A DNA stretch of 64,000 nt from Gammaproteobacteria bacterium Ga0077554. Its GTDB lineage: Bacteria > Pseudomonadota > Gammaproteobacteria > Ga0077554 > Ga007554. The stretch lies in NCBI GenBank assembly GCA_001464585.1, contig LNFF01000031.1, positions 67,148-131,147 on the forward strand. The letters run 5' to 3'. Of the stretch, positions 1 through 64,000 are shown one piece after another (the stretch's first letter is position 1; every line of letters begins with the position of its first letter). A program made the translations under genes and the position numbers. Under the pieces are notes generated by a model, which made no database searches, was not told where the DNA came from, and was given only the letters and a program-made list of their open reading frames with translations.

Positions 1-821
1 TCGGCCCCCAGCGGGCAATGCTTCACGGGCACGCTGAAGCAAGGCCGCATCCCGCTCAGGTGACCAGATAGTCATCATGTGGCCAAAAATCACCGCATCT
101 ATATCCTTGGGAAAGGGGTCAATGAAAAAATCACCAGGATGCGTATCAATACGCGCTGACAGTCCCGCCTTGGCAATTTTTTTCTTGGCCATTTCACAAG
201 CTGTCTCACCGTCAAAAATAGTGACTTTAAGATTAGGGTGCGCCTGCGCCAGAGTGATGGCATTAGTACCGTCTCCACCCCCGGCATCCACCAGGTGCTT
301 GATCTCGTCGAATACCGGGAGCTTCGCCAAATCAGCATTCGCCGAACGGGAGAGGCTGCTCATGGCATCGTGAAACACTTTTGCGATAAAAGGGTTATGC
401 GGCAAACGATGGTAGATATTGTCCGCATCCCCTTTGAAATGGCGCAGGCCTACGTTCTTGAATTGCTTCAGTGAATCAACAAGGTCGACGGCGGTGGGAT
501 AAACTATGTGGGCTTGCCAACCCAGGACGTCGATCATGTTGTCCGGACTCTCGCGTACAAGCAATCTTTCCACAATTGGTGCATTGCGGAACCGCGCCCC
601 ATCTTTTTGTACGAGCTTGAGTGCGGCAAGGCCGGTCATTAGTATTCTTGCGGGCTGGGACTTGAGTCCGATCTTCGCGGCAATCTCATCCCGCGTCAGG
701 TTAGGGGTCTTTGAAAGCGTGTCAAACACCTCCAGTTGCACACCGGCCCAAAGTAGTTGGAAGGCGGTGTGACCGCAGGCAATAAGCACTAATACATCAA
801 AATCCAAGTCTTCCTTCATGG
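1..821 (-). CDS. Class I SAM-dependent O-methyltransferase (COMT/CrtF-like); C-terminus runs off window start
   Basis: Minus-strand ORF open to the window edge; ATG at 821-819 (MKEDLDFDVLVLI...). Hand translation shows the SAM-binding motif LVDAGGGDG and a downstream R..HPGDFF..P motif typical of Methyltransf_2 O-methyltransferases. Not in the ORF track because it has no stop within the window. Confidence 0.7.
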
Positions 822-1020
822 TTGTCTCCCGCTTTTCAAAATAGTAAATGAAAGATACACAGAAAGCGATCAGAATGCCACCCTGTGGTTATTACCGGAT
901 GTAACGACCGGTCGACTGGAAACTTTAATCCATCCCCGGATCCTCAGAGTAAGGATCACATCTTGAATGAAGCGCCGACTTGACCCAGGCATGTCGGGTT
1001 CGGGGGGTGCAAAAAGCAGG

Positions 1021-2085
1021 TCAGTTCGTGTGTGCAGCGCTACATATAATTTCATTTAACGGTAGTCGACCCGAAACCTTGATTACGCCAATGGGCTTGC
1101 CTATACGCAATAGGCAATGCACGGTATTCTCATGGCCATACTCGGAACGGACGCGGTTTTGCAGCGCCAAGGCATGAGGGATGCATTGCTCCGGCACGCT
1201 GTTTAACTCCAGTCTGTTCAGTAAATCAGCCACCACATAATAAGGCTGGGCTGATAAGCCCTGCTCGGTCACGCTCAACCACACTTGTTGCAGGCAGCGT
1301 CCGGCATCAAAGGCTGCTGCATGATCGGAAGATCCAATGATCGCGACAACCAAGGGCGCTTTCTGGAAATTAGCTGCTTCGATAGCGGCAAACAATTTGT
1401 ATGCCCGGATACGGTTCAACCATTGTAGCCGATTCCAATCGGACATCAACTTCAGCAAACCCACGCCTCCGGGCGGCAATGCCAGTGTATCGACATGCAG
1501 GCCGCTAGCAAAATCTTCCGGCGAATCACCGTAGCGCAGACTTGCCGCAAACCACTCATTTGCCTCACGGGTCTGGAAACGGATCTCCGAAGCCTGTCTG
1601 ACCCAATCCGCTGTTTGACGGATACCGGCTCCCATAATTGTCCTGACGCCCACGTTATTAACCTGACAAGCCGCCAGCCGGTGAGCGACATCTGGGGCAA
1701 TCTCGGGACGATAGGGTAAACGATTTGTGTGGCGCAGTTTCCAAAGAGGTGTGTTGGATGGTTCAATGGCATTTGCTTGCCCCGTTACAGGGCCTCGCGC
1801 AAAAACGCCATCTTCATCAGGTATACCAAGATACCAAGAGGCCATATCCAAGCCAAGGGACTGCATTGCCCAAACCAGATTTTCGGCAGCAGCGCCCAAT
1901 GCAAGCCTGGTGGCGTGATAATCAGCCGGGAAGCCACCACGACGGCGTACCCGACCAGTCAGGGTGCTGGTATTATTATCCCAGTCAAAACACCATGGCT
2001 GGGAATTGTCAGCGGAGGGAGCGCTCCCGGCCGCTTCTATCAAAAATGCAACTTCTGGAATATAGAGTTTAGGTGTGGATATCAT
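1021..2085 (-). CDS. Nitroreductase-superfamily FMN oxidoreductase, two-lobed Acg-like architecture (354 aa)
   Basis: SAPSADNSQPWCF motif (the SxxNxQPW nitroreductase signature) near the N-terminus; about twice the length of a single nitroreductase domain. RBS GAGGGG 6 nt upstream of the ATG at 2085. Confidence 0.65.
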   Translation of the reverse strand: MISTPKLYIPEVAFLIEAAGSAPSADNSQPWCFDWDNNTSTLTGRVRRRGGFPADYHATRLALGAAAENLVWAMQSLGLDMASWYLGIPDEDGVFARGPVTGQANAIEPSNTPLWKLRHTNRLPYRPEIAPDVAHRLAACQVNNVGVRTIMGAGIRQTADWVRQASEIRFQTREANEWFAASLRYGDSPEDFASGLHVDTLALPPGGVGLLKLMSDWNRLQWLNRIRAYKLFAAIEAANFQKAPLVVAIIGSSDHAAAFDAGRCLQQVWLSVTEQGLSAQPYYVVADLLNRLELNSVPEQCIPHALALQNRVRSEYGHENTVHCLLRIGKPIGVIKVSGRLPLNEIICSAAHTN

Positions 2086-2368
2086 AGTTTTCCCCTCTCA
2101 TTCTTCATAACCTTCACTCACCCCCTGCCCCGCAATAGCAATCCTTTTGCCTCGCAGGATGTACTGCTCCGAGCACCGTTGAGGAATCTTAAGCAAGATC
2201 CCTCAATAATGATATGTACCATCCTACTCTTTGGGACATAATTGATTATATTAAAAATTTTTACCACTATCTAAGGAGGAGCACTCACTGTCAACGGGTT
2301 TTAATCCACACTTTTCATGATAGTACAAAACCAATTCGACGGTGATTTTATTTTAGTAAAAAGCTAAT

Positions 2369-2434
2369 AAATTGATTAGCTTGATATTTAATTGTCTCTT
2401 TTTTGAGACAATTAAATATCAAGCTAATCAATTT
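2369..2434. repeat. 66-bp perfect inverted repeat (30-bp arms, TTTTTT loop) containing a TGTCTC-N6-GAGACA core
   Basis: Checked base by base: 2369-2398 is the exact reverse complement of 2405-2434. Lies in the AT-rich divergent intergenic region between the nitroreductase and the acyltransferase genes. Confidence 0.9.
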
Positions 2435-2457
2435 CCATTCTCAAAAAGCAGGCTATC

Positions 2458-2475
2458 TGTCTCCTCATAGAGACA
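2458..2475. promoter_or_regulatory. Second TGTCTC-N6-GAGACA palindrome (operator-like), about 60 bp from the centre of the 66-bp inverted repeat
   Basis: tgtctc ctcata gagaca: same half-sites and spacing as the core of the 2369-2434 palindrome. Confidence 0.5.
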
Positions 2476-2731
2476 ATAATATCTCCCAATAAAACTATAA
2501 AATTAAATATGTATATGATTTTATTAATCTATTTAATTTTGGCCGAATTCTTGCATATAACGCTCCTTGGGCATCTTTGATGTTTAGGTTGTACCGGGTA
2601 ATGAGCAAGGGTTATTCCTGCGATTTTTTCAAAGAAAAATCCAGCACCCATCCAAAATATTACCGTACAATTTCTGGGCAACGGACAATATGACAGGGCT
2701 AGTCTCAGCAGGGACGGCAGGAGAGCTAATT

Positions 2732-3610
2732 ATGATTAACCGAGACATGGGCGAGCAAGTAATCGGCACCATAAAAAATAAAAATATATTGAATACAGGT
2801 GCATCACATTCATCCGGTGGTTTATCCCCCTTACACACACATAACATCAACGAATTAATCAAGAGCTTTTCACGACATTTCGAGATAGTGTCAGCAACTA
2901 CGGAGGAAGAAATCAGGCAGTCCTGGAAATTACGTTATCAGGTGTATAGTGTAGAAAATCACTTTGAAAACCCGGATGATAATCCTGACCAGTTAGAACG
3001 TGATGAGTATGACGCACATTCTGCCCATAGCCTGTTAATACATCGCGCAACGGGATTGGTCGTTGGTACGGTAAGGCTGATTCTCCCCAATCCTGCCAGC
3101 GTTGATGCTTTATTTCCCATTGAAGCGCATTGCGGAACGAGCTTTAATGGAGAAGCATTTAATCGCGCCACTTTGCCACGGCGCTCTTTGGCAGAAATCT
3201 CTCGTTTTGCCATATCGAAGGAATTTAAAAGAAGAATTCCTGATAAAAGTAATGTATTTGGTTCTCCCGATATTAACCAGGGACTCCAGCAGGAGATGGC
3301 TGATTTGGAGCGGCGGCTGATCCCTCACATTACTGTCGGGTTATTTGCTGCAATAGTACGTATGAGCGCAATGCATGGCATTACCCACTGGTATGCAGTA
3401 ATGGAGCCGGCGTTGCTACGCCTCTTGAAGCAGTTCAGTATCAACTTCCAGCCCGTTGGTTCCGCAGTTAATTACCATGGAAAACGCTACCCATGTGTTG
3501 CAACGGCCAGGGATGTGCTTGCACAAATGGAAGTTGGTTGCCCTGAAATCTGGAGACTTATTACCGATGAAGGCAGAATCTGGCCTTCCGCACATTCTCA
3601 GGCAGCATAG
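2732..3610 (+). CDS. LuxI/FeeM-like GNAT N-acyltransferase (N-acyl amino acid synthase / PEP-CTERM-system-associated acyltransferase family), paralog 1
   Basis: Autoinducer-synthase-like N-terminal pattern LRYQVY..E.DEYD....LL....G.VVGTVRL.LP; conserved C-terminal HWYAVMEPALLRLLK. Preferred start is the ATG at 2732 with GGAGAG RBS; the track start at 2690 is an alternative. Confidence 0.65.
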   Translation: MINRDMGEQVIGTIKNKNILNTGASHSSGGLSPLHTHNINELIKSFSRHFEIVSATTEEEIRQSWKLRYQVYSVENHFENPDDNPDQLERDEYDAHSAHSLLIHRATGLVVGTVRLILPNPASVDALFPIEAHCGTSFNGEAFNRATLPRRSLAEISRFAISKEFKRRIPDKSNVFGSPDINQGLQQEMADLERRLIPHITVGLFAAIVRMSAMHGITHWYAVMEPALLRLLKQFSINFQPVGSAVNYHGKRYPCVATARDVLAQMEVGCPEIWRLITDEGRIWPSAHSQAA

Positions 3611-3618
3611 GAACACCG

Positions 3619-3646
3619 GTGTGACGTAGGTGGCTCTTACGTCACG
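3619..3646 (+). terminator. Hairpin (gtgacgtagg...cttacgtcac) immediately after paralog 1 stop; weak U-tract
   Basis: 9-bp stem seen in sequence 9 nt after the stop at 3610. Followed by gctttcccc rather than a clean T-run, so an intrinsic terminator is uncertain. Confidence 0.3.
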
Positions 3647-3988
3647 CTTTCCCCTTGGATGATTCGCGCCAGGCGCTGGCTCCTCTTTTTGGCCGTATGG
3701 TGATTGGTTTATTCAAAGACAACATCAAGCTTTAACCCCGCCTATACCCATCCCTCTATCACCATCTAATTTCACTACATATCGCCATCACCTGCCCGAT
3801 GAGCAATTTATTGGAGCCGGGCAGCTTTGACGGGAACTTTGTGATGTTGCGCACACTTTATGAAGCACTCACCTGAACATCAGCACATGTTCTCACAATA
3901 AAAAATTCATTAAAGTGTGATTTATGTCCGGACAGCGGCGCTTTTCCGGCGTAAGGTTGGAACATCTTAAAAGTTATCAGGATCCGGT

Positions 3989-4810
3989 TTGATCCATCAA
4001 GGACCAGGAGTGATAAAAGTGAATGAGCTAACGGAGAGTTTTTCCAAATATTTTAAAGTGGCAGTTGTGGCGCCAGGCGATGATGCATCGTTACGACAAG
4101 CACTGCATTTACGCTATCAGGTGTATTGTATAGAGCATCCTTTCGAAAAACCTGCGGGCACGGATGAAATCGAGCAGGATGAGTTTGATACATATTCCGC
4201 CCATAGCCTTTTACTCAGCCGCCGCAACGATGAGGTGGTGGGCACTGTGCGACTGGTCTTACCCCGGCGGGAACAGCCGCATATCTTGTTTCCCATTGAG
4301 CAGCATTGCGGAAAATTCTTTGATAAAAAATTGTTTGACACCAGCACGTTGCCCCGTGGTTCTATAGCCGAAATATCGCGTTTTGCAATTTCAAAAGAGT
4401 TCAAGAAACGCCTCATGGATACCGAATATCCCTGGGGTGCCAGTAATTTAAATGAACACGAAACAGAACATATGAAGGTGCTGGAACGTCGCATCATTCC
4501 CCATATCACATTAGGTTTGTTTTTAGCGATAGTGCGCATGAGTGTGCGGCATAATATTACGCATTGGTATGCGGTAATGGAACCGGCATTACTGCGTTTA
4601 TTGAAAAAATTTAGCATTGAATTTATACCGCTTAGCCCCATGGTTGATTACCATGGCAGCCGACAACCTTGTGTAGCAGAACTTGCGACGGTATTAGCGT
4701 CTATGGAACGCAATTGCCCGGACGTTTGGGCGCTGATTACCGACAATGGTGCGACATGGCACAGCGCGCTCGAAGCAGAGCAACACGCCTCCGTTAAACG
4801 CGTGGCATAA
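3989..4810 (+). CDS. LuxI/FeeM-like GNAT N-acyltransferase, paralog 2 (tandem duplicate of 2732-3610)
   Basis: Same motifs as paralog 1 (LRYQVYCIEHPFE, EQDEFDTYSAHSLL, VVGTVRLVLP, ITHWYAVMEPALLRLLKKF), roughly 55 percent identical by eye. The track start is a TTG at 3989; a GTG at 4019 has a better RBS (AGGAG, 9-nt spacing). Confidence 0.65.
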   Translation: MIHQGPGVIKVNELTESFSKYFKVAVVAPGDDASLRQALHLRYQVYCIEHPFEKPAGTDEIEQDEFDTYSAHSLLLSRRNDEVVGTVRLVLPRREQPHILFPIEQHCGKFFDKKLFDTSTLPRGSIAEISRFAISKEFKKRLMDTEYPWGASNLNEHETEHMKVLERRIIPHITLGLFLAIVRMSVRHNITHWYAVMEPALLRLLKKFSIEFIPLSPMVDYHGSRQPCVAELATVLASMERNCPDVWALITDNGATWHSALEAEQHASVKRVA

Positions 4811-5025
4811 TACAGCGCTCCCCCGCCTACGTAGCAGGCATTACCTTGCCCGTGCTAATTGTGTACTTTAATGCCCGCCATTCAGCGAAAATGGGGTGTC
4901 CAGCGCTCTACGAAATGTAGCCATTCATTCAGCCTGTCCTGTCGTGCCTGGAGGCACCTACTTCTGGCGCACACAGCGCACGCTACTCGTGTTTCGGTTA
5001 ACGCCGCGCATGGTCAGATGCTGCC

Positions 5026-5403
5026 TCATGACGCCATCAAATCCTCCACAGCCACGCCCAATACTCTGGATAGCGCGAGCAACACGCTGGCTTTACCTTC
5101 GTGCTTTCCCGACTCAATTTGTGACAGATAAGCTTGGCTGATGCCGGCCCGATCCGCCAGTGCGGAGACCGTCAGACGGCGGTGCTCCCGCCATACACGA
5201 ATAGGCGGCTCACCCTCCGCCAGACGGTGCGCAATGCTGGCGGGAACAAGCTCCTCCTCACCACGCTCCAGCCGCACCCGGATGCGGTCATAGTCCTGAA
5301 TATCCTCCAGCAGCTCGGCGCCCTCAATCAGTCGCTTGTATTCCGCATAGGGAATCACCGCATATTCAGGTTCGCCGTTACGCTCGATAATTTGTGCTTT
5401 CAT
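5026..5403 (-). CDS. XRE-family HTH antitoxin (HigA-like) of a type II TA pair
   Basis: C-terminal HTH (LTVSALADRAGISQAYLSQIESGK). Its ATG overlaps the stop of the upstream RelE/ParE remnant in an ATGA arrangement. Confidence 0.65.
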   Translation of the reverse strand: MKAQIIERNGEPEYAVIPYAEYKRLIEGAELLEDIQDYDRIRVRLERGEEELVPASIAHRLAEGEPPIRVWREHRRLTVSALADRAGISQAYLSQIESGKHEGKASVLLALSRVLGVAVEDLMAS

Positions 5404-5591
5404 CGCGTATACACCCCACCTCGCGGGGTCACTTTGATCACCATGATCACCAGCGCCCCACTATCCACCTCAAACACAATCCGCCAATCCCCTGCGCGCA
5501 TCCGGTAACTGGGACGCCCTTCCAGCTTGATGACATTGCGGTGCTGCGGCGTATTCGCGGGCTGATTTGGATGAGTTGTGTGCCAGATAAT
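5400..5591 (-). pseudogene. RelE/ParE-family toxin remnant, N-terminally truncated (no in-frame start codon)
   Basis: Hand translation of the minus strand gives ...HRNVIKLEGRPSYRMRAGDWRIVFEVDSGALVIMVIKVTPRGGVYTR*, a recognisable RelE/ParE C-terminal half. The frame is closed by a stop at 5592-5594 and contains no ATG/GTG/TTG upstream of the conserved region. Only about 14 nt separate it from the Uma2 stop. Confidence 0.5.
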
Positions 5592-5608
5592 TCAGTCAAA
5601 CCTGCCTG

Positions 5609-6238
5609 TCAGACATTCTCAAAGAACGCGGTCAGACGCACCTGAAACGCCATGCTCTGCAACTCGACCACGTCGTCTTTCCCAAAGTCATAAAGCGCCC
5701 AATGCCCGGTGCTGTCTCGCCTGAAGCAGTCGGCGCGGAGGCTGCCGGGGTCGATCAGCAGGTATTCCTCCAGCGTGGGGATTTGCCTGTAGATGGCGAA
5801 CTTGTCGCCTCTGTCGAAGGCGGCTGTGGAGTCGGAAAGTACTTCGACGATCAGCCTGGGGTGGCTCATGAACAGTTTGGCCTGGTGGTCGCGTTCGTCA
5901 CAGGTGACGAAGACATCCGGGTAGAAGAAAGCGTTCGCTGTTTCGACCCGGAGTTTCATGTCGGAGATATAGGCGCGGCAGGAGCCTGCGCGCAGGTGAT
6001 CTTTCAGCAGGGCAAACACATTCCCGGCGATTGTCACATGCGTCGTGCAGGGATGCGCAAGTGTCGCGGGAGGCAGGATGCCGGGAGCGACCTCGCGCCT
6101 GGCGCCGACCATGGCGAATACCTCGCCGTTGACATATTCATGTTTTTCGACCTGGGTGTTTTCCCATTCCAGGTAGTCGTCAGGCATCAGGTGTGCAACA
6201 GACTGTGGTAATCCCATTTTTAGACCCTTACTTTGCAT
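5609..6238 (-). CDS. Uma2-family (DUF820) PD-(D/E)xK endonuclease, carrying an in-frame 17-aa repeat-encoded insertion
   Basis: MPDDYLEWENTQVEKHEYVNGEVFAM...YPDVFVTC pattern of the Uma2 family. The REVAPGILPPATLAHPCTT segment is encoded by repeat copy 1. Confidence 0.65.
   Translation of the reverse strand: MQSKGLKMGLPQSVAHLMPDDYLEWENTQVEKHEYVNGEVFAMVGARREVAPGILPPATLAHPCTTHVTIAGNVFALLKDHLRAGSCRAYISDMKLRVETANAFFYPDVFVTCDERDHQAKLFMSHPRLIVEVLSDSTAAFDRGDKFAIYRQIPTLEEYLLIDPGSLRADCFRRDSTGHWALYDFGKDDVVELQSMAFQVRLTAFFENV
6041..6091. repeat. Dispersed 51-bp hairpin-containing repeat, copy 1, intragenic and in frame in Uma2, reverse orientation
   Basis: Sequence cgtcgtgcagggatgcgcaagtgtcgcgggaggcaggatgccgggagcgac. 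Reverse complement matches copies at 8541, 21014 and 22414. 51 nt equals 17 codons. Confidence 0.8.
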
Positions 6239-6371
6239 TTTCCGCCTGATCAGATAGGGGCGGAGGCAGTTTGAAATAAGTGTAACGTCAGTTTACGCCA
6301 ATCACCAGGGGAGATCGATCTGTCCATCCCGGGAAATTCTGAAAAATTCGTCGCTGACATTGACTTTATCT

Positions 6372-7619
6372 TTACGCTAGTTTCTCCGGAAAGAGTCCCG
6401 GCATCCAACGCGACGCGAGACTGGCGGGGAAGGCCAGACGCAAAGGGACGCGCGTGCTTTCGGAGACCAGTACACCGCGTTCGCTTAAAGCCGCCACGAC
6501 CCGCCGGGCATGTCGCTCACTCACTCCCAGTATGCCTGCCACATCGCTACGCGGCAGCGCTCCCCGGTATAAGATGGCCTCCAGAAGGCTGCCCGCTTTG
6601 GCTGGTAACGTGCCGCCACGGACTTCTTCTTCGACCCACATCAGGATGCGGGTACGCAGCCGATCCGGCTGAACCAGTTCTTCCATAAACTTTACCTGAT
6701 CAAGGCAGGTTTCGAGAAAGAATCGCGTGAAGGACACCAGCGCTTCCTCGCTCAGATTACCCCTGCCGTCCAAGTCATTACGCCGTTGTAAATCGCATTG
6801 CGCAAGATGATTCTTGTAGGTGCTCACATTTCGCGCCAGGCCGCGTGCGATGGACCAGACACCGCCAGTATCGAGAGCGTCCATCAACATCGCATGGGAC
6901 ATCAGGCGCGCCACGCGGCCATTACCATCAAGGAACGGGTGCATCCAAAGTAGTCGGTGATGCGCGGCAGCGGCAGCGATGATAATTTCCGCTTTGCCGA
7001 GATTGCTGTAAGCGCGCTCGAAATGATCAAGAAAGCGCGGCAGTGCGCCAGGGCTGACCGGTATGTGCTGGCCGACCCTGACATGGCGTTGACGCAGTTT
7101 GCCTGGAATGACCCGCAGACGCTCACCCGCGTCTGGATCGTCCGTCCATAGCAGAGCATCGGGCAGCAACTCACCAAACCGCCGGTGAATGTCACAGATA
7201 CCTGCAACACTGGCTGCATGACCACGTAGATTGCCTGCGTCGATCCATTGCTGAACAGCTATATGCGCCTTGGCTTCGAGTTGAAGGTTGCGCTTTTGCA
7301 CGTTGGTGCTGTAGTCGTTCTTCAGCGCGCGCTCGATATCGACCGGATGGGTGTCGTGACCCTCGATCAGGTTGCTGTAGTAACAGTTCATCGCCCGCAC
7401 CAGATCAGCCAGCGCCGTGAGCAGGCCTTGCGGAAGGCTGCGACGAAACCCTGCCGAATACGCCGCCAGCTCGACTGCAAGATCGGCAAGGTCGGCACGT
7501 TGGCGCGAGCTTTCAGCAATCCGCATTGGCTCCATGGAAGACACCCCCTCGCCGCTGTCGGGAGGCGCTGGGATGTCCGGCATTATGGCCGCTTTAATGT
7601 CCTCACAAAAATCCTTCAT
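6372..7619 (-). CDS. Fic-family protein (AMPylator/Doc-like) with an N-terminal inhibitory-helix-like motif and a C-terminal winged HTH
   Basis: HPFLDGNGRVAR Fic motif. SNLIEG matches the (S/T)xxxE(G/N) inhibitory motif. C-terminal region (VAGILGVSERHARRVVAALSERGVL) looks like a wHTH. Confidence 0.7.
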   Translation of the reverse strand: MKDFCEDIKAAIMPDIPAPPDSGEGVSSMEPMRIAESSRQRADLADLAVELAAYSAGFRRSLPQGLLTALADLVRAMNCYYSNLIEGHDTHPVDIERALKNDYSTNVQKRNLQLEAKAHIAVQQWIDAGNLRGHAASVAGICDIHRRFGELLPDALLWTDDPDAGERLRVIPGKLRQRHVRVGQHIPVSPGALPRFLDHFERAYSNLGKAEIIIAAAAAHHRLLWMHPFLDGNGRVARLMSHAMLMDALDTGGVWSIARGLARNVSTYKNHLAQCDLQRRNDLDGRGNLSEEALVSFTRFFLETCLDQVKFMEELVQPDRLRTRILMWVEEEVRGGTLPAKAGSLLEAILYRGALPRSDVAGILGVSERHARRVVAALSERGVLVSESTRVPLRLAFPASLASRWMPGLFPEKLA

Positions 7620-7817
7620 AATTATTATACTATCATGTATTTATAGTTTAGTTAATGGATTTTTAGGGTTATTTTGGCCGGTTAAAAGGCCGCTTATCAG
7701 GCCGCCTTGGCCGTCTCGCCTAGCCAGAATAGGAGCCTCTAGGCCAGGTGCCTTTTTGGTGCTGAAGCGGATTACATACAGGGCGTGTGACCTCTATCCC
7801 GCGTCTGCACCAACGTG

Positions 7818-9041
7818 CTAAATCAAACCCCGTGCCAGTCGCACTTTAATTCCGCCATTGCGCAGCGAAAATGAGGTATCCACCGTGAGACGTGTTTGCG
7901 CCAGCAATGCCTGGTCGTTGCATAGAATAGCCACGTGCCAACCGCGGCATTGGGTACGTAATACGTTACCGAGTTGCGCATAGAGATTACGCAGATCTTT
8001 ATTGCTGCTGACGCGCACGCCATACGGCGGGTTGGTGATGATCCAGCCGGGTGCGGTTGTCGGGCGAATCGCTGAGACCGCTTGACAGGTGAACTGTATG
8101 TGCTGCGCCACCCCGGCGCGTTCGGCGTTTTCCTGAGCCATGCGGACGGCGCCTGCATCCCGGTCGGAGGCGATAATCCGGCAACCCGGCGGTAATTCAA
8201 TTCTCATCGCCGCTTGGGATTCCGCCAGCAACGCTGTCCAGCGTTTTTCGTCAAAACCCGGCCAGTCCATAAACGCGAAGCGCCGCTGGCGGCCTGGGGC
8301 GGCGCCCAGCGCCAGCAGGGCGGCTTCGATGGGGACAGTACCCGAACCACAAAATGGGTCGATCAAGGGCGTTGCAGTGTCCCACGGCGCGGCCAGCAGC
8401 AATGCAGCGGCAAGGGTTTCACGCAACGGCGCCTTGGCGACGGCCTGACGATAGCCCCGGCGGTGCAGCAGTTCGCCAGACGAATCCACGCTTACGGTGC
8501 AATGATTATGCGACAACTGCACCACAACCAGTTGAGAAGGTCGCTCCCGGCATCCTGCCTCTGGCGACACTTGTGCATCCATGCACGGCGGATTGGTGGC
8601 CTCCTCGTCCCCCAGCTTCTGACGCACGATGGGTTTACCCAAGCTGTCGGCAATCGCACCGGCGATGCGCTCGGCTACGGCGTCGGCATGGTACAGCTTC
8701 GATGCTTTACAGGTGGCGCGAATCGCCACTGGTTGACCGGGCACCAGGTAGCGTTGCCAATCCAGACGGCTGGCTTTTTTGCGTAGTTCGGAAAATGCGG
8801 CGGCGCTGAAATCACCGACACGCACCAGCACACGGCTGGCGGTGCGCAGGTGCAGATTGGCGCGGTACAGGGCGTCCAGATCGCCCTGAAAGGCAACACC
8901 GCCCTGCTCTGCAGTGGGAAGTAGATTAAGACGCTGCAATTCCTGCGTGGTGAGCGCTTCACACCCCGGTGCAGTAACGGCAAAAAATGAATTCGCTCGA
9001 GATGCGGTATTAATGGTGGTGCCCACCATCGCCATGCACAT
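7818..9041 (-). CDS. rlmL: THUMP-domain class I SAM-dependent rRNA (guanine-N2) methyltransferase, RlmL-like, with an in-frame repeat-encoded insertion
   Basis: THUMP-like N-terminal region ending ...LHRRGYR, then the methyltransferase motifs DPFCGSGT and NPPYG. The track start at 9098 would overlap slyD; internal Met codons at 9041-9029 are more plausible but the start is uncertain. PPCMDAQVSPEAGCRERP is encoded by repeat copy 2. Confidence 0.6.
   Translation of the reverse strand: MCMAMVGTTINTASRANSFFAVTAPGCEALTTQELQRLNLLPTAEQGGVAFQGDLDALYRANLHLRTASRVLVRVGDFSAAAFSELRKKASRLDWQRYLVPGQPVAIRATCKASKLYHADAVAERIAGAIADSLGKPIVRQKLGDEEATNPPCMDAQVSPEAGCRERPSQLVVVQLSHNHCTVSVDSSGELLHRRGYRQAVAKAPLRETLAAALLLAAPWDTATPLIDPFCGSGTVPIEAALLALGAAPGRQRRFAFMDWPGFDEKRWTALLAESQAAMRIELPPGCRIIASDRDAGAVRMAQENAERAGVAQHIQFTCQAVSAIRPTTAPGWIITNPPYGVRVSSNKDLRNLYAQLGNVLRTQCRGWHVAILCNDQALLAQTRLTVDTSFSLRNGGIKVRLARGLI
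8541..8591. repeat. Dispersed 51-bp repeat, copy 2, intragenic and in frame in the rlmL-like gene, forward orientation
   Basis: Sequence gtcgctcccggcatcctgcctctggcgacacttgtgcatccatgcacggcg. Contains the GTGCATCCATGCAC palindrome and GTCGC...GCGAC complementary ends. Confidence 0.8.
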
Positions 9042-9504
9042 GACGATGGGCGATTTCTTCCACCGTGGCAGCCCGCACACCGACAATTTCCACTTCAAAC
9101 GTCAGCGTTTTACCTGCCAGCGGATGATTGGTATCAATGTCCAGCGTTTTCAATCCCGCCTTGATCACAATCGCCGGACGCGCGCCATGTTCAGTATTTA
9201 ATTGCACGACACTGCCGGGTTTGTAAGTGACTTTTTTCTTGCTGTCATTAATTACATGCTTGAGGGAGATGCGTTGCTGCGAGCCTTCTTGCCGCATGCC
9301 ATAAGCCTGCTCGGGCGTGAGTGTAACGCTCAACTGGTCACCCGCCTGTTTGCCCGCCATCGCATTTTCCAATCCCTGCAACATGCCTTGATACCCGTGC
9401 AAATAAACCACCGGGTTGCCTTTGCGTGAATCATCAATCACATCATGGCCGGGTTCGCTCATGCGGTAATGAAACGTCACGACTTTGTTTTTTTCAATTA
9501 ACAT
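9010..9504 (-). CDS. slyD: FKBP-type peptidyl-prolyl cis-trans isomerase SlyD with His-rich C-terminal tail
   Basis: MLIEKNKVVTFHYRM...GYQGMLQGLENAMAGKQAGD...HGDGGHHH. The second ATG at 9504 has a GGAGAA RBS. Confidence 0.8.
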   Translation of the reverse strand: MLIEKNKVVTFHYRMSEPGHDVIDDSRKGNPVVYLHGYQGMLQGLENAMAGKQAGDQLSVTLTPEQAYGMRQEGSQQRISLKHVINDSKKKVTYKPGSVVQLNTEHGARPAIVIKAGLKTLDIDTNHPLAGKTLTFEVEIVGVRAATVEEIAHRHVHGDGGHHH

Positions 9505-9807
9505 TGCTGCGTTCTCCAAAAAACCTGTAGTGTTATTTTGGGAGTGATTTTACTATGAAAACACGTGATCGGGGGGTGTGATATGCAAAATTTTGATTCC
9601 CATCCCTACAGGGCCAATAAGAAATCACTTGCGTCAATAATGCGGGGTAGACCACAGGAAGAAAAGGGGGATGGCAACCAATACAACCTCATGGTTGCGA
9701 AGACGTTCTTGCTGTTCATGGAAGCAGGAGGTGATCTGTAGGGTTCCTTATTATTTGCAAAAACTAATCTCTGCCTGCACTGAACATTTTAAAGAAAACA
9801 ATATTTA

Positions 9808-12282
9808 CTATTTATTTCTCTTCAATTTAAGCGGTTTATCCAGCTTGATTTTAATAAATTCACTGTCATCTGGCCTGGCTGGATCGAGGTGGCGACCCAC
9901 ACTGAACGGATAATTATTGTCATTGATCACGCCAATGGTATTTTTATCCAGCACCACTACATCTTCAATAGTGACAAAAGGAAAGGCAAAGTTAAATCCT
10001 GTGCCAATATCGCCGGGCTGTACTGGAAAGCTCAGATGATGTGGATCCTTGATATTCATCAGGTCGACGACTTCTTCTTTTTCAAGATATACGCCTGCAT
10101 CATCCATTTCGACCTTGAAAATCTTTTTGAAGCCATTCAAATCACCCTGGCTACCGTCACGCTCAATCACCAATCCCTCTTCTTCATTAAAAAGAATGAA
10201 ATCACCGATATTGGTACCGCGTGCATCCAGACGGTATTTGAACTGCCTGCCGGTGTAGGCCCGATCTTTAATATTGAACTCATGGATCAGCAGCGTTTTG
10301 GTATCATCACCTGCCAGTGGACGTTCCAGCAGAGGATAAAGCTTCTTGCCATTGCTGGATAGCGCCATGCCTTCAAACCCACCGCTACGCTCCACACGGA
10401 ACGGCGTGGCGTCTTTGGTTACACGATATGGCCAGGACAGGCCAGCCAACCATGGCGTATTACTGCCATGTTCATCTTGCAGATTGGTACCATCATCCGA
10501 CCCGGCGATGGAGGTATCTGCATAAATGGGAAAGTCACCGAAAAGAAATACGGTGCGAATCGCCGGATAGTGCTTGTGCACATGCAGCAAGGTACGGAAA
10601 TCAAAAGACTGTATATCAGCACGCGCTTCCAGACCATTGGTGGAAATCACTCCCGCCACTGCCGCTGTGAAGGGGCCATGTTCCGCCGTGCGATCAGCAA
10701 ATTCGCCACGCGGATTGGTTTTTGTTTCGATGTTATAACGTACTTTCTCGGCGTTTTTCCAACGTACACTGGCATCGGTATGGCTGCTACCGGGGCCGGT
10801 TTTATAATACGTAATGTAGAAATTAACGAAATCAAATAGCTGTTGCGTAGATGGCATGACATACGGATGCATCAAGCCGTGATGGGCGGCGAAAGCTACA
10901 GCTACCGGCGACATCGCCAAGTTGTTGGTTTGCTCTGGTCCGCGAAACACCTTGTCGCAAATAAATTGCGATTGTATCTGTGCCTGGGTTAGATCTTTAA
11001 CCAGCACTTGATCCGCCACGGTGTAGGGTGCACCATCTGCGCGGCGACATTTTTGTGCCTCAATATGCGGATCATGATCCAGCATGGGCACGGCGTCGGC
11101 ACTCACACCGTTATCTGTCTCCAAAGTAGTCATCAGATAGTCAAGCGCGGCTTCCATGGCCGGAAGTGTGTTTTCCGGGCGCAAATTGCGCGCGCCGCGA
11201 TGGCCTTGCGCGTCAAGCTTGTTGATGCTTATCAAACCATCGGCATTCAGAAAATCGCCGTGTATACCATCGCCATTGGCATCAAACTCGCGCGCGGCCT
11301 GTAACAGTAGATCAGGGCGGTCGGAGATGATGCCGTTTACACCGAGCTTCATCAGCTCCAGCATGCGCGCCTTGTCGTTGACCGTCCAGGTCACCACCGG
11401 AAAGCCCGCGCTCTGAATGGATTTGATATTGAATATTTCGCTGGATGCAGCGGCAAGACCCGACCCAGCAGGTGGCGTTTTTCGGTTTTCCACAAACGTA
11501 TTAGCATTGTTGTCATCCAGCATCACATGCCAGGGGGAAAATACTACTTTTCGGTTTGCACCATGCGCATTGGCGTGTGCACGCACGGCGTTCATAACAC
11601 GTACTGCGCTACTTTCTTCACTCAAGGGATTTTGTGGGGAACGTAATTCTTTGCCAGGATTTGAAAAATCCGGCAAGGCAATCGGCGCTTCCAGTACCTT
11701 TCCCCTGGCATCGGCATGAATCAGAAACGGCCCAAATTCCTCACCAAACCAGAGCGTGCCATCTGCTGCCTTCTGCATGGATTCAATGTCAAAGTCCGCA
11801 CCCGTCAGCACACGTTTTTCGGAAAAATGATGGGTAATGGCAAAGGGGATTTTACGGTCAGGATCGTGTAACTCAAAAAACCCCAACACATCTACGCTTC
11901 CATCACCGCGTTGCCTGGCATCACCGCGTTGCCTGGTGTTACCGCCTTGTTTGGTCTTGAAGTGCGGGCGAACATGATAAACACGCAAATGATAATCGGC
12001 GGAGTTTTCCAGACTGCCGAAACCATTGTCTGACATGACCAGGAATGTACCGTCCTGGTTATTATGGACAGCAGAAAACCCTTGCACGGGTTGCTTGTTG
12101 ACAAAAGGTGCGCTAACGCCATTGGCGCCACCGCCAATAAATTGTCCCGATGTGGGGCCAGATGCAAACGTGCTTGCTGGCAATACCGCACGACCCTCTA
12201 GCTTATCTGCGGCAATGCCCTGCGCGGGAATCCCCATCGCCAACATTATCAACAAATACCGTTTGTTTCTTTTGCCAATCAT
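9808..12282 (-). CDS. Secreted multidomain glycerophosphodiester phosphodiesterase (GP-PDE) with phytase-like esterase domains
   Basis: Signal-peptide-like N-terminus (MIGKRNKRYLLIMLAMGIPAQGIAA). Central HRGARNLRPENTLPAMEAALDY...MLDHD GP-PDE signature. C-terminal ...GVINDNNYPFS phytase-like region. Start at 12282 with GGAGG RBS, not the upstream ATG at 12324. Confidence 0.6.
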   Translation of the reverse strand: MIGKRNKRYLLIMLAMGIPAQGIAADKLEGRAVLPASTFASGPTSGQFIGGGANGVSAPFVNKQPVQGFSAVHNNQDGTFLVMSDNGFGSLENSADYHLRVYHVRPHFKTKQGGNTRQRGDARQRGDGSVDVLGFFELHDPDRKIPFAITHHFSEKRVLTGADFDIESMQKAADGTLWFGEEFGPFLIHADARGKVLEAPIALPDFSNPGKELRSPQNPLSEESSAVRVMNAVRAHANAHGANRKVVFSPWHVMLDDNNANTFVENRKTPPAGSGLAAASSEIFNIKSIQSAGFPVVTWTVNDKARMLELMKLGVNGIISDRPDLLLQAAREFDANGDGIHGDFLNADGLISINKLDAQGHRGARNLRPENTLPAMEAALDYLMTTLETDNGVSADAVPMLDHDPHIEAQKCRRADGAPYTVADQVLVKDLTQAQIQSQFICDKVFRGPEQTNNLAMSPVAVAFAAHHGLMHPYVMPSTQQLFDFVNFYITYYKTGPGSSHTDASVRWKNAEKVRYNIETKTNPRGEFADRTAEHGPFTAAVAGVISTNGLEARADIQSFDFRTLLHVHKHYPAIRTVFLFGDFPIYADTSIAGSDDGTNLQDEHGSNTPWLAGLSWPYRVTKDATPFRVERSGGFEGMALSSNGKKLYPLLERPLAGDDTKTLLIHEFNIKDRAYTGRQFKYRLDARGTNIGDFILFNEEEGLVIERDGSQGDLNGFKKIFKVEMDDAGVYLEKEEVVDLMNIKDPHHLSFPVQPGDIGTGFNFAFPFVTIEDVVVLDKNTIGVINDNNYPFSVGRHLDPARPDDSEFIKIKLDKPLKLKRNK

Positions 12283-12621
12283 ATTCACCTCCCAAAGATT
12301 GTGAGTTTCTGAATCGTAAATCATCCAGAAAAAATCCTAGCAAGTAAATATGGCAAGATGATGAAGGTTTCGTGAAGCAATTGCGTCACTGAATTTTTAG
12401 AGTATGGTACACACAACTACCATTAAACCAGTGGGTGTTACTTGAACATGAACCCAATCAATTAATTATTATGTGCTGGAACCCGCCATTTTTCATAGGT
12501 TTCAATAGCGTGTACTCGTTGAAACTATCCGCCTGAACTTTTGAACTAAATGGCAGCCCCCTATGCCTTATAAAAATCGGAATCATTGAAGATAACCCTG
12601 ACATTGCGAACTTATCCAGGA

Positions 12622-13848
12622 CTATCTCAAACTCTTCGAATCCACCACTCGCTGAATCACCGCAACCGCTTCATCAATCTGCTCTTTGGTGACGACCAGC
12701 GGCGGCGCCAGACGCACGACGGTACCATGTGTATCTTTACTCAACACGCCACGGCTCATCATTTCTTCGCAAACATCACGCGCAGTACAATAGACTGGAT
12801 CAATCTCGACACCAATCAGCAGTCCCTTGCCGCGCACCGCCTTGATAAGTGGGCTGTGCAAGGTGCGCAAGCGTTCCATGAAATACTCACCTAACGTCGC
12901 AGCACGACCAATCAGGTCTTCCTCGACCAATACATTGAGCGCTTCCAGCCCCACGGCGGCGGCGAGAAAGTTGCCGCCAAAGGTGCTGCCATGATCACCG
13001 GGATTAAACACGCCCATCACTTCCTTGCGCGCCAGAAACATTGAGACAGGCAATAAACCACCGCCGATAGCTTTACCTAAAATAACGCCATCAGGTTTAA
13101 CGCCGTCATGCTCGCACGCCAGCAAGCGTCCAGTGCGCCCCAGGCCGGTTTGCACTTCATCGCAAATCAACAGAACATTGTGCTCACGGCAAATACGTGC
13201 ACACTCTGCCAGATAACCGGGCGGTGGCACGACGATGCCGCCTTCACCCTGGATGGGTTCTACTAAAAAAGCCGCAGTATTCGGCGTAATTGCAGCGCGC
13301 AAGGCGGCGGCGTCGCCATACGGCACATACTTGAACCCGGCAGGAAACGGGCCAAAACCGTCACGGTATTGCGGCTCGGTGGACATGCCGACAATAGCGA
13401 TGGTGCGGCCATGAAAATTGCCGTTGCACACGATAATTTCAGCCTGATCTGCCGCGACCCCTTTTACTTTGTACGCCCACTTGCGCACGGTCTTCAACGC
13501 GGTTTCCACCGCCTCTGCGCCGGTATTCATGGGAATGGCAAGATCCTGGCCGGTGAGCGTGCAGGCGCGTTCCAGAAATGGCCCCAGCGTATCACTGTAA
13601 AACGCACGCGAGGTAACCGCCACGCGACCCAACTGGCGTGTCAACGCCGCGACCAGGCGCGGGTGTAAATGGCCGTGGCTTACCGCCGAATAGGCGCTCA
13701 TCATGTCGAGATAACGCTTGCCTTTATCATCCCACACATATACACCTTCGCCACGCACTAACATCACCGGCAAGGGCTCATAGTTATGGGCGCTGTAACG
13801 GCGTTCCAGATCCATCGGGCTCATCTTTGAAGCCATCTTTGGGTTCAT
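12622..13848 (-). CDS. rocD: Ornithine--oxo-acid aminotransferase (class III PLP aminotransferase)
   Basis: YLDMMSAYSAVSHGH, PLP-lysine region ICDEVQTGLGRTG...LGKAIGGG. Start overlaps the arginase stop in an ATGA arrangement. Confidence 0.7.
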   Translation of the reverse strand: MNPKMASKMSPMDLERRYSAHNYEPLPVMLVRGEGVYVWDDKGKRYLDMMSAYSAVSHGHLHPRLVAALTRQLGRVAVTSRAFYSDTLGPFLERACTLTGQDLAIPMNTGAEAVETALKTVRKWAYKVKGVAADQAEIIVCNGNFHGRTIAIVGMSTEPQYRDGFGPFPAGFKYVPYGDAAALRAAITPNTAAFLVEPIQGEGGIVVPPPGYLAECARICREHNVLLICDEVQTGLGRTGRLLACEHDGVKPDGVILGKAIGGGLLPVSMFLARKEVMGVFNPGDHGSTFGGNFLAAAVGLEALNVLVEEDLIGRAATLGEYFMERLRTLHSPLIKAVRGKGLLIGVEIDPVYCTARDVCEEMMSRGVLSKDTHGTVVRLAPPLVVTKEQIDEAVAVIQRVVDSKSLR

Positions 13849-14747
13849 CGGCCACCTCCTGTAAAAAACTCTTCAATCAAACGCGTAATTACCCGCGCCG
13901 TTTTATCATCATGATCTCGCGCAGGATTAAATTCGGCAATTTCAATACCCAGTAAACCGGGCTTGGCAGACAGCGGCGCCAACGCTTGCAGTAAATCAGC
14001 CGCAGCGATACCGCCAGGCTCGGGCGAGCCTACGCCGGGGGCATCGAGAGGATCAATTGCATCCAAATCTATCGAGACGCCAAACCGCGTTGTGCCCCGC
14101 GAAATCAATTCATACGCTTCGTTCATCACCGTCGACAAACCGCGCTCGCGCACTTCATCCATGAAATATACCCGTACTTTATGCTGCCGCAAAAACGCGG
14201 CTTCAGTAGATTCGTAACTGCGCACGCCGATCACGCATACATGTTCAGCGAATAATTTCGGGCCAGCAAATTGCACGCTACTCAGACGCGCATCACCATA
14301 GCCCAGTAAACTGGCCAGCGGCATGCCATGCACTGCACCGCTGGTACTGGTCTCGGGGGTATGGCTGTCCATATGCGCGTCGATCCAGATCAACCCCAAT
14401 GGACGGCGATTAGGCAGGGTCGCTACGGCGCCACTCCAGGTGCCAATCGCACAGGAATGATCGCCACCCAGCACCGCAAACGGCGTACCCGCCTGCATCG
14501 CAACCATGACTTCTGCGGCAAGTCGTTGGCATAAATCGGCAATGACATCATAGGCGTCCGTCAGCAGCGGGGTTTGCTGCGGATATAAAATAGCCTGCCA
14601 CACCGCCTCGCAACCAGCGGCGCACAAGGTGCGCTGCAAACCCATACCGCGTAACAACTCCGGCCCCACGCCACAACGTGGATCCCGTGCGCCCAAACCC
14701 GAAGCAGCGCCCAGCAATCGCAGATGAGGGTATAGCGTGGTAGACAT
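13845..14747 (-). CDS. Arginase/agmatinase-family ureohydrolase
   Basis: GGDHSCAIG, DAHMD and SIDLDAIDP manganese-binding motifs of the arginase family. Confidence 0.7.
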   Translation of the reverse strand: MSTTLYPHLRLLGAASGLGARDPRCGVGPELLRGMGLQRTLCAAGCEAVWQAILYPQQTPLLTDAYDVIADLCQRLAAEVMVAMQAGTPFAVLGGDHSCAIGTWSGAVATLPNRRPLGLIWIDAHMDSHTPETSTSGAVHGMPLASLLGYGDARLSSVQFAGPKLFAEHVCVIGVRSYESTEAAFLRQHKVRVYFMDEVRERGLSTVMNEAYELISRGTTRFGVSIDLDAIDPLDAPGVGSPEPGGIAAADLLQALAPLSAKPGLLGIEIAEFNPARDHDDKTARVITRLIEEFFTGGGR

Positions 14748-14925
14748 AACGGCCTCTGTATATGAGGTTATCGGCCGGGTAAGCTCAAGTAATTAGACAC
14801 CTCATCTGCTGTGAAATTCATATTAAAAAATCATGATTTACAAAAACTGTGACGCACTTAACGGTAATTTTCATAGCGCCGCCTTACACTGGCTATACCC
14901 AATAATTTTTTAAGGAGCGGCCGCC

Positions 14926-15306
14926 ATGCACACAAAAATATCAAGCTCACTCTACCTCTGGATTCTCGCTCTCAGCATGGCCTCGCCCGTGATGGCTGGC
15001 GAGGCCGTTGACGCCTTGGACAGCGCCCGCGCGGGTGATTACACCCAGGCTGCCGCCGCCATTAAACCTCTGGCGATTGGCGGCAATCCACAGGCGCAGT
15101 TCAATCTTGCCCTGCTGTATCACAGCGGCGCGGGCATCAGCCAGAATGAAGTCGCGGCAGTTGTGTGGTATCACAAAGCCGCCGAAAACGGCTCTGTAGA
15201 AGCCCAGGAATTTTTAGCGGCGGGTTATGCAGAAGGCTGGTTTGGCTTAAAACGTGATGTGGAAAAAGCGAAATACTGGGATACACAATCTCAATCAAGT
15301 CATTGA
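14926..15306 (+). CDS. Sel1-repeat (TPR-like) secreted protein
   Basis: Signal peptide followed by Sel1-like repeats (AQFNLALLYHSGAGISQNEVAAVVWYHKAAENGSVEAQEFLAAGYAEG). Confidence 0.6.
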   Translation: MHTKISSSLYLWILALSMASPVMAGEAVDALDSARAGDYTQAAAAIKPLAIGGNPQAQFNLALLYHSGAGISQNEVAAVVWYHKAAENGSVEAQEFLAAGYAEGWFGLKRDVEKAKYWDTQSQSSH

Positions 15307-15350
15307 CGATTTATAGATAAATTTATACACGTAAGCCAGGATAGCTTTCT

Positions 15351-16250
15351 CTATACTGGCTTTTTTGCACGTGCCACCGGCATGTTCTTGCCCACCGCCA
15401 CAATCACTACCATGATCACCGCAAATACCAGTATTGTCCCCGTCACTGATTCACCAAACAACAGGCCAGCCGCTGCCAGTGTTAAAAACGGCTGTAAAAG
15501 CTGTATTTGCCCCACCCGCGCCACACCGCCCAGCGCCATGCCGTGATACCACAAAAAAAATGCCAGCCACTGGCTGATCACACTCACATAGCCAAACCCC
15601 AGCCACGCTGACCACGGCACATTAAAATCCTGCCGCCACGCTACCCATCCCACTGGCACCAGCAGCAGCGGTGCCGCGATCACCAGTGCCCAGCAGATCA
15701 CCTGCCATCCCCCCAGGATATGCGCCAGCCGCCCGCCTTCGGCATATCCCAAAGCCACAGCGGCAACACCTGCCAATAACAACAAATCGGCCACCTGCAA
15801 CTGCCCTGCGCCGGAAATGAACGCAAATGTAATCACCACTGCACCGCCCAGTATACTGGTCAGCCAGAATCCCAGCGAGGGTCGCTCGCCCGTGCGAAAT
15901 ACCGCTGCAAGGGTGGTTGCCAGTGGCACGATGCCAATCACGATTGCGGCGTGTGCGGCAGGTACATCACGCATCGCCCAAGATGATAACAACGGGAAAC
16001 CGACAATCGCACCCGCAACCACAATCAGCAAGCCCTTGAGGTGCTGGCGTGCAGGCCATGCCTGCCGCGTCACTGCCAATAACATCGCCGCCAGCACAGC
16101 GGCCACCAACGCCCGCCCCAATCCCACCAGCACCGGGTCAAAATGCGCCACTGCCACCCGCGTAGCGGGCAAGGTGAGGCTAAACCCAACCACGCCCCAG
16201 AAACCATACCACAGCCCACGCGTTTCCGTAATGATTGCAGCGCTTTTCAT
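15351..16250 (-). CDS. DMT-superfamily (EamA-like) permease
   Basis: Ten-helix hydrophobic profile with duplicated EamA-like halves. ATG at 16250 with GAGGA RBS is preferred over the TTG at 16289. Confidence 0.6.
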   Translation of the reverse strand: MKSAAIITETRGLWYGFWGVVGFSLTLPATRVAVAHFDPVLVGLGRALVAAVLAAMLLAVTRQAWPARQHLKGLLIVVAGAIVGFPLLSSWAMRDVPAAHAAIVIGIVPLATTLAAVFRTGERPSLGFWLTSILGGAVVITFAFISGAGQLQVADLLLLAGVAAVALGYAEGGRLAHILGGWQVICWALVIAAPLLLVPVGWVAWRQDFNVPWSAWLGFGYVSVISQWLAFFLWYHGMALGGVARVGQIQLLQPFLTLAAAGLLFGESVTGTILVFAVIMVVIVAVGKNMPVARAKKPV

Positions 16251-16667
16251 ACAGCTATCCTCATCAAACACATATTTATAAATAGCCAAGTTACGCCGAG
16301 GGCAAGCGCCAGCACAGACTCAAAACCGGGAATATGATACGTTACAGCGTACCTCTATTATAAATCCGCTGAAGCTGCGATGGTGGATTTATAGAGGTGC
16401 CCTACAGTTTTGTAAAAAATATAAATGTAATCATCCTGTCACATTGAAGATGTGTTTTACTTAACCCTTCCCAGCTATCATTTTTACGCACCTGCACATC
16501 CATGGAAAGCATAGGCGGGTACCTTGATTTTATCCATAAATTACAGGATATCGCAGCAACGCTACTGCATGAAAATTTTGAACGGGTATTAAAATGATTT
16601 ACAATTTTAGCACGAGTGAAGTAAAGCATAATGCTGCGGTGAGCCAACGCCTTGTGGACTAAATATC

Positions 16668-17618
16668 TTATTCGCGGTAGATGGTGACCCGATTTCGACC
16701 GTTGGCTTTGGATTGATAGAGCGCAGTATCCGCCCGCCGGATCAATTCTTCGTAGCAGGGAATACCGGGCACCCATTGTGACACACCCAGGCTGATGGTA
16801 ACGGGCAACGCCAAATCACCGAAGGTTATGGGGTTGGATCCCATGGCATGGCATAAACGCTCGGCAACGATTAAAGCGCCCTCCAGGGGCGTCTCCGGGA
16901 GCACAACGGCAAATTCTTCGCCGCCATAGCGGGCAAAAGTGTCGACATCACGCAGACATTCGCGCAGGCGTTTGGCAGTATTGCGTAACACTTCGTCCCC
17001 CGCCAAATGACCATGGACATCATTGACGCGTTTGAAGTGGTCGATATCAAGCATGATCAGCGACATCATACTGCCATAGCGTTGCGCGCGGCTGAACTCC
17101 TTATTCACTAGCTCTTCCAGATAGCGGCGGTTGTGGATCCCGGTCAGACCATCGCGATTGCTGGCCTCGGCGAGCGATTTCAAGGCGCTTCTGAGCATGC
17201 GTTGCGTGATACTGGTATCGGTCACATCGAAGAGCGTAATACACACATAGGCAACTTCATCATCTGCGTCTTTCATCGGCAGAAAGGTGCAGTTTTGGTA
17301 CATGGCGTCAATGCCGCCGGTCACAGGACGGTTGTGGCGAAAGTGAAACAAATAAGGCCGTTGTTCCCACGAAGTGAAGGAAAAATTCTTGATCACAAAA
17401 ACATTCGTGATTTTACGTTGCAGCCAGGTAACCGGTAATTCCGGGAAACTCTCGAACAGATTATGGCCCACCACCTCAGCAGCGGAACGACCACTGTTGG
17501 TTTCCATGAAGCGATTCCACAGCACGACATTCATGTCACGATCAACAACGAAAACGCCGACACTCACCCGGTCAACGATGAAGCCAAGCAATTCCGGTGA
17601 TGGCGTGGGGCGATCCAT
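16668..17618 (-). CDS. PAS-GGDEF diguanylate cyclase
   Basis: N-terminal PAS-like region, RYGGEEFAVVL active-site motif and upstream inhibitory-site-like RRAD. Confidence 0.7.
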   Translation of the reverse strand: MDRPTPSPELLGFIVDRVSVGVFVVDRDMNVVLWNRFMETNSGRSAAEVVGHNLFESFPELPVTWLQRKITNVFVIKNFSFTSWEQRPYLFHFRHNRPVTGGIDAMYQNCTFLPMKDADDEVAYVCITLFDVTDTSITQRMLRSALKSLAEASNRDGLTGIHNRRYLEELVNKEFSRAQRYGSMMSLIMLDIDHFKRVNDVHGHLAGDEVLRNTAKRLRECLRDVDTFARYGGEEFAVVLPETPLEGALIVAERLCHAMGSNPITFGDLALPVTISLGVSQWVPGIPCYEELIRRADTALYQSKANGRNRVTIYRE

Positions 17619-18232
17619 TACACCGCTGCCATGAGACGCTCCAGCGACTCCCGCAGTGACTCAATGCCCTCTTCGGCCATGAGGATCAGTAAATGGCTTT
17701 TGAAGTTACTGTTTTCGAGAGTGAAATTGACCTCAACCAGCAGACTGTATTCCCAGGCCAAATTTTCTGGCACCAACACCCTATCCAGCGACGCGTATTC
17801 AGCCATGATGGAGGGCGGATAAAAACTGATATCGGCCTGGAGTTGCGCTCCGATGCCACTGATGCAAGCGCCGATCAGGATATTGCCGACATCAAGCAGC
17901 AACTCTTGTTCGCCGAGGGCGTCCAGATCGGTGGCGTAGCCCATGAGTACAGCAAGATCCAGACAGCCACTGGCGCCAAACAACACAATAGCCTCGCCGC
18001 GCAGGTGATCGTAAAACGATTGGCGCACGGCGGTGATGGCTTCGCGATCATTCACCATGGCGCGAACAGTCTTGACGATTTCCGAAACATGCACCAGACG
18101 AATGCGGGGCACTGAGAGTTCGACGAACACGTCCAGGGTACGCGCCAAACGGTCACCCGCCTGCCCCATGGCGATATTGACGACTTCCTGCAGGGCATCC
18201 GATTGGTCGGTGGTCAGTGGTGCTATGCTCAT
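17618..18232 (-). CDS. CheC-like (CheC/CheX family) phosphatase-domain protein
   Basis: Two CheC-like halves: SDALQEVVNIAMGQAGDRLARTL and LLDVGNILIGACISGIGAQL. Translationally coupled to the flanking genes. Confidence 0.55.
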   Translation of the reverse strand: MSIAPLTTDQSDALQEVVNIAMGQAGDRLARTLDVFVELSVPRIRLVHVSEIVKTVRAMVNDREAITAVRQSFYDHLRGEAIVLFGASGCLDLAVLMGYATDLDALGEQELLLDVGNILIGACISGIGAQLQADISFYPPSIMAEYASLDRVLVPENLAWEYSLLVEVNFTLENSNFKSHLLILMAEEGIESLRESLERLMAAV

Positions 18233-18594
18233 AGTATCCCGTAGTCCTTCAATACCTTCGCCACTTGTTCAGTGCTGACTGGTTTCTTGAGAAACGCGAT
18301 AGCACCCATCGACCGCACCCGCTCCTGGGCCTTGGGTTGGATGTCGGCAGAAACCACGATCACAAAACTGTTCAGCCCTTCACGCTTTAAATGTTCCAGC
18401 ACCTCGTAGCCATCCATAACCGGCATGGTCAAATCCAGGAACATGACATGCGCCTTGCCGGCGCGGCAGGCGTCCAAAGCCTCCACACCATTGGACGCCT
18501 GCGTGACTTCAACATTCCAGTCCGGCGGCAATGCTTTGATTATCAGCTTACGCGACAACGAGGAATCGTCGACTATAGTGACCGGTGTTGACAT
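18229..18594 (-). CDS. Stand-alone CheY-like response-regulator receiver domain
   Basis: IVDDS...MFLDLTMPVMDG...VSADIQPK...FLKKP. Acidic pocket, phospho-acceptor Asp and conserved Lys present. Confidence 0.75.
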   Translation of the reverse strand: MSTPVTIVDDSSLSRKLIIKALPPDWNVEVTQASNGVEALDACRAGKAHVMFLDLTMPVMDGYEVLEHLKREGLNSFVIVVSADIQPKAQERVRSMGAIAFLKKPVSTEQVAKVLKDYGIL

Positions 18595-18751
18595 TCAGAT
18601 AGACCCCGTCCTTAGTGAAATTCCAGTGTAGACACAATCCTGGCAAACCTCTATGTGCATAGGTAACGGCTTCATCCCAAAAAAGTTGAGCGGGTCTGTC
18701 CAGCCCCATACGCATTTGCGCCAGGTCCTATCCCACTGTTGCCCACCGTTA

Positions 18752-21700
18752 TCAGGCGCGCTGTTTCAGCGAGAGAAGACGATCCAGCGGACAGGGCTTA
18801 TCTATGGCATACCCTTGCGCGTAGTCGACACCAATCTCGCAAAGCAGGTTGAGAATTTTGTCGTTTTCGACATATTCCGCCACCACTTTTTTATTCATGA
18901 AATGTCCAACCTCACAGATCGATTTTACCAACGCATAGTCGATGGAATTGACTTCCATATTTCTTACAAATACGCCGTCGATTTTAATGAAATCAACCGG
19001 CAAATTTTTAAGGTATGCATAGCTTGACATGCCACTTCCAAAGTCATCCAGCGCAAACATACAACCCGTTTTCTTAATCTCCGTTATAAATGCCGCCGCA
19101 TCCGAAAGATTGGTAATGCCGGCAGTTTCCGTGACCTCAAAACATATTTTATGCTGCGGGATCTGCGTGTTATTCATCTGCTCAAGGACAAAACCTATAA
19201 AGCTATCGTCGGTGATGCTTTGGCCTGAAAGATTGATGGTAAAAGCGGTAATATCCTCAAGGGCCTCGCGATGGTCCGCCATCCACTTAAAAACCTTTGT
19301 AATTACCCAGCGGTCCACTGCCGCCATACGCCCATACCATTCTGCCGCCTGTATGAATTCATGGGGAGATATAATATTTTTCTGGTCTTCCGCGACGCGC
19401 AGGAGTATCTCAAAATGGGGTTGTACCGAGGTGTCTCCATTAATCGGGACTATGCGCTGGCAGAAAAGTAGCAGGCGGTCTTCCTCCAGGATCCTGTCGA
19501 TTTTCCCCACCCATTTCATTACCGCGCTGTGCTGAACCAACTGGAAATTGTCAGCATGGTAGACTTGTAACCGGTTGCCTCCAGCAACTTTAGCAAGATT
19601 GCAGCTCGACTGTGCTGCCTGTAACAATTCTGTAATGTTATTACCGTGCGTATCCACCGGAACCAGCCCCATGCTCAGGGACACCGAAAAACGTTTGTCC
19701 TCCCACTCAAAGCGATAACCAGCAACGGCGTTAATCTGTTGCTCGGCAATAGCCCGTGCATCATCGGGAGAGGCGTTCTCCACAAGCATGCCGAACTCAT
19801 CACTACCCAGCCGCGCCAGCACGCCTCGGCCACTCAGCGTTTTCTTGAGTAACGCCGCCAGCTCCTTGAGCAGCGTATCACCGCCCACAGACCCGCAACT
19901 GTTATTGACCGCGCTGAACTTATCCACATCAACAAGACACAGCACATGTCGCAGACCGATCTGCTGCGCGCTCACCACAGCTTTGCCCAGCATGGACTCA
20001 AATTCCCGCCGGCTTATCAAGCCTGTCACCTGATCGTGGGTGGTTTCATAGAGCAGTTGCTTATGCAACTCCTGCAGTGCCGTATACTGCGCGCGATCCA
20101 TCGCCAGATCATCGGCATTGTCCAAGGGTATGGCATTGCCCAGACGCATTTTCCTGGCAAGATCCTTCGCACCAAGCACCTTCTCCTTCAGCCCCCGGGA
20201 ATTCACGAATACATAGACACCGCTGGTGGACTTGCTGACCCACGCAACCCGGAGCCGCTGCGCTTTTTCCTCATGCGTCAAAAACAGCATCCAGTCCCCT
20301 TCCTTGAGGCGGCGCGCTTGCTTCAACCACTTTTTCCATATCACATCGGCAGGATCTTCTGCGCTTTCTGGTTCATCGCCCCACTCTGCAACCACAGGGA
20401 CTTTCTCACATACCGTGACCACGTCCTTCACATTCTCTGCATAGGCCTTATCCTGCGCCTGGGTCAGCTTGTCCAACTGTACCAGAATCTTCGAAAATAC
20501 CTCGGAAGTGCCGTCGAACTCCTTGTTAATCCGGTCTATCAGACGGTCAATCGTATTCTTGATCGGGCTCTGGCTGGAACCAGTCTGTTCATTATCATGA
20601 ATTTCCAGTTGAGCAATCTTGTTTAGCACCTGGCGCGCGACATGGGCCCTGTCAAGAAACACTGTATTGTCCGCAAGGGTCAGCTTGAGAATAGGCAACT
20701 CGAGCCGCTTGAGCCAGGGTCTCACGCTCTCAGCGACGAGTGGATCATCCTGAATAGCATGAAAAAGATCACCAGCAACTTCCATGACACTGCTGTCATG
20801 TGCGCTGATCTCTTTATCAGCGCTTCCTGGATTAGCACGTTCCAGAACAGCGCGAACAAGGGATTTGATGTTTCTGGGCGCATTATTGCCAGCGATCTGA
20901 TCACTGTAATCTGCTTGCAAGCTGGCCAAAGCCGAAATGACATCCGAGACTGCGTATACCTGGCCGGGTGGCTGCGTTGATGGTGGCGGCTCACGATATG
21001 GCATTTGCACATCCGTGTGCGGCGGTCGCTCCCGGCATCCTGCCTCCCGCAACACTTGCACATCCGTGTGCGGCGCAAATACAGTTTCCGTCGGGCGCGA
21101 CACCTGATGCGCAACACCATCCCGAAGTCTGCGTATCTCGTGAGAGACCTGATATAGATTGCGTCCTCCCGGGCCAGCATTCCCAGTGATATTCGGGGGG
21201 ACATGCGGGGACGGCGCTACATCTCGTGGTGGCGCCGTATTTTCCCTAAGCACCCTGGATTTGAGATCGGGCAATACACCGAAGTCTACCAGGACAGCGT
21301 TGAGTTTTTGGTAAAGATCATTTGTTTTTTCAACAAGCACATCCTTGAAAACAGCGAGGCAGGCCGTGTTAGCCACCGGATCCAACCCCAGGGGTTTAAT
21401 GGCACTCAAGAAAGACTCTACAAAAAGGCCGGGGCCATAAGGGTTGTTATCTTTACCAATCGGTACATTACATACCATGGAGAGGCGTTGCTCTATCGCA
21501 AAGAGCAATTTCTTGTGCGTGGACTCAACATTGTAGTTAATATCCGAAATGGATAACCAGTCGGTCAGCGCATCATCTTCGACCAGCGACAACTCAGACA
21601 TGGGCACGCCATTTTTATCAGACGTTGCCTTCGATTGTGCTCTCAGTTGTTTGGGGGCAATATTTGCCAGGCGCTTATGGACGGCGACACGGAAAAGATC

Positions 21701-22381
21701 CGTCAGTGTTACGGCTGATCGATTCAGTACGTCACGTGCGTTAAAATACGAGTTCTGTTCCTTATGATTTTTTGTATCACGTGATAGTTCAAACATGCGG
21801 TTCGGCATTTTTGAGTTCACACTTTGAGAAATCCCATCAAGGGCGCTTTCGATTACACGGTTACATTCTTTCATGATCGTGTCGCCTTTCATATTATCGG
21901 TCATGTCACCGGTAACATTCATGGAAACATGGGATGTTTTTTCATCGCCAGGACTCGACCCCCTCGCGATGCTCCCCCCACTCGACATTCCAATGGCTGG
22001 CTGGATGGCAAAATCCTGCATGATCTGCAAAGCGGTCAGGTCAGGGTTAATGAACGCCATACCTGCGCCATCTTCAAAAGTACGGACAACACGTGCCTGA
22101 AATTGTAGCCGGTTATCCTGGTTTGTGGCCTGGACGATACAGTGGATGGTAATAATGTCGCCAGCAGCAGGTAAATGTCCCTGGGTGGCCGCCGCCAGAC
22201 TGGTAGGTTTCTGGTAGCTTAGAAGCATGCCGCCAATGCAGAAGTTACGTATGACGCATGACAGATGGGCGCCTCCTGCAACCCTGATGAATGCAGGCAG
22301 ATCTAAAGAATAACGCTGAAATGCACGCTTCCCTGCAGGATCAGCACACGTCTGCGATGGTGTTGAATAGTTGTTGTGCAT
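18752..22381 (-). CDS. Large c-di-GMP signalling protein: N-terminal PilZ-like domain, long middle region of unknown function, GGDEF domain with GSDEF variant motif, C-terminal EAL domain
   Basis: PilZ-like QRYSLDLPAFIRV...NFCIGGM. GGDEF region RLGSDEFGML. EAL region FEVTETAG...DDFGSGMSS...KIDGVFV. Preferred start is the ATG at 22381; the track start at 22504 lies inside repeat copy 4. Contains repeat copy 3 in frame. Confidence 0.65.
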   Translation of the reverse strand: MHNNYSTPSQTCADPAGKRAFQRYSLDLPAFIRVAGGAHLSCVIRNFCIGGMLLSYQKPTSLAAATQGHLPAAGDIITIHCIVQATNQDNRLQFQARVVRTFEDGAGMAFINPDLTALQIMQDFAIQPAIGMSSGGSIARGSSPGDEKTSHVSMNVTGDMTDNMKGDTIMKECNRVIESALDGISQSVNSKMPNRMFELSRDTKNHKEQNSYFNARDVLNRSAVTLTDLFRVAVHKRLANIAPKQLRAQSKATSDKNGVPMSELSLVEDDALTDWLSISDINYNVESTHKKLLFAIEQRLSMVCNVPIGKDNNPYGPGLFVESFLSAIKPLGLDPVANTACLAVFKDVLVEKTNDLYQKLNAVLVDFGVLPDLKSRVLRENTAPPRDVAPSPHVPPNITGNAGPGGRNLYQVSHEIRRLRDGVAHQVSRPTETVFAPHTDVQVLREAGCRERPPHTDVQMPYREPPPSTQPPGQVYAVSDVISALASLQADYSDQIAGNNAPRNIKSLVRAVLERANPGSADKEISAHDSSVMEVAGDLFHAIQDDPLVAESVRPWLKRLELPILKLTLADNTVFLDRAHVARQVLNKIAQLEIHDNEQTGSSQSPIKNTIDRLIDRINKEFDGTSEVFSKILVQLDKLTQAQDKAYAENVKDVVTVCEKVPVVAEWGDEPESAEDPADVIWKKWLKQARRLKEGDWMLFLTHEEKAQRLRVAWVSKSTSGVYVFVNSRGLKEKVLGAKDLARKMRLGNAIPLDNADDLAMDRAQYTALQELHKQLLYETTHDQVTGLISRREFESMLGKAVVSAQQIGLRHVLCLVDVDKFSAVNNSCGSVGGDTLLKELAALLKKTLSGRGVLARLGSDEFGMLVENASPDDARAIAEQQINAVAGYRFEWEDKRFSVSLSMGLVPVDTHGNNITELLQAAQSSCNLAKVAGGNRLQVYHADNFQLVQHSAVMKWVGKIDRILEEDRLLLFCQRIVPINGDTSVQPHFEILLRVAEDQKNIISPHEFIQAAEWYGRMAAVDRWVITKVFKWMADHREALEDITAFTINLSGQSITDDSFIGFVLEQMNNTQIPQHKICFEVTETAGITNLSDAAAFITEIKKTGCMFALDDFGSGMSSYAYLKNLPVDFIKIDGVFVRNMEVNSIDYALVKSICEVGHFMNKKVVAEYVENDKILNLLCEIGVDYAQGYAIDKPCPLDRLLSLKQRA
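20997..21064. repeat. Dispersed repeat, copy 3 (one 51-bp unit plus a 17-bp flanking direct repeat), intragenic and in frame in the PilZ-GGDEF-EAL gene
   Basis: cacatccgtgtgcggcg | gtcgctcccggcatcctgcctcccgcaacacttgcacatccgtgtgcggcg. Encodes PHTDVQVLREAGCRERPPHTDVQ on the minus strand. Confidence 0.8.
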
Positions 22382-22413
22382 CACTTCCTTAGCCTGACAC
22401 AGGAGGGTACCAC

Positions 22414-22565
22414 GGTCGCTTCCGGCATCCGACCGCCATGGATGGCGGAAGTGTCGAAAATGCAGGAGCATTTTTTCGACCTGCCTCTGGCGACACTTGT
22501 GCATCTCGGCAACTGCTCCTGCGTTGCTCTACCTTCCGCCATCCCTGGCGGTCGCATGCACGGCG
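22414..22565. repeat. Dispersed repeat, copy 4: composite of about 150 bp with two extra hairpin-containing segments nested in the unit
   Basis: ggtcgcttccggcatcc ... ctgcctctggcgacacttgtgcatc ... catgcacggcg, interrupted by segments containing ccgccatggatggcgg and ccgccatccctggcgg palindromes. Lies at or just upstream of the 5' end of the large c-di-GMP gene. Confidence 0.7.
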
Positions 22566-22856
22566 TAAACGAAAGACGCCCCTTTAACCTGAAAACGGCG
22601 ATTCAAGATTAACCCTCACCTTGCAACGCTGATTCAGCAACCAGACAGGGGGGTCTGTCAACTCTAATTATCGGCATTCCTTCATGCATTCTTTAAGATT
22701 GTGGGAGCCTCTGTCCAATCTAATCACAGCCGGACAGGGATCGAGTCCGGACGATGCACATCGCGTGTAATGAAACAAGGAGCAAAAACGAGGGGGACTG
22801 GCTGTGCCTGTTAAGGAACAACTCAACGGATACAAACAAGTCATGAGGAAGAAATG

Positions 22857-22933
22857 TGGTGCGCCCAGAGAGATTCGAACTCCCGACCGCCTGGTTCGTA
22901 GCCAGGTACTCTATCCAGCTGAGCTATGGGCGC
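22857..22933 (-). tRNA. tRNA-Arg (anticodon ACG)
   Basis: Reverse complement GCGCCCATAGCTCAGCTGGATAGAGTACCTGGCTACGAACCAGGCGGTCGGGAGTTCGAATCTCTCTGGGCGCACCA. Cloverleaf with CT-ACG-AA anticodon loop and 3' CCA. Confidence 0.9.
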
Positions 22934-23004
22934 ACAAGAAAGCCGTCTATTATGAATCATCCTGACGGGGTGTCAAGAACAAGACGTTACAACAGTAAAT
23001 AAGG

Positions 23005-23097
23005 TGGCGGAGAGAGAGGGATTCGAACCCTCGATGGAGTATTAAGCCCCATACTCCCTTAGCAGGGGAGCGCCTTCGACCACTCGGCCATCTCTCC
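23005..23097 (-). tRNA. tRNA-Ser (anticodon GCT), long variable arm
   Basis: Reverse complement GGAGAGATGGCCGAGTGGTCGAAGGCGCTCCCCTGCTAAGGGAG...GGGTTCGAATCCCTCTCTCTCCGCCA, 93 nt. The csrA - tRNA-Ser - tRNA-Arg order matches the E. coli csrA-serV-argV arrangement. Confidence 0.9.
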
Positions 23098-23180
23098 AAG
23101 GCTAGGGCAACCGCCATAAATAAGGCATCACTCTAGCGGGCGCTATCTTACCATTATTGGTCTGTCAGGGGGAGTAACTT

Positions 23181-23219
23181 TTGAAAAAAATAAAGGCCTC
23201 TGAAAGTTTCAGAAGCCTT
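23181..23219 (-). terminator. Rho-independent terminator downstream of csrA
   Basis: aaggcctctgaaa g tttcagaagcctt: 13-bp stem with one mismatch, followed on the minus strand by ttatttttttc. Confidence 0.7.
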
Positions 23220-23248
23220 CATTTTTCAAATCAGCGGTATGTGTAACG

Positions 23249-23458
23249 CTAAATCCCTAACCCTTCGTCGTCCGAACTGGGAGGATTCTGCTCTTTTTCT
23301 TTTTTGATACGCTCATAAATTTCTTCACGATGCACTGTCACGTCTTTTGGCGCATTGACGCCAATCCGTACCTGGTTACCCTTCACGCCCAGTACAGTAA
23401 CAGTGACGTTATCACCTATTATTAGTGTCTCACCCACACGACGGGTTAGAATCAACAT
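23249..23458 (-). CDS. csrA: Carbon storage regulator CsrA (RNA-binding translational regulator)
   Basis: [51 protein letters not shown], near-identical to canonical CsrA. Confidence 0.95.
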
Positions 23459-23535
23459 GATTCATCTCCTTGAAATTCAAGCTACTGTCCCAGGTTTTCC
23501 AGGCTGTAAAATACTTTAATACTTGTGTACCCTTA

Positions 23536-23553
23536 CTATCTATATATAGATAG
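23536..23553. promoter_or_regulatory. 18-bp perfect palindrome ctatctatatatagatag about 80 nt upstream of csrA
   Basis: Self-complementary sequence in the csrA upstream region; possible operator. Confidence 0.35.
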
Positions 23554-23690
23554 CGGCGGCATTGTCGGAAACTGTATACGATCCATCCGAAAAAGTACGC
23601 TACTTTTCAGGATATATTACAGAAATCTTGCCCCAAGGAACGAGCGCTTGCCGCTATTGCTATATAAGACATTGTTTTTATTTAAATTAA

Positions 23691-24923
23691 TTATTTTTTT
23701 GCTGCTATTGGAGCGTCCAGATTAAATGCTGCGTGCAAGGCGCGCACGCCTAATTCCAGGTATTTTTCATCGACCACCACGGAAATTTTTATTTCGGAGG
23801 TGGATATCATACGGATATTAATACCTTCAGTGGCCAGGGCGCGGAACATGGTGCTGGCAATGCCGGCATGGGAGCGCATGCCTACACCCACCAGGGAAAC
23901 TTTAACGATTTTGTTGTCGCCGGTAACTTCGCGTGCGCCTAAATCTTTGGCGACGCCGCGCAAGATCCGCAACGCCTTGTCGTAGTCGTTACGGTGGACG
24001 GTGAAGGTGAAGTCGGTTGTGGTGTCTTCGGCAATATTCTGCACGATCATGTCCACTTCAATATTCGCATCGGCCACCGGGCCAAGAATACGGTACGCCA
24101 CGCCCGGTTGGTCGGGGACGCCCAAAATCGTTAATTTGGCCTCATCTCGGTTAAAGGCGATGCCGGAAATTAGCGCCTGTTCCATGCTGTTTTCCTCAGA
24201 GGTAATCAACGTGCCCGACCCTTCGGTGAAGGACGACAGCACGCGCAACGGTACATTATATTTGCTGGCAAATTCTACCGAGCGGATCTGCAACACTTTG
24301 GCGCCCAGGCTCGCCATTTCCAGCATTTCTTCGTAGGTAATGCGGTCGAGGCGGCGCGCTTGCGGCACCACGCGGGGATCCGTGGTGTAGACGCCATCCA
24401 CATCGGTGTAAATCTGGCATTCATCGGCTTTCAGCGCAGCTGCCAAGGCGACGGCGGTGGTATCTGACCCGCCGCGACCCAAAGTGGTGATGCTGCCGTT
24501 TTCATCTACACCCTGAAAACCGGCCACCACCAGCACGCGACCACACGCCAGATCTTTACGCAACCGCTCGGCGTCAATTTCGGTGATGCGCGCTTTGTTA
24601 AAGGCGCTGTCGGTGAGAATGCGCACTTGCGCGCCAGTATAAGAACGCGCCGGACAGCCACGCTTTTCCAGCGCCATGCTCAGTAATGCGATAGTGACTT
24701 GTTCGCCGGTGGATAGCAACACATCCAGTTCACGCGGGTCGGGCTGCGCGGCGATGGCTTTGGCCAGTCCCAGCAGACGATCGGTTTCGCCCGTCATGGC
24801 CGACAGCACCACAATCAGGTCATCGCCTGCCGCACGCGCGGCGGCGACCTTGTCGGCCACTTTGCCAATGCGTTCCAGCGAACCCACCGAGGTGCCACCG
24901 TATTTTTGGACTATCAATGCCAC
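23691..24923 (-). CDS. lysC: Aspartate kinase (LysC-type, ACT-domain containing)
   Basis: ALIVQKYGGTSVGS...VVLSAMTGETDRLL kinase N-terminus and C-terminal ACT repeats. Likely GTG start at 24923 (V-ALIVQKYGG). The track ORF extends 75 codons further upstream with no family support. Confidence 0.7.
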   Translation of the reverse strand: MALIVQKYGGTSVGSLERIGKVADKVAAARAAGDDLIVVLSAMTGETDRLLGLAKAIAAQPDPRELDVLLSTGEQVTIALLSMALEKRGCPARSYTGAQVRILTDSAFNKARITEIDAERLRKDLACGRVLVVAGFQGVDENGSITTLGRGGSDTTAVALAAALKADECQIYTDVDGVYTTDPRVVPQARRLDRITYEEMLEMASLGAKVLQIRSVEFASKYNVPLRVLSSFTEGSGTLITSEENSMEQALISGIAFNRDEAKLTILGVPDQPGVAYRILGPVADANIEVDMIVQNIAEDTTTDFTFTVHRNDYDKALRILRGVAKDLGAREVTGDNKIVKVSLVGVGMRSHAGIASTMFRALATEGINIRMISTSEIKISVVVDEKYLELGVRALHAAFNLDAPIAAKK

Positions 24924-25306
24924 TAGTTTCGCCGGATAGATCAAGAAGCCAGAAAAAGACGGGGATTTTACTTTAATACCGGGGAAAAGGGAACTATTAT
25001 CCTGTGGCAACTCGACATGCAGCACCCACCGTTGCGGTAGTCCGGCGCGTTGTGTAGTATCGGTTTGGGTATCCGATGTGCGTCTCGATAACCCACATCT
25101 TGCAGAAATGGCAGCACCCAACCCACGCTTTTTACAGTAATAAATCAACCCTAAATGGTGAATTTTGCAACTGCTTCGAATGCAAACAATTAAAGATTAT
25201 TAATTTTTTTTATGTAAATAGTGAAAGTTATTAATTTTTGTTTTTTTATTTCGCAACATACACTGACAGTAAGTAGCAAGCCACATACCTATTGGGGGAT
25301 CAAACC

Positions 25307-25633
25307 ATGAGACGGCTGGAACAGAAAAAACTACTGACCATCATCACCTCGCGCGCATTCGAAAAAATTATTATCGAGGCGGTGCGCATGCGCGGTGTCG
25401 GCGGCTATACCGTGGTGCAGGCCAGCAGCGGAGCCGGTGCTTCCGGGACTCAGGCGGGCATGTTCGACGGCGACTCCAACATCCTGATTTATATTATTAT
25501 GTCGGAGGCTCGCCTGGTCACCGTGCTTGATGATCTCGAAGACATGATGAACCGGGGCTACCGGATCAAGGCGGTCGTGACGGACATCTCGATCCTGCCA
25601 CGCAAGAATGCCTCCGGCGCATCCACGAACTAG
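25307..25633 (+). CDS. sbtB: P-II-like signalling protein, SbtB-like
   Basis: KKLLTIITSRAFEKIIIEAVRMRGVGGYTVV resembles SbtB/P-II (KKLVIVTEKILLKKI...GAKGYTVM). ATG at 25307 with GGGGGA RBS. Immediately upstream of the SbtA-family permease. Confidence 0.6.
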   Translation: MRRLEQKKLLTIITSRAFEKIIIEAVRMRGVGGYTVVQASSGAGASGTQAGMFDGDSNILIYIIMSEARLVTVLDDLEDMMNRGYRIKAVVTDISILPRKNASGASTN

Positions 25634-25874
25634 TCCTACTGTGTCACAAAGCGATCAAGGGATGCAGTGCAAGGCGAAATCGGGCGAAAAAGCGGAGTTT
25701 ACACGAAGTAAATGAGCATTTTGAGCCCGATTTTAACGCCGCAATGCGCCCTTCAGCGCTTTGTGACACAGTAGGGCTGGCACCGGAACTGGATGGAGCT
25801 ACCCTCGGGCACGAGTCCTCAGCACCGAAAAATCATATAATAAATAAGCCGATAGAAAATCAGGAAGATGCACC

Positions 25875-26879
25875 ATGGACATCAAATTATTTGCCACCCT
25901 GCTTGATCCCGCCATTTTATTCTTTTTCCTGGGCATATTTGCCGCGCTGGTGCGATCCAATCTGGAGATACCGGCGCCCATCGCCAAATTCCTGTCCTTG
26001 TACCTGCTCATGGCGATAGGTATCAAAGGTGGGGTGGCCTTGAGCGTGAGCGGCTTCCATATGCAGATGCTGGTCGGGCTTGCGATCGCGCTGTTCATGG
26101 CCTTCCTTGTGCCGCTGTACACCTTTCCCCTGCTGCGCCGCAAGCTCGACGGCTTCAACGCCGCCGCCATCGCGGCAACCTATGGCTCGGTGAGCGCGGT
26201 GACCTTTATCGCCGCTGGACAATTCCTCGACAATCAGGGTATCGAATACGGCGGATACATGGCGGTGGCGCTGGTGATTATGGAGGCGCCGGCCGTGATC
26301 ATGGCGGTAGGGCTCGCCGCCATGACGCGCGCGAGCCTGGCGAAGCACGGCGCGGGCGCTGCAGTGACGAATATTGGGCAACATGACGGTTCGTTTTCAT
26401 TGAAAAAGATCCTGCACGAGTCGTTCACCGACGGGGCCATCCTCTTGCTGATGGGGAGTCTCTTAATCGGCTTTATCGTGGGGGCGGAGAGCTATAAGGT
26501 CATGAAGCCTTTCACCGGCGACCTGTTCAAGGGCTTGTTAGCATTTTTCCTGTTGGAGATGGGAATTCTGGTCGCCCGGCGCATCCGCGAGATGAAGGGT
26601 GTAGGGCCGTTCCTTATAGCCTTTGCCTTCCTGATACCGGTGGTCAACGCGGTGATTGTCATCACCTTGTCCCACCTCGCCGGCTTATCAGCGGGGGATA
26701 CGCTGATGCTCGCGGTGCTCGCGGCGAGCGCCTCCTATATCGTGGTGCCGGCGGTAGTCCGCGTCGCCATTCCGGAGGCAAATCCGGGACTCTACTTCGG
26801 CATGGCGCTGGCGCTCACCTTCCCGTTCAACGTCGTGCTCGGGATACCGATGTATTACCAAATGATCCAACTTTTGTGA
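25875..26879 (+). CDS. sbtA: SbtA-family sodium-dependent bicarbonate transporter-like permease
   Basis: LSLYLLMAIGIKGGVAL, AAIAATYGSVSAVTF and C-terminal MLAVLAASASYIVVP...AIPEANPGLYFG segments align by eye with cyanobacterial SbtA (LLTKIGLTGG, ALATGGLFGAVSG, VLAVIAASSSDISGPP..IPSANPSAYIG). Confidence 0.65.
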   Translation: MDIKLFATLLDPAILFFFLGIFAALVRSNLEIPAPIAKFLSLYLLMAIGIKGGVALSVSGFHMQMLVGLAIALFMAFLVPLYTFPLLRRKLDGFNAAAIAATYGSVSAVTFIAAGQFLDNQGIEYGGYMAVALVIMEAPAVIMAVGLAAMTRASLAKHGAGAAVTNIGQHDGSFSLKKILHESFTDGAILLLMGSLLIGFIVGAESYKVMKPFTGDLFKGLLAFFLLEMGILVARRIREMKGVGPFLIAFAFLIPVVNAVIVITLSHLAGLSAGDTLMLAVLAASASYIVVPAVVRVAIPEANPGLYFGMALALTFPFNVVLGIPMYYQMIQLL

Positions 26880-26890
26880 GCAGTTAAGCC

Positions 26891-27754
26891 ATGAGCCCGA
26901 CGCCGTCTTTGACCTATGCCGAAAGCCGGGTGGCCCTGCTCACCCAGCACGGCAAGGAAGGTGTGATCGCCCCGGTGCTTGATACGGCGCTCGGCTGCCG
27001 GGTCGAGCGGGTGGCTGGCTACGACACGGATCTCCTCGGCACCTTCACCCGCGACATTCCGCGCGCAGGCATGCAGCTTGAGGCGGCACGCAAGAAGGCG
27101 CGCATCGGTATGCGGCTTTCCGGTCTGCCGCTCGGGCTCGCCAGCGAGGGCTCGTTCGGCCTCGACCCGTTCGCGGGGATGTTTCCCTGGAACGTGGAGT
27201 TCCTGATTTTTCTTGATGATGAGCGCGGCCTGGAGGTCGTGGGCGTAGCCCAGGGCGCGGCGAACTTCTCCCACCTGCTGACGGACGATTGGGCTGCGGC
27301 CGAGGCCTTCGCCAAGCAGGCGGGATTTCCCGCACACCATCTGGTGGTACGCCCCGAGAGCGAGGACGACCCGCGCATGCGCAAGGGGATCGCCGCCTGG
27401 GTAGCGCTGGAAGCCGTCTTTGCCTGGGCGCTTGCTGCATCGGCCAGCGGGCGGGTATTCGTCGAAACCGACGTGCGCGTGCGCGCCCATGCCAATCCCA
27501 CGCGCATGGACAACATCCGCCTGGCGGCCGAAGACCTGGTGAAAAAGCTGCGCTCGCTCTGTCCGTCCTGCGGCACGCCAGGATTCTGGATCGTCGAGCG
27601 CGTGGATGGTCTCCCGTGCGAAGCCTGCGGCGCACCCACGCGCGAAACCCGCGCCGAGATTCTCGGCTGCCTCAAGTGCCCGCACCGCGAGACCCGCAAG
27701 CGGGCCGACCGGCAATACGCCGATCCGAGCCGCTGCGACTCCTGCAACCCCTGA
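26891..27754 (+). CDS. Hypothetical protein with C-terminal four-CxxC zinc-ribbon-like region, possibly translationally coupled to sbtA
   Basis: Starts 12 nt after the sbtA stop. Strong GC3 bias in this frame; the overlapping minus-strand ORFs are judged antisense artefacts. C-terminus CPSCG...CEACG...CLKCP...CDSC. Confidence 0.5.
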   Translation: MSPTPSLTYAESRVALLTQHGKEGVIAPVLDTALGCRVERVAGYDTDLLGTFTRDIPRAGMQLEAARKKARIGMRLSGLPLGLASEGSFGLDPFAGMFPWNVEFLIFLDDERGLEVVGVAQGAANFSHLLTDDWAAAEAFAKQAGFPAHHLVVRPESEDDPRMRKGIAAWVALEAVFAWALAASASGRVFVETDVRVRAHANPTRMDNIRLAAEDLVKKLRSLCPSCGTPGFWIVERVDGLPCEACGAPTRETRAEILGCLKCPHRETRKRADRQYADPSRCDSCNP

Positions 27755-28162
27755 CGCTCGCATGAGATCATGACCTTTAACGATTTCGTGAAAACTGGTG
27801 GAAAACCCGCACTGGCTCGTTTGCAGGATTCCATCCGCAAACGGGCAACATGGGCAGTGATTTGTAGTGGGTAACCCTCGGTAAGCGCAGGGAAAACAGC
27901 AAGGAATAGTCAGCCAAAAATCCGTCCGTCCTGACCCTTCGTCCGCCTGAGGTTGGAAGTTGATTGCCTACTGTATTCCACATAGAGGCGCCATAATATA
28001 TCCTTCCTGGCACAAAATAATCATTTATAAAAATGAATGCACATAGTAAAAAAGATTAACTATTGTTTTTCGATGCCCGGACATAGACTGACCCCAACCA
28101 AAAAACTATGGATACTACGGTACAGGTATGTGCATGAATTGGTCTGATTTAAACGCGTCACT

Positions 28163-30454
28163 ATGAGCGGCCTTCCCGAAGTTTCTGAAAAACCGCAAAA
28201 CGGGATAAAAGGCCTGAAGTACTGGCGCTATGACCTGCTGGCGGGTCTGCAGGTCGCCCTGGTGTCATTGCCGTTGTCACTGGGCATCGCCATCGCCTCG
28301 GGCGCGCCGCCGGTGACGGGCGTGATCTCCGCAATTATTGCCGGATTGATCTTCCCCTTCCTGGGCGGTGCTTATGTCACTATCAGCGGGCCGGCGGCGG
28401 GGCTGGCTCCGGCGCTGCTCGCGGGCATGGTGATGCTCGGCGGCGGCGATCTTGCGGCGGGTTATCCGGTGTTGCTGGTGGCGATCTGCCTTACCGGTCT
28501 GCTGCAGGTGGTACTGGCTTTGTTCAAGGCTGGACGCTTTGCGTTGTTTCTTCCGGTGACGGTGGTCGAGGGGATGCTGGCGGCGATCGGCATCATGATT
28601 ATCGTTAAACAGATCCCGGCACTGCTGGGCGATTTCGTGCCGCCCGCGAAGAGCATGCTGGTGACGATTTCGAACCTGCCCGGCAGTTTCTTCAGGTTCG
28701 ATCCGGCGATCACGTTGATCGGTGGCGTCTGCCTGTTCCTGATGTTCTACCTCAATCGCACGCACCATGCCTGGCTGCGGCGCATTCCGGCGCCGCTGTC
28801 CGTGGCAGGCATCGGCATCGGGCTTGGCTACCTGTTACAGCTTGACCCAAGGTATCTGATCACCATGCCCGGCAATATCATTGAGGGCGGCATCACGTTG
28901 CCAGCTTTCGATACGGTGTGGAATAACCCGGATCTGTGGTGGACAATACTGCTGGTGGTGATCACGCTTACGCTTATTGACGGCATTGAGTCACTGGCGA
29001 CCATCGCTGCGGTGGACAAGATCGATCCTTATCAACGCAAATCGGATCCCAACGTGACGCTACGCGCCATGGGCGTGTCAAACACGTTGTCGAGTATCTT
29101 TGGTGGGCTCACCATCATCCCCGGTGGCGTCAAAAGCCGCGTTAACATTGATGCGGGTGGGCGCACCTTGTGGGCCAACTTTTACAATGCGATGTTCCTG
29201 ATCGCGTTTCTATTCCTCGCCAAGGATTTGATCAGCCGCATCCCGCTTGCCGCCATCGGCGCGATTCTGGTGTATGTCGGCTGGCGGTTATGCGAGATCC
29301 AGGTGTTCCGTAAAACTTTCCGCATCGGGCGAGACCAGATCATCATTTTTGTGACAACGGTCACGGCGGTTCTCGCCACCGATCTTCTGTTCGGGATCCT
29401 GATTGGCGTCGTGGCGAAGATCGCGCTGCACGTGTACCTGCTCACGCCGTCGTTGCGTGCGGTGCTGACGGGACGCCTCACCTTTATCCAGTCGTGGCGG
29501 CTGTTGTGGGAAAATTTCTCGGGACTGTTCCGCAGCCCGGTTATCAAGGTCAAAGAAATCACTGACGGCGAGCATACGCAGCAGCACTACCGCATCTCGC
29601 TCGGCTCGATCGTGTGCTTCAATCTGCTGCCGTTCGACAAGTTGCTGCAATCCCTGCCACCCACGGCGGGCATCACGCTCGCCATCACTGAATCCGGCCA
29701 TATTATTGACCACACGGCGATGGAATACCTGCACCAGTTCCAGGAAGCGTGCCTGCAGACGGGCCGGCCCTTCGAGATGCTCGGCCTGGAGAATTTCTAC
29801 CCGTTTACGTCCCATCCATTGTCGGCGCGCATGCGCGATGCGAAACTCGTCAAGGACAAGGCGCAGATGTCAACACGCGAACAGCAGATGGCTGAGGTGG
29901 CGAGTCATTATGGTTTCCAGTTCACGCCGGACACGGTGGGCATGTTCAACAGCCACGATTTTATCTACCTGCGCCGTGGCAACAACCGTCAGGAGAGTTG
30001 TGTAATGACGGGGTCTTATCAGGGTTGCCGTATCAAGCTCTTCGATTACAGCCACACCGCCGCCCCGGATTATTACGCGGAGCACCGCCACACGCTGATC
30101 CAGCTCTACCGCCTGGAGACGGGCGATGTACAACTGCCAAATCTTGCGATCACGCCCGGAGAATATCTTGAACGTTACCTGGTGGAATATCAGGAAGTGG
30201 ATATGGCAGGCTGCCCGGGACTCGCCCCGCACTACCGTTTCTACGCGCAAGATCCTGCGCAGGCGCTGGCCTTTATCAGAACAGGACTCGAACAGTTGTT
30301 AAGTCAGCACCCCGGTATATATGTGGAGATCCGCAACAACGCCCTCCTGGCTTTTCGCCCGGATGAAGCGCTGGAACCCCCGGAGGCCATCGCATTATTG
30401 CTCGAATTCGCCGGGCTTGTGGGCAGCGCGCGCCGCGCGCCAGGCGCCCAATGA
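28163..30454 (+). CDS. SulP-family anion transporter (BicA-like) with STAS domain and an additional C-terminal extension of about 230 aa of unknown function
   Basis: N-terminal SulP signature (LKYWRYDLLAGLQVALVSLPLSLGIAIASGAPP). STAS-like region (...ITLAITESGHIIDHTAMEYLHQF). 763 aa against roughly 550-600 aa for typical SulP proteins. Confidence 0.65.
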   Translation: MSGLPEVSEKPQNGIKGLKYWRYDLLAGLQVALVSLPLSLGIAIASGAPPVTGVISAIIAGLIFPFLGGAYVTISGPAAGLAPALLAGMVMLGGGDLAAGYPVLLVAICLTGLLQVVLALFKAGRFALFLPVTVVEGMLAAIGIMIIVKQIPALLGDFVPPAKSMLVTISNLPGSFFRFDPAITLIGGVCLFLMFYLNRTHHAWLRRIPAPLSVAGIGIGLGYLLQLDPRYLITMPGNIIEGGITLPAFDTVWNNPDLWWTILLVVITLTLIDGIESLATIAAVDKIDPYQRKSDPNVTLRAMGVSNTLSSIFGGLTIIPGGVKSRVNIDAGGRTLWANFYNAMFLIAFLFLAKDLISRIPLAAIGAILVYVGWRLCEIQVFRKTFRIGRDQIIIFVTTVTAVLATDLLFGILIGVVAKIALHVYLLTPSLRAVLTGRLTFIQSWRLLWENFSGLFRSPVIKVKEITDGEHTQQHYRISLGSIVCFNLLPFDKLLQSLPPTAGITLAITESGHIIDHTAMEYLHQFQEACLQTGRPFEMLGLENFYPFTSHPLSARMRDAKLVKDKAQMSTREQQMAEVASHYGFQFTPDTVGMFNSHDFIYLRRGNNRQESCVMTGSYQGCRIKLFDYSHTAAPDYYAEHRHTLIQLYRLETGDVQLPNLAITPGEYLERYLVEYQEVDMAGCPGLAPHYRFYAQDPAQALAFIRTGLEQLLSQHPGIYVEIRNNALLAFRPDEALEPPEAIALLLEFAGLVGSARRAPGAQ

Positions 30455-30474
30455 CGGGTCAGTTACGCATGCGC

Positions 30475-31398
30475 TTATCCATCGTTGGGCTCTGGAATTT
30501 TGATGAGTTTATTTCCTTCTTGCAGCACAAACTCCTTGAATGCCTGGGCCGCAGCGGAAAAGCGCTTGCCCTCCCGATGCACGATGTACCAGTCTTTCAG
30601 GATAGGAAAACCTTCCACATTCAGCAACACCAACCGCCCCAGCTTAAATTCCATTTCCAGCGTATGCACCGATACGATACCCAGCCCCAGCCCCGCCATT
30701 ACAGCGTGTTTGATGGCTTCGTTACCGCTCATCTCCATGGTGGTGGTCATAGTCTGACCGTGTTGCTCGAGAAAGCGCTCAATGGCATTGCGTGTGCCCG
30801 ACCCTCTTTCGCGCACAATGAAGCTTTCTTCCAGAAGTCTGTGCAATGGAATACGACCGCTATGCGCCAAGGGATGGCCGGAGGGGGCAATGACCACCAA
30901 TGGGTTGCTCATGAACGAATCGGCTATCAACGGCATCTCTTTCGGCGGGCCGCCCATGATCGCCATGTCGGGAATATTATCCATCAATTGACGCAGAATC
31001 GTTTCCCGGTTGGTTACGTTGAGATTAACGGTAATCCCGGCATGCTGCTTGCAAAATGCCGCCAGTAGATAGGGTGCAAAATATTTTGCGGTGCTGGTGA
31101 CGGCGATGTCGAGCTTGCCGTGCTGGATGCCTTTCATATCCTCCAGCACGGCGCGGATATCGGTGAACTGTTGGGCAATGGTGCGGCTGAACACATACAT
31201 TTCACGCCCTGCGGCGGTGAGGAAAATCTTTTTTCCCATGTGTTCAAACAGCGGCATGCCCACTTCCTCTTCAAGCTGTTTAATCTGAATGGAAACGGCG
31301 GGTTGGGTGAGGTGGAGCTCTTCAGAGGCGCGTGTGAAACTTGAGTTGCGGGCGACTGCCTCAAGTAGCTTGAGCTGCCTGAAAGTGAAGTTCTTCAT
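30475..31398 (-). CDS. cbbR: LysR-family transcriptional regulator CbbR (divergent from cbbL)
   Basis: N-terminal HTH FRQLKLLEAVARNSSFTRASEELHLTQPAVSIQIKQLEEEVG. Divergently oriented immediately upstream of the form I RuBisCO genes. ATG at 31398 preferred over the track start. Confidence 0.8.
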   Translation of the reverse strand: MKNFTFRQLKLLEAVARNSSFTRASEELHLTQPAVSIQIKQLEEEVGMPLFEHMGKKIFLTAAGREMYVFSRTIAQQFTDIRAVLEDMKGIQHGKLDIAVTSTAKYFAPYLLAAFCKQHAGITVNLNVTNRETILRQLMDNIPDMAIMGGPPKEMPLIADSFMSNPLVVIAPSGHPLAHSGRIPLHRLLEESFIVRERGSGTRNAIERFLEQHGQTMTTTMEMSGNEAIKHAVMAGLGLGIVSVHTLEMEFKLGRLVLLNVEGFPILKDWYIVHREGKRFSAAAQAFKEFVLQEGNKLIKIPEPNDG

Positions 31399-31619
31399 CT
31401 TTAAAATATGCTCCTTGATTAAACGGCCGTGTATCTGTGAGCGGCACAATCCATTTGCAATAATATATGAATAGTATAATAATAATTAATTATCAATAAT
31501 GATTCAATTTATTTATAGTCTTTTTTAACTAACACAGGGTTTGGGTCATCAAAGTGGTTTTATTGGTAGTAGCGTTTTTTAATTATGGCTTTCGGGCTGA
31601 AGCTGAAAGGAGATGGTAA
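31399..31619. promoter_or_regulatory. cbbR-cbbL divergent promoter/operator region (AT-rich)
   Basis: 221-bp AT-rich intergenic region between divergent cbbR and cbbL. RBS AAAGGAG ahead of the cbbL ATG. Confidence 0.5.
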
Positions 31620-33044
31620 ATGAGTGATAAGAAAAAATTTAGCGCGGGTGTTAAAGAATATCGACAGAACTACTGGATGCCCAATTATGTGCCTCTGGAC
31701 ACCGATATTCTAGCGTGCTTCAAGATCGTCCCGCAAGCGGGTGTAGACCGTGAAGAAGTCGCCGCTGCCGTGGCCGCCGAATCTTCCACCGGCACCTGGA
31801 CCACAGTGTGGACCGACCTGTTGACCGACATGGATTATTACAAGGGCCGCGCCTACCGCATCGAAGACGTGCCCGGTGATGACACCTGCTTCTATGCTTT
31901 CGTTGCTTACCCGATTGACCTGTTCGAAGAAGGCTCCGTGGTCAACGTGTTTACCTCGCTGGTGGGTAACGTTTTCGGCTTTAAAGCCCTGCGTGCGCTG
32001 CGCCTTGAAGATGTGCGCTTCCCCATCGCTTATGTGAAAACCTGCGGCGGCCCGCCCAGCGGTATTCAGGTTGAGCGTGACAAGATGAACAAGTACGGTC
32101 GTCCATTGCTGGGCTGCACCATCAAGCCCAAGCTCGGCTTGTCTGCCAAGAACTACGGCCGTGCGGTATACGAATGCCTGCGCGGTGGCCTGGATTTCAC
32201 CAAGGACGACGAGAACATTAACAGCCAGCCCTTTATGCGCTGGCGTGACCGCTTCCTGTTTGTGCATGACGCAACCCTGTCCGCACAAGCTGAAACCGGC
32301 GAGCGTAAAGGCCACTACCTGAATGTCACCGCACCGACCCCGGAAATGATGTATCAGCGTGCTGAGTTCGCCAAAGAAATCGGCGCACCGATCATCATGC
32401 ACGATTACATCACCGGCGGCTTCTGCGCCAATACGGGTCTGGCCAACTGGTGCCGTGACAACGGTATGCTGCTGCATATCCATCGCGCCATGCACGCTGT
32501 AATCGACCGTAACCCGCACCACGGTATTCACTTCCGCGTGCTGGCAAAGATTCTGCGCCTCTCCGGCGGTGACCATCTGCACTCGGGCACCGTAGTTGGC
32601 AAGCTCGAAGGTGATCGCGCGCCGACCCTGGGTTTTGTTGACTTGATGCGTGAATCATTCATTCCTGAAGACCGCTCGCGCGGCATTTTCTTCGATCAGG
32701 ACTGGGGCTCCATGCCTGGCGTATTCCCGGTGGCATCCGGTGGTATTCACGTCTGGCACATGCCGGCACTGGTGAACATTTTCGGCGATGATTCGATTCT
32801 GCAATTCGGTGGTGGAACGCTCGGCCATCCATGGGGTAACGCCGCAGGTGCCTGCGCTAACCGTGTCGCACTTGAAGCCTGTGTTGATGCGCGCAATGAA
32901 GGCCGTGAAATTGAACGTGAAGGCAAAGAGATTCTTGCCAACGCCGCCAAGACCAGCCCCGAATTGAAAATCGCCATGGAAACCTGGAAAGAGATCAAGT
33001 TCGAGTTTGATACCGTGGATAAGCTGGACGTAGTGAACCGTTAA
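31620..33044 (+). CDS. cbbL: RuBisCO large subunit, form IA
   Basis: 474 aa; [20 protein letters not shown]...[24 protein letters not shown]...; carboxysome-type gene context. Confidence 0.95.
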
Positions 33045-33112
33045 TTTTTGGCTCGCTTTTTCTGAGTTGCATGATACGTGGGTGTTAAAACGCCTCTGCA
33101 AATGACCACTTT

Positions 33113-33153
33113 CGCCGTATATGTCGCCATTCATGAAATGGCAATATACGGCG
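33113..33153 (+). other. Stable imperfect hairpin in the cbbL-cbbS intergenic region
   Basis: cgccgtatatgtcgccatt catgaa atggcaatatacggcg. Possible processing or stability element between the large and small subunit cistrons. Confidence 0.5.
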
Positions 33154-33175
33154 ATTCAAAAGAAAGGAAATAAAA

Positions 33176-33508
33176 ATGTCTGATATTCAAGATTACAAAT
33201 CAACGCCCAAATTTGAAACCTTTTCGTATTTGCCAGCGATGACGCCGGAAAAAACCCGCCGTCAGATCGCCTACATTGTGAGTCAGGGCTGGAACCCGGG
33301 CATTGAACATGTAGAGCCTGAACGCGCTTTTAATTATTACTGGTATATGTGGAAGTTGCCGATGTTTGGTGAGCAGTCGGTCGATGTCATCATCGCTGAA
33401 CTGGAAGCCTGTCACCGCGCGCATCCCAATAACCACGTGCGACTGATCGGCTACGACAATTACTCGCAGAGTCAGGGCAGCGCTTTCGTGGTGTTTCGCG
33501 GCCGGTAA
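33176..33508 (+). CDS. cbbS: RuBisCO small subunit
   Basis: 110 aa, [20 protein letters not shown]...[13 protein letters not shown]. Confidence 0.95.
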
Positions 33509-33532
33509 TCCGATGCCTAGGTAAGCAACCGA

Positions 33533-33562
33533 TAGTGGGCGATCCGGCACAGGCTCGCCCAC
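33533..33562 (+). other. Hairpin (gtgggcga...tcgcccac) between cbbS and csoS2; possible partial terminator or attenuator
   Basis: 8-bp GC-rich stem with 12-nt loop, no clear U-tract. Confidence 0.35.
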
Positions 33563-33613
33563 GTATCACATGAATTGCCGATTGTAGTAAAAGTGTAATG
33601 GAAGGATAAAAGC

Positions 33614-35890
33614 ATGAGCAACGCCATGGCAGAAAATCAGGGTTCCGTGCCCAGCGGCACAGCGGGTCGCATGTTATCACGTGCGCGCCGTCAAGCACTG
33701 TCGCACGGCGGTAAGTCGGGCACCGGACAGGTTGCAGCAAAACCGCAACCAGCCAGGGTGAAACCGGGTTCTGACGCCCGTTCCACCGCCTCGGCCACTG
33801 CCCCGGTCTATTCTGCCCCGGCAAATAACAGCCCGCCACCCAGCAACGGCGACGCGCAGGGAAAAGCTAGTGTTGCGGGAAGTAGGATGTCGGAAGCGAC
33901 CGAAAAAACCGACACCTGTGGCTGCAAAAATACCCCAGCACAACAAACGCTGGAAGCCATCTGCGCCTTGGTGGATGCAGAGCCAAGCGCCGTAGGGTCG
34001 AGTGCTTCCAGTGTTCGCCAGCTCTGCCAAAGCCGCCGCCAGGCACTTTCCAGTCAAGGCAAACTGGCCATCAAGCCCAACGGCAAGAATGGTTCGGCGC
34101 GTCGCAACAGTGGCGGCTCCAGAATGGTGAATAGCGTGATGAATGGCCTGAGCGGGCGTGCAGCAGCCCAGGCGCGACGTGAAGAGTTATGCGTGAATGG
34201 TCGCGGCGATAGCCCAGTGTGCCGCCCCAGTGGACGGGTGCGCAGCACGGCCGCCGTTACGCCAGTCAAGGTAGAAGAAGGCAACACCCTGCGTGGCAAC
34301 CTGATTACCGGCACCCAGGTAGAGCGTAACAACAAGATAACAGGTATCGAGGCCGGCAGTTGCCGCGCGATCACCGGCACCGAATACATTGGTACAGAAC
34401 AGTACGAGACATTATGCGCCACCACACCTTCCGCAGCACCCGCTAAAGTGGGCGTGGGTTCAACCAGCCGCAGCCAGCGCGTAAGTGGTACGCAGGTGGG
34501 CCGCAGCACCCAGGTAACGGGTGACGAGTATGGCGCCTGCAAGAATGTGACGGGCAACGAATACCTGAACGCCGAACAATTTGAATCACTGTGCGCCAGC
34601 AAGCCCGCGCCCAGCCCCGCCAAGGTGGGCATGTTTGCTACGCGCGCCGGGCACTCCGTCAGCGGTACTGAAGTCGGTCGTAGCCTCAAAGTAACCGGAG
34701 ATGAACCCGGCGCCTGCCTTAAGTTGACCGGTAGCCAGTATTATCAACCCGATCAGTCCGGCGCCGTATGTCAGGGCAGCGGTGTACCGCACAAAGTAAG
34801 CGTGATGAGCACGATCCGTGGACGCCAGGTCACCGGCGTCAACGTGGCATCAAGCGCATCTGTCACCGGAAGTGAATACGGTGCATGTGCGGGCGTGACG
34901 GGCACTGAATACACTGGGCTGCAACAATATCAGGGCTGTAACCGTGCACCGGTATTAACACCAGAAAAAGTTACCGTACTGGGCACCTGGCGCGGCCAGG
35001 CGGTTTCTGGTACGAACGTGGAACACAACTCAAAAGTCACTGGCGATGAGTATGGGGGTTGCCAGCCGATTTCCGGTACTGAATACATTGGTCCCGGCCA
35101 ATATACGGCAGTGTGCGCGCCCAATGCGCTTACCGCTACACGGGAGCGTATTTCCACACCACGCGGTGCGGCGGGCGCCAGCATGACGGGCGTACGGCAA
35201 GGCATTGAGAACAAAGTCACAAGCAGTGCGCGTGGAGCCAGTGGATTAAGTGCCGGCCAGCGCCTAAGTGGCACACCTTATTCAGATGACGCGCGCCCCG
35301 CTCTTTCGGGCGCGGTAGGAATGAGCCAGCACCCTTTGACACGGGGTCCTGCTGATCAAACCAATCGGGTTAACATGAGCAGTGTTGTCGCCCCTGTGCA
35401 ACGTAATTTCAGCGTGATGTCACCCGCGCGCACGGCGCAGGAAAGCCAGCTTAGCCGGATTACCGGCACGGCTTACGGCGCACAAGGCCGTATTACCGGG
35501 CCGGTGAATCTGGCCGCCGGACTGGTTTCTGGCACACCGGAGTTTCGTTATCGTGACGATCAGGACGCTGGCTATGTCGCCGCGCCACCTGTCGCACAGA
35601 CGCCAGCAGTAGTATCATCCAATCGTGTCACAGGGGAAGGTCGTGAAGGAGGTTTTTCCATCACGGGCGCCGCATGGAAACGCGGCGGCACCACCACGGG
35701 TACCGAAGGTACCTCTGCAACGCGGCGCAATCCGACATTGCGCGGCGATCAGCGCAGCATGGCGATGCAGCAAATCACTGCGATGAAAGAACGCGAACAT
35801 CTGCAAGTGCCACCAAGCAAAGTAACTGGCAGCAGCGGCAACACCGCTACTGGTTCCACTATCACTTACTCGGGAGGCGCGCGCGGCTGA
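33614..35890 (+). CDS. csoS2: Carboxysome assembly protein CsoS2
   Basis: 758 aa, repetitive V(T/S)G.EYG and Cys-containing repeat motifs, N-terminal RARRQALSHGGKSG. Follows cbbS. Confidence 0.9.
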   Translation: MSNAMAENQGSVPSGTAGRMLSRARRQALSHGGKSGTGQVAAKPQPARVKPGSDARSTASATAPVYSAPANNSPPPSNGDAQGKASVAGSRMSEATEKTDTCGCKNTPAQQTLEAICALVDAEPSAVGSSASSVRQLCQSRRQALSSQGKLAIKPNGKNGSARRNSGGSRMVNSVMNGLSGRAAAQARREELCVNGRGDSPVCRPSGRVRSTAAVTPVKVEEGNTLRGNLITGTQVERNNKITGIEAGSCRAITGTEYIGTEQYETLCATTPSAAPAKVGVGSTSRSQRVSGTQVGRSTQVTGDEYGACKNVTGNEYLNAEQFESLCASKPAPSPAKVGMFATRAGHSVSGTEVGRSLKVTGDEPGACLKLTGSQYYQPDQSGAVCQGSGVPHKVSVMSTIRGRQVTGVNVASSASVTGSEYGACAGVTGTEYTGLQQYQGCNRAPVLTPEKVTVLGTWRGQAVSGTNVEHNSKVTGDEYGGCQPISGTEYIGPGQYTAVCAPNALTATRERISTPRGAAGASMTGVRQGIENKVTSSARGASGLSAGQRLSGTPYSDDARPALSGAVGMSQHPLTRGPADQTNRVNMSSVVAPVQRNFSVMSPARTAQESQLSRITGTAYGAQGRITGPVNLAAGLVSGTPEFRYRDDQDAGYVAAPPVAQTPAVVSSNRVTGEGREGGFSITGAAWKRGGTTTGTEGTSATRRNPTLRGDQRSMAMQQITAMKEREHLQVPPSKVTGSSGNTATGSTITYSGGARG

Positions 35891-35895
35891 TCTGA

Positions 35896-37527
35896 ATGAA
35901 TACTCGCAACCGCCCCGCGCGTAGCACAAGCTCATTAGCTGGAGTACGCCCCACCCCTTACGGGCTGGGGACGCCAAGCGGTGCCTTGCCCGGACGCCAG
36001 CCTGCCTATGCCTATCCGGCGCGGCAGCCAGTGCATACGGTGGCGAGCACAGCGAGCGCGATGGAACCCAACCCGGCCTGCACGATACAGAGCGGCCGTT
36101 TGTGTCGCCACCCATTGACGAACGACATTGAAAATCGGCGTTTGCTGGCGCATGAGCGAACCATTAAGGAACGCTTTGCCAATATCGTTCCGGTATTGAA
36201 GCGCATTGCTGGCTTACAGCATACGCCAGACTTTGTCGAGCAGGCGCAAGCCATTGCCGTTCAGGAGCTGGGCTTTTCGCTACGCACCTCGATTCTCGCG
36301 GATGCCTGGGCGACTGATCTTGATATGCGCGCCCTGTACGGCGAAAGTGTGCTGGGTACATTACGTTTACTGGCGGAGCAAACCCGCGCAGCAAATCCGA
36401 CTGAAACCGGGGAAGGAAACGTAGATGAGGCGATGTCATTTTTACTGGATTGTGGTTACCACGCCGTGGACATTTCGCCTTGCTCGGACGGGCGATTAAA
36501 AGGCTTGGCGCGTTACATTTTACGCCTGCCCGCCGCTGCGGTGCGCAGCCGCAAGTCGTATGCTGGCGCAATGTTTGATGTGGAGGCCAATGTAAAACGC
36601 TGGGTCGAAACCGAGTTGATGCGTTTTCGTGAAGGCCGCCCAGTCACCGCTGATGCCGGTACGCGTTATCTGAAGATGGTGGTATACCACACCAGCAGTT
36701 CTGATCCCGCGCACGAGGGTTGCGCCGCGCATGGCAGCAATGAAACCCAGGCGGCAGGAAAAGGGCTGGAGCGCTTGCGCGAGTTCCGCCAGGCGATTGA
36801 AAACAGTTTTTGTTGTGGTGCATCGGTGGATATGTTGCTGGTGGGTGTCGATACCGATACCGATGCAATCAAGGTACACATACCCGATGCTGACGGTGAG
36901 ATAAGTTTGTATCGCGCCGTGGATAACCTGAGCCTGTATCGCGAGACGGTCAACGATAGCGAAAACAGCGCGCGGCTCAAGGTGTATCAGGCGATTCAGG
37001 CGGCCAGCGCCAAAGAGGGCTGGGCCGGCGGCAACGGCGAACCTCATGAAGGTATGCGGCGTTTGATTGCCACGCTGTTGATTAACAACCTGTCGCAGAT
37101 CGAATATGTGTGCGGCAACTGGGGTGGACGTTACCCCGACATCGGGCATAACGAACGCTTTATCAGTGTCGGCGATGGCTTTGAAGAATTTCAGTTACGC
37201 AACCTGGCGTACTTCGCCCACCTGCATACAGTGGAAGAAGGCGCGCCGGATATGGATATCGGTATTAAAATTTTCAAAATGTTGAACGTGAGCCATGGCT
37301 TGCCGATCCCACTGGCAATTCACTTCCGCTACGACAGTCGCGTGCCGGGTAACCGTGAACGCACCGTGGAACGCTGCCAGCGCATCAAGGCAGCAATTGA
37401 ATCGCGCTATAGCGAGTTGGCGCGTCAAGGGCTATTAGTGAGCGGCATGACAGTACAGGATAAACAGCCTGGCAGCCCGATTGAATTGATCGGCACCAGT
37501 GGCACTGAAAGTTTTGCGGGGCACTGA
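35896..37527 (+). CDS. csoSCA: Carboxysome shell carbonic anhydrase CsoSCA (CsoS3)
   Basis: 543 aa, CSDGRLKG motif; position after csoS2. Confidence 0.85.
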   Translation: MNTRNRPARSTSSLAGVRPTPYGLGTPSGALPGRQPAYAYPARQPVHTVASTASAMEPNPACTIQSGRLCRHPLTNDIENRRLLAHERTIKERFANIVPVLKRIAGLQHTPDFVEQAQAIAVQELGFSLRTSILADAWATDLDMRALYGESVLGTLRLLAEQTRAANPTETGEGNVDEAMSFLLDCGYHAVDISPCSDGRLKGLARYILRLPAAAVRSRKSYAGAMFDVEANVKRWVETELMRFREGRPVTADAGTRYLKMVVYHTSSSDPAHEGCAAHGSNETQAAGKGLERLREFRQAIENSFCCGASVDMLLVGVDTDTDAIKVHIPDADGEISLYRAVDNLSLYRETVNDSENSARLKVYQAIQAASAKEGWAGGNGEPHEGMRRLIATLLINNLSQIEYVCGNWGGRYPDIGHNERFISVGDGFEEFQLRNLAYFAHLHTVEEGAPDMDIGIKIFKMLNVSHGLPIPLAIHFRYDSRVPGNRERTVERCQRIKAAIESRYSELARQGLLVSGMTVQDKQPGSPIELIGTSGTESFAGH

Positions 37528-37776
37528 ATGAAAATTTGTCAGGTGGAAAAAACCCTGGTTTCGACCAACCGGATTAAAGAGATGGGGCATCGCCCATTGC
37601 TGGTGGTGAAAGAAAAAGGTGGTACACGCAGCATCGCAGTAGATGCCGTGGGCTGCATCCCAGGCGACTGGGTGATTTGCGTAGGCTCATCTGCTGCACG
37701 CGAAGCCGCAGGCAGCAAGGAATATCCCAGCGACCTGACCATCGTCGGCATCATCGACCATTGGTCAGAAGACTGA
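37528..37776 (+). CDS. csoS4A: Carboxysome vertex protein CsoS4A (EutN/CcmL family)
   Basis: 82 aa, MKICQVEKTLVSTNRIKEMGHRPLLVV... Confidence 0.85.
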   Translation: MKICQVEKTLVSTNRIKEMGHRPLLVVKEKGGTRSIAVDAVGCIPGDWVICVGSSAAREAAGSKEYPSDLTIVGIIDHWSED

Positions 37777-37777
37777 C

Positions 37778-38041
37778 ATGGAGATTATGCAGGTGGTGTC
37801 AGATCTCGTAGCCACACGCCGGGTGCCCGGCCTGTATAGCGCCTCGTTGCGGGTAGTGCGTGACGCCAAGGGCAGGCTCAATGTAGCCACCGACCCGGTG
37901 GGTGTGCCTGAGGGTAAATGGGTGTTTACGCTGGCGGGATCACCCGCACGCTATGGCATGGGTAATTACAGGATTCTTACTGACCTAACCATCGGCGGCA
38001 TTATTGATGGATGGGATCCGGATACTGGGCGCACCGGGTAA
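37778..38041 (+). CDS. csoS4B: Carboxysome vertex protein CsoS4B (EutN/CcmL family)
   Basis: 87 aa paralog immediately after csoS4A. Confidence 0.85.
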   Translation: MEIMQVVSDLVATRRVPGLYSASLRVVRDAKGRLNVATDPVGVPEGKWVFTLAGSPARYGMGNYRILTDLTIGGIIDGWDPDTGRTG

Positions 38042-38118
38042 AAACGAAGTCGTGGTTGTTTGAGAAAACAGTTTTTATTAACGTAGCTTTATATTAACGT
38101 AAACTTAAGGAGTGCAAG

Positions 38119-38418
38119 ATGGCGATTGAAAGACAGGGTATTGCATTAGGCATGATCGAAACACGCGGCCTGGTACCGGCGATTGAAGCCGCAGACGCAA
38201 TGACCAAAGCAGCGGAAGTACGCCTGATTGGGCGTCAGTTTGTCGGTGGCGGTTATGTCACAGTGTTGGTACGTGGCGAAACCGGTGCGGTAAACGCCGC
38301 CGTGCGTGCCGGCGCAGATGCGTGTGAGCGCGTGGGTGATGGCCTGGTTGCAGCGCACATCATTGCCCGCGTACATAATGAAGTGGAAAACATTCTGCCG
38401 ACGCAAGTCTCGGCTTAA
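38119..38418 (+). CDS. csoS1: Carboxysome shell hexamer protein CsoS1 (BMC-H), copy 1
   Basis: 99 aa, [41 protein letters not shown]. Confidence 0.9.
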   Translation: MAIERQGIALGMIETRGLVPAIEAADAMTKAAEVRLIGRQFVGGGYVTVLVRGETGAVNAAVRAGADACERVGDGLVAAHIIARVHNEVENILPTQVSA

Positions 38419-38473
38419 AGGTGTATCGTTTAACAACGTTTAATAACTAAATGTAAAGAGAAGGAAATATATC

Positions 38474-38773
38474 ATGGCAAACACAGTAAGCGGTATTGCA
38501 TTAGGTATGATCGAAACACGCGGCCTGGTACCGGCGATTGAAGCCGCAGACGCAATGACCAAAGCAGCGGAAGTACGTCTGATTGGACGCCAGTTTGTCG
38601 GTGGCGGTTATGTCACCGTGTTGGTTCGCGGCGAGACCGGCGCGGTAAACGCCGCAGTACGTGCCGGTGCGGATGCGTGTGAGCGCGTCGGTGATGGCTT
38701 GGTTGCAGCGCACATCATTGCCCGCGTGCATAACGAAGTGGAAAACATTTTGCCGACGCAAATCTCGGTTTAA
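38474..38773 (+). CDS. csoS1: Carboxysome shell hexamer protein CsoS1 (BMC-H), copy 2
   Basis: 99 aa, near-identical to copy 1. Confidence 0.9.
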   Translation: MANTVSGIALGMIETRGLVPAIEAADAMTKAAEVRLIGRQFVGGGYVTVLVRGETGAVNAAVRAGADACERVGDGLVAAHIIARVHNEVENILPTQISV

Positions 38774-38856
38774 TATATCACCGGGTTCAGCCTCGGTTTA
38801 AAGAAGCGTCGTTTAATAACGCTTAACAATCAGATGAAAAGAGAAGGAAATATATC

Positions 38857-39186
38857 ATGGCAAACACAGTAGGTGGCGTTGCATTAGGTATGATCGAAAC
38901 ACGTGGCTTGGTACCGGCTATTGAAGCGGCAGACGCGATGACCAAAGCGGCAGAAGTACGTCTGGTAGGCCGCGAGTTTGTCGGTGGCGGTTATGTCACG
39001 GTATTGGTGCGCGGCGAAACCGGTGCGGTGAATGCAGCGGTACGTGCTGGTGCAGATGCATGTGAGCGTGTGGGTGATGGCTTGGTTGCGGCGCACATTA
39101 TTGCACGCGTACATAATGAAGTGGAAAACATTCTGCCGGCCAAGCCTGATACAGGCACCAGTGGGCGTGATGGGGATATCAGCTAA
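38857..39186 (+). CDS. csoS1: Carboxysome shell hexamer protein CsoS1 (BMC-H), copy 3 with a short C-terminal extension (CsoS1B-like)
   Basis: 109 aa; same core plus tail [15 protein letters not shown]. Confidence 0.9.
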
Positions 39187-39227
39187 GACCACGGTCTGAG
39201 CTGAACCCTCTACTGAAGAGTATAACC

Positions 39228-39662
39228 ATGCAAACAGATCCCCGTTTGGGCAGCTACCTGTCGCGCGCGCTCAGCCATGAAATGGCCGCCGTGCAACAGT
39301 ATTTACTGCAAGCCAAATTGACCAGCATGTGGGGCTTATCTGCCCAGAGCGCCCACTTTCGCCAGGATGTCAGCGGTGAGTTGGCACATGCTGAACGGCT
39401 GATGGAACGCATGTTGATTTTGGGTATTCCTTGTAATGCTACCCAATTACCTGCGGCCCGGCCCGGCAGGACGCTGGAGGAAATGCTGCACATTGATCGC
39501 CTTCTGGAAATTGAAGCGATTCGCCTTTATGAAGAGGCGGCGCTCTATTGTGGCAGACGCCAGGACGGTGAAACACAGGCCTTGATGCGCGCCATTATGG
39601 AAGATGAGTTAAGTCATCTCCAGGATCTTGATCAACAACTGTCAGCATTCCGCAAGGGGTAA
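39228..39662 (+). CDS. Bacterioferritin/ferritin-like protein of the carboxysome operon
   Basis: 144 aa four-helix ferritin-like pattern (EMAAVQQYLLQA...ELAHAERLMERM...EIEAIRLYEEAA...EDELSHLQ). Confidence 0.7.
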   Translation: MQTDPRLGSYLSRALSHEMAAVQQYLLQAKLTSMWGLSAQSAHFRQDVSGELAHAERLMERMLILGIPCNATQLPAARPGRTLEEMLHIDRLLEIEAIRLYEEAALYCGRRQDGETQALMRAIMEDELSHLQDLDQQLSAFRKG

Positions 39663-39666
39663 GATC

Positions 39667-39927
39667 ATGGCGCCAACCGACATAAAGACCACAGCACACA
39701 AGCCAGCATTACACTGGCGTTTTGATTTCGGCAGCTATGGTGAAGCACGGCGCTTCCTTGATCAACTCGCCGACTTGTCGAAGCGCGATAATTATTATCC
39801 CAATATTAATTTCGGCAAAACTTATGTCAATGTCAGCATTGACGCCGAAGGTCAAATGGAATTGGCCGAAAAAGAAGCCGCTTTCATCGATGAGATGAAA
39901 AAATACGCGGCACAAAGCCCGGCGTAA
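39667..39927 (+). CDS. Pterin-4a-carbinolamine dehydratase-like protein (carboxysome-operon RuBisCO assembly factor-like)
   Basis: PCD/DCoH-like HWRFDFGSYGEARRFLDQLADLSKRDNYYPNINFGKTYVNVSI. ATG at 39667 directly after the bfr-like stop. Confidence 0.65.
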   Translation: MAPTDIKTTAHKPALHWRFDFGSYGEARRFLDQLADLSKRDNYYPNINFGKTYVNVSIDAEGQMELAEKEAAFIDEMKKYAAQSPA

Positions 39928-39982
39928 TACGCGCCCCACATAGGTGGGGCACAGACAGGTCACCGAGGCGAATCGAGGCGAT

Positions 39983-40618
39983 ATGACTGACAGGGTAATC
40001 GCGGTAATCAACCAGAAAGGTGGCACTGGCAAAACCACGCTGGCACTCAATCTCGCCGCTGGTCTGGCGCGCCGCGCGGCCACAGCGATCGCCGACGCTG
40101 ATCCGCAGCGTTCTATCAGCCAATGGGTTGCGATGGGAGGGAATGAGGATGCATTGCCTCGTGTAACCCAGGTCGGCGACTCGGCAGCGGCGGCGATTTT
40201 CCACCTCAAGAAAAATCATCGCTACGTGGTGGTGGATTGCCCGCCCGCCGTGCAGGGCGCTGCCATTGAAGAGATCATGGCCTCAGCAGACCGGGTGTTA
40301 ATTCCGGTGTTGCCCTCGCCCCTCGATTTATGGGCAAGCGTGGAAATGGCGGCGCTGGTGAATGCGGCGCAGAAGAAAAATGGGGCATTGCAAGCCTGGC
40401 TGGTATTGAATCAGGTAGAAACGCGCAATGCCTTGTCGCGGGTCATGCAACAAGCGGTCGCTGAATTCGATGTGCCGCTACTGCAGGCAAGCATTCAACG
40501 GCGTGCGGCCTACCGTAGCGCCGCAGTCGAAGGTGTTAGCGTGTATGCGCTCGGCAGCCGTGGATTACAAGCGGTAGCGGATATCGAAGCAATTATTGAA
40601 GAGGTGTTACGTCAATGA
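39983..40618 (+). CDS. mcdA: ParA-family ATPase, McdA-like (carboxysome positioning)
   Basis: Deviant Walker A IAVINQKGGTGKTTLALNLAAGLA. Located in the alpha-carboxysome operon. Confidence 0.75.
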   Translation: MTDRVIAVINQKGGTGKTTLALNLAAGLARRAATAIADADPQRSISQWVAMGGNEDALPRVTQVGDSAAAAIFHLKKNHRYVVVDCPPAVQGAAIEEIMASADRVLIPVLPSPLDLWASVEMAALVNAAQKKNGALQAWLVLNQVETRNALSRVMQQAVAEFDVPLLQASIQRRAAYRSAAVEGVSVYALGSRGLQAVADIEAIIEEVLRQ

Positions 40619-40860
40619 AAAAGAAACTGGAATCCAAGCTCGCGCAAGGCGTGCGCCAGGTTAAATCCCAAACTAAGCCACAGGTTCAATCACAGCACGA
40701 ACAAGAGCCCGAAGCAACGTCTGCCAACTTGGCAACGCCGCGCGCCGCGCAGGGACGCGCAAGTGTCGCGGGCGCAGGAGCGACCGCCGCGCAGCCGCCA
40801 GCGGCGAATCCAGTGACGCGTTCAGATGATCTGCACCCGCAGCGGGTCTGGCCCGATTAA
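40615..40860 (+). CDS. Small low-complexity protein, McdB-like candidate (McdA partner)
   Basis: 81 aa, basic N-terminus, Q/A/P-rich disordered middle, Trp near the C-terminus (...LHPQRVWPD). Start overlaps the mcdA stop in an ATGA arrangement. Confidence 0.5.
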
Positions 40861-40883
40861 ATTGCATTAAGAGGTTTGTAGAA

Positions 40884-41687
40884 ATGTCAGAAGGATTGGA
40901 ACAATACCGGGTTCGTAAAGAACCCTACTACCGTGCCGTGAGCGATGAGGTGGCATTGTACGAAGCCGCCTATTCGGTGCGTATGCCGATCATGCTAAAA
41001 GGCCCGACCGGGTGCGGCAAAACACGTTTCGTGGAATACATGGCGTGGAAACTTGGCAAGCCCTTGATCACTGTAGCGTGCAACGAAGACATGACCGCCT
41101 CTGATCTGGTGGGGCGTTTCCTGCTCGCTGCCAGTGGCACGCGCTGGCAGGATGGCCCGCTCGCACTGGCGGCACGGTATGGCGCGATCTGTTACCTGGA
41201 TGAAGTGGTGGAAGCGCGTCAGGACACTACGGTGGTGATTCATCCGCTCACGGATAATCGCCGTGTGTTGCCGCTGGAAAAAAAAGGCGAGCTGCTCAAC
41301 GCGCACGCCGATTTCCAGATTGTGATTTCGTATAACCCCGGCTATCAAAGCTTGATGAAAGACCTGAAGCAATCCACCAAACAACGCTTTGGCGCGCTGG
41401 ATTTTAATTACCCCGCGCACGATATCGAAACCGAAATCGTCGCCCACGAAACCGGCGTGAGCAGTGATGTCGCTGGCAAGCTGGTGAGCATCGCCGAACG
41501 TGCGCGTAATCTCAAAGGCCACGGTCTCGATGAAGGTATCTCGACGCGCATGTTGATCTATGCAGGTTCGCTGATCAACAAAGGTGTCGACCCTGTTGCG
41601 GCATGCCGCGTCACCCTGGTACGCCCCATTACTGATGACCCGGATATGCGCGATGCGCTGGATGCGGCTGTAACGACATTCTTTTAA
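40884..41687 (+). CDS. cbbQ: CbbQ, MoxR-type AAA+ ATPase RuBisCO activase subunit
   Basis: 267 aa, Walker [11 protein letters not shown]. Confidence 0.9.
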
Positions 41688-41707
41688 TCTGGCCATAGAT
41701 CAAGATA

Positions 41708-44053
41708 ATGGCGGTCGAACTCGAAAAATATCAGGACATCCTCGACGAACTTGGCGATCATGCGGGTGAAGTGCTGCGTGCCTCGTGGACCGAAGCGGCG
41801 CGGACCTTCACGCCGCGTGGCCTGGAAGCGTATCTGCAAGGTGCCGCCAGCCTGAAGTCTTTGGGTCGTGGCACGGATCTGGTAGTGAGCTTTATTCAAA
41901 GTGCCCCAGCGGTGGCGCACGAAATCGGCGAAGATGCTGTCAGTGATCTATTAAGCACCGCCATTAAGATGTATTCCAAGACCAGTGCCACGGTCATCTC
42001 CCTGATTTTCTCTTCCAGCCCGGTGGCTGCGGCGCGACTCGGTGATCTGGAATTATTTCGCGGTTATCTCCACCTCCTCGACACCTTAATGGCGCAAGCG
42101 CCGCGCGGCATACGCCCGATGCTGGATCAGCTCGGCACGCTGCTCGGACAATTGACGCTGGGCGGATTACGCCGCTGGGCGCTGTGGGGCGCGCACGCAC
42201 ATAAAACCGACTTCGATGCACAGCAACTTTATTTCAGCCTGCAAAGCCCGGAATCATTGGGCGTGCTGCAAAAAGAACGCAAAGGTACTTTATTCATTGA
42301 CGTACAGCGGCGCATCGGTATGTATTTGCGCGCGCTGTGGGCGCGCGATTTTTACATGCGCCCCACCAGTGGCGATTTTGAATCGCGCGAAGGTTATCGC
42401 CCCTACATCGAAGGCTTCATCATGCATTTGCCCGATGCTTATGATGATCACCCCCCAGGCGATGCCGGGGTAGAACAGCGTAGCGGACTGGAAGTATATC
42501 GCGCCGCTGCCGCACATGCCGCGTGCCATGTAGTTTACACCACCACACAGTTTGACAATGCAGGACTCTCCGCCTTGCAGATAGCACTGATCGGTCTGGT
42601 CGAAGATGCGCGGGTGGAGGCATTGGCCGTGCAGCGTTTCCCTGGCTTACAGCACATCTGGTTACCCTTACATACTGCAACGCCAGCAACCGGTGAATCA
42701 GCGGGCGCATTGATGGCGCGTCTGGCGCATGCCTGGCTGGATCCCGATTATCGTGACGATCACGCCTGGGTAACACTGGGTCGCCAATTATTTAACGAGC
42801 AACAGGCACAATTACAATCCACAGAAATATCGCGCGCGATTGGGCTGCAACTGAGCGCTGAACTATTAGAGATGGGGATAGTTTTTTCATCGGCAACCGA
42901 TGTGGCGGATATCCCCTATCGCGACGACAACCGCTATATGTGGGAGTTCGCTGATTTGCGCGAAGCGGGACAGGTCGTCGCAGGCGTGAATGTGCAGCAA
43001 GTACGTAAATATGCCAGCCTGATGGAAATGTTGAACACGCTGGACGTGCCTGGCGCGGGTGACGATGCCGGTGAAATCTGGGTGTTGCCTACGGAATTTT
43101 TCCACGACGAGGATCCGACGACCAGCATCAACCAGAAAGAAGGCCGCGAGCCACCGCCGCAACCTTATCATTACGCGGAATGGGATTACCAGATGCAACT
43201 GGAGCGACCCGATTGGTGTACCGTTCTCGAAAAACGTGCCCCGTCCGGCGATGTGGCGATCATCGAGGAGATCGTGGTCAAACACAAGCCGATTATCAGC
43301 CGCCTGAAATTCCTCATCGAAGGTATGCAGCCGCAAGGCGTACAGCGCATCCGCAAACAGGAAGATGGCGACGATATTGATTTGAATGCGGCGATTCGCG
43401 CCATGATCGAAATTCGCATGGGCGAGCAGCCCGATCCCCGTATCATGATGCGTAATGTGCGCAAGGTGCGTGACCTGTCGGTGCTATTGCTGATTGATCT
43501 CTCCGCATCCACCAATGACCCGGTGCGCGGTTCGGACAACACGGTGTTGCAACTGGCGCGTGAGGCGGCGGTGTTGCTGGCGGATGCGCTGAATAAAATC
43601 GGCGACCCGTTTGCCATTCACGGCTTCGACTCGAATGGCCGTCACGATATTGAGTATTTCCGTTTCAAGGATTTTGACGCGCCTTATGACGACAAGGCCA
43701 AAGCCCGGCTGGCGGGTATGCGCGGCGAACTCTCCACGCGCATGGGCGCGGCGATGCGTCATGCTGGCTCGTTCCTCAAGCGCCAGCCCAATCAGAAAAA
43801 ATTATTGCTGGTGGTGACCGATGGCGAACCGGCGGATAACGATGTACGCGATCCGCAGTATTTGCGCTTCGATGCCAAAAAATCCGTCGAAGAGTTGGCG
43901 CGCAATGGCATTACGACGTATTGCTTGAGCCTCGATCCCGGCGCTGACCAATATGTCTCGCGTATTTTCGGCGCGAAGAATTATATGGTGGTGGATCATG
44001 TGCAACGGCTGCCGGAAAAACTGCCGCTGCTCTATATGGGATTGACGCGATAA
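41708..44053 (+). CDS. cbbO: CbbO, von Willebrand factor A domain RuBisCO activase adaptor
   Basis: 781 aa, C-terminal VWA domain with MIDAS motif (LLLIDLSAST...DG). Follows cbbQ. Confidence 0.85.
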   Translation: MAVELEKYQDILDELGDHAGEVLRASWTEAARTFTPRGLEAYLQGAASLKSLGRGTDLVVSFIQSAPAVAHEIGEDAVSDLLSTAIKMYSKTSATVISLIFSSSPVAAARLGDLELFRGYLHLLDTLMAQAPRGIRPMLDQLGTLLGQLTLGGLRRWALWGAHAHKTDFDAQQLYFSLQSPESLGVLQKERKGTLFIDVQRRIGMYLRALWARDFYMRPTSGDFESREGYRPYIEGFIMHLPDAYDDHPPGDAGVEQRSGLEVYRAAAAHAACHVVYTTTQFDNAGLSALQIALIGLVEDARVEALAVQRFPGLQHIWLPLHTATPATGESAGALMARLAHAWLDPDYRDDHAWVTLGRQLFNEQQAQLQSTEISRAIGLQLSAELLEMGIVFSSATDVADIPYRDDNRYMWEFADLREAGQVVAGVNVQQVRKYASLMEMLNTLDVPGAGDDAGEIWVLPTEFFHDEDPTTSINQKEGREPPPQPYHYAEWDYQMQLERPDWCTVLEKRAPSGDVAIIEEIVVKHKPIISRLKFLIEGMQPQGVQRIRKQEDGDDIDLNAAIRAMIEIRMGEQPDPRIMMRNVRKVRDLSVLLLIDLSASTNDPVRGSDNTVLQLAREAAVLLADALNKIGDPFAIHGFDSNGRHDIEYFRFKDFDAPYDDKAKARLAGMRGELSTRMGAAMRHAGSFLKRQPNQKKLLLVVTDGEPADNDVRDPQYLRFDAKKSVEELARNGITTYCLSLDPGADQYVSRIFGAKNYMVVDHVQRLPEKLPLLYMGLTR

Positions 44054-44079
44054 ACTCTGCATTGCCTTAGGATTATAAG

Positions 44080-45033
44080 ATGCCTTTAATCAACATGAAC
44101 GATATGTTGCAGCACGCTTACCGTTACAACTATGCGGTTGGTGCATTTGGTGTTGCGGGCTGGGATATGCTGGGGGGTGTAGTGGAAGCGGCGGAAACCA
44201 TGCGCTCGCCTATCATTTTGAGTTTGTCAAAAGCCTATCCTGGCACGGAGAATATTGAACCACTGGCTCTGGCGGTAGTGAGTATGGCGCAGCGCGCCAG
44301 CATACCCATTGCATTTCAGGTGGAAGTGGAAGACGATCCCAACACCGTGGTGGAAGCCATCAAAACAGGTTGCGGCGGTGTGGTTTTTAATGCCTCTCAA
44401 CTCAACTTTCCTGACAATGTAGCGTTGACGAAGAAAGCGGTGGAATTGGCGGCGCCACGCGGTGTTATGGTGGTGGGCGAGCTGGCTAATCTCGACAATG
44501 GAGAAACGCCGGAATCAACAGCAGGCAGAGTGACCTCGCCCATCGAAGCCAAACATTATGTAGAACGCACCGGCGTCACTTGCCTGGCGGTATCCGTCAG
44601 CCGGATGGAGCGCGGCAGCGCTAAGCACGATTTCTCGCGTCTGGCGAAAATCAACCAGGCACTCAGTATCCCACTGGGTATTCATGGCGGCGGCGACCTG
44701 TCGGACGATCAATTCCGGCGCATGATCCAGTGCGGCGCGACTAAAATCAATTACAGCGCGCCACTGTTCGACGTGGTTGCAAAGCGCATTCGCCAGAATG
44801 CACGGACGCCCGACACTGGCTATGCAGAACTCGTGGAACAGACACGCGATGCGATTCGTATCGAGGTCGAACGCTGCATTCGCCTGTGGGGATGCGGTGG
44901 ACGGGCGGCGGAAGTTTTACAGCAAAGCCGTGCATGGCTACTCAATGCAACCAGCGAAACCGAAACAGCAGTGGGCGCTACGGCGCTGGGTGCCAGCAGC
45001 GCTTCATCCGTAGTTGCCAAGCGTCGTTTTTAG
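44080..45033 (+). CDS. Class II fructose-bisphosphate aldolase-family protein (CbbA-like) with apparently degenerate Zn/catalytic motifs
   Basis: N-terminus aligns by eye with Calvin-cycle CbbA (MPLINMNDMLQHAYRYNYAVGAFGV). Where CbbA has HQDHG this protein has FQVEVEDD. The GTSHGAYK His motif is not recognisable (AVSVSRMERG). IHGGGD is retained. Confidence 0.55.
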   Translation: MPLINMNDMLQHAYRYNYAVGAFGVAGWDMLGGVVEAAETMRSPIILSLSKAYPGTENIEPLALAVVSMAQRASIPIAFQVEVEDDPNTVVEAIKTGCGGVVFNASQLNFPDNVALTKKAVELAAPRGVMVVGELANLDNGETPESTAGRVTSPIEAKHYVERTGVTCLAVSVSRMERGSAKHDFSRLAKINQALSIPLGIHGGGDLSDDQFRRMIQCGATKINYSAPLFDVVAKRIRQNARTPDTGYAELVEQTRDAIRIEVERCIRLWGCGGRAAEVLQQSRAWLLNATSETETAVGATALGASSASSVVAKRRF

Positions 45034-45070
45034 ATAGGACTTACGCAAAATTTAAATGCCCGTTCGTGGT

Positions 45071-45119
45071 GAGCCTGTCGAACCACTCGCCCCGCATCCA
45101 GATGCCCTTCGACAGGCTC
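45071..45119. other. 12-bp-stem hairpin (gagcctgtcgaa...ttcgacaggctc) between the convergent aldolase-like gene and alaS
   Basis: Seen in sequence; 25-nt loop, no U-tract. Possible bidirectional terminator or REP-like element. Confidence 0.35.
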
Positions 45120-45151
45120 AGGGCGAACGGAGGTAGGGTGTTTTGCTAGAT

Positions 45152-47914
45152 TTAACCTAACCGACTCCGCACCCATTCCGGCACCGAGGCCAGCGCAGCA
45201 GCGAGCGCTGCCGGGTTATCGCCGCCGGCCTGTGCCATGTCAGGGCGACCACCGCCTTTGCCGCCCACTTGCAACGCCACGGCATTCACCAGATCACCCG
45301 CCTTGACTTGAGCCATGCAATCTTTGGTGACGCCCGCCACCAGGCTGACTTTTCCGTCTGCCACGGCGGCGAGGATAATCGCTGCTGAGCCGAGTTTGTT
45401 TTTGAGCTGATCCACAGTATCGCGCAAGGCTTTGGGGTCAACGCCCTCAAGCAACGCCGCCAGCACCTTGATGCCGCCGACATCCACCGCCTGCGTGGCA
45501 AAGTCACTGCCTTGGCTGCTGGCGATTTTGCCCTTGAGCTGTTCCAGTTCTTTTTCCAGTTTGCGGGTACGTTCCAGAAGCTGGCGCACCTTGTCGTCCA
45601 CCGCGTCACGGCTGGATTTGACCAGGTCGGCAATCACCAGCAGCCGCGTTTCGTCAGCGGCGATCCAGTCCAGCGCACGCTGGCCGGTGACGGCTTCGAT
45701 GCGCCGCACACCCGACGCGACGCCGGCTTCGGCGGTGATTTTGAACACGCCGATGTCACCAGCGCGTTGCACATGCGTGCCGCCACACAATTCCGTGGAA
45801 AATTCACCGATGCTCAACACCCGTACTTCGTCGCCGTATTTTTCACCGAACAGCGCCATCGCCCCCGCGCCCACCGCTTGGTCATAGGCCATGACGCGGG
45901 TCTGAGCCTCGCGGTTGACGCGAATCTGCTCGTTGACCAGGGTTTCGACCTCTTTGATCTGGGACGGCGTCATCGGCTCAAAATGTGAAAAATCAAAACG
46001 CAGACGCTGCGGATCAACCAGCGATCCTTTTTGTGTGACATGGGTACCCAGCACGCTACGTAGCGCGGCGTGCAGCAAGTGCGTCGCAGAGTGGTTGAGT
46101 GCGATGGCTTGGCGCGCCTCGGGGCGCACAGCGGCTTCCACCTTATCACCCACGCGCAGCACGCCCTTGGTGAGCGCGCCATTATGAATATGCACGCCCT
46201 CACCCTGCTTCTGGGTATCGCGCACCTCGAAGCTGGCCTGGGCGGTGCTGATGACGCCAACATCGCCCACTTGCCCGCCGGACTCGGCATAAAACGGCGT
46301 GCGATCCAGCACTATTTTGCCGGCTTGTGCAGCCTCAAGCATTGGCACGGCGCTGCCGTCTTCACGATACAGCGCGATGACGGTGGCGGTGTCCGCAAGT
46401 TGCGTGTAGCCGCTGAAATCCGTCTTGCCTTCTACGCCCATGAGGCGGCCACCATAGGCTATATCAAACTGGCTGGCGGCACGGGCGCGATCACGCTGCG
46501 CCGCCATTTCACGCTCAAACCCGGCCATATCGAGGCTCAGGCCACGCTCGCGGGCAATGTCACCAGTGAGGTCAACCGGAAAGCCGTAGGTGTCGTAGAG
46601 ACGGAATAGGGTGTCGCCAGGGATGACTTTGCCTTGAGTGACTACAATCGCCTGTCCGGTGATTGGTACCGTAACATTGGCTTGTACTGTGCCCTGTGAT
46701 GAGGTCATGCTTTGGCCAGTGATAGCCACTGTTACGTCGCTACTGGCACTCAGCGTGTCACTGGCTTGGATGATGTTGTCGTTACCGCTGAGTTTCGCTA
46801 TGTCCTGCTCCAGCATTTTCAGGCCATTTTCCAGCGTTTCGGCAAAGCGTTCTTCTTCGAGGCGCAGCATGCGTTCTACCTGTTCCTGGGCGCGCGTCAG
46901 CTCAGGGTAAGCGCTACCCATTTCAACCACCAGCGGCGCGACCAGCTTGTGGAAAAACGGTTCTTTGAAGCCCAGCTTATGACCATGCCGAATCGCACGG
47001 CGGATGATGCGCCGCAGCACATAGCCACGCCCTTCGTTGGAGGGCATTACGCCATCGGTGATCAAAAACGCACTGGCGCGGATGTGATCCGCCACAACTT
47101 TCAGTGAATTTCCAGAAATATCATCGATATTCGCCAATTTTGCGATGGCGCGGATCAGGTTGCCAAACAGGTCTATATCATAATTGCTATGCACTTTCTG
47201 CATCACCGCCGCGAGGCGCTCCAGCCCCATGCCGGTATCAACTGAGGGCTTGGGCAACGGCGTCAGCGTGCCATCAGGCGCGCGGTTATACTGCATGAAT
47301 ACCAGGTTCCAGATTTCGACGTAGCGGTCACCATCGCCCTCAGGCGTGCCGGGCGGGCCGCCGGCAATCGCCGGGCCGTGGTCATAAAATATTTCGGAAC
47401 ACGGGCCGCAGGGGCCGGTATCACCCATCGCCCAGAAATTATCATGTGCGCCGATGCGCGAAAAACGCTGCGGACTGACCTTGATCTCGTTAAGCCAGAT
47501 GTCGGCAGCTTCCTGGTCTTCTTCAAACACCGTGATCCACAACCGCTCCGGCGGCAGCTTTAACACCTGGGTGAGAAATTCCCAGCCGTAACGGATCGCA
47601 TCACGCTTGAAGTAATCACCAAAACTGAAGTTGCCGAGCATTTCAAAAAAAGTGTGGTGGCGCGCCGTGTAACCGACATTTTCCAAATCATTGTGTTTGC
47701 CACCGGCACGCACGCAGCGCTGCGAACTCACCGCACGCACGTAAGGGCGCTGCTCCAGCCCGAGGAACACGTCTTTAAATTGCACCATGCCAGCATTGGT
47801 AAACAACAGTGTGGCGTCATTGGACGGCACCAGGGAACTGCTGGGCACGATAGTGTGGCCATGTCCACGAAAAAATTCGAGGAAGGTATTGCGGAGTTCG
47901 GCACTGGTCATCAT
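45152..47914 (-). CDS. alaS: Alanine--tRNA ligase
   Basis: [30 protein letters not shown] matches the AlaS N-terminus; HxxxH editing motif and C-terminal DHHA1 region present. Start set at the Met pair at 47914 rather than the long N-terminal extension of the track ORF. Confidence 0.9.
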
Positions 47915-47948
47915 TTTCACTTCATCACTCTGCCGCTTGGCGGCGTTA

Positions 47949-48452
47949 TCATTCATCACCCCCACGCGACTTGAAAGCCGCGCGGATTTGCTCCGAGGTA
48001 AATCCCCGGTATTGCAAAAATCGCATTTGTTTGGCGCGCTCATCAATAGTGCTCGGCAGGCTCGCGCCAAAGCGCTTGTGTCGCACTTCTTTAATTTTGT
48101 CATGCCACTGCGGGTCGTTTACATCCACAGCGGCGCTGACCAAGTCATCACTCACACCGTGTTCGCGCAATTCGGCCTGGATGCGCAGCGGTCCCTGACC
48201 TTTGCTGATGCGTGAATGCACCAGCATTTCCACAAAGCGTTCATCACTGAGCAGCCGCTCCTCTTGCAAAGCAGCCAGGGCTTGATCGACGGCAGCGCCC
48301 TCCATGCCACGCACTTTCAACTTGCGCTTCAGTTCGCGGGTGGAGTGCTCGCGCCGCGCCAACAGATTCATGGCGGTGCGGCGCGGCTGGCCTGGATCTC
48401 CTGCTGGAGATTGGCCAGCTTCAGTAGCAGATCGGGAACGGCGGCCGTTCAC
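47949..48452 (-). CDS. recX: Recombination regulator RecX
   Basis: Directly downstream of recA. RecX-like helical repeats ([16 protein letters not shown]...); the internal Met at 48374 is an alternative start. Confidence 0.8.
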
Positions 48453-48462
48453 GGCATCAAGC

Positions 48463-49488
48463 TCAAGCGTCGAGCTTCTCGGGTTCGGCGCTGACGGTTT
48501 TGGTCAGCAGCTTGGCGCGGATTTTATCTTCGATGCTGCGTGCAAGCGCGGGATGCTCTTTCAGGTAAATACGCGCATTGTCCTTACCCTGGCCGATGCG
48601 CTCACCTTCACAGCTATACCAGGCGCCGGATTTTTCAACGAAGCCGTGTGTTACGCCCAGCTCCACCAGCTCACCTTGCAGTGAAATGCCTTCGCCATAA
48701 AGAATTTCGAAGCAGGCTTCCTTGAACGGCGGCGCTACTTTATTTTTCACCACTTTAACACGGGTTTCACTGCCCACCACCTCGTCACCACGCTTGATGG
48801 CGCCGGTGCGGCGGATGTCCAGACGCACCGAGGCGTAGAATTTAAGCGCATTACCGCCGGTGGTAGTTTCGGGGCTGCCAAACATCACGCCAATCTTCAT
48901 GCGGATCTGGTTGATGAAGATCACCATGGTATTGGAGCGATTGATGTTGGCGGTGAGTTTGCGCAACGCCTGCGACATCAGGCGCGCCTGCAAGCCCATG
49001 TGCGAATCACCCATCTCGCCTTCGATTTCAGCCTTGGGGGTAAGTGCCGCCACCGAGTCGATGACAACCACATCTACTGCGCCGGAGCGCACCAGCATAT
49101 CGGCAATTTCCAGCGCCTGTTCGCCGGTATCCGGCTGCGACACCAGCAGGTCGTCGACATTGACACCCAGCTTTTTCGCATAGGTGGGATCGAGCGCATG
49201 CTCGGCGTCGACAAACGCCGCCGTGCCGCCCAGTTTCTGCGCTTCCGCAATCACTTGCAGGGTGAGCGTGGTTTTACCGGACGATTCCGGGCCGTAGATT
49301 TCGACAATGCGGCCGCGCGGCAAACCGCCGATACCCAGCGCAATATCCAGTCCCAACGAACCGGTGGAAATCACGCCAATATCGCGCGCCACACCGCCAT
49401 CGCCCATACGCATCACCGAGCCTTTACCAAACTGCTTTTCAATCTGGCTCAGCGCTGCACTGAGCGCCTTGCGCTTATTGTCATCCAT
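48463..49488 (-). CDS. recA: Recombinase RecA
   Basis: 341 aa; [19 protein letters not shown] and [12 protein letters not shown] Walker A. Confidence 0.97.
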
Positions 49489-49713
49489 TGTATTTACCCG
49501 CCGCCTTACTTAATCTGCTGTCTATTTAACCTGAATCGCCCACTGCCCTACTATATACTGTTAACTTAGCCCGCACAGATAAACAGAGGGGGGCGGAAGC
49601 TAACAGCCGAGTCTCCGCCCATTATTTCATAAACAAGGGGGGTGGCCTAGCCCCTAAAACCGTGTAGGCTATGATTTTAACCATTTTCGACGTAACCCAA
49701 GGAAACTCCCGAC

Positions 49714-50934
49714 TTGACTCCGACCATCAACACCGCGCGCCTGACCAATGGAGTGACCATTATCAGCTACACCCTGCCCACCGCACATAGCACGTCACTA
49801 GGCGTATGGATTTTTAACGGCGGGCGTCACCAGACGCCGATGCAAGTGGGCTATGCGCATCTGCTGGAACATGTGCTGTTCAAAGGCACTGGCACTCACA
49901 GCGCGCTGGCGCTGGCACGCCGTTTTGAAGCCATGGGGGGGCAGATTAATGCGCATACGGGGCGCGAGCTTACTGCTTTGCATGGCTTGGTGCCTAGCCA
50001 GTATATGGCTGAATTAGTTCAACTATTTGTCGGTATGCTGGTTAACCCGCGCTTTGATGAGCAAGATCTTGAAATCGAACGTGAGGTGGTGTTGCAGGAG
50101 GTGGCGATGATCGCCGACACTCCCGAAGAAGCCATCGAAGAAACCGCTGTGGAGCAGGCCTGGCCCGAGCATCCCCTGGGTTGGCCGATTCTGGGACGGG
50201 AGGCGGTCATCGCCAACGCCACCAGCGCCGCGCTACATGCTTATCTGCGCGATTTGCTGACAGGTGGTCGGCTGTGGGTGGTGGCGGCTGGGGCGGTCGA
50301 TCATGCTGCCCTGATACAGGCATGTGCGCCACTTGCTCATCTGCCCGCTGGCGGGGTGCCGCCGCTCTCCGCTCCCGACTTCAAGACAGGCCACAACCGC
50401 GCCCAGCAAGATCTGGCGCAAAGCCATCTGGTGTGGGCGATGAATGCTCCCGCAATCAATGACAGCGCGCGCTATCCTGCGCTGGTGGTCGCCAATCACC
50501 TGCTGGGCGGCGGTGCATCGTCGCGCTTATTTCAGGAAATCCGTGAACGGCGTGGCCTGGCTTATTCCATACAATCGCGTTTGGATTTATATTCCGACTG
50601 CGGCTTGTGGATGATTCAAACCGCCTGTGAGCCGGAACGCGTTGACGAATGCCGCCGTGCGGTGGAAGATACGCTGCAACAACTGATGCGTGATGGCCCC
50701 GCCGCCGATGAGCTGGAAATATCACGCGATCATTTGCGCGCCAGCATGTTGATTGCGGAAGACGACACTGAAGAGTGCATGGAACGATTGGCCCGTGAGG
50801 CGATCTATCAACAGCACCACTGGTCGATGGAGGAGCGTTTGGCGCAGTTAACGGCAGTGACACCGCAGGACATCAAGGATGTTTTGACGCATGCGTGGGC
50901 GCAGACGCTGCATCTGGAATGGTCGCCTGAATAA
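49714..50934 (+). CDS. M16-family (pitrilysin-like) zinc peptidase
   Basis: Inverted zinc motif HLLEHVLFKGT. TTG start at 49714 with AAGGAA RBS. Confidence 0.7.
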   Translation: MTPTINTARLTNGVTIISYTLPTAHSTSLGVWIFNGGRHQTPMQVGYAHLLEHVLFKGTGTHSALALARRFEAMGGQINAHTGRELTALHGLVPSQYMAELVQLFVGMLVNPRFDEQDLEIEREVVLQEVAMIADTPEEAIEETAVEQAWPEHPLGWPILGREAVIANATSAALHAYLRDLLTGGRLWVVAAGAVDHAALIQACAPLAHLPAGGVPPLSAPDFKTGHNRAQQDLAQSHLVWAMNAPAINDSARYPALVVANHLLGGGASSRLFQEIRERRGLAYSIQSRLDLYSDCGLWMIQTACEPERVDECRRAVEDTLQQLMRDGPAADELEISRDHLRASMLIAEDDTEECMERLAREAIYQQHHWSMEERLAQLTAVTPQDIKDVLTHAWAQTLHLEWSPE

Positions 50935-50946
50935 CCGGGAATTACC

Positions 50947-51696
50947 ATGATATTCAAACAATTATTCGAACCCAATTCATCAAGCTATACTTATTTGCTG
51001 GGCTGCCGTGACAGCGGGCAAGCGGTGCTCATTGACCCAGTACTGGAAACGGTAGAGCGGGATCAGCGTGTCATACAGGAACTCGGGCTGAAGCTCGCCT
51101 ATTGCGTAGAAACCCATATTCACGCCGACCATCTCACCGGCGCGCGCAAATTAAAATATTTGTTGGGCAGTAAAATCGCGGGGCCCGCACTGGATGGCAT
51201 GGCCTGCCGTGATGTTGGGCTGCGCGAAGGCGAACTGTTCCGCGTCGGCAGCATTGTAATCCGCCCGCTGTTCACACCTGGCCACACCGACACGCATCAC
51301 GCTTATTTGCTCGACAATGGCACGCACACGCTGCTGTTTACGGGCGATGCGTTATTGATTGATAGCTGCGGGCGCACTGACTTTCAAAGCGGTGATGCCG
51401 CTACACTTTACGAATCAATCCATAAAAAATTCTTTACCCTGCCCGACGAAACCCTGGTGTATCCCGCACATGATTACAACCAGCGGCAAATATCCACCAT
51501 CGGCCAGGAAAAAATCCGTAATCCGCGCATTGGCGGAAAAACCGAGCAGGAGTTTGTCAGTCTCATGCAGAATCTGAATTTACCTTATCCGAAAAAAATG
51601 GAATTCGCCGTACCCGGCAATCTGAGTTGCGGCGAATGCCCGCCGAATGTGCCAGAGGAATTTAAAGGGCCGTGCGAGGTTAGCGAGCAGGGGTAA
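50947..51696 (+). CDS. MBL-fold persulfide dioxygenase (ETHE1-like)
   Basis: MIFKQLFEPNSSSYTYLLG...HIHADHLTG...TPGHTDTHHAY...PAHDY metal-binding pattern of ETHE1-type dioxygenases. Confidence 0.7.
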   Translation: MIFKQLFEPNSSSYTYLLGCRDSGQAVLIDPVLETVERDQRVIQELGLKLAYCVETHIHADHLTGARKLKYLLGSKIAGPALDGMACRDVGLREGELFRVGSIVIRPLFTPGHTDTHHAYLLDNGTHTLLFTGDALLIDSCGRTDFQSGDAATLYESIHKKFFTLPDETLVYPAHDYNQRQISTIGQEKIRNPRIGGKTEQEFVSLMQNLNLPYPKKMEFAVPGNLSCGECPPNVPEEFKGPCEVSEQG

Positions 51697-51710
51697 ATCA
51701 ACAGTGAAAT

Positions 51711-52118
51711 TTATTCGCTCTCTGGCGGCACAACTTTCGGCTTGCGGTTTTCGTCAATCGCCACGTAGGTGAGTGTGGCTTCGGTGACTTTCGCAATGTG
51801 CAATCCCTGTGGGTTGATTCGCTCCGCATAAACATCCACGCTCACCGTCAGCGAAGTGCGTCCCACCTTAATGACATCCGCATAACAGCTAATTACATCG
51901 CCAACAAATGTTGGCTCATGGAATTGCACGGAATTTATGGCGACAGTTACCACATGGCAACGCGCACGACGGTACGCGGCGATACTCCCAGCGATGTCAA
52001 TTTGGGAAACCATCCAGCCACCAAAAATATCACCCGCCGCATTGGTGTCAGACGGCATGGGAGTTAAACGCAGGGTGGGTTGACGATCTTGTGGCAGCAT
52101 GGTCTTTTCAGCGTCCAT
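51711..52118 (-). CDS. yciA: Acyl-CoA thioester hydrolase (hotdog fold, YciA-like)
   Basis: NAAGDIFGGWMVSQIDIAGS...GRTSLTVSVDVY hotdog-fold thioesterase pattern. Confidence 0.75.
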   Translation of the reverse strand: MDAEKTMLPQDRQPTLRLTPMPSDTNAAGDIFGGWMVSQIDIAGSIAAYRRARCHVVTVAINSVQFHEPTFVGDVISCYADVIKVGRTSLTVSVDVYAERINPQGLHIAKVTEATLTYVAIDENRKPKVVPPESE

Positions 52119-53923
52119 TAATGTCCTTCATAAAGTTTTTCCACCAGACCGCTATAACGCGTCATCACCAGATTGCGGCGTACTTTAAGCGTCGGCGTGA
52201 GCAGTCCATTTTCCACAGTCCACGGCTCCAGGCTCAAGGCGATGCGCCGCACCTGGGCATACGCATGGAAACTGCGCAACTGTGCGCTTAATCTTTCCAG
52301 CACGGCATCGCAGGCGCGCTTATCTTGCAGCAGCTTGGCATCCAGCCCCAGCGTGCTGGCTACTGCCGACCATTGCTCTGCATTAAGCACTGCCAATGCA
52401 GCCAGATAAGGCCGGCCTTCGCCAATCACCATGACTTGTTCAAACAGGGGATCCAGCGCAATCGCCAGCTCCATATCCGCAGGCGGTACTTTTTCGCCGT
52501 TGGCCATAACTATAATATCTTTAAGGCGGCCAGTAATATAAATATGATTGTTTTCGATGCGCGCCTTGTCGCCGGTGTGTAGCCAACCTTCAGCATCAAT
52601 AATTTTGGCAGTGGCCTCGGGGTTACCCCAGTAACCTAGCATGACACTGGCACTTTTGGTTAGCAGCTCGTCGTTTTCACCAATGCGCACTTGTATGCCC
52701 TGTAATGGTGTCCCGACACCTATCGGGTCATTATTATCGAGCCGATTGCCACTGATTACGGGGCTGGTTTCAGTCAGGCCATAACCCAGTGTCAACGGCA
52801 AGCCAAAACCGAGAAATACTTTGGCGATCGGCATAGACAACGGCGCGCCGCCACACACCGCCAGGCGCACACGCCCGCCTAATTTTGCCATGACTTTGCT
52901 GGCCACCAATTTATTCAACACCGGCCACAACAAATGGCTGGGACGATTAGGGCCGCGCCCCTGCAAGTATTGAAAACGTGACCAGCCGACTTCAACCGCC
53001 AGATTAAACAGTTTTTGCGCCAGCGGTGATTTCGCATCCATCTGCGCTTTAATCTTGCCATAAACTCTTTCGAAAATACGCGGCACGGACACTATCGCGG
53101 TGGGACGTAGCGTCAACAAATCTTCGGCAAGCACCGGAATGCCGCGCGCATACGCCACAGTAGCGCCACACATCATCGGCGAATAGTAGCCCACGGTACG
53201 TTCAAAGGTATGGCATAGCGGCAAAAATGATAAAAACAAATCGTCGGGATAGGCAGGAAATCCTTCTACACATCCAACAACATTTGAAAGGATATTATTA
53301 TGACTGAGCATCACGCCTTTGGGGCGGCCAGTGGTGCCCGAGGTGTAGACGATGGTGGCGAGCGCGTCGGGGGCGGCATCGCGCGCAATCAACTCACCAC
53401 CCGCTTCAGGCAACCATTCCATAGCTGTTTTCAGGCGTGGTTCATGCGTATCCACAATCGGCTGCAAGCTGACAATGCGTTGTAAACCTTGCAACTGATC
53501 CTTAATTTCTTGTGGAACTTCTGACAGAGTGCGCCAATGTTCCGCGCCCTCAATAACCAGCAAACGCACGCCAGCATTTTGCACGATATAGGCAATATTG
53601 TCGGCGCGGTCATTTGGATAAAGCGGCACTACCACCAAACCTAAACCCAATGCCGCCTGCTCGAACATCACCCATTCACGGCAATTGCGTAACAACATCG
53701 CCACGCGCTCACCGGGTTGCAATCCTTCATGCAGCAAGGCATGTTGCCAACGCGCCACCCATGCAGCCATTTCTGCCCATGAGGTATCTTTCCATGATTT
53801 GCTGGATTCCTCGAAATAACGATACGCAATCGCATTGGGGCTGCGCCGGACACGCTCGCGGAACAGACCCGCCAAGGTGTGGGCGGTTTCAAAGGGGATA
53901 ATGTCACTGGTATGGTATGCCAT
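52118..53923 (-). CDS. Long-chain fatty acid--CoA ligase (AMP-binding family)
   Basis: YTSGTTGRPKGV AMP-binding motif. ATG at 53923 with GGAG RBS, 3 nt after the fadB stop. Confidence 0.8.
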   Translation of the reverse strand: MAYHTSDIIPFETAHTLAGLFRERVRRSPNAIAYRYFEESSKSWKDTSWAEMAAWVARWQHALLHEGLQPGERVAMLLRNCREWVMFEQAALGLGLVVVPLYPNDRADNIAYIVQNAGVRLLVIEGAEHWRTLSEVPQEIKDQLQGLQRIVSLQPIVDTHEPRLKTAMEWLPEAGGELIARDAAPDALATIVYTSGTTGRPKGVMLSHNNILSNVVGCVEGFPAYPDDLFLSFLPLCHTFERTVGYYSPMMCGATVAYARGIPVLAEDLLTLRPTAIVSVPRIFERVYGKIKAQMDAKSPLAQKLFNLAVEVGWSRFQYLQGRGPNRPSHLLWPVLNKLVASKVMAKLGGRVRLAVCGGAPLSMPIAKVFLGFGLPLTLGYGLTETSPVISGNRLDNNDPIGVGTPLQGIQVRIGENDELLTKSASVMLGYWGNPEATAKIIDAEGWLHTGDKARIENNHIYITGRLKDIIVMANGEKVPPADMELAIALDPLFEQVMVIGEGRPYLAALAVLNAEQWSAVASTLGLDAKLLQDKRACDAVLERLSAQLRSFHAYAQVRRIALSLEPWTVENGLLTPTLKVRRNLVMTRYSGLVEKLYEGH

Positions 53924-53925
53924 AA

Positions 53926-55974
53926 CTATAACTCCGCCCATTCCGCATCGGCCACAAAACGCTTGCCGTAATGTTGCTCCAGCTCATGCAGTTTTTTGCG
54001 CTGGATGTCGACACCGGCTTCCTGCACATAATTGATTGGCCCACCCCGGAACGGCGCAAAGCCCGTGCCAAAAATAATACCCGCATCCAGCAGATCGGCA
54101 TCCGCCACCACACCTTCACGCAAACACGCGGCGGCTTCATTGAGTAAACGCAGCATCAGTCGCTCGGCAATATCGGCAGGTGGTGTATAACCGGGCTTGG
54201 CGCGCGGAATCTGCGGCTTGTCGCCGTGATAGGTATAAAACCCTTGCCCGCTCTTTACGCCCAATCGGCCTGCGCTCACCAATTCACGCAAGCGCGGCGG
54301 CACGTCAACATTAAGACGCTGTGATAATATTTCTGCCACCGACAAACAAATATCCAGACCCACTGTATCAGCAAGGCGAATCGGCCCCATCGGCATACCG
54401 AAATCCAGCGCCGCTTTGTCAATCATTGCCGCTGGTACACCTTCCCACTCCATGGTGACAGCTTCCAGCAGATAAGGCATGAGAACGCGATTCACCAGGA
54501 AGCCCGGCGAGCTCTTGACTGGCAAGGGCAAGCGATCAATATGCCGCACAAATGCAGCGGCCTGACGCGTCACCACCGGATCGGTAATGAAGCTGCTGAC
54601 CACTTCCACCAGTTGCATTTGCGCGACTGGATTGAAGAAGTGTATACCGACCAGACGACTGGGCTTTGCCAGGGCTTCACTCAAAATCTCCAGAGGGATG
54701 CTGGAGGTATTGGTCGCCAGCAAAGCGCCCGCTTTCATTTTCGGCTCAATCTCACGGTATAAAGCCTGCTTTGCCAGAATGTCTTCGAAAATGGCTTCAA
54801 TCACCACATCGGCATGGCTGACGCCGACACCTTTGTCATCCGGGATCAGGCGATCCATGGCGGCCTGTATCAAACGTGGTTGCTTAAAGCGTTTTTTAAA
54901 CAGCGCGTACGCACGCTTGATGACTTTTGCCATGGCATCATGGCGCGTCTCCTGCACTGTTACGCGCAGGCCTTGCAGGGCGCACCAGATGGCAATATCA
55001 CCGCCCATCACGCCGCCACCAATTACATGCACATGCTGCGGTGCAATCAGTGTTTTTTTGCCGAGTGATTTGAGGCGTTCCTGCAGGAAAAACACCCGCA
55101 CCAGATTATGCGCGGTTTTACCCAACACAAAACGTGCGACTGATGCCGCTTCTTCTTCCATCATTTTTACAGGGTCGTGGGCGTGTTTCACCCACAGATC
55201 TATGAGCGCATAAGGTGCGGGGTAATGCGCTTCGCTGGCTTTTTCCGCAACGCGATGACGCATCGCGCTCGCCAATATGTTTCTTATGAAGCCTTTGTTG
55301 GTCAGCGACTGAATGAAGCCGGGGCGATGCGGTGCGGGCGGGTTCATGATCACAGACATTGCGGCACGCTTGAGGTGGCGCGCGGGAACCGCATAATCAA
55401 TCAAACCGATTTTTTTTGCGGTGCGTGCATCAATGGTTTTTCCGGTCAACATCAAATCCATCGCTGCCGGTGCGCCAATCAATGGCGGCAAACGTACCGT
55501 GCCACCGAACCCGGGATGAATGCCCAATTTAATTTCAGGCAAGCCTAAACGCGTACGTGGATCTTCATCTGCGATGCGATAACGGCACGCCAGCGCCAGT
55601 TCCATGCCGCCACCCAGACAAAACCCGTGGATCAGCGCCACGGTAGGACATTTTAATTCTGCCAGGCGATTCATGGCGCGCTGTCCGCGCCGCAACAACA
55701 CCAGCGCCTCGGCAGTTTCTTTCAGGGGAACAAACTCTTTGACATCGGCGCCTGCAATAAAACCATTCGGCTTGTCTGACAAGACAATCACGCCGCGCGG
55801 CAATTCGTAAGTCAATTTTTCCAGAATTTCATTCAGCTCATCCAGCACGCTCGAAGAAAGTACATTGGCGCTGTTATTGGAATTGGTGCTGCCAACGTCT
55901 ATATGGAGCCACACAATAGCGTCATTATCACGCTCAACGTGCCAATGTTTATAGGCTGGCTGGTTCATTGCCAT
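53926..55974 (-). CDS. fadB: Fatty-acid oxidation complex alpha subunit (enoyl-CoA hydratase / 3-hydroxyacyl-CoA dehydrogenase)
   Basis: 682 aa, N-terminal crotonase domain and NAD-binding GGGVMGGDIA dehydrogenase domain. Confidence 0.85.
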   Translation of the reverse strand: MAMNQPAYKHWHVERDNDAIVWLHIDVGSTNSNNSANVLSSSVLDELNEILEKLTYELPRGVIVLSDKPNGFIAGADVKEFVPLKETAEALVLLRRGQRAMNRLAELKCPTVALIHGFCLGGGMELALACRYRIADEDPRTRLGLPEIKLGIHPGFGGTVRLPPLIGAPAAMDLMLTGKTIDARTAKKIGLIDYAVPARHLKRAAMSVIMNPPAPHRPGFIQSLTNKGFIRNILASAMRHRVAEKASEAHYPAPYALIDLWVKHAHDPVKMMEEEAASVARFVLGKTAHNLVRVFFLQERLKSLGKKTLIAPQHVHVIGGGVMGGDIAIWCALQGLRVTVQETRHDAMAKVIKRAYALFKKRFKQPRLIQAAMDRLIPDDKGVGVSHADVVIEAIFEDILAKQALYREIEPKMKAGALLATNTSSIPLEILSEALAKPSRLVGIHFFNPVAQMQLVEVVSSFITDPVVTRQAAAFVRHIDRLPLPVKSSPGFLVNRVLMPYLLEAVTMEWEGVPAAMIDKAALDFGMPMGPIRLADTVGLDICLSVAEILSQRLNVDVPPRLRELVSAGRLGVKSGQGFYTYHGDKPQIPRAKPGYTPPADIAERLMLRLLNEAAACLREGVVADADLLDAGIIFGTGFAPFRGGPINYVQEAGVDIQRKKLHELEQHYGKRFVADAEWAEL

Positions 55975-57347
55975 TACTCCCTTCCACTTTCAACTAGCAT
56001 GGCGCCACCCTGGCCACCACCGATACATAAACTGGCCATGCCGCGACGGGTTTTGGTTCGCTTCAGCACATTCAGCAAATGCAAGACAATGCGCGCGCCA
56101 CTGGCGCCGACGGGATGTCCGAGGCTTACGCCACCGCCATCAACATTCAGCCTGGCGAGGTCGATTTCACCGAAGGCACGATCGAGCCCTAATTCTGTGC
56201 GGCAATAATCACTGTCTTTCCACGCTTCCAGGCATGCCAATACTTGCGCAGCAAACGCTTCATTGATTTCCCAGTAGTCAATATCCTGAATCGCAAGGCC
56301 ATGCCGTTGCATGATCGGCGCCATGGAATGCGCAGGGCCCAAGCCCATTTGCGCTGGCTCCAGGCCCGCCCACTGAACATCAATAATCCGCCCCAACACC
56401 GGCAGTTTATATTTTTCAACAGCCTCCGCACTGGCTAAAATCAGCAGCGCGGCGCCGTCAGTAATCTGCGCGCTGTTACCCGCCGTGACATTACCAAAGT
56501 GACGATCGAACACTGGCTTGAGTTTGGCCATTTTTGCCATGTCATCCTCGTGGTCTTTGCCGCGGCGCAAACCATCATCATGCTCGTAAGCATGACCCTG
56601 GGTATCGTAAAGGGTTTCGATTTCCCCGAGCAATTTGTCATCTTGCGCTTTGGCAAGCCGGCGATGGCTTTCCAGCGCAAAGGCATCCATACGTTCACGG
56701 CTGATATTAAAGCGATGCGCGAGATTTTCGGCGGTTTGACCCATGGACAGGCCGACAACAGGGTCCGTAAGGCCGCGCAATAAGCCGATGATGGGTTTGA
56801 AATGTCCCGCACGTAATTTACTTAATGCCGCCAGGCGCGCGCCGAAATTACGCTCGGCACTCCACTCGCCGAGCCACGTTACCATGTCGTTATTGAGCAA
56901 GACGGGGGCATGGCTCATCGCCTCTACACCGCCTGCCAGAATCAAGTGTGCGCGCCCCAATGCAATATTGCGCGCGGCACAATCCAGCGCCTGCATCCCG
57001 GAAGCGCAATTGCGCTGCACCGTCCACGCCGGAACATGTTTGCCACACCCCAGACGTAGCGCAACCACGCGTGCGATATTTGCTTCATCCGGGCCGGGCA
57101 TGACGCAACCGAGAATGACTTCGTCGAAATCACTGGGTTGAAAATTTTGGCGCATCAATAAAGGACGCCCCGCGCCAATGGCAAGATCAGCCGCCTGGAA
57201 AGGCCCCGGCTTGTTCTTTGCCTTTAACTGCGGCGTGCGGCTACCGTCAACTACATATACCGTTTTGCCGGTTTGGCCAATTTTGCCGGGCTTATCGGCT
57301 TGGTCGGATCGACTTGATCGACCGGGGCCGTCTGTTCCGTTGGACAT
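55974..57347 (-). CDS. fadA: Acetyl-CoA C-acyltransferase (3-ketoacyl-CoA thiolase) with a ~28-aa low-complexity N-terminal extension
   Basis: Thiolase motifs (VVDGSRTPQ, NRNCASGMQA, GGGQGGAMLVE). ATG at 57347 with GGGAG RBS. Confidence 0.85.
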   Translation of the reverse strand: MSNGTDGPGRSSRSDQADKPGKIGQTGKTVYVVDGSRTPQLKAKNKPGPFQAADLAIGAGRPLLMRQNFQPSDFDEVILGCVMPGPDEANIARVVALRLGCGKHVPAWTVQRNCASGMQALDCAARNIALGRAHLILAGGVEAMSHAPVLLNNDMVTWLGEWSAERNFGARLAALSKLRAGHFKPIIGLLRGLTDPVVGLSMGQTAENLAHRFNISRERMDAFALESHRRLAKAQDDKLLGEIETLYDTQGHAYEHDDGLRRGKDHEDDMAKMAKLKPVFDRHFGNVTAGNSAQITDGAALLILASAEAVEKYKLPVLGRIIDVQWAGLEPAQMGLGPAHSMAPIMQRHGLAIQDIDYWEINEAFAAQVLACLEAWKDSDYCRTELGLDRAFGEIDLARLNVDGGGVSLGHPVGASGARIVLHLLNVLKRTKTRRGMASLCIGGGQGGAMLVESGRE

Positions 57348-59785
57348 TCTACTTTCTCCCTTCGCCAGTAGTCTTGCGTGAAATCATCTACTTTAATCAC
57401 TTCCCTGCGCGCAGCAATGGCATCATACATCAATTGAGCTTCTTCTTCCGTAATAACACCCAGCTTGATGCCAGCCTGCACACGCGGTGTTTCATCATTG
57501 CCGCTGTATCCGCCCGGCCCGAGTCCGATGCGTAATTTTTTCTCTGTAACCTCTGCGGCAATCGCTTTATTTAGCGCATCTTCCAAGCGGCCTAATGGCT
57601 CATTGAGTGAGGCAGGAACATACAAGCCCGCAGTCAAACGATCCCGCGCCTCTGAAGGTTGCAGTAACACGCCTGCCACTTCATGACCCAATGCATCACG
57701 TGGTGCGGCATAGGGTTTGCCCAGCGGGAATATCAGCCTGCGCAATATCCACGCGACCGGACGGCTGGGGAGGTTATGTAATATTCCATCCAGTGCATTC
57801 TGGATGTTGCACAAGGCATCCTGACACGCCCATTGCACCATGGGCAGATCACTGTCGGGCCGCCCCTGATTGACAAAGCGCTTTAACACGGTGGAGGCAA
57901 GATACAGATGGCTCAACACATCGGCCAGTCGCCCTGAAATTTTTTCCCGCCGCTTTAATGAACCGCCCGCCACCAGCATGGCTGCGTCGGCTACCAAGGC
58001 AAACGCTGCGCTCATGCGGGTGAGTTGCTTATAGTAATGCTCTTCCGGGCCAGATACTGGCACAAACACAAAGCGCGCGCCACTGATGCCCAGCCAGAAT
58101 GCACCGGCTGCATTGCTCATGGTAAAACCTATGTGGCTGAACAATGCGTCATCAAATTTCAAGGAAGCCTGATGCGCATCCGGCTCTGCCGCCGCCTGCA
58201 TTTCCTTGATCACATACGGATGGCAGCGTATTGCACCCTGGCCAAAAATAATCAGACTGCGTGTAAGAATATTCGCGCCTTCAACGGTGATGCCAATCGG
58301 AATGGATTGATAGATGCGTCCCAGCAAATTGCGCGGCCCCATGCAGATACCGCTGCCGCCCTGTATATCCATCGCATCATTTACCACCTTTCTCATGCAC
58401 TCTGTCAGGTGATATTTGACGATGGCGGACACTACAGAAGGTTTCTCACCCAGATCTATTGCGCCTGCGGTCATGGTGCGCGCCGCATCCATCATGTAAG
58501 TGTAACCTGCCATACGCGCCAGCACTTCTTCGACACCTTCAAAGCGGCCGATGGAGGTTTTGAATTGTTTGCGGACGCGAGCATACGCACCCGTGGCGCG
58601 GCATCCCATTTTGCCCGCGCCTGTTGACAGTGCCGGCAATGAAATGGAGCGCCCTGCCGCCAGGCATTCCATTAACATGCGCCACCCTTGCCCCGCGCGC
58701 TTCGGCCCACCAATAATCCAGTCCACGGGAATGAACACATCCTTGCCGCTGTTAGGTCCATTCTGAAAAGGAATGTTGAGAGGGAAATGCCGATTGCCAA
58801 TCACCACGCCGGGAGTCTTGGTGGGAATTAACGCGCAGGTAATACCAACGTCACTTCTGTCCCCCAGCAAGCGATCTGGATCATAGAGTTTAAAGGCCAG
58901 CCCCAACACCGTCGCCACTGGCCCCAGGGTGATATAACGCTTGTCCCAATTCAGGCGTATGCCAATTATTTCTTTACCCTCAAAGGTACCGCGACACACC
59001 ACCCCGCTATCCGGCATTGAGCTGGCATCACTGCCCGCTTCTGGGCCAGTCAAGGCAAAGCAGGGGACTTCTTCACCGCGCGCCAGGCGTGGCAAATAAT
59101 AATTTTTTTGCTCATCCGTACCGTAATGCAGCAGCAATTCGGCAGGCCCCAATGAATTGGGCACCATGACAGTCACAGCGGCCGTGACGCTGCGGCTGGA
59201 AATTTTCATGACGACTTCTGAATGGGCCAGCGCGGAGAATTCCAGGCCACCGTATTGTTTCGGAATAATCATGCCGAAAAAGCGCTTATCCTTGATGAAC
59301 TGCCAGACGTGCGGCGGTAGGTCATGCAGTTCTTCGGTGATTTCCCAATCATTCAGCATGCGGCACAATTCTTCAGCTGGCCCATCCAGAAAAGCCTGCT
59401 CCTCTGCGCTGAGCTGTGGCGTGGGAATAGTCAGCAATTTGAGCCAGTCCGGATTGCCGCTGAACAATTCACCGTCCCACCACACGGTGCCTGCTTCCAG
59501 CGCATCGCGCTCGGTTTTTGACATGGGCGGCAACGCGGTGCGAAACAGCGGCAGCACACGATTGCTAATCCACGCGCGGCGCAGTTTGGGTACGTTGAGA
59601 AAAAGGGCCGTGACAATAAAGGTAGACCAGAGTAACGCTATGACGGCGGGTGAAGGTGTATCAAGCACCGTCCATAAAATGGGTACTCCTGATACAATCA
59701 CCGTTGCAATAATTAAAGGCACCCGCATGTATGCCAGCAGGCCTATCATGGCTACCAGCAATCCTATCCAGAAAAATGACATCAT
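57251..59785 (-). CDS. fadE: Large acyl-CoA dehydrogenase, FadE-type
   Basis: 844 aa; collinear by eye with E. coli FadE (membrane-like N-terminus, ...GTDEQK..YLPRLARGEE.PCFALT.PEAGSDA...). Confidence 0.85.
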   Translation of the reverse strand: MMSFFWIGLLVAMIGLLAYMRVPLIIATVIVSGVPILWTVLDTPSPAVIALLWSTFIVTALFLNVPKLRRAWISNRVLPLFRTALPPMSKTERDALEAGTVWWDGELFSGNPDWLKLLTIPTPQLSAEEQAFLDGPAEELCRMLNDWEITEELHDLPPHVWQFIKDKRFFGMIIPKQYGGLEFSALAHSEVVMKISSRSVTAAVTVMVPNSLGPAELLLHYGTDEQKNYYLPRLARGEEVPCFALTGPEAGSDASSMPDSGVVCRGTFEGKEIIGIRLNWDKRYITLGPVATVLGLAFKLYDPDRLLGDRSDVGITCALIPTKTPGVVIGNRHFPLNIPFQNGPNSGKDVFIPVDWIIGGPKRAGQGWRMLMECLAAGRSISLPALSTGAGKMGCRATGAYARVRKQFKTSIGRFEGVEEVLARMAGYTYMMDAARTMTAGAIDLGEKPSVVSAIVKYHLTECMRKVVNDAMDIQGGSGICMGPRNLLGRIYQSIPIGITVEGANILTRSLIIFGQGAIRCHPYVIKEMQAAAEPDAHQASLKFDDALFSHIGFTMSNAAGAFWLGISGARFVFVPVSGPEEHYYKQLTRMSAAFALVADAAMLVAGGSLKRREKISGRLADVLSHLYLASTVLKRFVNQGRPDSDLPMVQWACQDALCNIQNALDGILHNLPSRPVAWILRRLIFPLGKPYAAPRDALGHEVAGVLLQPSEARDRLTAGLYVPASLNEPLGRLEDALNKAIAAEVTEKKLRIGLGPGGYSGNDETPRVQAGIKLGVITEEEAQLMYDAIAARREVIKVDDFTQDYWRREKVECPTEQTAPVDQVDPTKPISPAKLAKPAKRYM

Positions 59786-59803
59786 CTCCTGTTCACTCCC
59801 AGA

Positions 59804-60817
59804 TTATTCACGACCTACTCCTAAAACAACTTTATGCTTTTTTATGCGACGGCTTGCGCCACGATGCCTGGCACGCACATGGCGCCAGTTCAACGCATGT
59901 CGTGAAATATCGTCATCTTTCACATCACTTTTCATATAATAAGGCAAAATAGAATCCCGGGTAACATCCGGAAGGAAACATTCATGCTCATCATTACAGA
60001 TCGTACCGTGCTTATCCCAGGGCAGATGACGATAAGCGCCAATATCATCCATTGCCACTACAGAAAATTTCACACTATCAAAATAAGGTGAATAATCAAA
60101 ATCCCGTGGCGTACATAAGCGGGGATTGCGCGGATAAAACCGCAATCCGCCATCATCACTGCGATGCACCACCGGCCTGACCGGAAAATGTACTGAGTCA
60201 AACGCTGCTGCGATCAGTGTGGAGCATATTGTGCGCTCAGACAAGTTTGTACCAATCTCAAACAATGTTGAACCTAAGCGTCGCGGTAACCAGGCGTGCG
60301 GCGACATCCAGCGCGCCAGATCAAACAATTGACGTATATCATACTGCACCCCCAGATGACGCGCCGCAAACCGCAACACCCGTGAAGCATCATCGGACGA
60401 CAAGCCGCGCGGCTGGCACACGCGCATATTCATCCCACGGTATTTACGTAGCGGCTCGATAATAATTCCTTGTCCGATTAATCCCTCGATGATTAACGGC
60501 TCATCCAGACTTAACGGCTTGGCCAAATTTAACGGCGCAGCCTGGCTTTCCTGATAATGCCGCTGAATATGCTGCCGCAGCACGGCATCGCCAATCTCAC
60601 AGAGACGCCCAACGTATAACGCAGAGTGTGTCCACTGGCTTTGTGTAATATTTTTTATAAAATGGCTAAGGCGGGTATTCCCCTCGACTAAGATCACGTC
60701 GGCCGGACGCAATGCGCGGCTCAATCGATCAAAGTCACACAGAGGCACCGCTGAAGCAGTTTCTTCTTCCCTCAACCAGCCGATAAATTTTTCTTTCAGC
60801 CAGCCTGACATGCTCAC
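59804..60817 (-). CDS. YiiX/YebB-like permuted papain-fold (NlpC/P60 superfamily) hydrolase-family protein with a C-terminal extension
   Basis: ADVILVEGNTRLSHFIKNITQSQWTHSALYVG and a downstream candidate catalytic Cys (ICSTLIAAAF). Assignment is moderate. Confidence 0.45.
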   Translation of the reverse strand: MSMSGWLKEKFIGWLREEETASAVPLCDFDRLSRALRPADVILVEGNTRLSHFIKNITQSQWTHSALYVGRLCEIGDAVLRQHIQRHYQESQAAPLNLAKPLSLDEPLIIEGLIGQGIIIEPLRKYRGMNMRVCQPRGLSSDDASRVLRFAARHLGVQYDIRQLFDLARWMSPHAWLPRRLGSTLFEIGTNLSERTICSTLIAAAFDSVHFPVRPVVHRSDDGGLRFYPRNPRLCTPRDFDYSPYFDSVKFSVVAMDDIGAYRHLPWDKHGTICNDEHECFLPDVTRDSILPYYMKSDVKDDDISRHALNWRHVRARHRGASRRIKKHKVVLGVGRE

Positions 60818-61096
60818 CTCTTGGTCTTAAAATATATACACTGAGGGGAATTTCATCACGTAGACGGGTACGCCCCTACACTCCTGTAGCGGCAAAATGC
60901 AGGTCTCCTTGAAGGGTTAACGCCACTTAGCGCCAGTTCTCATGAATATGGACAACTTCATGGGAGACATTGCAGATAATATTAAATCGTTTTATAATTC
61001 AAAAGGTTAAATTTAATAAATCTTTCTGGTCAGCTCCAGCAGTGAAATTCCCGGCCAATACCTTATCTATTTCACGTTTTGTTCCGACATATAACC

Positions 61097-61909
61097 ATGC
61101 AACCCAACCCTAAAAACGCCATTGGCGTATTTGACTCCGGTGTCGGCGGCCTGACGGTGGTGCGCACCCTGATGGAGCGCCTGCCGTTTGAAAATATCAT
61201 CTATTTTGGTGATACGGCGCGCGTACCGTATGGCGTAAAGTCGGTCGACACCATCCGTCATTTCACGGCGCAAATCACGCAATTTCTGCTGCAAAAAGAA
61301 GTCAAATTATTGATTATTGCGTGCAATACCATGGCCGCCGTGGCTGCGCAGGTAGTACGCGATCTGTCTGCCGTGCCGGTGCTGGATGTGATTGAGGCTG
61401 GCGCATTGGGCGCCATTGCTACCACCCAACGCAAACAGGTGGGCGTGATCGGTACGCCCACTACAATTAACAGCAACGCCTATGCGCGCGCCATACACCA
61501 GCATGCGGCAGATATCCGTATTTATTCCCAGGCCTGCGCGCTGTTCGTGCCGCTGGTGGAAGAAGGCTGGCTTGACCATGAAGTGACGCGCCTCACTGCA
61601 CACGAATATCTGCGGCCACTACTGGCGCACAACATTGATACACTGGTGCTAGGTTGCACCCATTACCCGCTGCTGATTCCATTATTGCAAGACACTGTGG
61701 GGCCGGATGTGCGCCTCGTTGATTCTGCGGAAACCATGGCGCAACAAACTGCTGCATTGCTGGAAAAAATGAACCTGGCGAACCCGCAACGCCTTGCGCC
61801 GGAATATCACTTCTATGTCACTGACGTGCCGTTGCGTTTTCAGACCATCGGTGAGCGCTTTATGGGACGGGCTTTGCCGAATGTGCATCATCATACAGCG
61901 AAGTGGTAA
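61097..61909 (+). CDS. murI: Glutamate racemase
   Basis: VFDSGVGGLTV...IACNT...GCTHYP motifs. ATG at 61097; the track start at 61079 is a TTG. Confidence 0.85.
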   Translation: MQPNPKNAIGVFDSGVGGLTVVRTLMERLPFENIIYFGDTARVPYGVKSVDTIRHFTAQITQFLLQKEVKLLIIACNTMAAVAAQVVRDLSAVPVLDVIEAGALGAIATTQRKQVGVIGTPTTINSNAYARAIHQHAADIRIYSQACALFVPLVEEGWLDHEVTRLTAHEYLRPLLAHNIDTLVLGCTHYPLLIPLLQDTVGPDVRLVDSAETMAQQTAALLEKMNLANPQRLAPEYHFYVTDVPLRFQTIGERFMGRALPNVHHHTAKW

Positions 61910-61961
61910 GATTACAGCGAAGTGGTAAGCGTATACTTGCGCCAAAGATTTCTCGCTCCAC

Positions 61962-62019
61962 TTCGATGTGCATGGATGCACAAGTGCCGTGAGCGCATGG
62001 ATGCGCAAGAACGGTGAAA
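61962..62019. repeat. Variant/partial copy of the dispersed repeat (copy 5), intergenic between murI and hrpB
   Basis: Contains GTGCATGGATGCACAAGTG (shared with copies 2 and 4) and a second GCGCATGGATGCGC palindrome. Confidence 0.6.
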
Positions 62020-62022
62020 TGA

Positions 62023-64000
62023 TATAAAAACATGTCCCCAACCCCTCGCTATGCCCTCCCCATCGAAGAAATCCTGCCGCAACTGCGCGAAGCTCTTGCG
62101 TCGCATTCAGCCGTGGTATTGCAGGCACCACCTGGCGCCGGTAAGACTACGCTTGTGCCATTGGCCTTATTGGATGAACCGTGGCTGCAAGGCCAGTCAA
62201 TTGTGATGCTGGAACCTCGCCGCCTGGCGACACGTGCAGCAGCGATGCGTATGGCTGATATGCGCGGCGAAAAAGTCGGGCGCACCGTGGGCTACCGCGT
62301 GCGCTTTGATAGCCAGGTGTCGCGCCATACACGCATTGAAGTGGTTACCGAAGGTATACTCACGCGCCGCTTGCAGGGCGACCAGGCACTGGAAGGCGTG
62401 GGGCTGGTGATTTTCGATGAATTTCACGAGCGCAATCTCAACACCGATCTGGCGCTGGCGCTGTGCATCGACAGCCTGCGCACACTGCGCGAAGATCTCA
62501 AAGTGCTGGTGATGTCAGCCACACTGGATGCGGAAGGTGTCGCCAAACTGCTTGGTAACACGCCTATCATCACCAGTATGGGGCGCAGCTTTCCTGTCAC
62601 TGTAAATTATTTTCCGCGCGAACCTGTTGGCCGCCTCGCGGACATCATGGCCGCTGCGTTGCGCCGTGCATTAACAGAGCGCACCGGGGATATTCTTGCC
62701 TTTTTGCCGGGTAGCGGAGAAATTCGCCGCGTACAACAATTGCTGCAAGCCGATGTGGTGTGTGCGGACATCAGCATTCATCCTCTCTATGGCGATCTGC
62801 CGCGTGAAGCGCAAGACAAAGCACTACAGCCCGACACATCCGGGCGGCGCAAAATCGTGCTGGCGACGCCGATTGCCGAAACCAGTTTGACCATTGAAGG
62901 CATTATCACCGTGGTGGACAGCGGCTGGGCGCGCGTGCCGCGCTTTGATCCGAACAGCGGACTGACGCGCCTCGACACCGTGCGCATCTCACGCGCTTCT
63001 GCAGAACAGCGCACCGGGCGTGCCGGACGCCTGTCACCGGGCCACTGCTATCGCCTATGGACTGAGTCCACGCAGCGCGGTCTGCAAGCGCAAACCGCCC
63101 CGGAAATTCTGGCGGCTGACCTCACACCGCTGGCACTGGAACTCGCGCAATGGGGTGTGCGTGATGCCGCCAATCTCGATTGGCTCGACCCGCCGCCCGC
63201 AGGCACCCTGGCACAGGCGCGGCAATTGCTCACCGAATTGGATGCGCTCGACGCCAAGGGCATGATCACTACAACGGGCAAAGCGATGGCGGCACTGCCT
63301 GCGCATCCGCGACTGGCGCATCTACTGCTGAAAGGGGATAAATTAGGGCTGGGTGCTTTGGCCTGCGACATTGCCGCCCTGCTCAGTGAACGCGATATCA
63401 TTAACACGGATGCAACACAAACCCGCTCCTGCGATTTGCTGGAACGCGTTGAAGCGATCATGGCTTTTCGCAAACGCGGCAGGGCTGGTGCGCAAGCGCA
63501 TAACGCCGATCCGTATGCCTGCGAGCGCATTGAACAAACGTCGCAACAATGGCGACGCCTGCTTAATATTAAACACGCCGCCAACGAACTCGCGGCCGCA
63601 CAGGAAAGCACTGGACTATTGCTGGCGCTCGCCTACCCCGACCGCATCGCCGCACAACGCGAAGCTAACACTGGCCGCTATCGCCTCGCCAATGGCCGTG
63701 GCGCGCGCCTCGCCAGCCACGATCATCTTGCCAAATCACCCTATCTGGTCGCCGCGCATCTGAATGCCAACTCCAATACCAGCCACGATACCATTCTCAA
63801 TAAAGGCCATGGCGAGGGCACCATCTACCTCGCCGCGCCCATCACCGTGCAAGCATTGCGCGAACATTTGACACAACACATACAAAGTTACGACAGCGTG
63901 CGTTGGGATACACAACAACAGGCCGTCATCGCGCGCCGCGAAGAACGTCTTGGTGAATTGATTCTTTCAACCCAGGCATGGGACACCGCACCGCCCGAAA
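62023..64000 (+). CDS. hrpB: ATP-dependent RNA helicase HrpB (DEAH-box), 3' partial
   Basis: ORF open to the window end. Walker A LQAPPGAGKTT, DEFHER box, SATLD, TGRAGR. Confidence 0.85.

Follow-up and report, generated by a model that had tools for sequence, protein, structure and literature searches.

A nested composite of short hairpin repeats, probably of REP/BIME-like kind, in the leader of a PilZ-DUF1631-GGDEF-EAL gene

In the 64-kb window (the whole stretch of DNA analysed here), a gene encoding a large PilZ-DUF1631-GGDEF-EAL protein of the c-di-GMP type lies on the minus strand (18752-22381; 1209 aa from its likeliest start codon, the ATG at 22379-22381) and is preceded by a 152-bp repeat block at 22414-22565. 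An earlier note, made from the sequence alone, described this block as a copy of a short repeat with two additional segments nested inside it, and proposed that it was either an N-terminal peptide extension of the protein or a structured 5' untranslated region (5' UTR). This raises the question as to what the block is, whether coding sequence, regulatory element or mobile repeat, and how such a nest could have been built. The reading that we regard as probable is that it constitutes a nest in three layers, built of short mobile hairpin repeats that are all members of a single REP/BIME-like family, and that it is neither coding nor a dedicated regulatory element.

Anatomy of the composite block

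The block is made of a 52-nt outer unit, which is what remains of 22414-22565 once two inner modules, A and B, are taken out, and which these modules split into three parts; the boundaries between the parts are uncertain by 1 nt. Read on the plus strand, the 5' arm of the outer unit (GGTCGCTTCCGGCATC, 22414-22429) runs to the loop of a GGC-ATCCT-GCC mini-hairpin and shows one mismatch to the copy at 8539-8554. It is followed on the same strand by module A (51 nt, 22430-22480), composed of a first hairpin (CCGCC-ATGGAT-GGCGG), the head AAGTG and a second hairpin (TCGAAAATGC-AGGA-GCATTTTTTCGA); the GGA-bearing strand of A is the plus strand, antisense to the c-di-GMP gene. The middle part of the outer unit (CTGCCTCTGGCGACACTTGTGCATC, 22481-22505, plus strand) is the most conserved part of the family, with 100% identity to 8554-8579 over 26 nt, and holds a spurious ATG on the minus strand (22502-22504). 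Module B (49 nt, 22506-22554, minus strand), which reads CGACCGCC-AGGGAT-GGCGG, the head GGTAG and then GCAACGC-AGGA-GCAGTTGC, is placed in the loop of the outer unit's GTGC-ATCCAT-GCAC hairpin, and the 3' arm of the outer unit (CATGCACGGCG, 22555-22565, plus strand) closes the block.

The sequence is therefore as the earlier note had described it, with two segments of ~50 bp inside a unit that keeps its usual ends; both of the palindromes ascribed to these segments were located, CCGCCATGGATGGCGG at 22433-22448 and CCGCCATCCCTGGCGG at 22536-22551. A point missed by that first reading is that module B corresponds to an A-like module in reverse complement: the first hairpins of A and B have 21 of 22 nt in common, and the arm 22425-22451 is 93% complementary to the arm 22533-22559. 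Since B is an inverted relative of A, the whole block folds into a single hairpin of ~60 bp on either strand, with a predicted fold energy of -99.6 kcal/mol for the gene strand and -85 kcal/mol for the other, and a z-score of about -6.7 for both. A 23-mer of the outer unit has three matches in the window, against 0.00 expected by chance, and a 21-mer shared by A and B has two, against 0.01 expected; the repeats are not a product of chance.

Start codon and leader of the c-di-GMP gene

The longest open reading frame of the gene does begin within the repeat block, as had been noted, at an ATG (22504) that lies in the core of the outer unit and adds 41 codons upstream of 22381, and the Met at 22381 lies outside the block, 32 nt away. 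The public gene call (P0001, 1250 aa) takes 22504 as its start; together with the frame being open from that codon, this is what speaks for the block encoding a genuine 41-residue N-terminal extension, an explanation that is nevertheless highly improbable. Five orthologues (P0004, P0006, P0007, P0008 and P0011; 35-67% identity) have their first Met aligned with 22381, the 41 extra residues are shared by no orthologue, and the extension present in P0003 is a different and unrelated one; besides, the leaders of three orthologues, described below, are devoid of the block. The ATG at 22504 has no Shine-Dalgarno sequence of its own and the DNA beneath the extension is a dispersed repeat, whereas the ATG at 22381 is preceded, 4 nt upstream, by a good Shine-Dalgarno-like AAGGAAG (within 22384-22392) and opens a protein whose PilZ domain, counted from there, begins at residue 18 (Pfam). 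The orthologue starts, the position of the PilZ domain and the AAGGAAG motif thus mark the 41-codon extension as an artefact of the repeat, and the N-terminal peptide extension put forward in the earlier note was rejected on the orthologue alignments. As judged from these sequence comparisons, the true start is most likely the ATG at 22381 and the block is non-coding. For annotation, this means that the repeat produces a false 41-residue extension which the public gene call P0001 already carries.

The upstream regions of orthologues were compared, a check suggested with the original description. In three of them (L112, L113 and L138; 67-73% protein identity), the leader is colinear with that of the window on either side of the block, and the block itself is absent; conserved sequence is found both on the upstream side (TAAAG...GAAGnAnTGCCGA...AATC) and on the downstream side (AGGCnAnGnAAnTGA), and the 32-nt spacer separating block and start codon (22382-22413, minus strand), which includes the AAGGAAG motif, can likewise be aligned with its orthologous counterparts. 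The leader thus predates the block, which is an insertion specific to this lineage. Upstream of it, the leader/promoter region (22566-22740, minus strand) is conserved with the orthologues and contains candidate -10 and -35 elements; a weak promoter-like match is found at 22717-22688, and a possible promoter of the form TTAAAG-18-GATAAT was seen by eye in the leader. The stretch at 22600-22740 (TAAAGnA...GAAGnAnTGCCGA...AATC) is conserved upstream of the gene in all four orthologues, the one in the window included, and may be a promoter or a regulator-binding site, one that would act independently of the repeat. A conserved upstream ORF in the leader was also considered and dropped, as the reading frames differ among the orthologues (by eye).

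Should transcription of the leader start in this conserved upstream region, the mRNA would contain a hairpin of ~150 nt ending 32 nt before the AUG, within which A and B would pair into a duplex of ~60 bp. The structured 5' UTR that the earlier note had given as its second option is plausible as a model, with the block inside a leader conserved on both sides and a strong predicted fold. This hairpin is not an intrinsic terminator, because it has no U-tract, nor is it a terminator for the upstream tRNA genes, as a scan of 22300-23200 for intrinsic terminators found none. The effect of the block on expression would be at most incidental, for instance through mRNA processing or stability, and the sole local effects predicted for it are the ~60-bp leader hairpin and the spurious 41-codon extension of the ORF. 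There is no specific link between the element and c-di-GMP genes; the modules occur at many unrelated loci.

The repeat family and its nests

At least seven copies of the outer unit are present in the 64-kb window, the composite included. The others lie at 6038-6093 (minus strand), 8538-8593 (plus), 33849-33902 (minus), 40742-40785 (minus), 61958-62009 (minus) and 21024-21077 (plus), the last of these belonging to a stretch of 1.3 copies (21008-21075) inside the same c-di-GMP gene and in frame (aa 436-458). Beyond the window, the 22-nt core of the outer unit was found at at least 110 genome loci in a scan of one genome per species, and about 0.95 Mb of related loci contain 206 module matches. 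Among the matches listed, cultured carriers of the core belong to the Chromatiales (Sedimenticola selenatireducens), the Cellvibrionales (Gilvimarinus, to which we add the cultured carrier Halioxenophilus on the assumption that it belongs to the same order) and the Alteromonadales (Lacimicrobium), and the core is also carried by many metagenome-assembled genomes (MAGs) labelled Acidiferrobacterales, Thiohalomonadales, Thiohalophilus, Sulfuricaulis, Lysobacterales or Methylomonas. Cultured representatives of at least three gammaproteobacterial orders carry the family, which is unusually widespread. The viral contigs scanned with the core pattern gave 0 matches; a search of the whole window against Rfam 15 at the gathering threshold returned only the two tRNAs, and one of 22300-22900 at E <= 10 returned only tRNA matches and spurious miRNA or lncRNA models; a literature search on the repeat's sequence strings and on Sedimenticola repeats yielded nothing relevant. 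The repeat family appears to be undescribed in the sources searched, its general kind being that of known mobile-repeat litter.

The GGA-strand consensus derived from 73 distinct full-length units among the matches listed is CGanGnaCAgGGAtGtnCaAGTGTCGCgnGAGGCAGGAtGCCggnAGCGACc. Outer and inner modules are built to a common design, namely CGNC, hairpin 1, a head, hairpin 2 and CGA, in which hairpin 1 has a stem of 4-5 bp and an ANGGAT loop, hairpin 2 is a longer palindrome with a CAGGAG-type apex, and the head between the two hairpins reads AAGTG, GAAGTG or GAGGTA(G); this one shared design makes the outer and inner modules sister subfamilies of one superfamily. Among the matches listed, hairpin 1 followed by a head occurs in 144 distinct instances, as against about one in shuffled sequences, and with at least eight different stems; AAGTG is the commonest head (94 copies), followed by GAAGTG (19) and GAGGTA (13). 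Hairpin 1 covaries (GTAC/GTAC 32 times, GCAC/GTGC 31 and GTGC/GCAC 31), and mismatches of the G-U type are distributed without asymmetry (15 on one strand, 18 on the other), again among the matches listed. The hairpins are thus under selection and show no preference for either strand. Placement is strongly extragenic: crude ORFs, which make up 72% of the DNA, contain 29% of the copies among the matches listed (p = 3e-22), with no orientation bias relative to genes (28 sense, 24 antisense; p = 0.68).

At least two to three unit copies constitute genuine in-frame exceptions to this extragenic placement. The in-frame copies of the window are located at 8539-8590 (minus strand), 21008-21075 (minus), 33849-33902 (plus) and 6041-6092 (minus). 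The copy in an RlmL-like methyltransferase encodes aa 170-187, which separate the THUMP domain from the methyltransferase domain, at a place where PDB 3ldu has only six residues. The copy in the DUF1631 region of the c-di-GMP protein (aa 436-458) is read in the same frame as the RlmL-like one and encodes ...EAGCRERP; it is diverged in the orthologue P0002 and missing from P0003. A further in-frame copy is found in the N-terminal region of CsoS2, and the N-terminus of Uma2 is possibly another. Sister copies of the repeat in the leader put 17-20 extra residues into real proteins.

The proposal, also made in the earlier note, that the composite arose by repeated insertion into the element itself is borne out by the family at large, where simple units, units with A only, free or tandem inner modules, reverse nesting and other double inserts are all encountered and where A and B fall into different subfamilies. 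The outer unit with A alone is found at L101 and L009, and the exact junction between outer unit and A at 23 metagenome loci, at least eight of which have distinct flanks and an identical A. Loop 1 of the outer unit also accommodates inserts in the orientation of B (L091, L079, L100, L102, L104 and L051) or, in Sedimenticola, an inverted outer-like unit (L017, L084, L087 and L108), and loop 2 accommodates inserts at L079 and L100 and inserts of other types at L115, L128, L137 and L125, all six of these loci being double composites. The nesting is reversed at L030, where an outer unit sits within an inner module, beside a free-standing inner module, and where tandem inner modules are present as well; clusters of one outer unit inverted inside another occur at L001, L025, L078, L093 and others. 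The exact double composite of A and B was seen at none of the other loci among the matches listed, whether the 23 from metagenomes or the 110 from genomes. Hairpin 2 of module B (GGTAG-AGCAACGC-AGGA-GCAGTTGC) belongs to the subfamily of L013, L035, L051 and L124, and hairpin 2 of module A to another; A and B are thus independent arrivals and not copies of each other. The junctions lie at or beside the GGA/TCC triplet of the loop, with a position that shifts by 1-2 nt. Terminal inverted repeats are missing, the module ends CGNC... and ...CGA(C) not being inverted copies of one another, and no target-site duplication of 2 nt or more was found at the junctions compared. A syntenic relative (L078) has a unit cluster where the window has none; presence or absence of the repeats therefore differs between relatives.

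Close to the position of the L078 unit cluster, just past a stop codon, the window carries a different palindromic element of ~145 nt (25634-25778), absent from L078, whose arms (25632-25661 and 25749-25778) are 90% complementary; it is probably a member of a second family of small mobile elements. Sedimenticola has a third module type, ACCCACAGGGATGTGGGAAATGCCGGTTCCGTCAGGAACATGAACCG, also with two GGA-loop hairpins (L017 1995-2094, L031, L042 and L074), which is arranged in tandem in L017; at several loci its flanks are identical, suggesting a larger multi-copy composite. In Halioxenophilus and Gilvimarinus (L064 1145-1638 and L110 910-1233), the unit is part of a 142-nt tandem repeat present in 2.3-3.5 copies of 97-98% identity. 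At L071 (400-4030), outer units (405-455, 2195-2246, 2697-2748 and 3956-4023) alternate with housekeeping-looking ORFs, one of which begins like ribosomal protein L19, an intercistronic placement that is classic for REPs.

Origin of the nest

REPs consist of a GT(A/G)G head and an imperfect palindrome, build mosaics of alternating orientation and occur in association with RAYT genes (PMC2817692). Single-stranded REP hairpins are bound by TnpA_REP, which cleaves them at C^T dinucleotides, and a model for the excision and integration of BIMEs has been proposed (PMC3333891); REPs also serve other mobile elements as landing sites (PMC1525189). The likely reading of the block as a nest of such mobile hairpin repeats builds on what the comparisons show, namely the nesting, the empty orthologue sites, the non-coding status, the hairpin covariation throughout the family and the extragenic bias. 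The host would be the 52-nt unit with its two small hairpins, and a ~50-nt module from a sister subfamily would have split each of the two ATCCNT loops: A would have entered loop 1 in the sense opposite to that of the host, and B would have entered loop 2 in the host's own sense. Because the pair of unit and A is itself multi-copy, the two most likely reached the leader already joined; B would have followed at a later time, or in a lineage of low copy number. The modules may spread as single-stranded hairpin DNA into exposed loops, moved by an enzyme of the RAYT/IS200-IS605 (Y1 HUH) type that would act in trans. Same-sense inserts have a C|T junction on their 5' side, for example GGCGTCC|TCGG at L091 and GCATC|TCGG in the leader block, which is only a weak hint, since inserts in the orientation of A are without it. 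A tblastn search with E. coli RayT of the window and of 0.94 Mb of repeat-bearing loci, a sample in which a single-copy gene would probably be missed, gave nothing significant, the best match being a 24-residue fragment in L001 outside any ORF, and no transposase-like gene bracketed by inverted modules was found in the sampled loci, only housekeeping-looking ORFs, the one starting like ribosomal protein L19 among them.

Several points count against the REP/BIME-like reading. The head of the outer unit and of A is AAGTG and not the canonical GT(A/G)G; no transposase, terminal inverted repeats or target duplications were seen in the material sampled, and the nest of A and B is unique there; the insertion junctions shift by 1-2 nt within the loops; six of the seven window copies present their GGA strand in the local transcript. 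That loops and 22-nt core have been kept across orders is uncommon among selfish REPs and points to a possible constraint at the level of the host.

Enterobacterial repetitive intergenic consensus sequences (ERIC, also called IRU) are intergenic imperfect palindromes whose longer variants carry extra segments at fixed internal sites and in this respect compare with the nested modules described here; they differ from the family in their unrelated sequence, in a unit of about 127 bp and in a distribution over enterobacteria and vibrios. Self-nesting of homologous modules has, to our knowledge, not been reported for ERIC/IRU. With REPs, BIMEs and REPINs (PMC2817692, PMC3333891, PMC3116915) the family shares short imperfect palindromes in many copies, an extragenic and often intercistronic placement, mosaic clusters of alternating orientation (as with the inverted A and B) and stems maintained by compensatory change, and the subfamily of B has a GTAG head followed by a palindrome as in REPs. 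Unlike REPs and BIMEs, its modules have two hairpins each, with conserved ANGGAT and CAGGAG loops, most commonly carry an AAGTG head, share a 22-nt core across orders that is not species-specific, nest in each other's loops and in several copies lie in frame inside genes, and the DNA sampled holds no RAYT gene. [quoted passage not shown] Insertion sequences that target REPs, such as IS1397, ISKpn1 and ISPpu9, likewise use a repeat hairpin as a landing site (PMC1525189, PMC12288879), but the insert is here a non-coding module of ~50 nt from the same superfamily and encodes no transposase. The in-frame copies in the RlmL-like gene, the DUF1631 region and CsoS2 recall the palindromic elements of Rickettsia (PMC1779305, PMC10969869), which are longer (100-150 bp) than the 52-nt unit and found in Rickettsia instead of Gammaproteobacteria; the composite itself, by comparison, is not coding. 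What sets the family apart is the two-hairpin module, the conservation of loops and 22-nt core over at least three orders, the insertion into the loops of relatives and the copies lying in frame in coding sequence, and it may offer a natural system in which the movement of hairpin repeats and the building of mosaics can be followed.

Two explanations would do without insertion of mobile modules. The nest could have grown in place, by replication template-switching on a quasi-palindrome, B having been copied from A. This would account for the inverted arrangement of A and B, the 95% identity of their first 22 nt and the one long hairpin that they form, and yet it is very unlikely, because the second hairpins of A and B are different over their whole length and fall into separate subfamilies, each found at other loci, because the unit with A but without B is multi-copy, and because inner modules are elsewhere inserted in the sense of the host as well. 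The nest could also be an assembly artefact, the contig, built from short metagenomic reads, having been joined chimerically at a repeat, as short repeats can mislead assemblers; the probability of this is practically negligible, as both flanks of the block are those of the same conserved leader, the same product, extension included, is encoded on three contigs of an activated-carbon metagenome, and comparable nests exist in isolate genomes and in MAGs.

The remaining alternative concerns function. A canonical csrA gene (23249-23458, minus strand) lies 690 nt upstream, with tRNA-Ser (23005-23097) and tRNA-Arg (22857-22933) between it and the block, the order csrA-tRNA-Ser-tRNA-Arg being standard synteny in Gammaproteobacteria. 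It is conceivable, though unlikely, that the modules are cassettes for the binding of CsrA/RsmA, the nest placing the c-di-GMP gene under Csr control or acting as a local sponge or A:B switch. Each ~50-nt module has two GGA-loop hairpins at a spacing that fits one CsrA dimer, the loop of hairpin 1 being ANGGAU on one strand and the apex of hairpin 2 CAGGAG; loops are conserved while stems covary; and the gene-sense leader has seven GGA triplets, one of them in the Shine-Dalgarno sequence. The sequence GUACAGGGAUGUAC, common in other genomes, fits all 12 positions of the SELEX consensus RUACARGGAUGU (PMC4347634, PMC6849547), and this consensus occurs exactly 24 times in the 110 loci among the matches listed, as compared with 0.25 times in shuffled sequences. 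CsrA/Rsm proteins do control genes for GGDEF/EAL proteins, one in Pseudomonas putida for example (PMC6849547). Against this stand the lack of a strand preference relative to transcription (28:24, p = 0.68) and the symmetry of G-U-type mismatches between the strands, both among the matches listed, the copies located within coding regions, and the orthologous leaders, which work without the block. Moreover, the GGA hairpins of B would be buried in the predicted A:B duplex, Rfam gives no CsrB or Rsm match in the window or, at E <= 10, in 22300-22900, the window copies have AUGGAU loops and provide 0 exact matches to the consensus, and the csrA neighbourhood is the standard one. In sequence, the family thus resembles the CsrB and RsmY/Z sponges and the leaders repressed by CsrA, by its GGA-bearing hairpin loops and its two sites per module, and departs from CsrA-binding RNAs in being dispersed, strand-neutral, coding in some copies and without an Rfam match. 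A broader version, in which the family would consist of mobile CsrA-binding cassettes whose spread and nesting rewire or titrate Csr control across many Gammaproteobacteria, we consider quite unlikely on the sequences at hand; under it, A:B pairing in this leader next to csrA could hide or expose sites. Were the resemblance to CsrA sites functional, mobile DNA could reshape a global post-transcriptional regulon.

The window contains two further kinds of repeat. Near its left end, AT-rich sequence holds a perfect inverted repeat of 30 nt with a 6-nt spacer (2369-2434), and three tandem direct repeats of ~300 nt (38051-39088; 78-86% identity, spacing 355 and 383) occupy the carboxysome cluster near CsoS2/CbbQ, where they are probably paralogous genes for shell proteins.

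Follow-up and report, generated by a model that had tools for sequence, protein, structure and literature searches.

The window analysed here is a stretch of 64,000 nucleotides from contig LNFF01000031.1 of Gammaproteobacteria bacterium Ga0077554, an uncultured CO2-fixing bacterium. Its closest relatives are Gallionella/Gallionellaceae and 'Gammaproteobacteria' MAGs, and the source contig stems from drinking-water or activated-carbon metagenomes. Read along the + strand, it carries a P-II-like gene, an Sbt_1 permease gene and a gene for a 287-aa DUF6671 protein, followed by a SulP transporter gene, cbbR and an alpha-carboxysome locus. The features are as follows:

25307..25633, + strand: P-II-like small signalling protein, 108 aa (Pfam P-II, 2.3e-9; DUF190, 1.2e-5)
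25632..25778, no strand assigned: near-perfect palindromic hairpin, 147 nt, directly after the P-II-like stop codon
25875..26879, + strand: Sbt_1 (SbtA-family) permease, 334 aa (PF05982, E 7.4e-113, full length)
26880..26890, + strand: 11-nt spacer from the Sbt_1 stop to the DUF6671 start, read from the sequence
26891..27754, + strand: DUF6671 protein, 287 aa (PF20376, E 1.7e-43)
28163..30454, + strand: SulP-family transporter, 763 aa (PF00916, 1.2e-50, residues 23-398)
30475..31449, - strand: CbbR-like LysR-type regulator, divergent from cbbL (HTH_1 and LysR_substrate)
31620..44053, + strand: alpha-carboxysome locus (Pfam families on the source contig)

The P-II-like gene has GGGGGA before its ATG, and the Sbt_1 gene possesses a Shine-Dalgarno sequence of its own, AGGAAG. 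Inspection of the 11-nt spacer at 26880-26890 revealed no obvious Shine-Dalgarno sequence for DUF6671. Because of this absence and the short gap, translational coupling of DUF6671 to Sbt_1 is plausible; this remains a possibility inferred from sequence alone. A promoter and terminator scan of positions 24900-28300 performed no better than shuffled sequences.

The permease scored 377 bits against PF05982 (cut-off 27) and covered profile positions 1-308 of 308; no NCBIfam model exists for it. It aligned with SbtA Slr1512 (7cye) at E 8.2e-26 in two blocks, 8-162 and 171-333. The central loop, query 162-171 versus 169-206 of the 7cye chain, comprises about 9 residues against about 37. The protein is likely to be a Na+/HCO3- symporter, with Na+-dependent HCO3- uptake being inferred.

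The P-II-like protein reached 37.9 bits with Pfam P-II (cut-off 25). Its nearest solved relatives are TTHA0516 (2cz4; 3e-6) and, weakly, CPII (5d4n; 5e-3), whose gene reportedly also lies among carboxysome and DIC-pump genes in Proteobacteria and which is reported to bind adenine nucleotides and bicarbonate. The match to solved SbtB (6mm2) had an E-value of 0.41; the canonical P-II encoded downstream of Sbt in other genomes (locus L004) matches SbtB at 5e-9. A C-terminal redox CGPxGC extension is a feature of cyanobacterial SbtB. This motif is absent from the P-II-like protein, whose C-terminus, ...ILPRKNASGASTN, contains no Cys. We regard it as a divergent P-II protein that is closer to TTHA0516/CPII than to SbtB and distantly SbtB-like at most.

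With cyanobacterial sbtA-sbtB (Slr1512/Slr1513; 7cyf, 7egk) the window shares an Sbt_1-family permease aligning over both inverted repeats, a small P-II-superfamily partner and placement with CCM genes. Unlike sbtB, which lies directly downstream of its permease gene, the P-II-like gene comes first, 241 nt upstream of the permease, with an inserted hairpin within that interval; this order is kept in close relatives (loci L006, L010, L011 and L073). The permease is about 30 aa shorter in its central cytoplasmic loop, resemblance of the P-II-like protein to SbtB is marginal, and a third gene, DUF6671, follows the permease. The original prediction of an SbtB homolog preceding a permease without the long cytoplasmic loop of cyanobacterial SbtA thus held for gene order and loop, whereas the SbtB identity is weakened. 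It had also placed the 287-aa protein, with a zinc-ribbon-like tail of four CxxC pairs, 12 nt downstream of the permease and the cassette beside a carboxysome locus; all of this was confirmed, except that the gap is 11 nt.

The SulP transporter matched the BicA model at 5.7e-39, below that model's cut-off. Its C-terminal 333 aa gave no Pfam match and represent an extension of unknown family, an uncharacterised domain that distinguishes it from the SulP transporters of chemolithoautotrophs (PMC10880623). The LysR-type regulator, called as a 307-aa gene in the source contig, matched NCBIfam CbbR at 7.6e-86 with 287.9 bits, less than the curated cut-off of 450. The alpha-carboxysome locus is complete, with cbbL, cbbS, csoS2, csoSCA, two EutN/CcmL-type (csoS4A/B-like) genes and BMC-domain shell (csoS1-like) genes in one cluster. 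It further includes a ferritin-like gene, a ParA-like gene, cbbQ and a cbbO-like VWA gene. Pfam matches comprised CsoSCA (2e-113), EutN_CcmL (twice), CbbQ_C and VWA; two BMC proteins were scanned, and a third ORF of 99 aa at 38474-38773 was left out of the scan. Sbt_1 and SulP genes adjoining cbbR and an alpha-carboxysome in a proteobacterial autotroph are a known arrangement of the DIC toolkit (PMC10880623), but neither that review of SbtA and SulP transporters in chemolithoautotrophic Proteobacteria nor the other papers searched mention a DUF6671-type accessory.

The GC3 values of the P-II-like, Sbt_1, DUF6671 and SulP genes (0.743, 0.773, 0.812 and 0.741) exceed that of the 27 other genes in the window (0.591 ± 0.069). 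Total GC of DUF6671 is 0.676 versus 0.547 ± 0.037, and the flanking spacers are AT-rich (GC 0.39 and 0.45). The GC-rich character and strong GC3 bias claimed earlier for the first three genes, as well as the AT-rich boundaries, are therefore confirmed by the per-gene values. Since SulP shares both this composition and the genomic association described below, the carbon-uptake cassette really consists of four genes. The proposed horizontal acquisition held only in part: the composition, SulP included, is consistent with it and suggestive without being proof, but the same csrA-lysC context in a relative (L006) shows that the cassette did not arrive very recently.

The DUF6671 protein scored 149 bits against PF20376 (cut-off 23.8), spanning profile positions 3-217 of 217, and has 2683 homologues. 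Searches of Pfam, NCBIfam and PDB chains revealed no match to any characterised family, only DUF6671 itself, and NCBIfam has no model for it. No paper mentioning DUF6671 or PF20376 was found in the literature searched, nor one on DabA combined with a zinc ribbon. In a 68-sequence alignment, four CxxC pairs (C224/227, C243/246, C260/263 and C282/285) and the C-terminal CNP were invariant, as were H20, K22, R58, K69, E86, E103, D194, R198 and R205. Searches of PDB chains and Pfam with the single sequence and the 68-sequence profile returned zinc-ribbon look-alikes only (ribosomal S27ae/L37e, eIF2-beta, RPB12), which are uninformative for the N-terminal domain.

An AF2 model of DUF6671 was obtained with high confidence (pLDDT 95.6, pTM 0.91). 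The top PDB matches of this model in Foldseek all belonged to the ITPase-like superfamily (ITPase, HAM1, YjjX, Maf), with prob 1.0, E ~1e-3 and TM(target) of 0.40-0.56 over ~140 columns, that is, at the level of fold only. Consistent with this, the viral library (BFVD) independently yielded a giant-virus inosine/xanthosine triphosphatase and potyvirus polyproteins, which we take to be from HAM1-encoding species, although the match descriptions do not name HAM1. Profile comparison with hhalign gave weak support for RdgB (24% probability; 41% with a two-sequence RdgB profile) and a negative result for E. coli YjjX (1%), though the latter had the best TM-score. These low-probability alignments paired DUF6671 K22 with RdgB K13, K69 with K53, and S85-E86 with D68-D69. 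The RdgB residues K13, K53 and D68/D69 bind phosphate and Mg. Thus, DUF6671 is predicted to consist of an N-terminal ITPase/HAM1-like alpha/beta domain and a C-terminal double zinc ribbon; nucleotide and zinc binding are inferred. For the N-terminal ~210 residues, no group gave better or more consistent fold matches than the ITPase-like superfamily (HAM1/ITPA/RdgB, YjjX, Maf), and in the low-probability alignment with RdgB the beta1-loop-Lys, helix Lys-Ala and acidic 'A-x-E/D-G/S' motifs come in the same order. DUF6671 differs from this superfamily in an inserted subdomain (residues ~128-183), in its C-terminal motif (ETDMRAHxNPTRM) and in the added double zinc ribbon. To our knowledge, no ITPase is encoded together with transporters.

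DUF6671 genes are located next to several kinds of inorganic-carbon transporter. In the clade of the window (L006, L007, L010, L011, L014, L073) the gene lies directly downstream of Sbt_1, and the same pair is present in Polynucleobacter (L068-L071; DUF6671 ~50% identical) and in L090 (39%). The order dabB-dabA-DUF6671 was identified in L017, L032, L036, L042, L048, L051, L055, L076, L088, L089 and L092; judged by ORF coordinates, the start of DUF6671 overlaps the stop of dabA by 4 nt in L017. One assembled contig alone encodes a DabA::DUF6671 fusion of 1029 aa behind LysR/dabB. Two cyanobacterial loci read fully (L078, L079) display cmpA-porin-cmpB-cmpC-cmpD-DUF6671, and a third (L077) has CmpA/B/C matches upstream of DUF6671; the binding protein scored 623 bits to CmpA versus 447 to NrtA. 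SulP homologues are encoded directly upstream of DUF6671 in L053 and in L008, which reads cbbR/SulP-DUF6671-TerB...Sbt-cbbL-csoS2, and Methylobacter has both SulP-beta-CA-DUF6671 and bestrophin-beta-CA-DUF2490-SBF-DUF6671. The identities of neighbours were confirmed by tblastn or Pfam, because crude clustering of ORFs gave numerous shadow ORFs where the loci were GC-rich.

A DIC gene was present within 10 kb of DUF6671 in 48 of 73 GTDB species-level loci and, after collapse at 80% identity, in 25 of 38 clusters (P ~1e-23 against a generous null of 5%). At least ten gene arrangements with several unrelated DIC systems were recorded in Proteobacteria, Planctomycetia, Actinobacteria, cyanobacteria and a contig possibly from Chlamydiae. 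On the DUF6671 tree, the different partner types intermingle, and proteins that are ~75-80% identical adjoin the structurally unrelated Sbt_1, DabA, SulP and Na_Ca_ex. Many of the loci with Sbt are not independent, being copies of a single mobile island (>20 kb, >99% identical across Pollutimonas, Luteimonas and Azoarcus). About one third of DUF6671 loci have no DIC gene within the available DNA; here, the gene is located between housekeeping genes (Sua5/TsaC, pyrC, bioD) or beside TerB, Na_Ca_ex or a P-type ATPase. The contigs of P0246 and P0267 were too short for gene context, and a single-protein scan of metagenome contigs revealed one DUF6671 locus.

These data support the view of the third gene as a candidate undescribed component and extend it beyond sbtA to dabBA, cmpABCD and SulP/beta-CA. 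That view would have been refuted had the 287-aa ORF not been kept beside sbtA elsewhere or had its product matched a well-characterised unrelated family. Neither is the case: the pair is retained in its own clade, Polynucleobacter and L090, and the protein matches DUF6671 only. A third gene after a DabB/DabA-type pump is also known from the staphylococcal DAB-type operon mpsABC. MpsC is reportedly dispensable and, outside staphylococci, is not encoded near homologues of mpsAB (PMC6689103), whereas DUF6671 follows DAB operons in many lineages. MpsC was rejected as an equivalent, without comparison of the sequences. No DUF6671-like partner is described in the DAB2 structure paper or the MpsABC paper.

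The genetic link of DUF6671 to inorganic-carbon uptake is strong; its biochemistry is inferred. The protein probably takes part in carbon uptake and has gone unnoticed in that role. Our preferred reading, held with moderate confidence, is that of a soluble protein that assists bicarbonate-accumulating systems in a nucleotide-dependent manner. Gene anatomy, family membership, genomic association and the confident fold model are established here; that the protein binds or hydrolyses nucleotides, that it binds zinc and what it does in the cell are all inferred, and no expression, binding or phenotype data are at hand. In this view, the four-gene DIC uptake cassette would serve the adjacent alpha-carboxysome, and DUF6671 would be expressed from the transcript of the permease, 11 nt after Sbt_1. 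Rather than a passenger, it would act in the cytoplasm as a common accessory to the systems that increase bicarbonate inside the cell. The N-terminal domain would have an ITPase/HAM1-like nucleotide-phosphate-binding fold, with the invariant Lys/Lys/Glu aligned to phosphate/Mg residues of RdgB, and the tail would form two Cys4 zinc ribbons. Because near-identical DUF6671 proteins serve unrelated transporters whose types are interleaved on the tree, the ligand acted on or sensed would most likely be a common soluble one, a nucleotide or derivative tied to the HCO3- pool or energy state, with no single transporter being recognised.

Two alternatives also give DUF6671 a role connected with transport, and we consider both unlikely. 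It might be a docking regulator analogous to SbtB/CPII, with zinc ribbons binding the cytoplasmic face of the transporter and a nucleotide in the ITPase-like domain gating transport. The 'sbtB position' after Sbt_1, sometimes without a P-II gene (L069, L090), the overlapped dabA stop in L017, the one fusion with DabA, itself a cytoplasmic subunit, and the predicted nucleotide-binding fold speak for this idea. Docking should, however, drive co-divergence, and the 75-80% identical proteins beside partners sharing no structure, interleaved on the tree, do not agree with it; moreover, P-II-like genes often co-occur with DUF6671, so that simple replacement is excluded. The protein might instead serve Na+/Ca2+ homeostasis and occur near DIC transporters since these are Na+-coupled and cluster with cation exporters. 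In the Vulcaniibacterium/Luteimonas-type island, Na_Ca_ex immediately precedes DUF6671 and overlaps it by 4 nt; in L086, a 37%-identical member, it immediately follows. Genes for TerB/DUF533, a P-type cation ATPase, TerC and LysR-type regulators, the last judged NhaR-like by visual inspection, are also repeatedly encoded in the vicinity. Yet DUF6671 also follows CmpABCD, which is ATP-driven and not Na+-coupled, dabBA and SulP-beta-CA operons lack a cation exporter, and most Na_Ca_ex loci contain an Sbt_1-P-II pair in the same co-oriented cluster.

It is very unlikely that DUF6671 is an unrelated gene hitch-hiking in mobile or CO2-responsive islands. The near-identical island shared by three genera, the unusually high GC of DUF6671 within the window and the third of loci without a nearby DIC gene are what such a gene would leave, but the number of arrangements, DIC systems and phyla, including an overlapping stop/start and a fusion, speaks against it. 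A new carbonic anhydrase or other CO2-hydrating enzyme with Cys-ligated zinc was suggested by the eight invariant Cys, one invariant His and the CO2/HCO3- genomic company, and is all but ruled out. Its Cys residues make up a pair of ribbon knuckles of the structural kind, and no CA family appeared among the Pfam, NCBIfam or Foldseek matches of DUF6671. A CCM built on carboxysomes would be short-circuited by CA activity in the cytoplasm (PMC10880623), and DUF6671 is encoded alongside genuine beta-CA and alongside DabA, itself already CA-like.

The preferred reading of a soluble accessory has a bolder form, which we offer tentatively. DUF6671 might be a so far missing, nearly universal soluble part of the machinery with which bacteria accumulate bicarbonate, an ITPase-type enzyme or sensor whose active site would hydrolyse or report a nucleotide tied to high cytoplasmic HCO3-, either a bicarbonate-derived adduct or a carbon-status signalling nucleotide. 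An adduct would be in keeping with the repeated occurrence of DUF6671 beside Sua5/TsaC, PurE/PurK, BioD and PyrC, enzymes for which CO2 or HCO3- is a substrate; the intermediates formed by TsaC and PurK are unstable carbamoyl or carboxy nucleotides. If this reading were true, SbtA, DAB, BCT1 and SulP would depend on DUF6671 to be fully active or tolerated, also after transfer to heterologous hosts.

Efforts are under way to reconstruct bacterial CO2-concentrating mechanisms in E. coli and in crop chloroplasts, and transplanted bicarbonate transporters often perform poorly. The assumed parts list comprises transporters, P-II-like regulators, carbonic anhydrases and carboxysomes. The genetic association of DUF6671 with SbtA, DAB, BCT1 (Cmp) and SulP/beta-CA, in autotrophs and heterotrophs, points to an overlooked shared cytoplasmic requirement of bicarbonate accumulation. 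The predicted nucleotide-binding fold also suggests that inorganic-carbon status is connected in a new way to nucleotide metabolism or signalling. The role of DUF6671 is testable with existing assays, namely complementation of CA-free E. coli and growth of knock-outs at low CO2, and in cultured carriers, for which Thiobacillus denitrificans RG, Polynucleobacter, Methylobacter svalbardensis and Pseudanabaena are candidates.

The palindromic hairpin behind the P-II-like gene has 30-nt arms with 90% complementarity and a nested 15-nt pair, and its RNA fold has a free energy of -91.4 kcal/mol (z = -12.2). It was rejected as a canonical terminator, as it lacks a T-tract, and as a known RNA, since no Rfam family exceeded the threshold and a sub-threshold match to a plant miRNA precursor reflects the hairpin shape. 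It occurs in one copy in the window and is missing from the equivalent spacer of relatives L011 and L006, which have other insertions there.

The DUF6671 gene of the window itself carries an in-frame 6-bp tandem duplication (GTGCGC twice; 27473..27484, + strand), which adds 'VR' within the conserved ETD-(M/V)RAH motif. In the 68-sequence alignment this two-residue insertion is unique to the window protein, of 287 aa versus 285 aa in its closest relatives. As it lies in the most conserved motif, this copy could possibly be impaired. The identical 287-aa protein is encoded on five contigs.

A cassette of four co-oriented genes on the plus strand lies between lysC and the gene for a CbbR-like regulator:

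23691-25025, minus strand, lysC, flanking the cassette
25307-25633, plus strand, P-II-like protein of 108 aa (Pfam P-II, 2.3e-9)
25875-26879, plus strand, Sbt_1 permease of 334 aa (PF05982, 7.4e-113, full length)
26891-27754, plus strand, DUF6671 protein of 287 aa (PF20376, 1.7e-43)
28163-30454, plus strand, SulP-family transporter of 763 aa
30475-31449, minus strand, CbbR-like regulator

An 11-nt spacer without a Shine-Dalgarno motif separates the Sbt_1 stop from the DUF6671 start; Sbt_1 itself has AGGAAG. A complete alpha-carboxysome locus is located downstream of the regulator gene. It includes cbbL, cbbS, csoS2, csoSCA, two EutN/CcmL-type genes, BMC shell genes, ferritin-like and ParA-like genes, cbbQ, a cbbO-like VWA gene, and a class-II aldolase gene. 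The ferritin/rubrerythrin-like gene and the ParA-type ATPase gene (39228-40618) are placed between the BMC shell genes and cbbQ; the ATPase is likely a McdA-like positioning protein. The C-terminal 333 aa of SulP (29453-30451) matched no Pfam family, and a STAS domain was not detected there. The same extension occurs in loci L008 (72% identical) and L053 (61%), in both of which DUF6671 follows immediately downstream. An identical 287-aa DUF6671 protein is encoded in the same context on metagenome contigs from a drinking-water plant and from activated carbon. The nearest genomes are those of Gallionella/Gallionellaceae and 'Gammaproteobacteria' MAGs, among them L006 with the same csrA-lysC flank.

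The Sbt_1 permease aligned with cyanobacterial SbtA (7cye) in two blocks (8e-26), its central loop being about 30 residues shorter. The best solved relatives of the P-II-like protein were TTHA0516 (3e-6) and the carboxysome-associated CPII (5e-3), and its match to SbtB was weak (0.4). In contrast, the P-II protein of Vulcaniibacterium, encoded in the canonical place downstream of Sbt_1, matches SbtB at 5e-9. The protein examined here also lacks the Cys-containing C-terminal extension. It is a divergent member of the P-II superfamily that may act as SbtB does, but it is not classed as SbtB here. The original prediction had described an SbtB-like protein, a permease without the long SbtA loop, and a Cys-rich gene 12 nt further downstream. 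The missing loop and the gene adjacency held in our analysis, the distance is corrected to 11 nt, and the SbtB-like assignment held only in part.

The spacer between the P-II-like and Sbt_1 genes contains a 147-nt near-perfect palindrome (25632-25778), immediately 3' of the P-II-like stop codon. Its arms measure 30 nt, a 15-nt pair is nested within, and the RNA fold reaches -91 kcal/mol (z = -12). The palindrome is absent from L011 and L006, and other insertions are present in this spacer in L006, L010, and L073. The spacer appears to be a preferred target of small palindromic insertions (MITE/REP-like).

Homologs of DUF6671 are numerous: 2683 in a collection clustered at 90%, and 1864 representatives when the threshold is 50%. 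Cultured carriers include Thiobacillus denitrificans RG, Polynucleobacter sp., Methylobacter svalbardensis LS7T4A, Pseudanabaena sp. 'Roaring Creek', and Vulcaniibacterium gelatinicum. No mention of DUF6671 or PF20376 was found in the literature searched. The survey of genomic contexts covered 77 species-level loci and several distant members, and neighbors were assigned with tblastn, with Pfam, and by comparing them to solved structures. It revealed that DUF6671 accompanies several unrelated inorganic-carbon systems. Sbt_1 is immediately upstream in the window clade and also directly upstream of a metagenomic member only 39% identical. In Polynucleobacter, whose DUF6671 is only ~50% identical, the order is LysR-Sbt_1-DUF6671 and no P-II was detected. 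Other arrangements are DUF6671-Sbt_1-P-II (L049), Sbt_1-purE-DUF6671 (L044), and, in Cryobacterium, a P-II-Sbt_1 pair divergent from MarR-DUF6671. The order dabB-dabA-DUF6671 was found in at least 11 loci scattered across the DUF6671 tree; in L017, judged by ORF coordinates, DUF6671 starts within the end of dabA, with an overlap of 4 nt. A 1029-aa DabA::DUF6671 fusion is encoded behind LysR|dabB at 8001-11090 of L083, supported by one assembled contig only. This contig also gave weak or faint matches to DUF1539 and DUF1548, domains associated with Chlamydiae, and its source organism could on this ground be chlamydia-like.

The order cmpA-porin-cmpB-cmpC-cmpD-DUF6671 was fully resolved in two cyanobacterial loci, and a third has upstream CmpA/B/C matches; the binding protein matches CmpA (623 bits) better than NrtA (447 bits). 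Methylobacter genomes carry SulP-beta-CA-DUF6671 and, in L058 (6019-10834), a TetR-like regulator (called by eye) beside bestrophin-beta-CA-DUF2490-SBF-DUF6671, possibly a bestrophin-based bicarbonate channel module in a methanotroph. SulP of the window type is immediately upstream of DUF6671 in L008 and L053. In L008, the set cbbR|SulP-DUF6671-TerB...Sbt_1 is found directly before cbbL and csoS2; this is a second carboxysome-linked arrangement, unlike that in the window. The expected co-occurrence of the 287-aa gene with sbtA thus held in several lineages and extends to other systems for dissolved inorganic carbon (DIC), and the suggestion of an undescribed component is supported.

A DIC gene was present within ≤10 kb of flanking sequence in 48 of 73 GTDB loci. 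One mobile island, in copies or close variants, accounts for eight Sbt-positive loci. Raw counts therefore overstate independence, and for this reason they were collapsed by DUF6671 identity. DIC genes accompanied 25 of 38 clusters at 80% identity and 10 of 17 at 70%, far above chance against a deliberately generous null of 5%. Partner types are interleaved in the neighbor-joining tree of DUF6671, and proteins 75-80% identical to that of the window adjoin Sbt_1, DabA, SulP, or Na_Ca_ex. About one-third of the loci showed no DIC gene. Here, DUF6671 lies between Sua5/TsaC and pyrC or near bioD/bioA, or adjoins TerB/DUF533, Na_Ca_ex, and P-type ATPase genes.

The island was represented by L024-L028, whole 20.8-kb loci with >99% nucleotide identity, and by further copies or close variants in L029, L033, and L016. 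Its ends lie outside L024-L028, and it is embedded in large contigs of Pollutimonas (Burkholderiales), Luteimonas (Xanthomonadales), and Azoarcus (Rhodocyclales). The gene order is LysR - hypothetical - Sbt_1 - P-II - P-type ATPase - TerB/DUF533 - Na_Ca_ex - DUF6671 - pyrC - ilvD - bioA. It is a mobile element for bicarbonate and cation handling that spread very recently.

GC3 was 0.74-0.81 in the P-II-like, Sbt_1, DUF6671, and SulP genes vs 0.59 ± 0.07 in 27 other genes of the window. DUF6671 has the highest total GC content (0.676) of all genes in the window, and AT-rich spacers bound the cassette. The original prediction had noted GC-rich, GC3-biased genes with AT-rich bounds and proposed horizontal acquisition. 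The former held when computed per gene, the anomaly extending to SulP. Between the window and high-GC Xanthomonadales, DUF6671 shows 78% identity and the adjoining Sbt_1 only 41%. Taken with the distinct composition and the mobility of the island, this identity gap supports, without proving, a foreign origin, at least for DUF6671. The acquisition was not recent, since related MAGs contain the cassette with the same flank. Two minus-strand tRNA genes (22860-22933 and 23008-23097; Rfam 65.6 and 61.8 bits) are placed between a PilZ-DUF1631-GGDEF-EAL gene (18752-22504) and csrA. Such genes often serve as integration sites, and this pair may have a bearing on the break in composition a few kb downstream.

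As originally described, the DUF6671 protein has a 4xCxxC tail; all 68 aligned homologs retain the four CxxC pairs and a terminal CNP without exception. The AlphaFold2 model from this 68-sequence alignment (pLDDT 95.6, pTM 0.91) predicts an alpha/beta domain (~residues 13-220) followed by beta-hairpin ribbons holding the CxxC pairs. Top Foldseek matches in the PDB were consistently ITPase-like: PH1917 NTPase, YjjX, human ITPA, Mj0226, KomC, and Maf (probability 1.0, E ~1e-3, TM(target) 0.40-0.56, ~140 columns). A viral structure library independently returned polyproteins of cassava brown streak and euphorbia ringspot viruses and a giant-virus inosine/xanthosine triphosphatase. These potyviruses encode HAM1; which domain was matched is not given in the match descriptions. 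When E. coli RdgB was compared by profile, the score was weak (24% with a single sequence, 41% with a two-sequence profile) but the register was sensible: LLTQ-HGKE aligned with LATGNVGKVRE, K69-A with K53-A, and A-S-E-G-S with A-D-D-S-G. In this low-scoring alignment, invariant K22, K69, and E86 fall on RdgB positions known for phosphate and Mg binding. Profile comparison with YjjX found no similarity. Given the agreement of Foldseek, viral matches, and RdgB register, and despite the weak profile score, the N-terminal domain is predicted to have, as the likely reading, an ITPase-like nucleotide-phosphate-binding fold; superfamily membership is unproven.

At 27473-27484, an in-frame tandem duplication GTGCGCGTGCGC inserts Val-Arg into the best-conserved motif (ETD-VR-VRAH vs ETD-(M/V)RAH); the closest relatives have 285 aa and no duplication. 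It is not a sequencing error, since the 287-aa form occurs on 5 contigs, and it could alter or impair this copy.

DUF6671 is a conserved, soluble protein whose gene accompanies those of several unrelated bicarbonate-accumulating systems, in some cases with apparent translational coupling and in one case as a fusion; its sequence does not follow partner type. A functional link to DIC uptake, inferred from genomic association, is very likely. In the proposed mechanism, the cytoplasmic target of the protein would be shared by all partner systems: a nucleotide, or a compound derived from one, whose level or identity is linked to the HCO3- pool or to the energy invested in that pool. The protein would hydrolyze or sense this compound and would not fit a single transporter as a lock-and-key regulator; contact with a conserved partner is a possible role of the zinc ribbons. 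The nucleotide-dependent biochemistry is inferred, and we hold it tentatively, with the balance slightly against it. The complete reading, a DIC link with a nucleotide-dependent accessory, is narrowly favored.

An SbtB-like docking regulator is a less likely alternative; the Sbt_1 adjacency speaks for it and the interleaving of partner types against it. A role in cation homeostasis is unlikely, but stays alive, as the link is real: Na_Ca_ex and DUF6671 overlap by 4 nt in L004 and are adjacent in the distant L086. That DUF6671 is a mere passenger gene is very improbable; loci without DIC genes would suit this view, and the variety of arrangements with unrelated DIC systems would not. A new carbonic anhydrase is very improbable; no CA family is among the structural matches of DUF6671, and genuine beta-CA genes already accompany it in Methylobacter.

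Sbt_1/SulP toolkits beside proteobacterial carboxysome loci are a known kind of system (PMC10880623). What is novel is the DUF6671 accessory family and how widely it is associated with such systems; no earlier description was found. An overlooked gene common to SbtA, DAB, BCT1, and SulP/CA clusters should surprise CCM specialists, and the DUF6671 hypothesis is immediately testable.

In loci without an adjacent transporter, DUF6671 is often beside purE/purK, Sua5/TsaC, bioD/bioA, or pyrC, whose products use CO2/HCO3- or hold a carboxylated residue. Carboxylation-related neighbors were as follows:

L044, 9437-12394 and 13171-13728
L036, 12412-13997
L013, L021, L045, and L081
pyrC, in many loci

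The L044 locus also contains an rdgB (ITPase) gene 2.3 kb from DUF6671. These neighbors may be either a clue to the substrate or a coincidence.

Follow-up and report, generated by a model that had tools for sequence, protein, structure and literature searches.

Results

An aldolase-like gene at the end of an alpha-carboxysome operon

The window (the whole stretch of 64,000 nt that was analyzed) contains an alpha-carboxysome operon in which the genes for the CbbQO Rubisco activase are followed by a last gene, designated aldL, encoding an aldolase-like protein (Table 1). The genes upstream of cbbQ were cbbL, cbbS, csoS2, csoSCA, csoS4A/B, three copies of csoS1, a ferritin-like gene, a pterin-dehydratase-like (acRAF-like) gene, parA/mcdA, and a small mcdB-like ORF. 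Pfam matches in this part of the operon were RuBisCO_large, CsoS2_M, CsoSCA, BMC, Ferritin, and CbiA/ParA, together with a weak match to Pterin_4a.

The aldL ORF was intact and encoded 317 amino acids (ATG at 44080, stop codon at 45031-45033). It was separated from the cbbO stop codon by a spacer of 26 nt on the same strand, and a scan of this spacer revealed no promoter-like site. A scan around aldL found no canonical T-tract terminator; the sole informative feature was the long imperfect hairpin after the stop codon, which is likely a bidirectional terminator or a REP-like element marking the end of the operon.

Table 1. Positions of aldL, its sequence elements, and the neighboring genes in the window.
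Feature	Position	Strand	Basis
Alpha-carboxysome operon 5' of cbbQ	31620..40860	+	ORF list and Pfam
acRAF-like pterin-dehydratase-like gene, within the same operon as aldL	39667-39927		
cbbQ, MoxR-type AAA+ subunit of the activase	40884..41687	+	AAA_5 and CbbQ_C domains
cbbO, VWA-domain subunit of the CbbQO Rubisco activase, directly 5' of aldL	41708..44053	+	VWA domain (residues 592-758); synteny
AGGA, Shine-Dalgarno-like, 7 nt 5' of the aldL ATG, within the cbbO-aldL spacer	44069..44072	+	Read directly from the sequence
aldL, aldolase-like ORF, last operon gene	44080..45033	+	ORF and translation; PF01116
Class II aldolase-fold TIM-barrel domain, residues 1-285	44080..44934	+	AlphaFold2, Foldseek, dN/dS
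Degenerate motif 1, F79-Q-V-E82-V83-E-D-D86, for canonical x-H-L-D82-H83-G	44314..44337	+	Alignments
V131-V132-G-E134-L-A for canonical V-E132-[AG]-E134-L-G	44470..44487	+	Alignments
Degenerate motif 2, S172-V-S-R175-M-E177-R178, for I-G-T-x-H180-G	44593..44613	+	Alignments
L-G-I-H202-G-G-G-D, sole surviving Zn-ligand motif	44674..44697	+	Alignments
C-terminal tail, disordered and rich in Ala/Ser/Gly/Thr, residues 286-317, with VVAKRRF at its end	44935..45030	+	pLDDT, alignment, dN/dS
Long imperfect hairpin between convergent aldL and alaS	45045..45146	.	Folding -45.2 kcal/mol, z -3.3

Fold and family of the aldL product

PF01116 covered residues 5-275 of the aldL product (AldL) with an E-value of 1.2e-50, which places the protein in the class II aldolase family. 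The AlphaFold2 model (mean pLDDT 83.6) was a TIM barrel of eight beta/alpha units, with pLDDT mostly >90 in the barrel. In a Foldseek search with this model, the best PDB matches were the class II aldolases YdjI, SqiA, and FBA (E 1e-24, TM 0.75-0.94), with YdjI (6ofu) at the top (TM up to 0.94 on the target).

AldL scored below the cut-off of every curated NCBIfam aldolase model, the best being NF005284 (159.7 bits vs. 406). The TIGR00167 score was 121.7 bits against a cut-off of 215.6, which the sister-clade protein P0112 passes with 227.5 bits. With TIGR01521 (FruBisAldo_II_B), the model of the Calvin-cycle CbbA, the score was 51.6 bits against a cut-off of 496 and covered residues 3-174 only, and E. 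coli FbaA-type PDB chains aligned to residues 6-51 only (phmmer against the PDB). The low TIGR01521 score argues against AldL being a long Calvin-cycle CbbA (about 347-359 amino acids with characteristic insertions). The first-pass annotation had described the protein as collinear with CbbA at its N-terminus; the homology to class II aldolases stands, but the affiliation with CbbA is imprecise. Judged by sequence, the nearest ordinary aldolases of AldL are the short class IIb ketose-bisphosphate aldolases (YdjI, KbaY, and SqiA), not CbbA.

The barrel is followed by a tail in which residues 290-317 had pLDDT <50. The tails of the orthologs were variable and of low complexity, and in the tail alignment that of AldL sat where the sister clade has a Dabb domain. 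Neither a CsoS2-like Rubisco-binding peptide nor an amphipathic encapsulation peptide was recognizable by eye in the AldL tail. A weak terminal motif, [VILM]-F-[ASTG]-[KRNQG], was present in 20 of 67 tails; the VVAKRRF end of AldL matches it only loosely.

Loss of active-site residues

Residue changes were read in E. coli KbaY numbering from three independent alignments, which agreed with one another: a phmmer search of the PDB, a MAFFT alignment that included KbaY of E. coli K-12, and an hmmsearch whose profile was derived solely from KbaY and 81 canonical class II aldolases of the short type. In the first motif, the catalytic Asp82 is changed to Glu82 and the Zn ligand His83 to Val83. Among the 68 orthologs, Glu82 was present in 68/68, and position 83 was Val in 63, Leu in 3, and Ile in 2. 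Glu132 is changed to Val132, a loss shared by 66/68 orthologs, and Glu134 is retained in AldL, yet is Gln in 60/68 orthologs. In the second motif, the G177-T-x-H180-G181 loop is shortened by three residues to S174-R175-M176-E177, and the Zn ligand His180 is gone. Arg175 is newly fixed at this site (65/68 orthologs), while position 177 varies (E24/N24/S12/G3), and AlphaFold2 gave pLDDT <50 for residues 175-181. The third Zn ligand, KbaY His208, corresponds to AldL His202 and is His in 66/68 orthologs.

AldL therefore carries one of the three residues of the Zn triad His83/His180/His208, a pattern that holds in 68 orthologs, and the set of catalytic Asp82, the Glu132/Glu134 pair, and Glu142 that marks a class II enzyme is not present. 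The position of the mobile-loop Glu142 was variable across orthologs (E27/Q17/D7/A6). The phosphate-binding Ser211 is Gly205 in AldL (A36/G12/S9/T4 in the clade, n = 68), and Thr233 is Ala227 (S31/T25, n = 68); of the DHAP-phosphate binding site, the Gly181 loop is deleted and hydroxyl residues are partly kept across the clade, so that phosphate may still be bound. The degenerate clade formed by AldL and its orthologs retains equivalents of KbaY His208, Lys228, and Asn230. Glu82, Gln80, His202, Lys222, and Tyr225 counted as invariant, and Arg175 and Asn224 as nearly so.

These results bear out the earlier reading that FQVEVEDD replaces the HQDHG motif, that the GTSHGAYK histidine motif is no longer recognizable, and that IHGGGD is the only motif retained. 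HQDHG and GTSHGAYK are, however, the long-class forms of these motifs, and the equivalents here are H-L-D-H-G and G-T-x-H-G. The alignment to the canonical-only profile revealed no shifted His or Asp ligands; the one other His close by, His183, is Tyr in several of the aligned orthologs (P0043, P0052, and P0065). On paper, AldL's own Glu134 and Glu177 allow a 1-His/3-carboxylate site for another metal. A carboxylate site of Glu82, Glu134, Glu177, and His202 was rejected as a feature of the clade because neither position 134 nor position 177 is conserved.

Conservation and selection in the ortholog clade

The same substitutions (E-[VLI] at positions 82-83 and no His180) were found in 68-70 orthologs with 53-100% identity from many assemblies, counts that are not phylogenetically independent. 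Sequencing error or chance was rejected because all of these homologs share the changes. The first-pass annotation had proposed that canonical motifs in orthologs would point to a local sequencing error; such motifs occurred only in the paralogous sister clade. In the tree, the degenerate clade was monophyletic with a long stem. The dN/dS ratio was 0.04-0.13 in the barrel and 0.25-0.9 in the tail, and pseudogene decay was rejected on the basis of the barrel ratio together with about 70 orthologs.

Column entropies of the degenerate and sister clades were 1.57 vs. 0.67 in the beta5 loop, 0.97 vs. 0.45 in the beta6 loop, 0.68 vs. 0.36 in the beta7 loop, and 0.63 vs. 0.32 in the beta8 loop. The beta1 loop was tighter in the degenerate clade (0.28 vs. 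1.00), and the values outside the listed loops were 0.79 vs. 0.92. Constraint is relaxed specifically at the former catalytic loops, and elsewhere the barrel of the degenerate clade is no less constrained than that of the catalytically intact sister clade.

Genomic context

Context was counted in loci whose upstream sequence extended for 6 kb or more. All 11 such loci of the degenerate clade followed cbbQ-cbbO at the 3' end of an alpha-carboxysome operon; cso genes were visible in 10, and the eleventh showed only the end of cbbO, with a 9-kb stretch unannotated. None of the 41 canonical sister loci lay in a cso locus, although cbbO was upstream in 22 of them; the canonical proteins are mostly fused to Dabb and are encoded near non-carboxysomal cbbLS-cbbQO or elsewhere. 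The degenerate gene at the operon end recurred in sulfur- and iron-oxidizing Nitrosomonadales and in some Acidithiobacillus.

Where Ci transporters occur, the gene order is cbbO-dabB-dabA-aldL or cbbO-sulP-aldL. As dabBA or sulP may lie between cbbO and aldL, the two genes are not always neighbors, and the genomic link could be to Ci uptake instead of the activase. No aldolase gene lay beside aldL, either in the window or in any of 17 related loci. Among the 17 genomes with a degenerate gene, a canonical Ald-Dabb paralog was seen in the loci returned for one, a Gallionellaceae metagenome-assembled genome (L006 and L029). The locus L012 holds a second, fragmented copy of the degenerate gene. 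Model alpha-carboxysome organisms do not have this gene (review PMC12918739), so aldL is dispensable for basic carboxysome function.

Ald-Dabb relatives

The closest sequence relatives of AldL were Ald-Dabb proteins, which combine PF01116 with PF07876 (41-49% identity). AldL shares with them two signatures that are absent from ordinary aldolases, MPLVxMxDMLxHAYR at the N-terminus and ERCIxxWGxGGRAAEVLxQC at the C-terminus, as well as the linkage to Rubisco and activase genes. The core of the Ald-Dabb family keeps the D-H-H-H tetrad (106/118) and a Dabb domain (stress-responsive A/B barrel) of roughly 100 residues, whereas AldL has neither; PF01116 was its only Pfam match. In the sister clade, D-H-H-H was present in 40 of 47 proteins, and the other 7 carried His180Gln. 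This comparison indicates that AldL descends from the Ald-Dabb family, with the Dabb domain replaced by a disordered tail of roughly 30 residues.

Across long Ald-Dabb-type cluster representatives, the tetrad was kept in only 11/42. Degenerate lineages among those sampled lay in alpha-carboxysome loci (P0154, P0150, P0129, P0149, and P0165), after cbbX (P0127 and P0140), or with sbtA and a P-II gene (P0134). Their replacement residues varied (RC..RE, AR-D, AV.GD). Other divergent Ald-Dabb lineages have lost the same residues independently, and the differing replacements argue for loss of catalysis with a non-catalytic role retained. A metagenome scan of the degenerate Ald-Dabb relatives yielded an alignment too diverse for patterns to be derived, and a PDB search with the Dabb domain returned only structural-genomics proteins of unknown function.

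Discussion

Proposed function of AldL

We propose, with a probability of roughly 0.6, that AldL is a conserved pseudoenzyme under strong purifying selection that assists the Rubisco/CbbQO/carboxysome system without catalysis, as an accessory or binding protein. The residue losses, the dN/dS ratios, the relaxation of the catalytic loops, and the context of 11/11 loci support the earlier suggestion that the operon end retains an aldolase homolog without catalytic activity. The first-pass annotation offered three roles, namely scaffold, regulator, or binding protein; these are still a group of hypotheses.

The barrel would no longer bind the catalytic Zn2+ or cleave aldols. AldL would be co-expressed with the carboxysome and would work by binding rather than catalysis; as an accessory protein, adaptor, or sensor, it would serve Rubisco, the CbbQO activase, or a different component of the carboxysome or CCM. 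The regions that remained or became most constrained were taken as candidate binding surfaces: the beta1/beta2 loops at the top of the barrel (F-G-V-A-G-W and Y-P-G-T), the family-specific N-terminal "MLxHAY" helix, and the C-terminal "ERCIxxWGxGGRAAEVL" helix. A tether function is possible for the flexible tail. In the old metal pocket, the fixed Arg175 is predicted to face the invariant Glu82; this pair may merely stabilize the metal-free barrel or may keep a residual anion (sugar-phosphate) site.

A tentative extension is that Ald-Dabb-type proteins may be a general and hitherto unrecognized accessory factor of Rubisco/activase/CCM clusters with a conserved job that does not involve aldol cleavage. 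Their catalytic site would have decayed repeatedly on recruitment to alpha-carboxysome operons, leaving a pure binding module, and the clade of the window, which has also lost Dabb, would be one such case. Possible roles of such a factor are an adaptor or regulator of the CbbQO (or CbbX) activase on Rubisco, or a non-hydrolyzing trap or sensor of inhibitory sugar bisphosphates (XuBP, PDBP, CABP-like) from Rubisco repair.

Alternative explanations

The invariant residues could also form a remodeled functional pocket, even one with new catalysis. AldL would then be a neofunctionalized enzyme performing metal-independent or other-metal sugar-phosphate chemistry via Glu82, His202, Lys222, Asn224, and Arg175, for example by isomerizing, epimerizing, or detoxifying Rubisco misfire products such as xylulose-1,5-bisphosphate released by CbbQO, comparable to the CbbY phosphatase beside CbbX. 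This is unlikely in our assessment, although the conservation of these residues and of Gln80 and Tyr225 speaks for it, as do the hydroxyl residue at position 227 in 56/68 orthologs and the Ser in the HG[SG]xG loop in 44/68. Arg also recurs in the old metal site (His83 to Arg in 14/38; Arg/Lys at 83 or 177-181 in 22/38), and family members directly follow activase genes (cbbO here, cbbX in L082 and L084), the position that cbbY occupies in Rhodobacter cbb operons. However, the would-be substrate loops beta5-beta8 are the least constrained and two of them are predicted to be disordered, the catalytic-loop Glu142 position is variable, and lineages in the same contexts carry other residues with no common new catalytic constellation. 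That AldL is instead a GatZ/KbaZ-like partner that stabilizes or modulates a catalytic class II aldolase, either the Calvin-cycle enzyme or an Ald-Dabb paralog, is improbable. Class II aldolases are obligate oligomers, KbaZ is annotated in E. coli as "putative tagatose-1,6-bisphosphate aldolase 1 chaperone" of KbaY, and degenerate and canonical copies do occur together in the Gallionellaceae genome. But that genome is the only one of 17 with a canonical paralog among the loci returned, an adjacent aldolase gene was found in no locus, PF01116 is the sole Pfam match at E <= 1 with no similarity to GatZ/KbaZ, and the context is carboxysome/CCM rather than sugar catabolism.

The full-length PF01116 match is what would be expected of an ordinary FBP/SBP aldolase (a CbbA isozyme) with its ligands shifted or replaced by Glu, and in the window protein alone Glu82, Glu134, Glu177, and His202 could form a metal site. 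We nevertheless consider this very improbable: the canonical-only profile alignment places no shifted His or Asp, position 134 is Gln in most orthologs (60/68), position 177 is E/N/S/G, His183 is Tyr in several orthologs, the scores lie under all curated aldolase thresholds, and part of the DHAP-phosphate loop is missing. Pseudogene decay, like an error of assembly or sequencing, can practically be dismissed. The catalytic motifs are degenerate and L012 has its second, fragmented copy, but the ORF is intact, about 70 orthologs look alike, the dN/dS ratio is 0.04-0.13, and the fold is predicted with confidence.

Significance

Genes of the aldL type everywhere carry the label "class II fructose-bisphosphate aldolase", which would mislead metabolic reconstructions. 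Alpha-carboxysome loci have been closely catalogued, and their peripheral genes (acRAF, CbbQO, McdAB, and DAB) are central to rebuilding CO2-concentrating mechanisms in heterologous hosts. aldL was absent from the carboxysome reviews and surveys searched, and the literature searched for an aldolase-like carboxysome component, a PF01116+PF07876 protein, or a link between XuBP and an aldolase yielded nothing relevant. If AldL modulates Rubisco repair, assembly, or encapsulation, it would be a missing part of the carboxysome system. If the pseudoenzyme reading is true, it would also be a clean natural case of the change from an enzyme to a binding protein.

Comparison with known systems

With the short class IIb aldolases, namely E. 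coli YdjI (6ofu), KbaY/AgaY (1gvf), and GatY, SqiA (8q57, sulfofructose-phosphate aldolase), and the Bacillus FBA (3q94), AldL shares PF01116 and the TIM barrel, and it is collinear over residues 1-277 at 26-30% identity. Unlike them, it lacks His83, His180, Glu132, and Asp82 (now Glu), its Gly-x-x-His-Gly loop is 3 residues shorter, its C-terminus is extended by a further helix and a disordered tail, and its gene lies in a carboxysome operon, not in a sugar catabolism operon. GatZ and KbaZ resemble the proposed AldL in being non-catalytic proteins alongside class II aldolase chemistry (GatY/KbaY, tagatose-bisphosphate). AldL differs in that it does not match that family in sequence, that its gene has no catalytic aldolase gene beside it, and that the genomic context is another.

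The searched literature contained no biochemical characterization of any Ald-Dabb member. The "cbbA" gene AFE_1676 is the last gene of the cbb1 carboxysome operon of Acidithiobacillus ferrooxidans and is co-transcribed with cbbQ1O1, as shown by RT-PCR (PMC2942843). This Ald-Dabb gene holds the same operon position as aldL. The canonical members sampled here were never inside a cso locus.

The acRAF protein of alpha-carboxysome operons, which is pterin-4a-carbinolamine-dehydratase-like, has a suggested role in Rubisco assembly and not in its ancestral reaction (review PMC12918739), and therefore provides a precedent for an enzyme fold serving as a non-catalytic carboxysome helper. Like acRAF, AldL would be an enzyme-derived accessory protein of the same operon, a likeness by analogy, not by homology. 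The two differ in that their folds and ancestries are unrelated, that acRAF is backed by structural and genetic evidence while AldL is read from its sequence, and that acRAF occurs widely among alpha-carboxysome loci, aldL in some lineages only.

The aldolase-like gene is the last gene of a carboxysome operon

The aldL ORF is intact and encodes a protein of 317 aa. Only 26 nt separate it from the stop codon of the preceding 781-aa ORF, and AGGA lies 7 nt 5' of the ATG; a scan of this spacer revealed no promoter-like site. ORF calls and Pfam searches showed that aldL is preceded by a complete alpha-carboxysome operon and then the genes of the CbbQO activase: RuBisCO large and small subunits, CsoS2, CsoSCA, two EutN-like ORFs, three BMC shell proteins, a ferritin-like protein, an acRAF-like protein (weak Pterin_4a match), a ParA/McdA-type ATPase, a small ORF, CbbQ (AAA_5 and CbbQ_C) and CbbO (VWA). 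On the 3' side, alaS lies convergent on the opposite strand beyond a long hairpin. These results place aldL as the final gene of the operon, as the first-pass annotation had it.

The hairpin, in the 118-nt aldL-alaS spacer, is imperfect with a 13-bp perfect core (-45.2 kcal/mol, z -3.3) and without a T-tract; it could act as a terminator for both genes or be a REP-like element. A 763-aa SulP-family permease is encoded just upstream of the divergent cbbR. It carries a C-terminal extension of ~360 residues without Pfam match and, unlike the SulP of locus L015, no detected STAS domain; it is possibly a bicarbonate transporter of the CO2-concentrating mechanism (CCM).

Features of the window and of related loci (L-numbers; each locus has its own coordinates)
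Locus	Feature	Position	Strand
Window	aldL	44080-45033	+
Window	C-terminal tail of aldL	44935-45030	
Window	Hairpin	45045-45146	
Window	SulP-family permease	28163-30454	
L024	purE/purK	8343-9970	
L038	purE/purK	9445-9990	
L095	purE/purK	9199-10838	
L005	purE/purK	11463-13048	-
L015	purE/purK	11354-11878	
L010	Sua5/YciO/YrdC-family gene	10933-11952	
L086	Sua5/YciO/YrdC-family gene	2285-3304	
L087	Sua5/YciO/YrdC-family gene	1953-2972	
L091	Sua5/YciO/YrdC-family gene	5798-6802	
L005	DUF6671, between dabA and aldL	8998-9846	
L007	DUF6671	11751-12629	-
L010	DUF6671	12667-13575	
L017	100-aa ORF	9166-9468	
L024	100-aa ORF	7039-7341	
L084	126-135-aa ORF	2544-2951	
L040	126-135-aa ORF	9573-9953	
L095	cbbO-like VWA gene	5672-7984	
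L012	Second aldL copy	11481-12198	

The fold is kept and the active site is lost

Residues 5-275 of the aldL product match the PF01116 class II aldolase domain over its full length (E 1.2e-50). An AlphaFold2 model based on an alignment of 38 orthologs was a confident TIM barrel (mean pLDDT 83.6) that matched short-aldolase structures (Foldseek E ~1e-24, target TM up to 0.94); its two lowest-confidence barrel segments, residues 141-149 and 175-181, are former catalytic loops. The nearest solved structures were short ketose-bisphosphate aldolases, namely YdjI, sulfofructose-phosphate aldolase (deposited as KbaY), Bacillus FBA and AgaY. The kinship with Calvin-cycle CbbA proposed at first was not upheld: the score with the long CbbA model TIGR01521 was 51.6 bits (cut-off 496), and short aldolases were nearest.

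Residues were numbered on E. coli K-12 KbaY and checked against a profile whose sole input was 81 canonical short aldolases and KbaY. Asp82, His83 and Glu132 of KbaY correspond to Glu82, Val83 and Val132, Ser211 to Gly205 and Thr233 to Ala227, and G177-T-A-H180-G is represented by S174-R-M-E177 with three residues deleted. Glu134, His208 and Asn230 are present as Glu134, His202 and Asn224. Two of the three Zn ligands and the catalytic Asp are lost. The motif claims of the first-pass annotation were therefore sound, with FQVEVEDD in place of the metal/catalytic motif, an unrecognizable histidine motif and a retained IHGGGD. The protein also scored below every threshold of the curated NCBIfam aldolase models. 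It shares the PF01116 fold but fails the defining enzymatic features and curated thresholds, and is very probably not an aldolase.

Orthologs share the loss under purifying selection

A search of 5.8 billion proteins yielded 386 relatives, and the best 120 were aligned and split cleanly into two groups. The degenerate clade, which contains aldL (~70 sequences, 53-100% identity), is monophyletic on a long stem branch. All its members have F-Q-[VI]-E-[VLI] for D-H; S-V-[SNK]-R-x-x replaces G-T-x-H-G, and Glu134 is mostly Gln. The sister clade (47 sequences, 41-49% identity) keeps D-H, G-T-V-H-G (Gln for His in 7) and H-G-G-[ST]-G. These seven proteins (P0098, P0102, P0106, P0107, P0110, P0119 and P0120), otherwise canonical, carry G-T-V-Q-G, in which the second Zn ligand is Gln, together with AIQLDH, and may represent an intermediate or altered-metal state in the family.

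Pairwise dN/dS of the barrel domain was 0.04-0.13 in 12 ortholog pairs with measurable dS, indicating strong purifying selection on the barrel; that of the C-terminal tail was 0.25-0.9. Comparison among orthologs, the check advised at first pass, thus confirmed the substitutions, and the same changes in ~70 orthologs together with the barrel dN/dS rule out an artefact or a dying gene. The beta5-beta8 loops, which once served the metal, the mobile catalytic Glu and the DHAP phosphate, were far more variable in the degenerate than in the sister clade (column entropy 1.57 vs 0.67, 0.97 vs 0.45, 0.68 vs 0.36 and 0.63 vs 0.32, respectively). Outside them, the degenerate clade was at least as conserved as the sister clade (0.79 vs 0.92 for the rest of the protein), and its beta1 loop (F-G-V-A-G-W) was far more conserved (0.28 vs 1.00). 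Constraint is thus distributed differently within the protein. Fixed clade-specific changes include Asp82Glu, Glu132Val, Thr178 to Arg175, Phe54Pro and Phe59Ile.

aldL descends from the Ald-Dabb family

Most sister-clade proteins have 390-410 aa and a C-terminal Dabb domain (PF07876). At this position, the alignment and the AlphaFold2 model revealed in the degenerate clade a variable, Ala/Ser/Gly/Thr-rich disordered tail (median 32 residues). Both clades have MPLVxMxDMLxHAYR at the N-terminus and ERCIxxWGxGGRAAEVLxQC after the barrel, and ordinary aldolases have neither. The window protein belongs to the Ald-Dabb family by descent, but without the Dabb domain. After a variable disordered linker, 20 of 67 ortholog tails contain [VILM]-F-[ASTG]-[KRNQG] in their last 14 residues (~0.3 expected from shuffled tails, the tails being related sequences), which may be a short linear interaction motif; the window tail ends VVAKRRF.

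The Ald-Dabb family is uncharacterized. In the literature searched, the only published member found was A. ferrooxidans AFE_1676 'cbbA' (Pfam01116 and Pfam07876), the last gene of the cbb1 carboxysome operon, co-transcribed with cbbQ1-cbbO1 by RT-PCR and annotated just as fructose-bisphosphate aldolase (PMC2942843, PMC6458275).

The two clades occupy different loci

One genome per species was scanned, and the 80 loci obtained were annotated from tblastn matches to the window's proteins and from the state of the motifs; contexts were counted where the upstream sequence reached at least 6 kb. Carboxysomal cbbQ-cbbO lay 5' on the same strand in all 11 degenerate-clade loci (Sulfuriferula, Sulfurirhabdus, Gallionellaceae, other Nitrosomonadales and one Acidithiobacillus MAG), and cso genes were present in 10; in the eleventh, only the cbbO end was seen, followed by an unannotated 9-kb gap. 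No canonical sister-clade gene lay in a cso locus (0/41): 22 were 1-4 kb 3' of a non-carboxysomal cbbR<-cbbL-cbbS-cbbQ-cbbO (Gallionella, Sulfuricella, Sideroxydans), and 19 had no nearby Rubisco gene (Thiodiazotropha, Sedimenticola, Thiohalobacter). Genes intervening between cbbO and aldL encoded inorganic-carbon transporters, either DabB and DabA or a SulP-STAS permease, so the conserved trait is the last position in the carboxysome/CCM operon and not strict cbbO adjacency.

Several other genes recurred (Table). purE and purK, the genes of the CO2/bicarbonate-using enzymes AIR carboxylase and N5-CAIR synthetase, directly adjoin canonical and degenerate genes alike in several Rubisco/CCM loci, in L095 between Ald-Dabb and dabB-dabA-PII. 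A gene of the Sua5/YciO/YrdC family, the bicarbonate-dependent threonylcarbamoyl-AMP synthases, lies immediately 3' of the aldolase-like gene in four loci of different lineages, followed in L086 and L087 by sbtA and a P-II (SbtB-like) gene. Within a few kb of degenerate aldL, Sulfuriferula/Sulfurirhabdus-type loci repeatedly encode a DUF6671 protein of 282-302 aa. Directly 3' of non-carboxysomal cbbO, Gallionella/Sulfuricella-type loci that also hold canonical Ald-Dabb contain a conserved 100-aa ORF without Pfam match (…G[ML]THLG[QR]MV[KR]D[GA]W[MV]FG…AHLPSRLP…); a 105-aa ORF between cbbX and Ald-Dabb in L082 is unrelated to it. A 126-135-aa ORF, also without Pfam match (…W[IV]…DG…[PV]LLAW…F…), flanks Ald-Dabb in one cbbX and one cbbQO locus. 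In the complete cso locus L095, annotation of the whole 17 kb gave no cbbQ, and a cbbO-like VWA gene directly precedes the degenerate Ald-Dabb gene. The order in L089 and L090 is cbbO, 90-aa ORF, cbbQ, Ald, the reverse of the usual Q-O order. In L012, three frame-broken pieces (~61% identity) 0.5 kb 3' of the intact copy look like a decaying tandem duplicate.

Catalytic-site loss has recurred in divergent lineages

When 1.84 billion cluster representatives were searched with a profile, the window's clade formed a single 50%-identity cluster and is therefore a narrow lineage. The tetrad Asp82, His83, His180 and His208 was kept in 87/98 short aldolases and in only 11 of 42 long Ald-Dabb-type representatives (355 aa or more). 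Replacements varied by lineage (ER..HH, DR..HH, DT..SE, RC..RE, AR.-D and others), His83 to Arg being the commonest single change (14/38). The abundant Ald-Dabb core was canonical (106/118), so the degenerate forms are divergent offshoots. We sampled the genomic contexts of twelve. P0154 (BMC-ferritin-ParA-CbbO-CbbQ-Ald) and P0150 (BMC-ferritin-Pterin_4a-ParA-...-Ald-Dabb) lie in alpha-carboxysome loci and P0129 in an alpha-carboxysome-type locus; P0149 is divergent from cbbR-cbbL-cbbS-csoS2, and P0165 belongs to a full cso operon-CbbO-Ald-Dabb-purEK-dabB-dabA-PII array. P0127 and P0140 are directly 3' of the red-type activase gene cbbX, P0134 is first in an Ald-Sua5-SbtA-PII cluster, P0137 has no nearby CCM genes, and the contigs of P0133, P0145 and P0135 were too short for context. 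The varied losses and these contexts indicate repeated catalytic-site loss, with degenerate forms staying in Rubisco/activase/CCM clusters.

Discussion

The aldL product has kept its fold and lost its Zn/catalytic apparatus, and the gene is under selection and linked to alpha-carboxysome operons. Related lineages underwent this transition independently, and their replacement residues differ. We infer that the retained function is non-catalytic. That the replacements differ while the context is shared speaks against one new chemistry common to all and favors a binding role, as accessory, adaptor or sensor in the Rubisco/CbbQO/carboxysome system (probability about 0.6). The main rival is an enzyme remodelled to work without metal on the misfire sugars of Rubisco. 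It is supported by Glu82, His202, Lys222 and Tyr225, which are invariant, and by Asn224, which is nearly so, but the substrate loops are relaxed and disordered, and we consider it unlikely. A partner role like that of GatZ is more doubtful than either. An ordinary aldolase, as the database name 'class II fructose-bisphosphate aldolase' of its relatives implies, is very improbable given the lost ligands, and a pseudogene is scarcely credible under such selection.

For the binding role, the newly constrained beta1/beta2 loops at the barrel top, which make up the acceptor-aldehyde face of the former active site, and the family-specific terminal helices are candidate surfaces. Fixed Arg175, opposite invariant Glu82, may stand in for the metal's charge, either stabilizing the barrel or leaving a residual anion site; other lineages seem to have arrived at a similar solution with His83 to Arg. 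CbbO recognizes Rubisco via a MIDAS-carboxylate contact (PMC4660213), and any relevance of the acidic E-x-[ED]-D-D loop of aldL to it is pure speculation.

An aldolase-like component of carboxysome loci is unmentioned in the 2026 alpha-carboxysome review (PMC12918739), an atypical-carboxysome-locus survey and two microcompartment catalogues, sources that do list known peripheral genes or other microcompartments' aldolases. The loss of the catalytic motifs is a solid observation extending beyond the window; aldL probably encodes a pseudoenzyme accessory protein, for which a binding mechanism is proposed. Its nearest functional precedents are acRAF, an enzyme-derived Rubisco helper encoded in the same operon (PMC12918739), and GatZ/KbaZ, a non-catalytic partner of class II aldolases.
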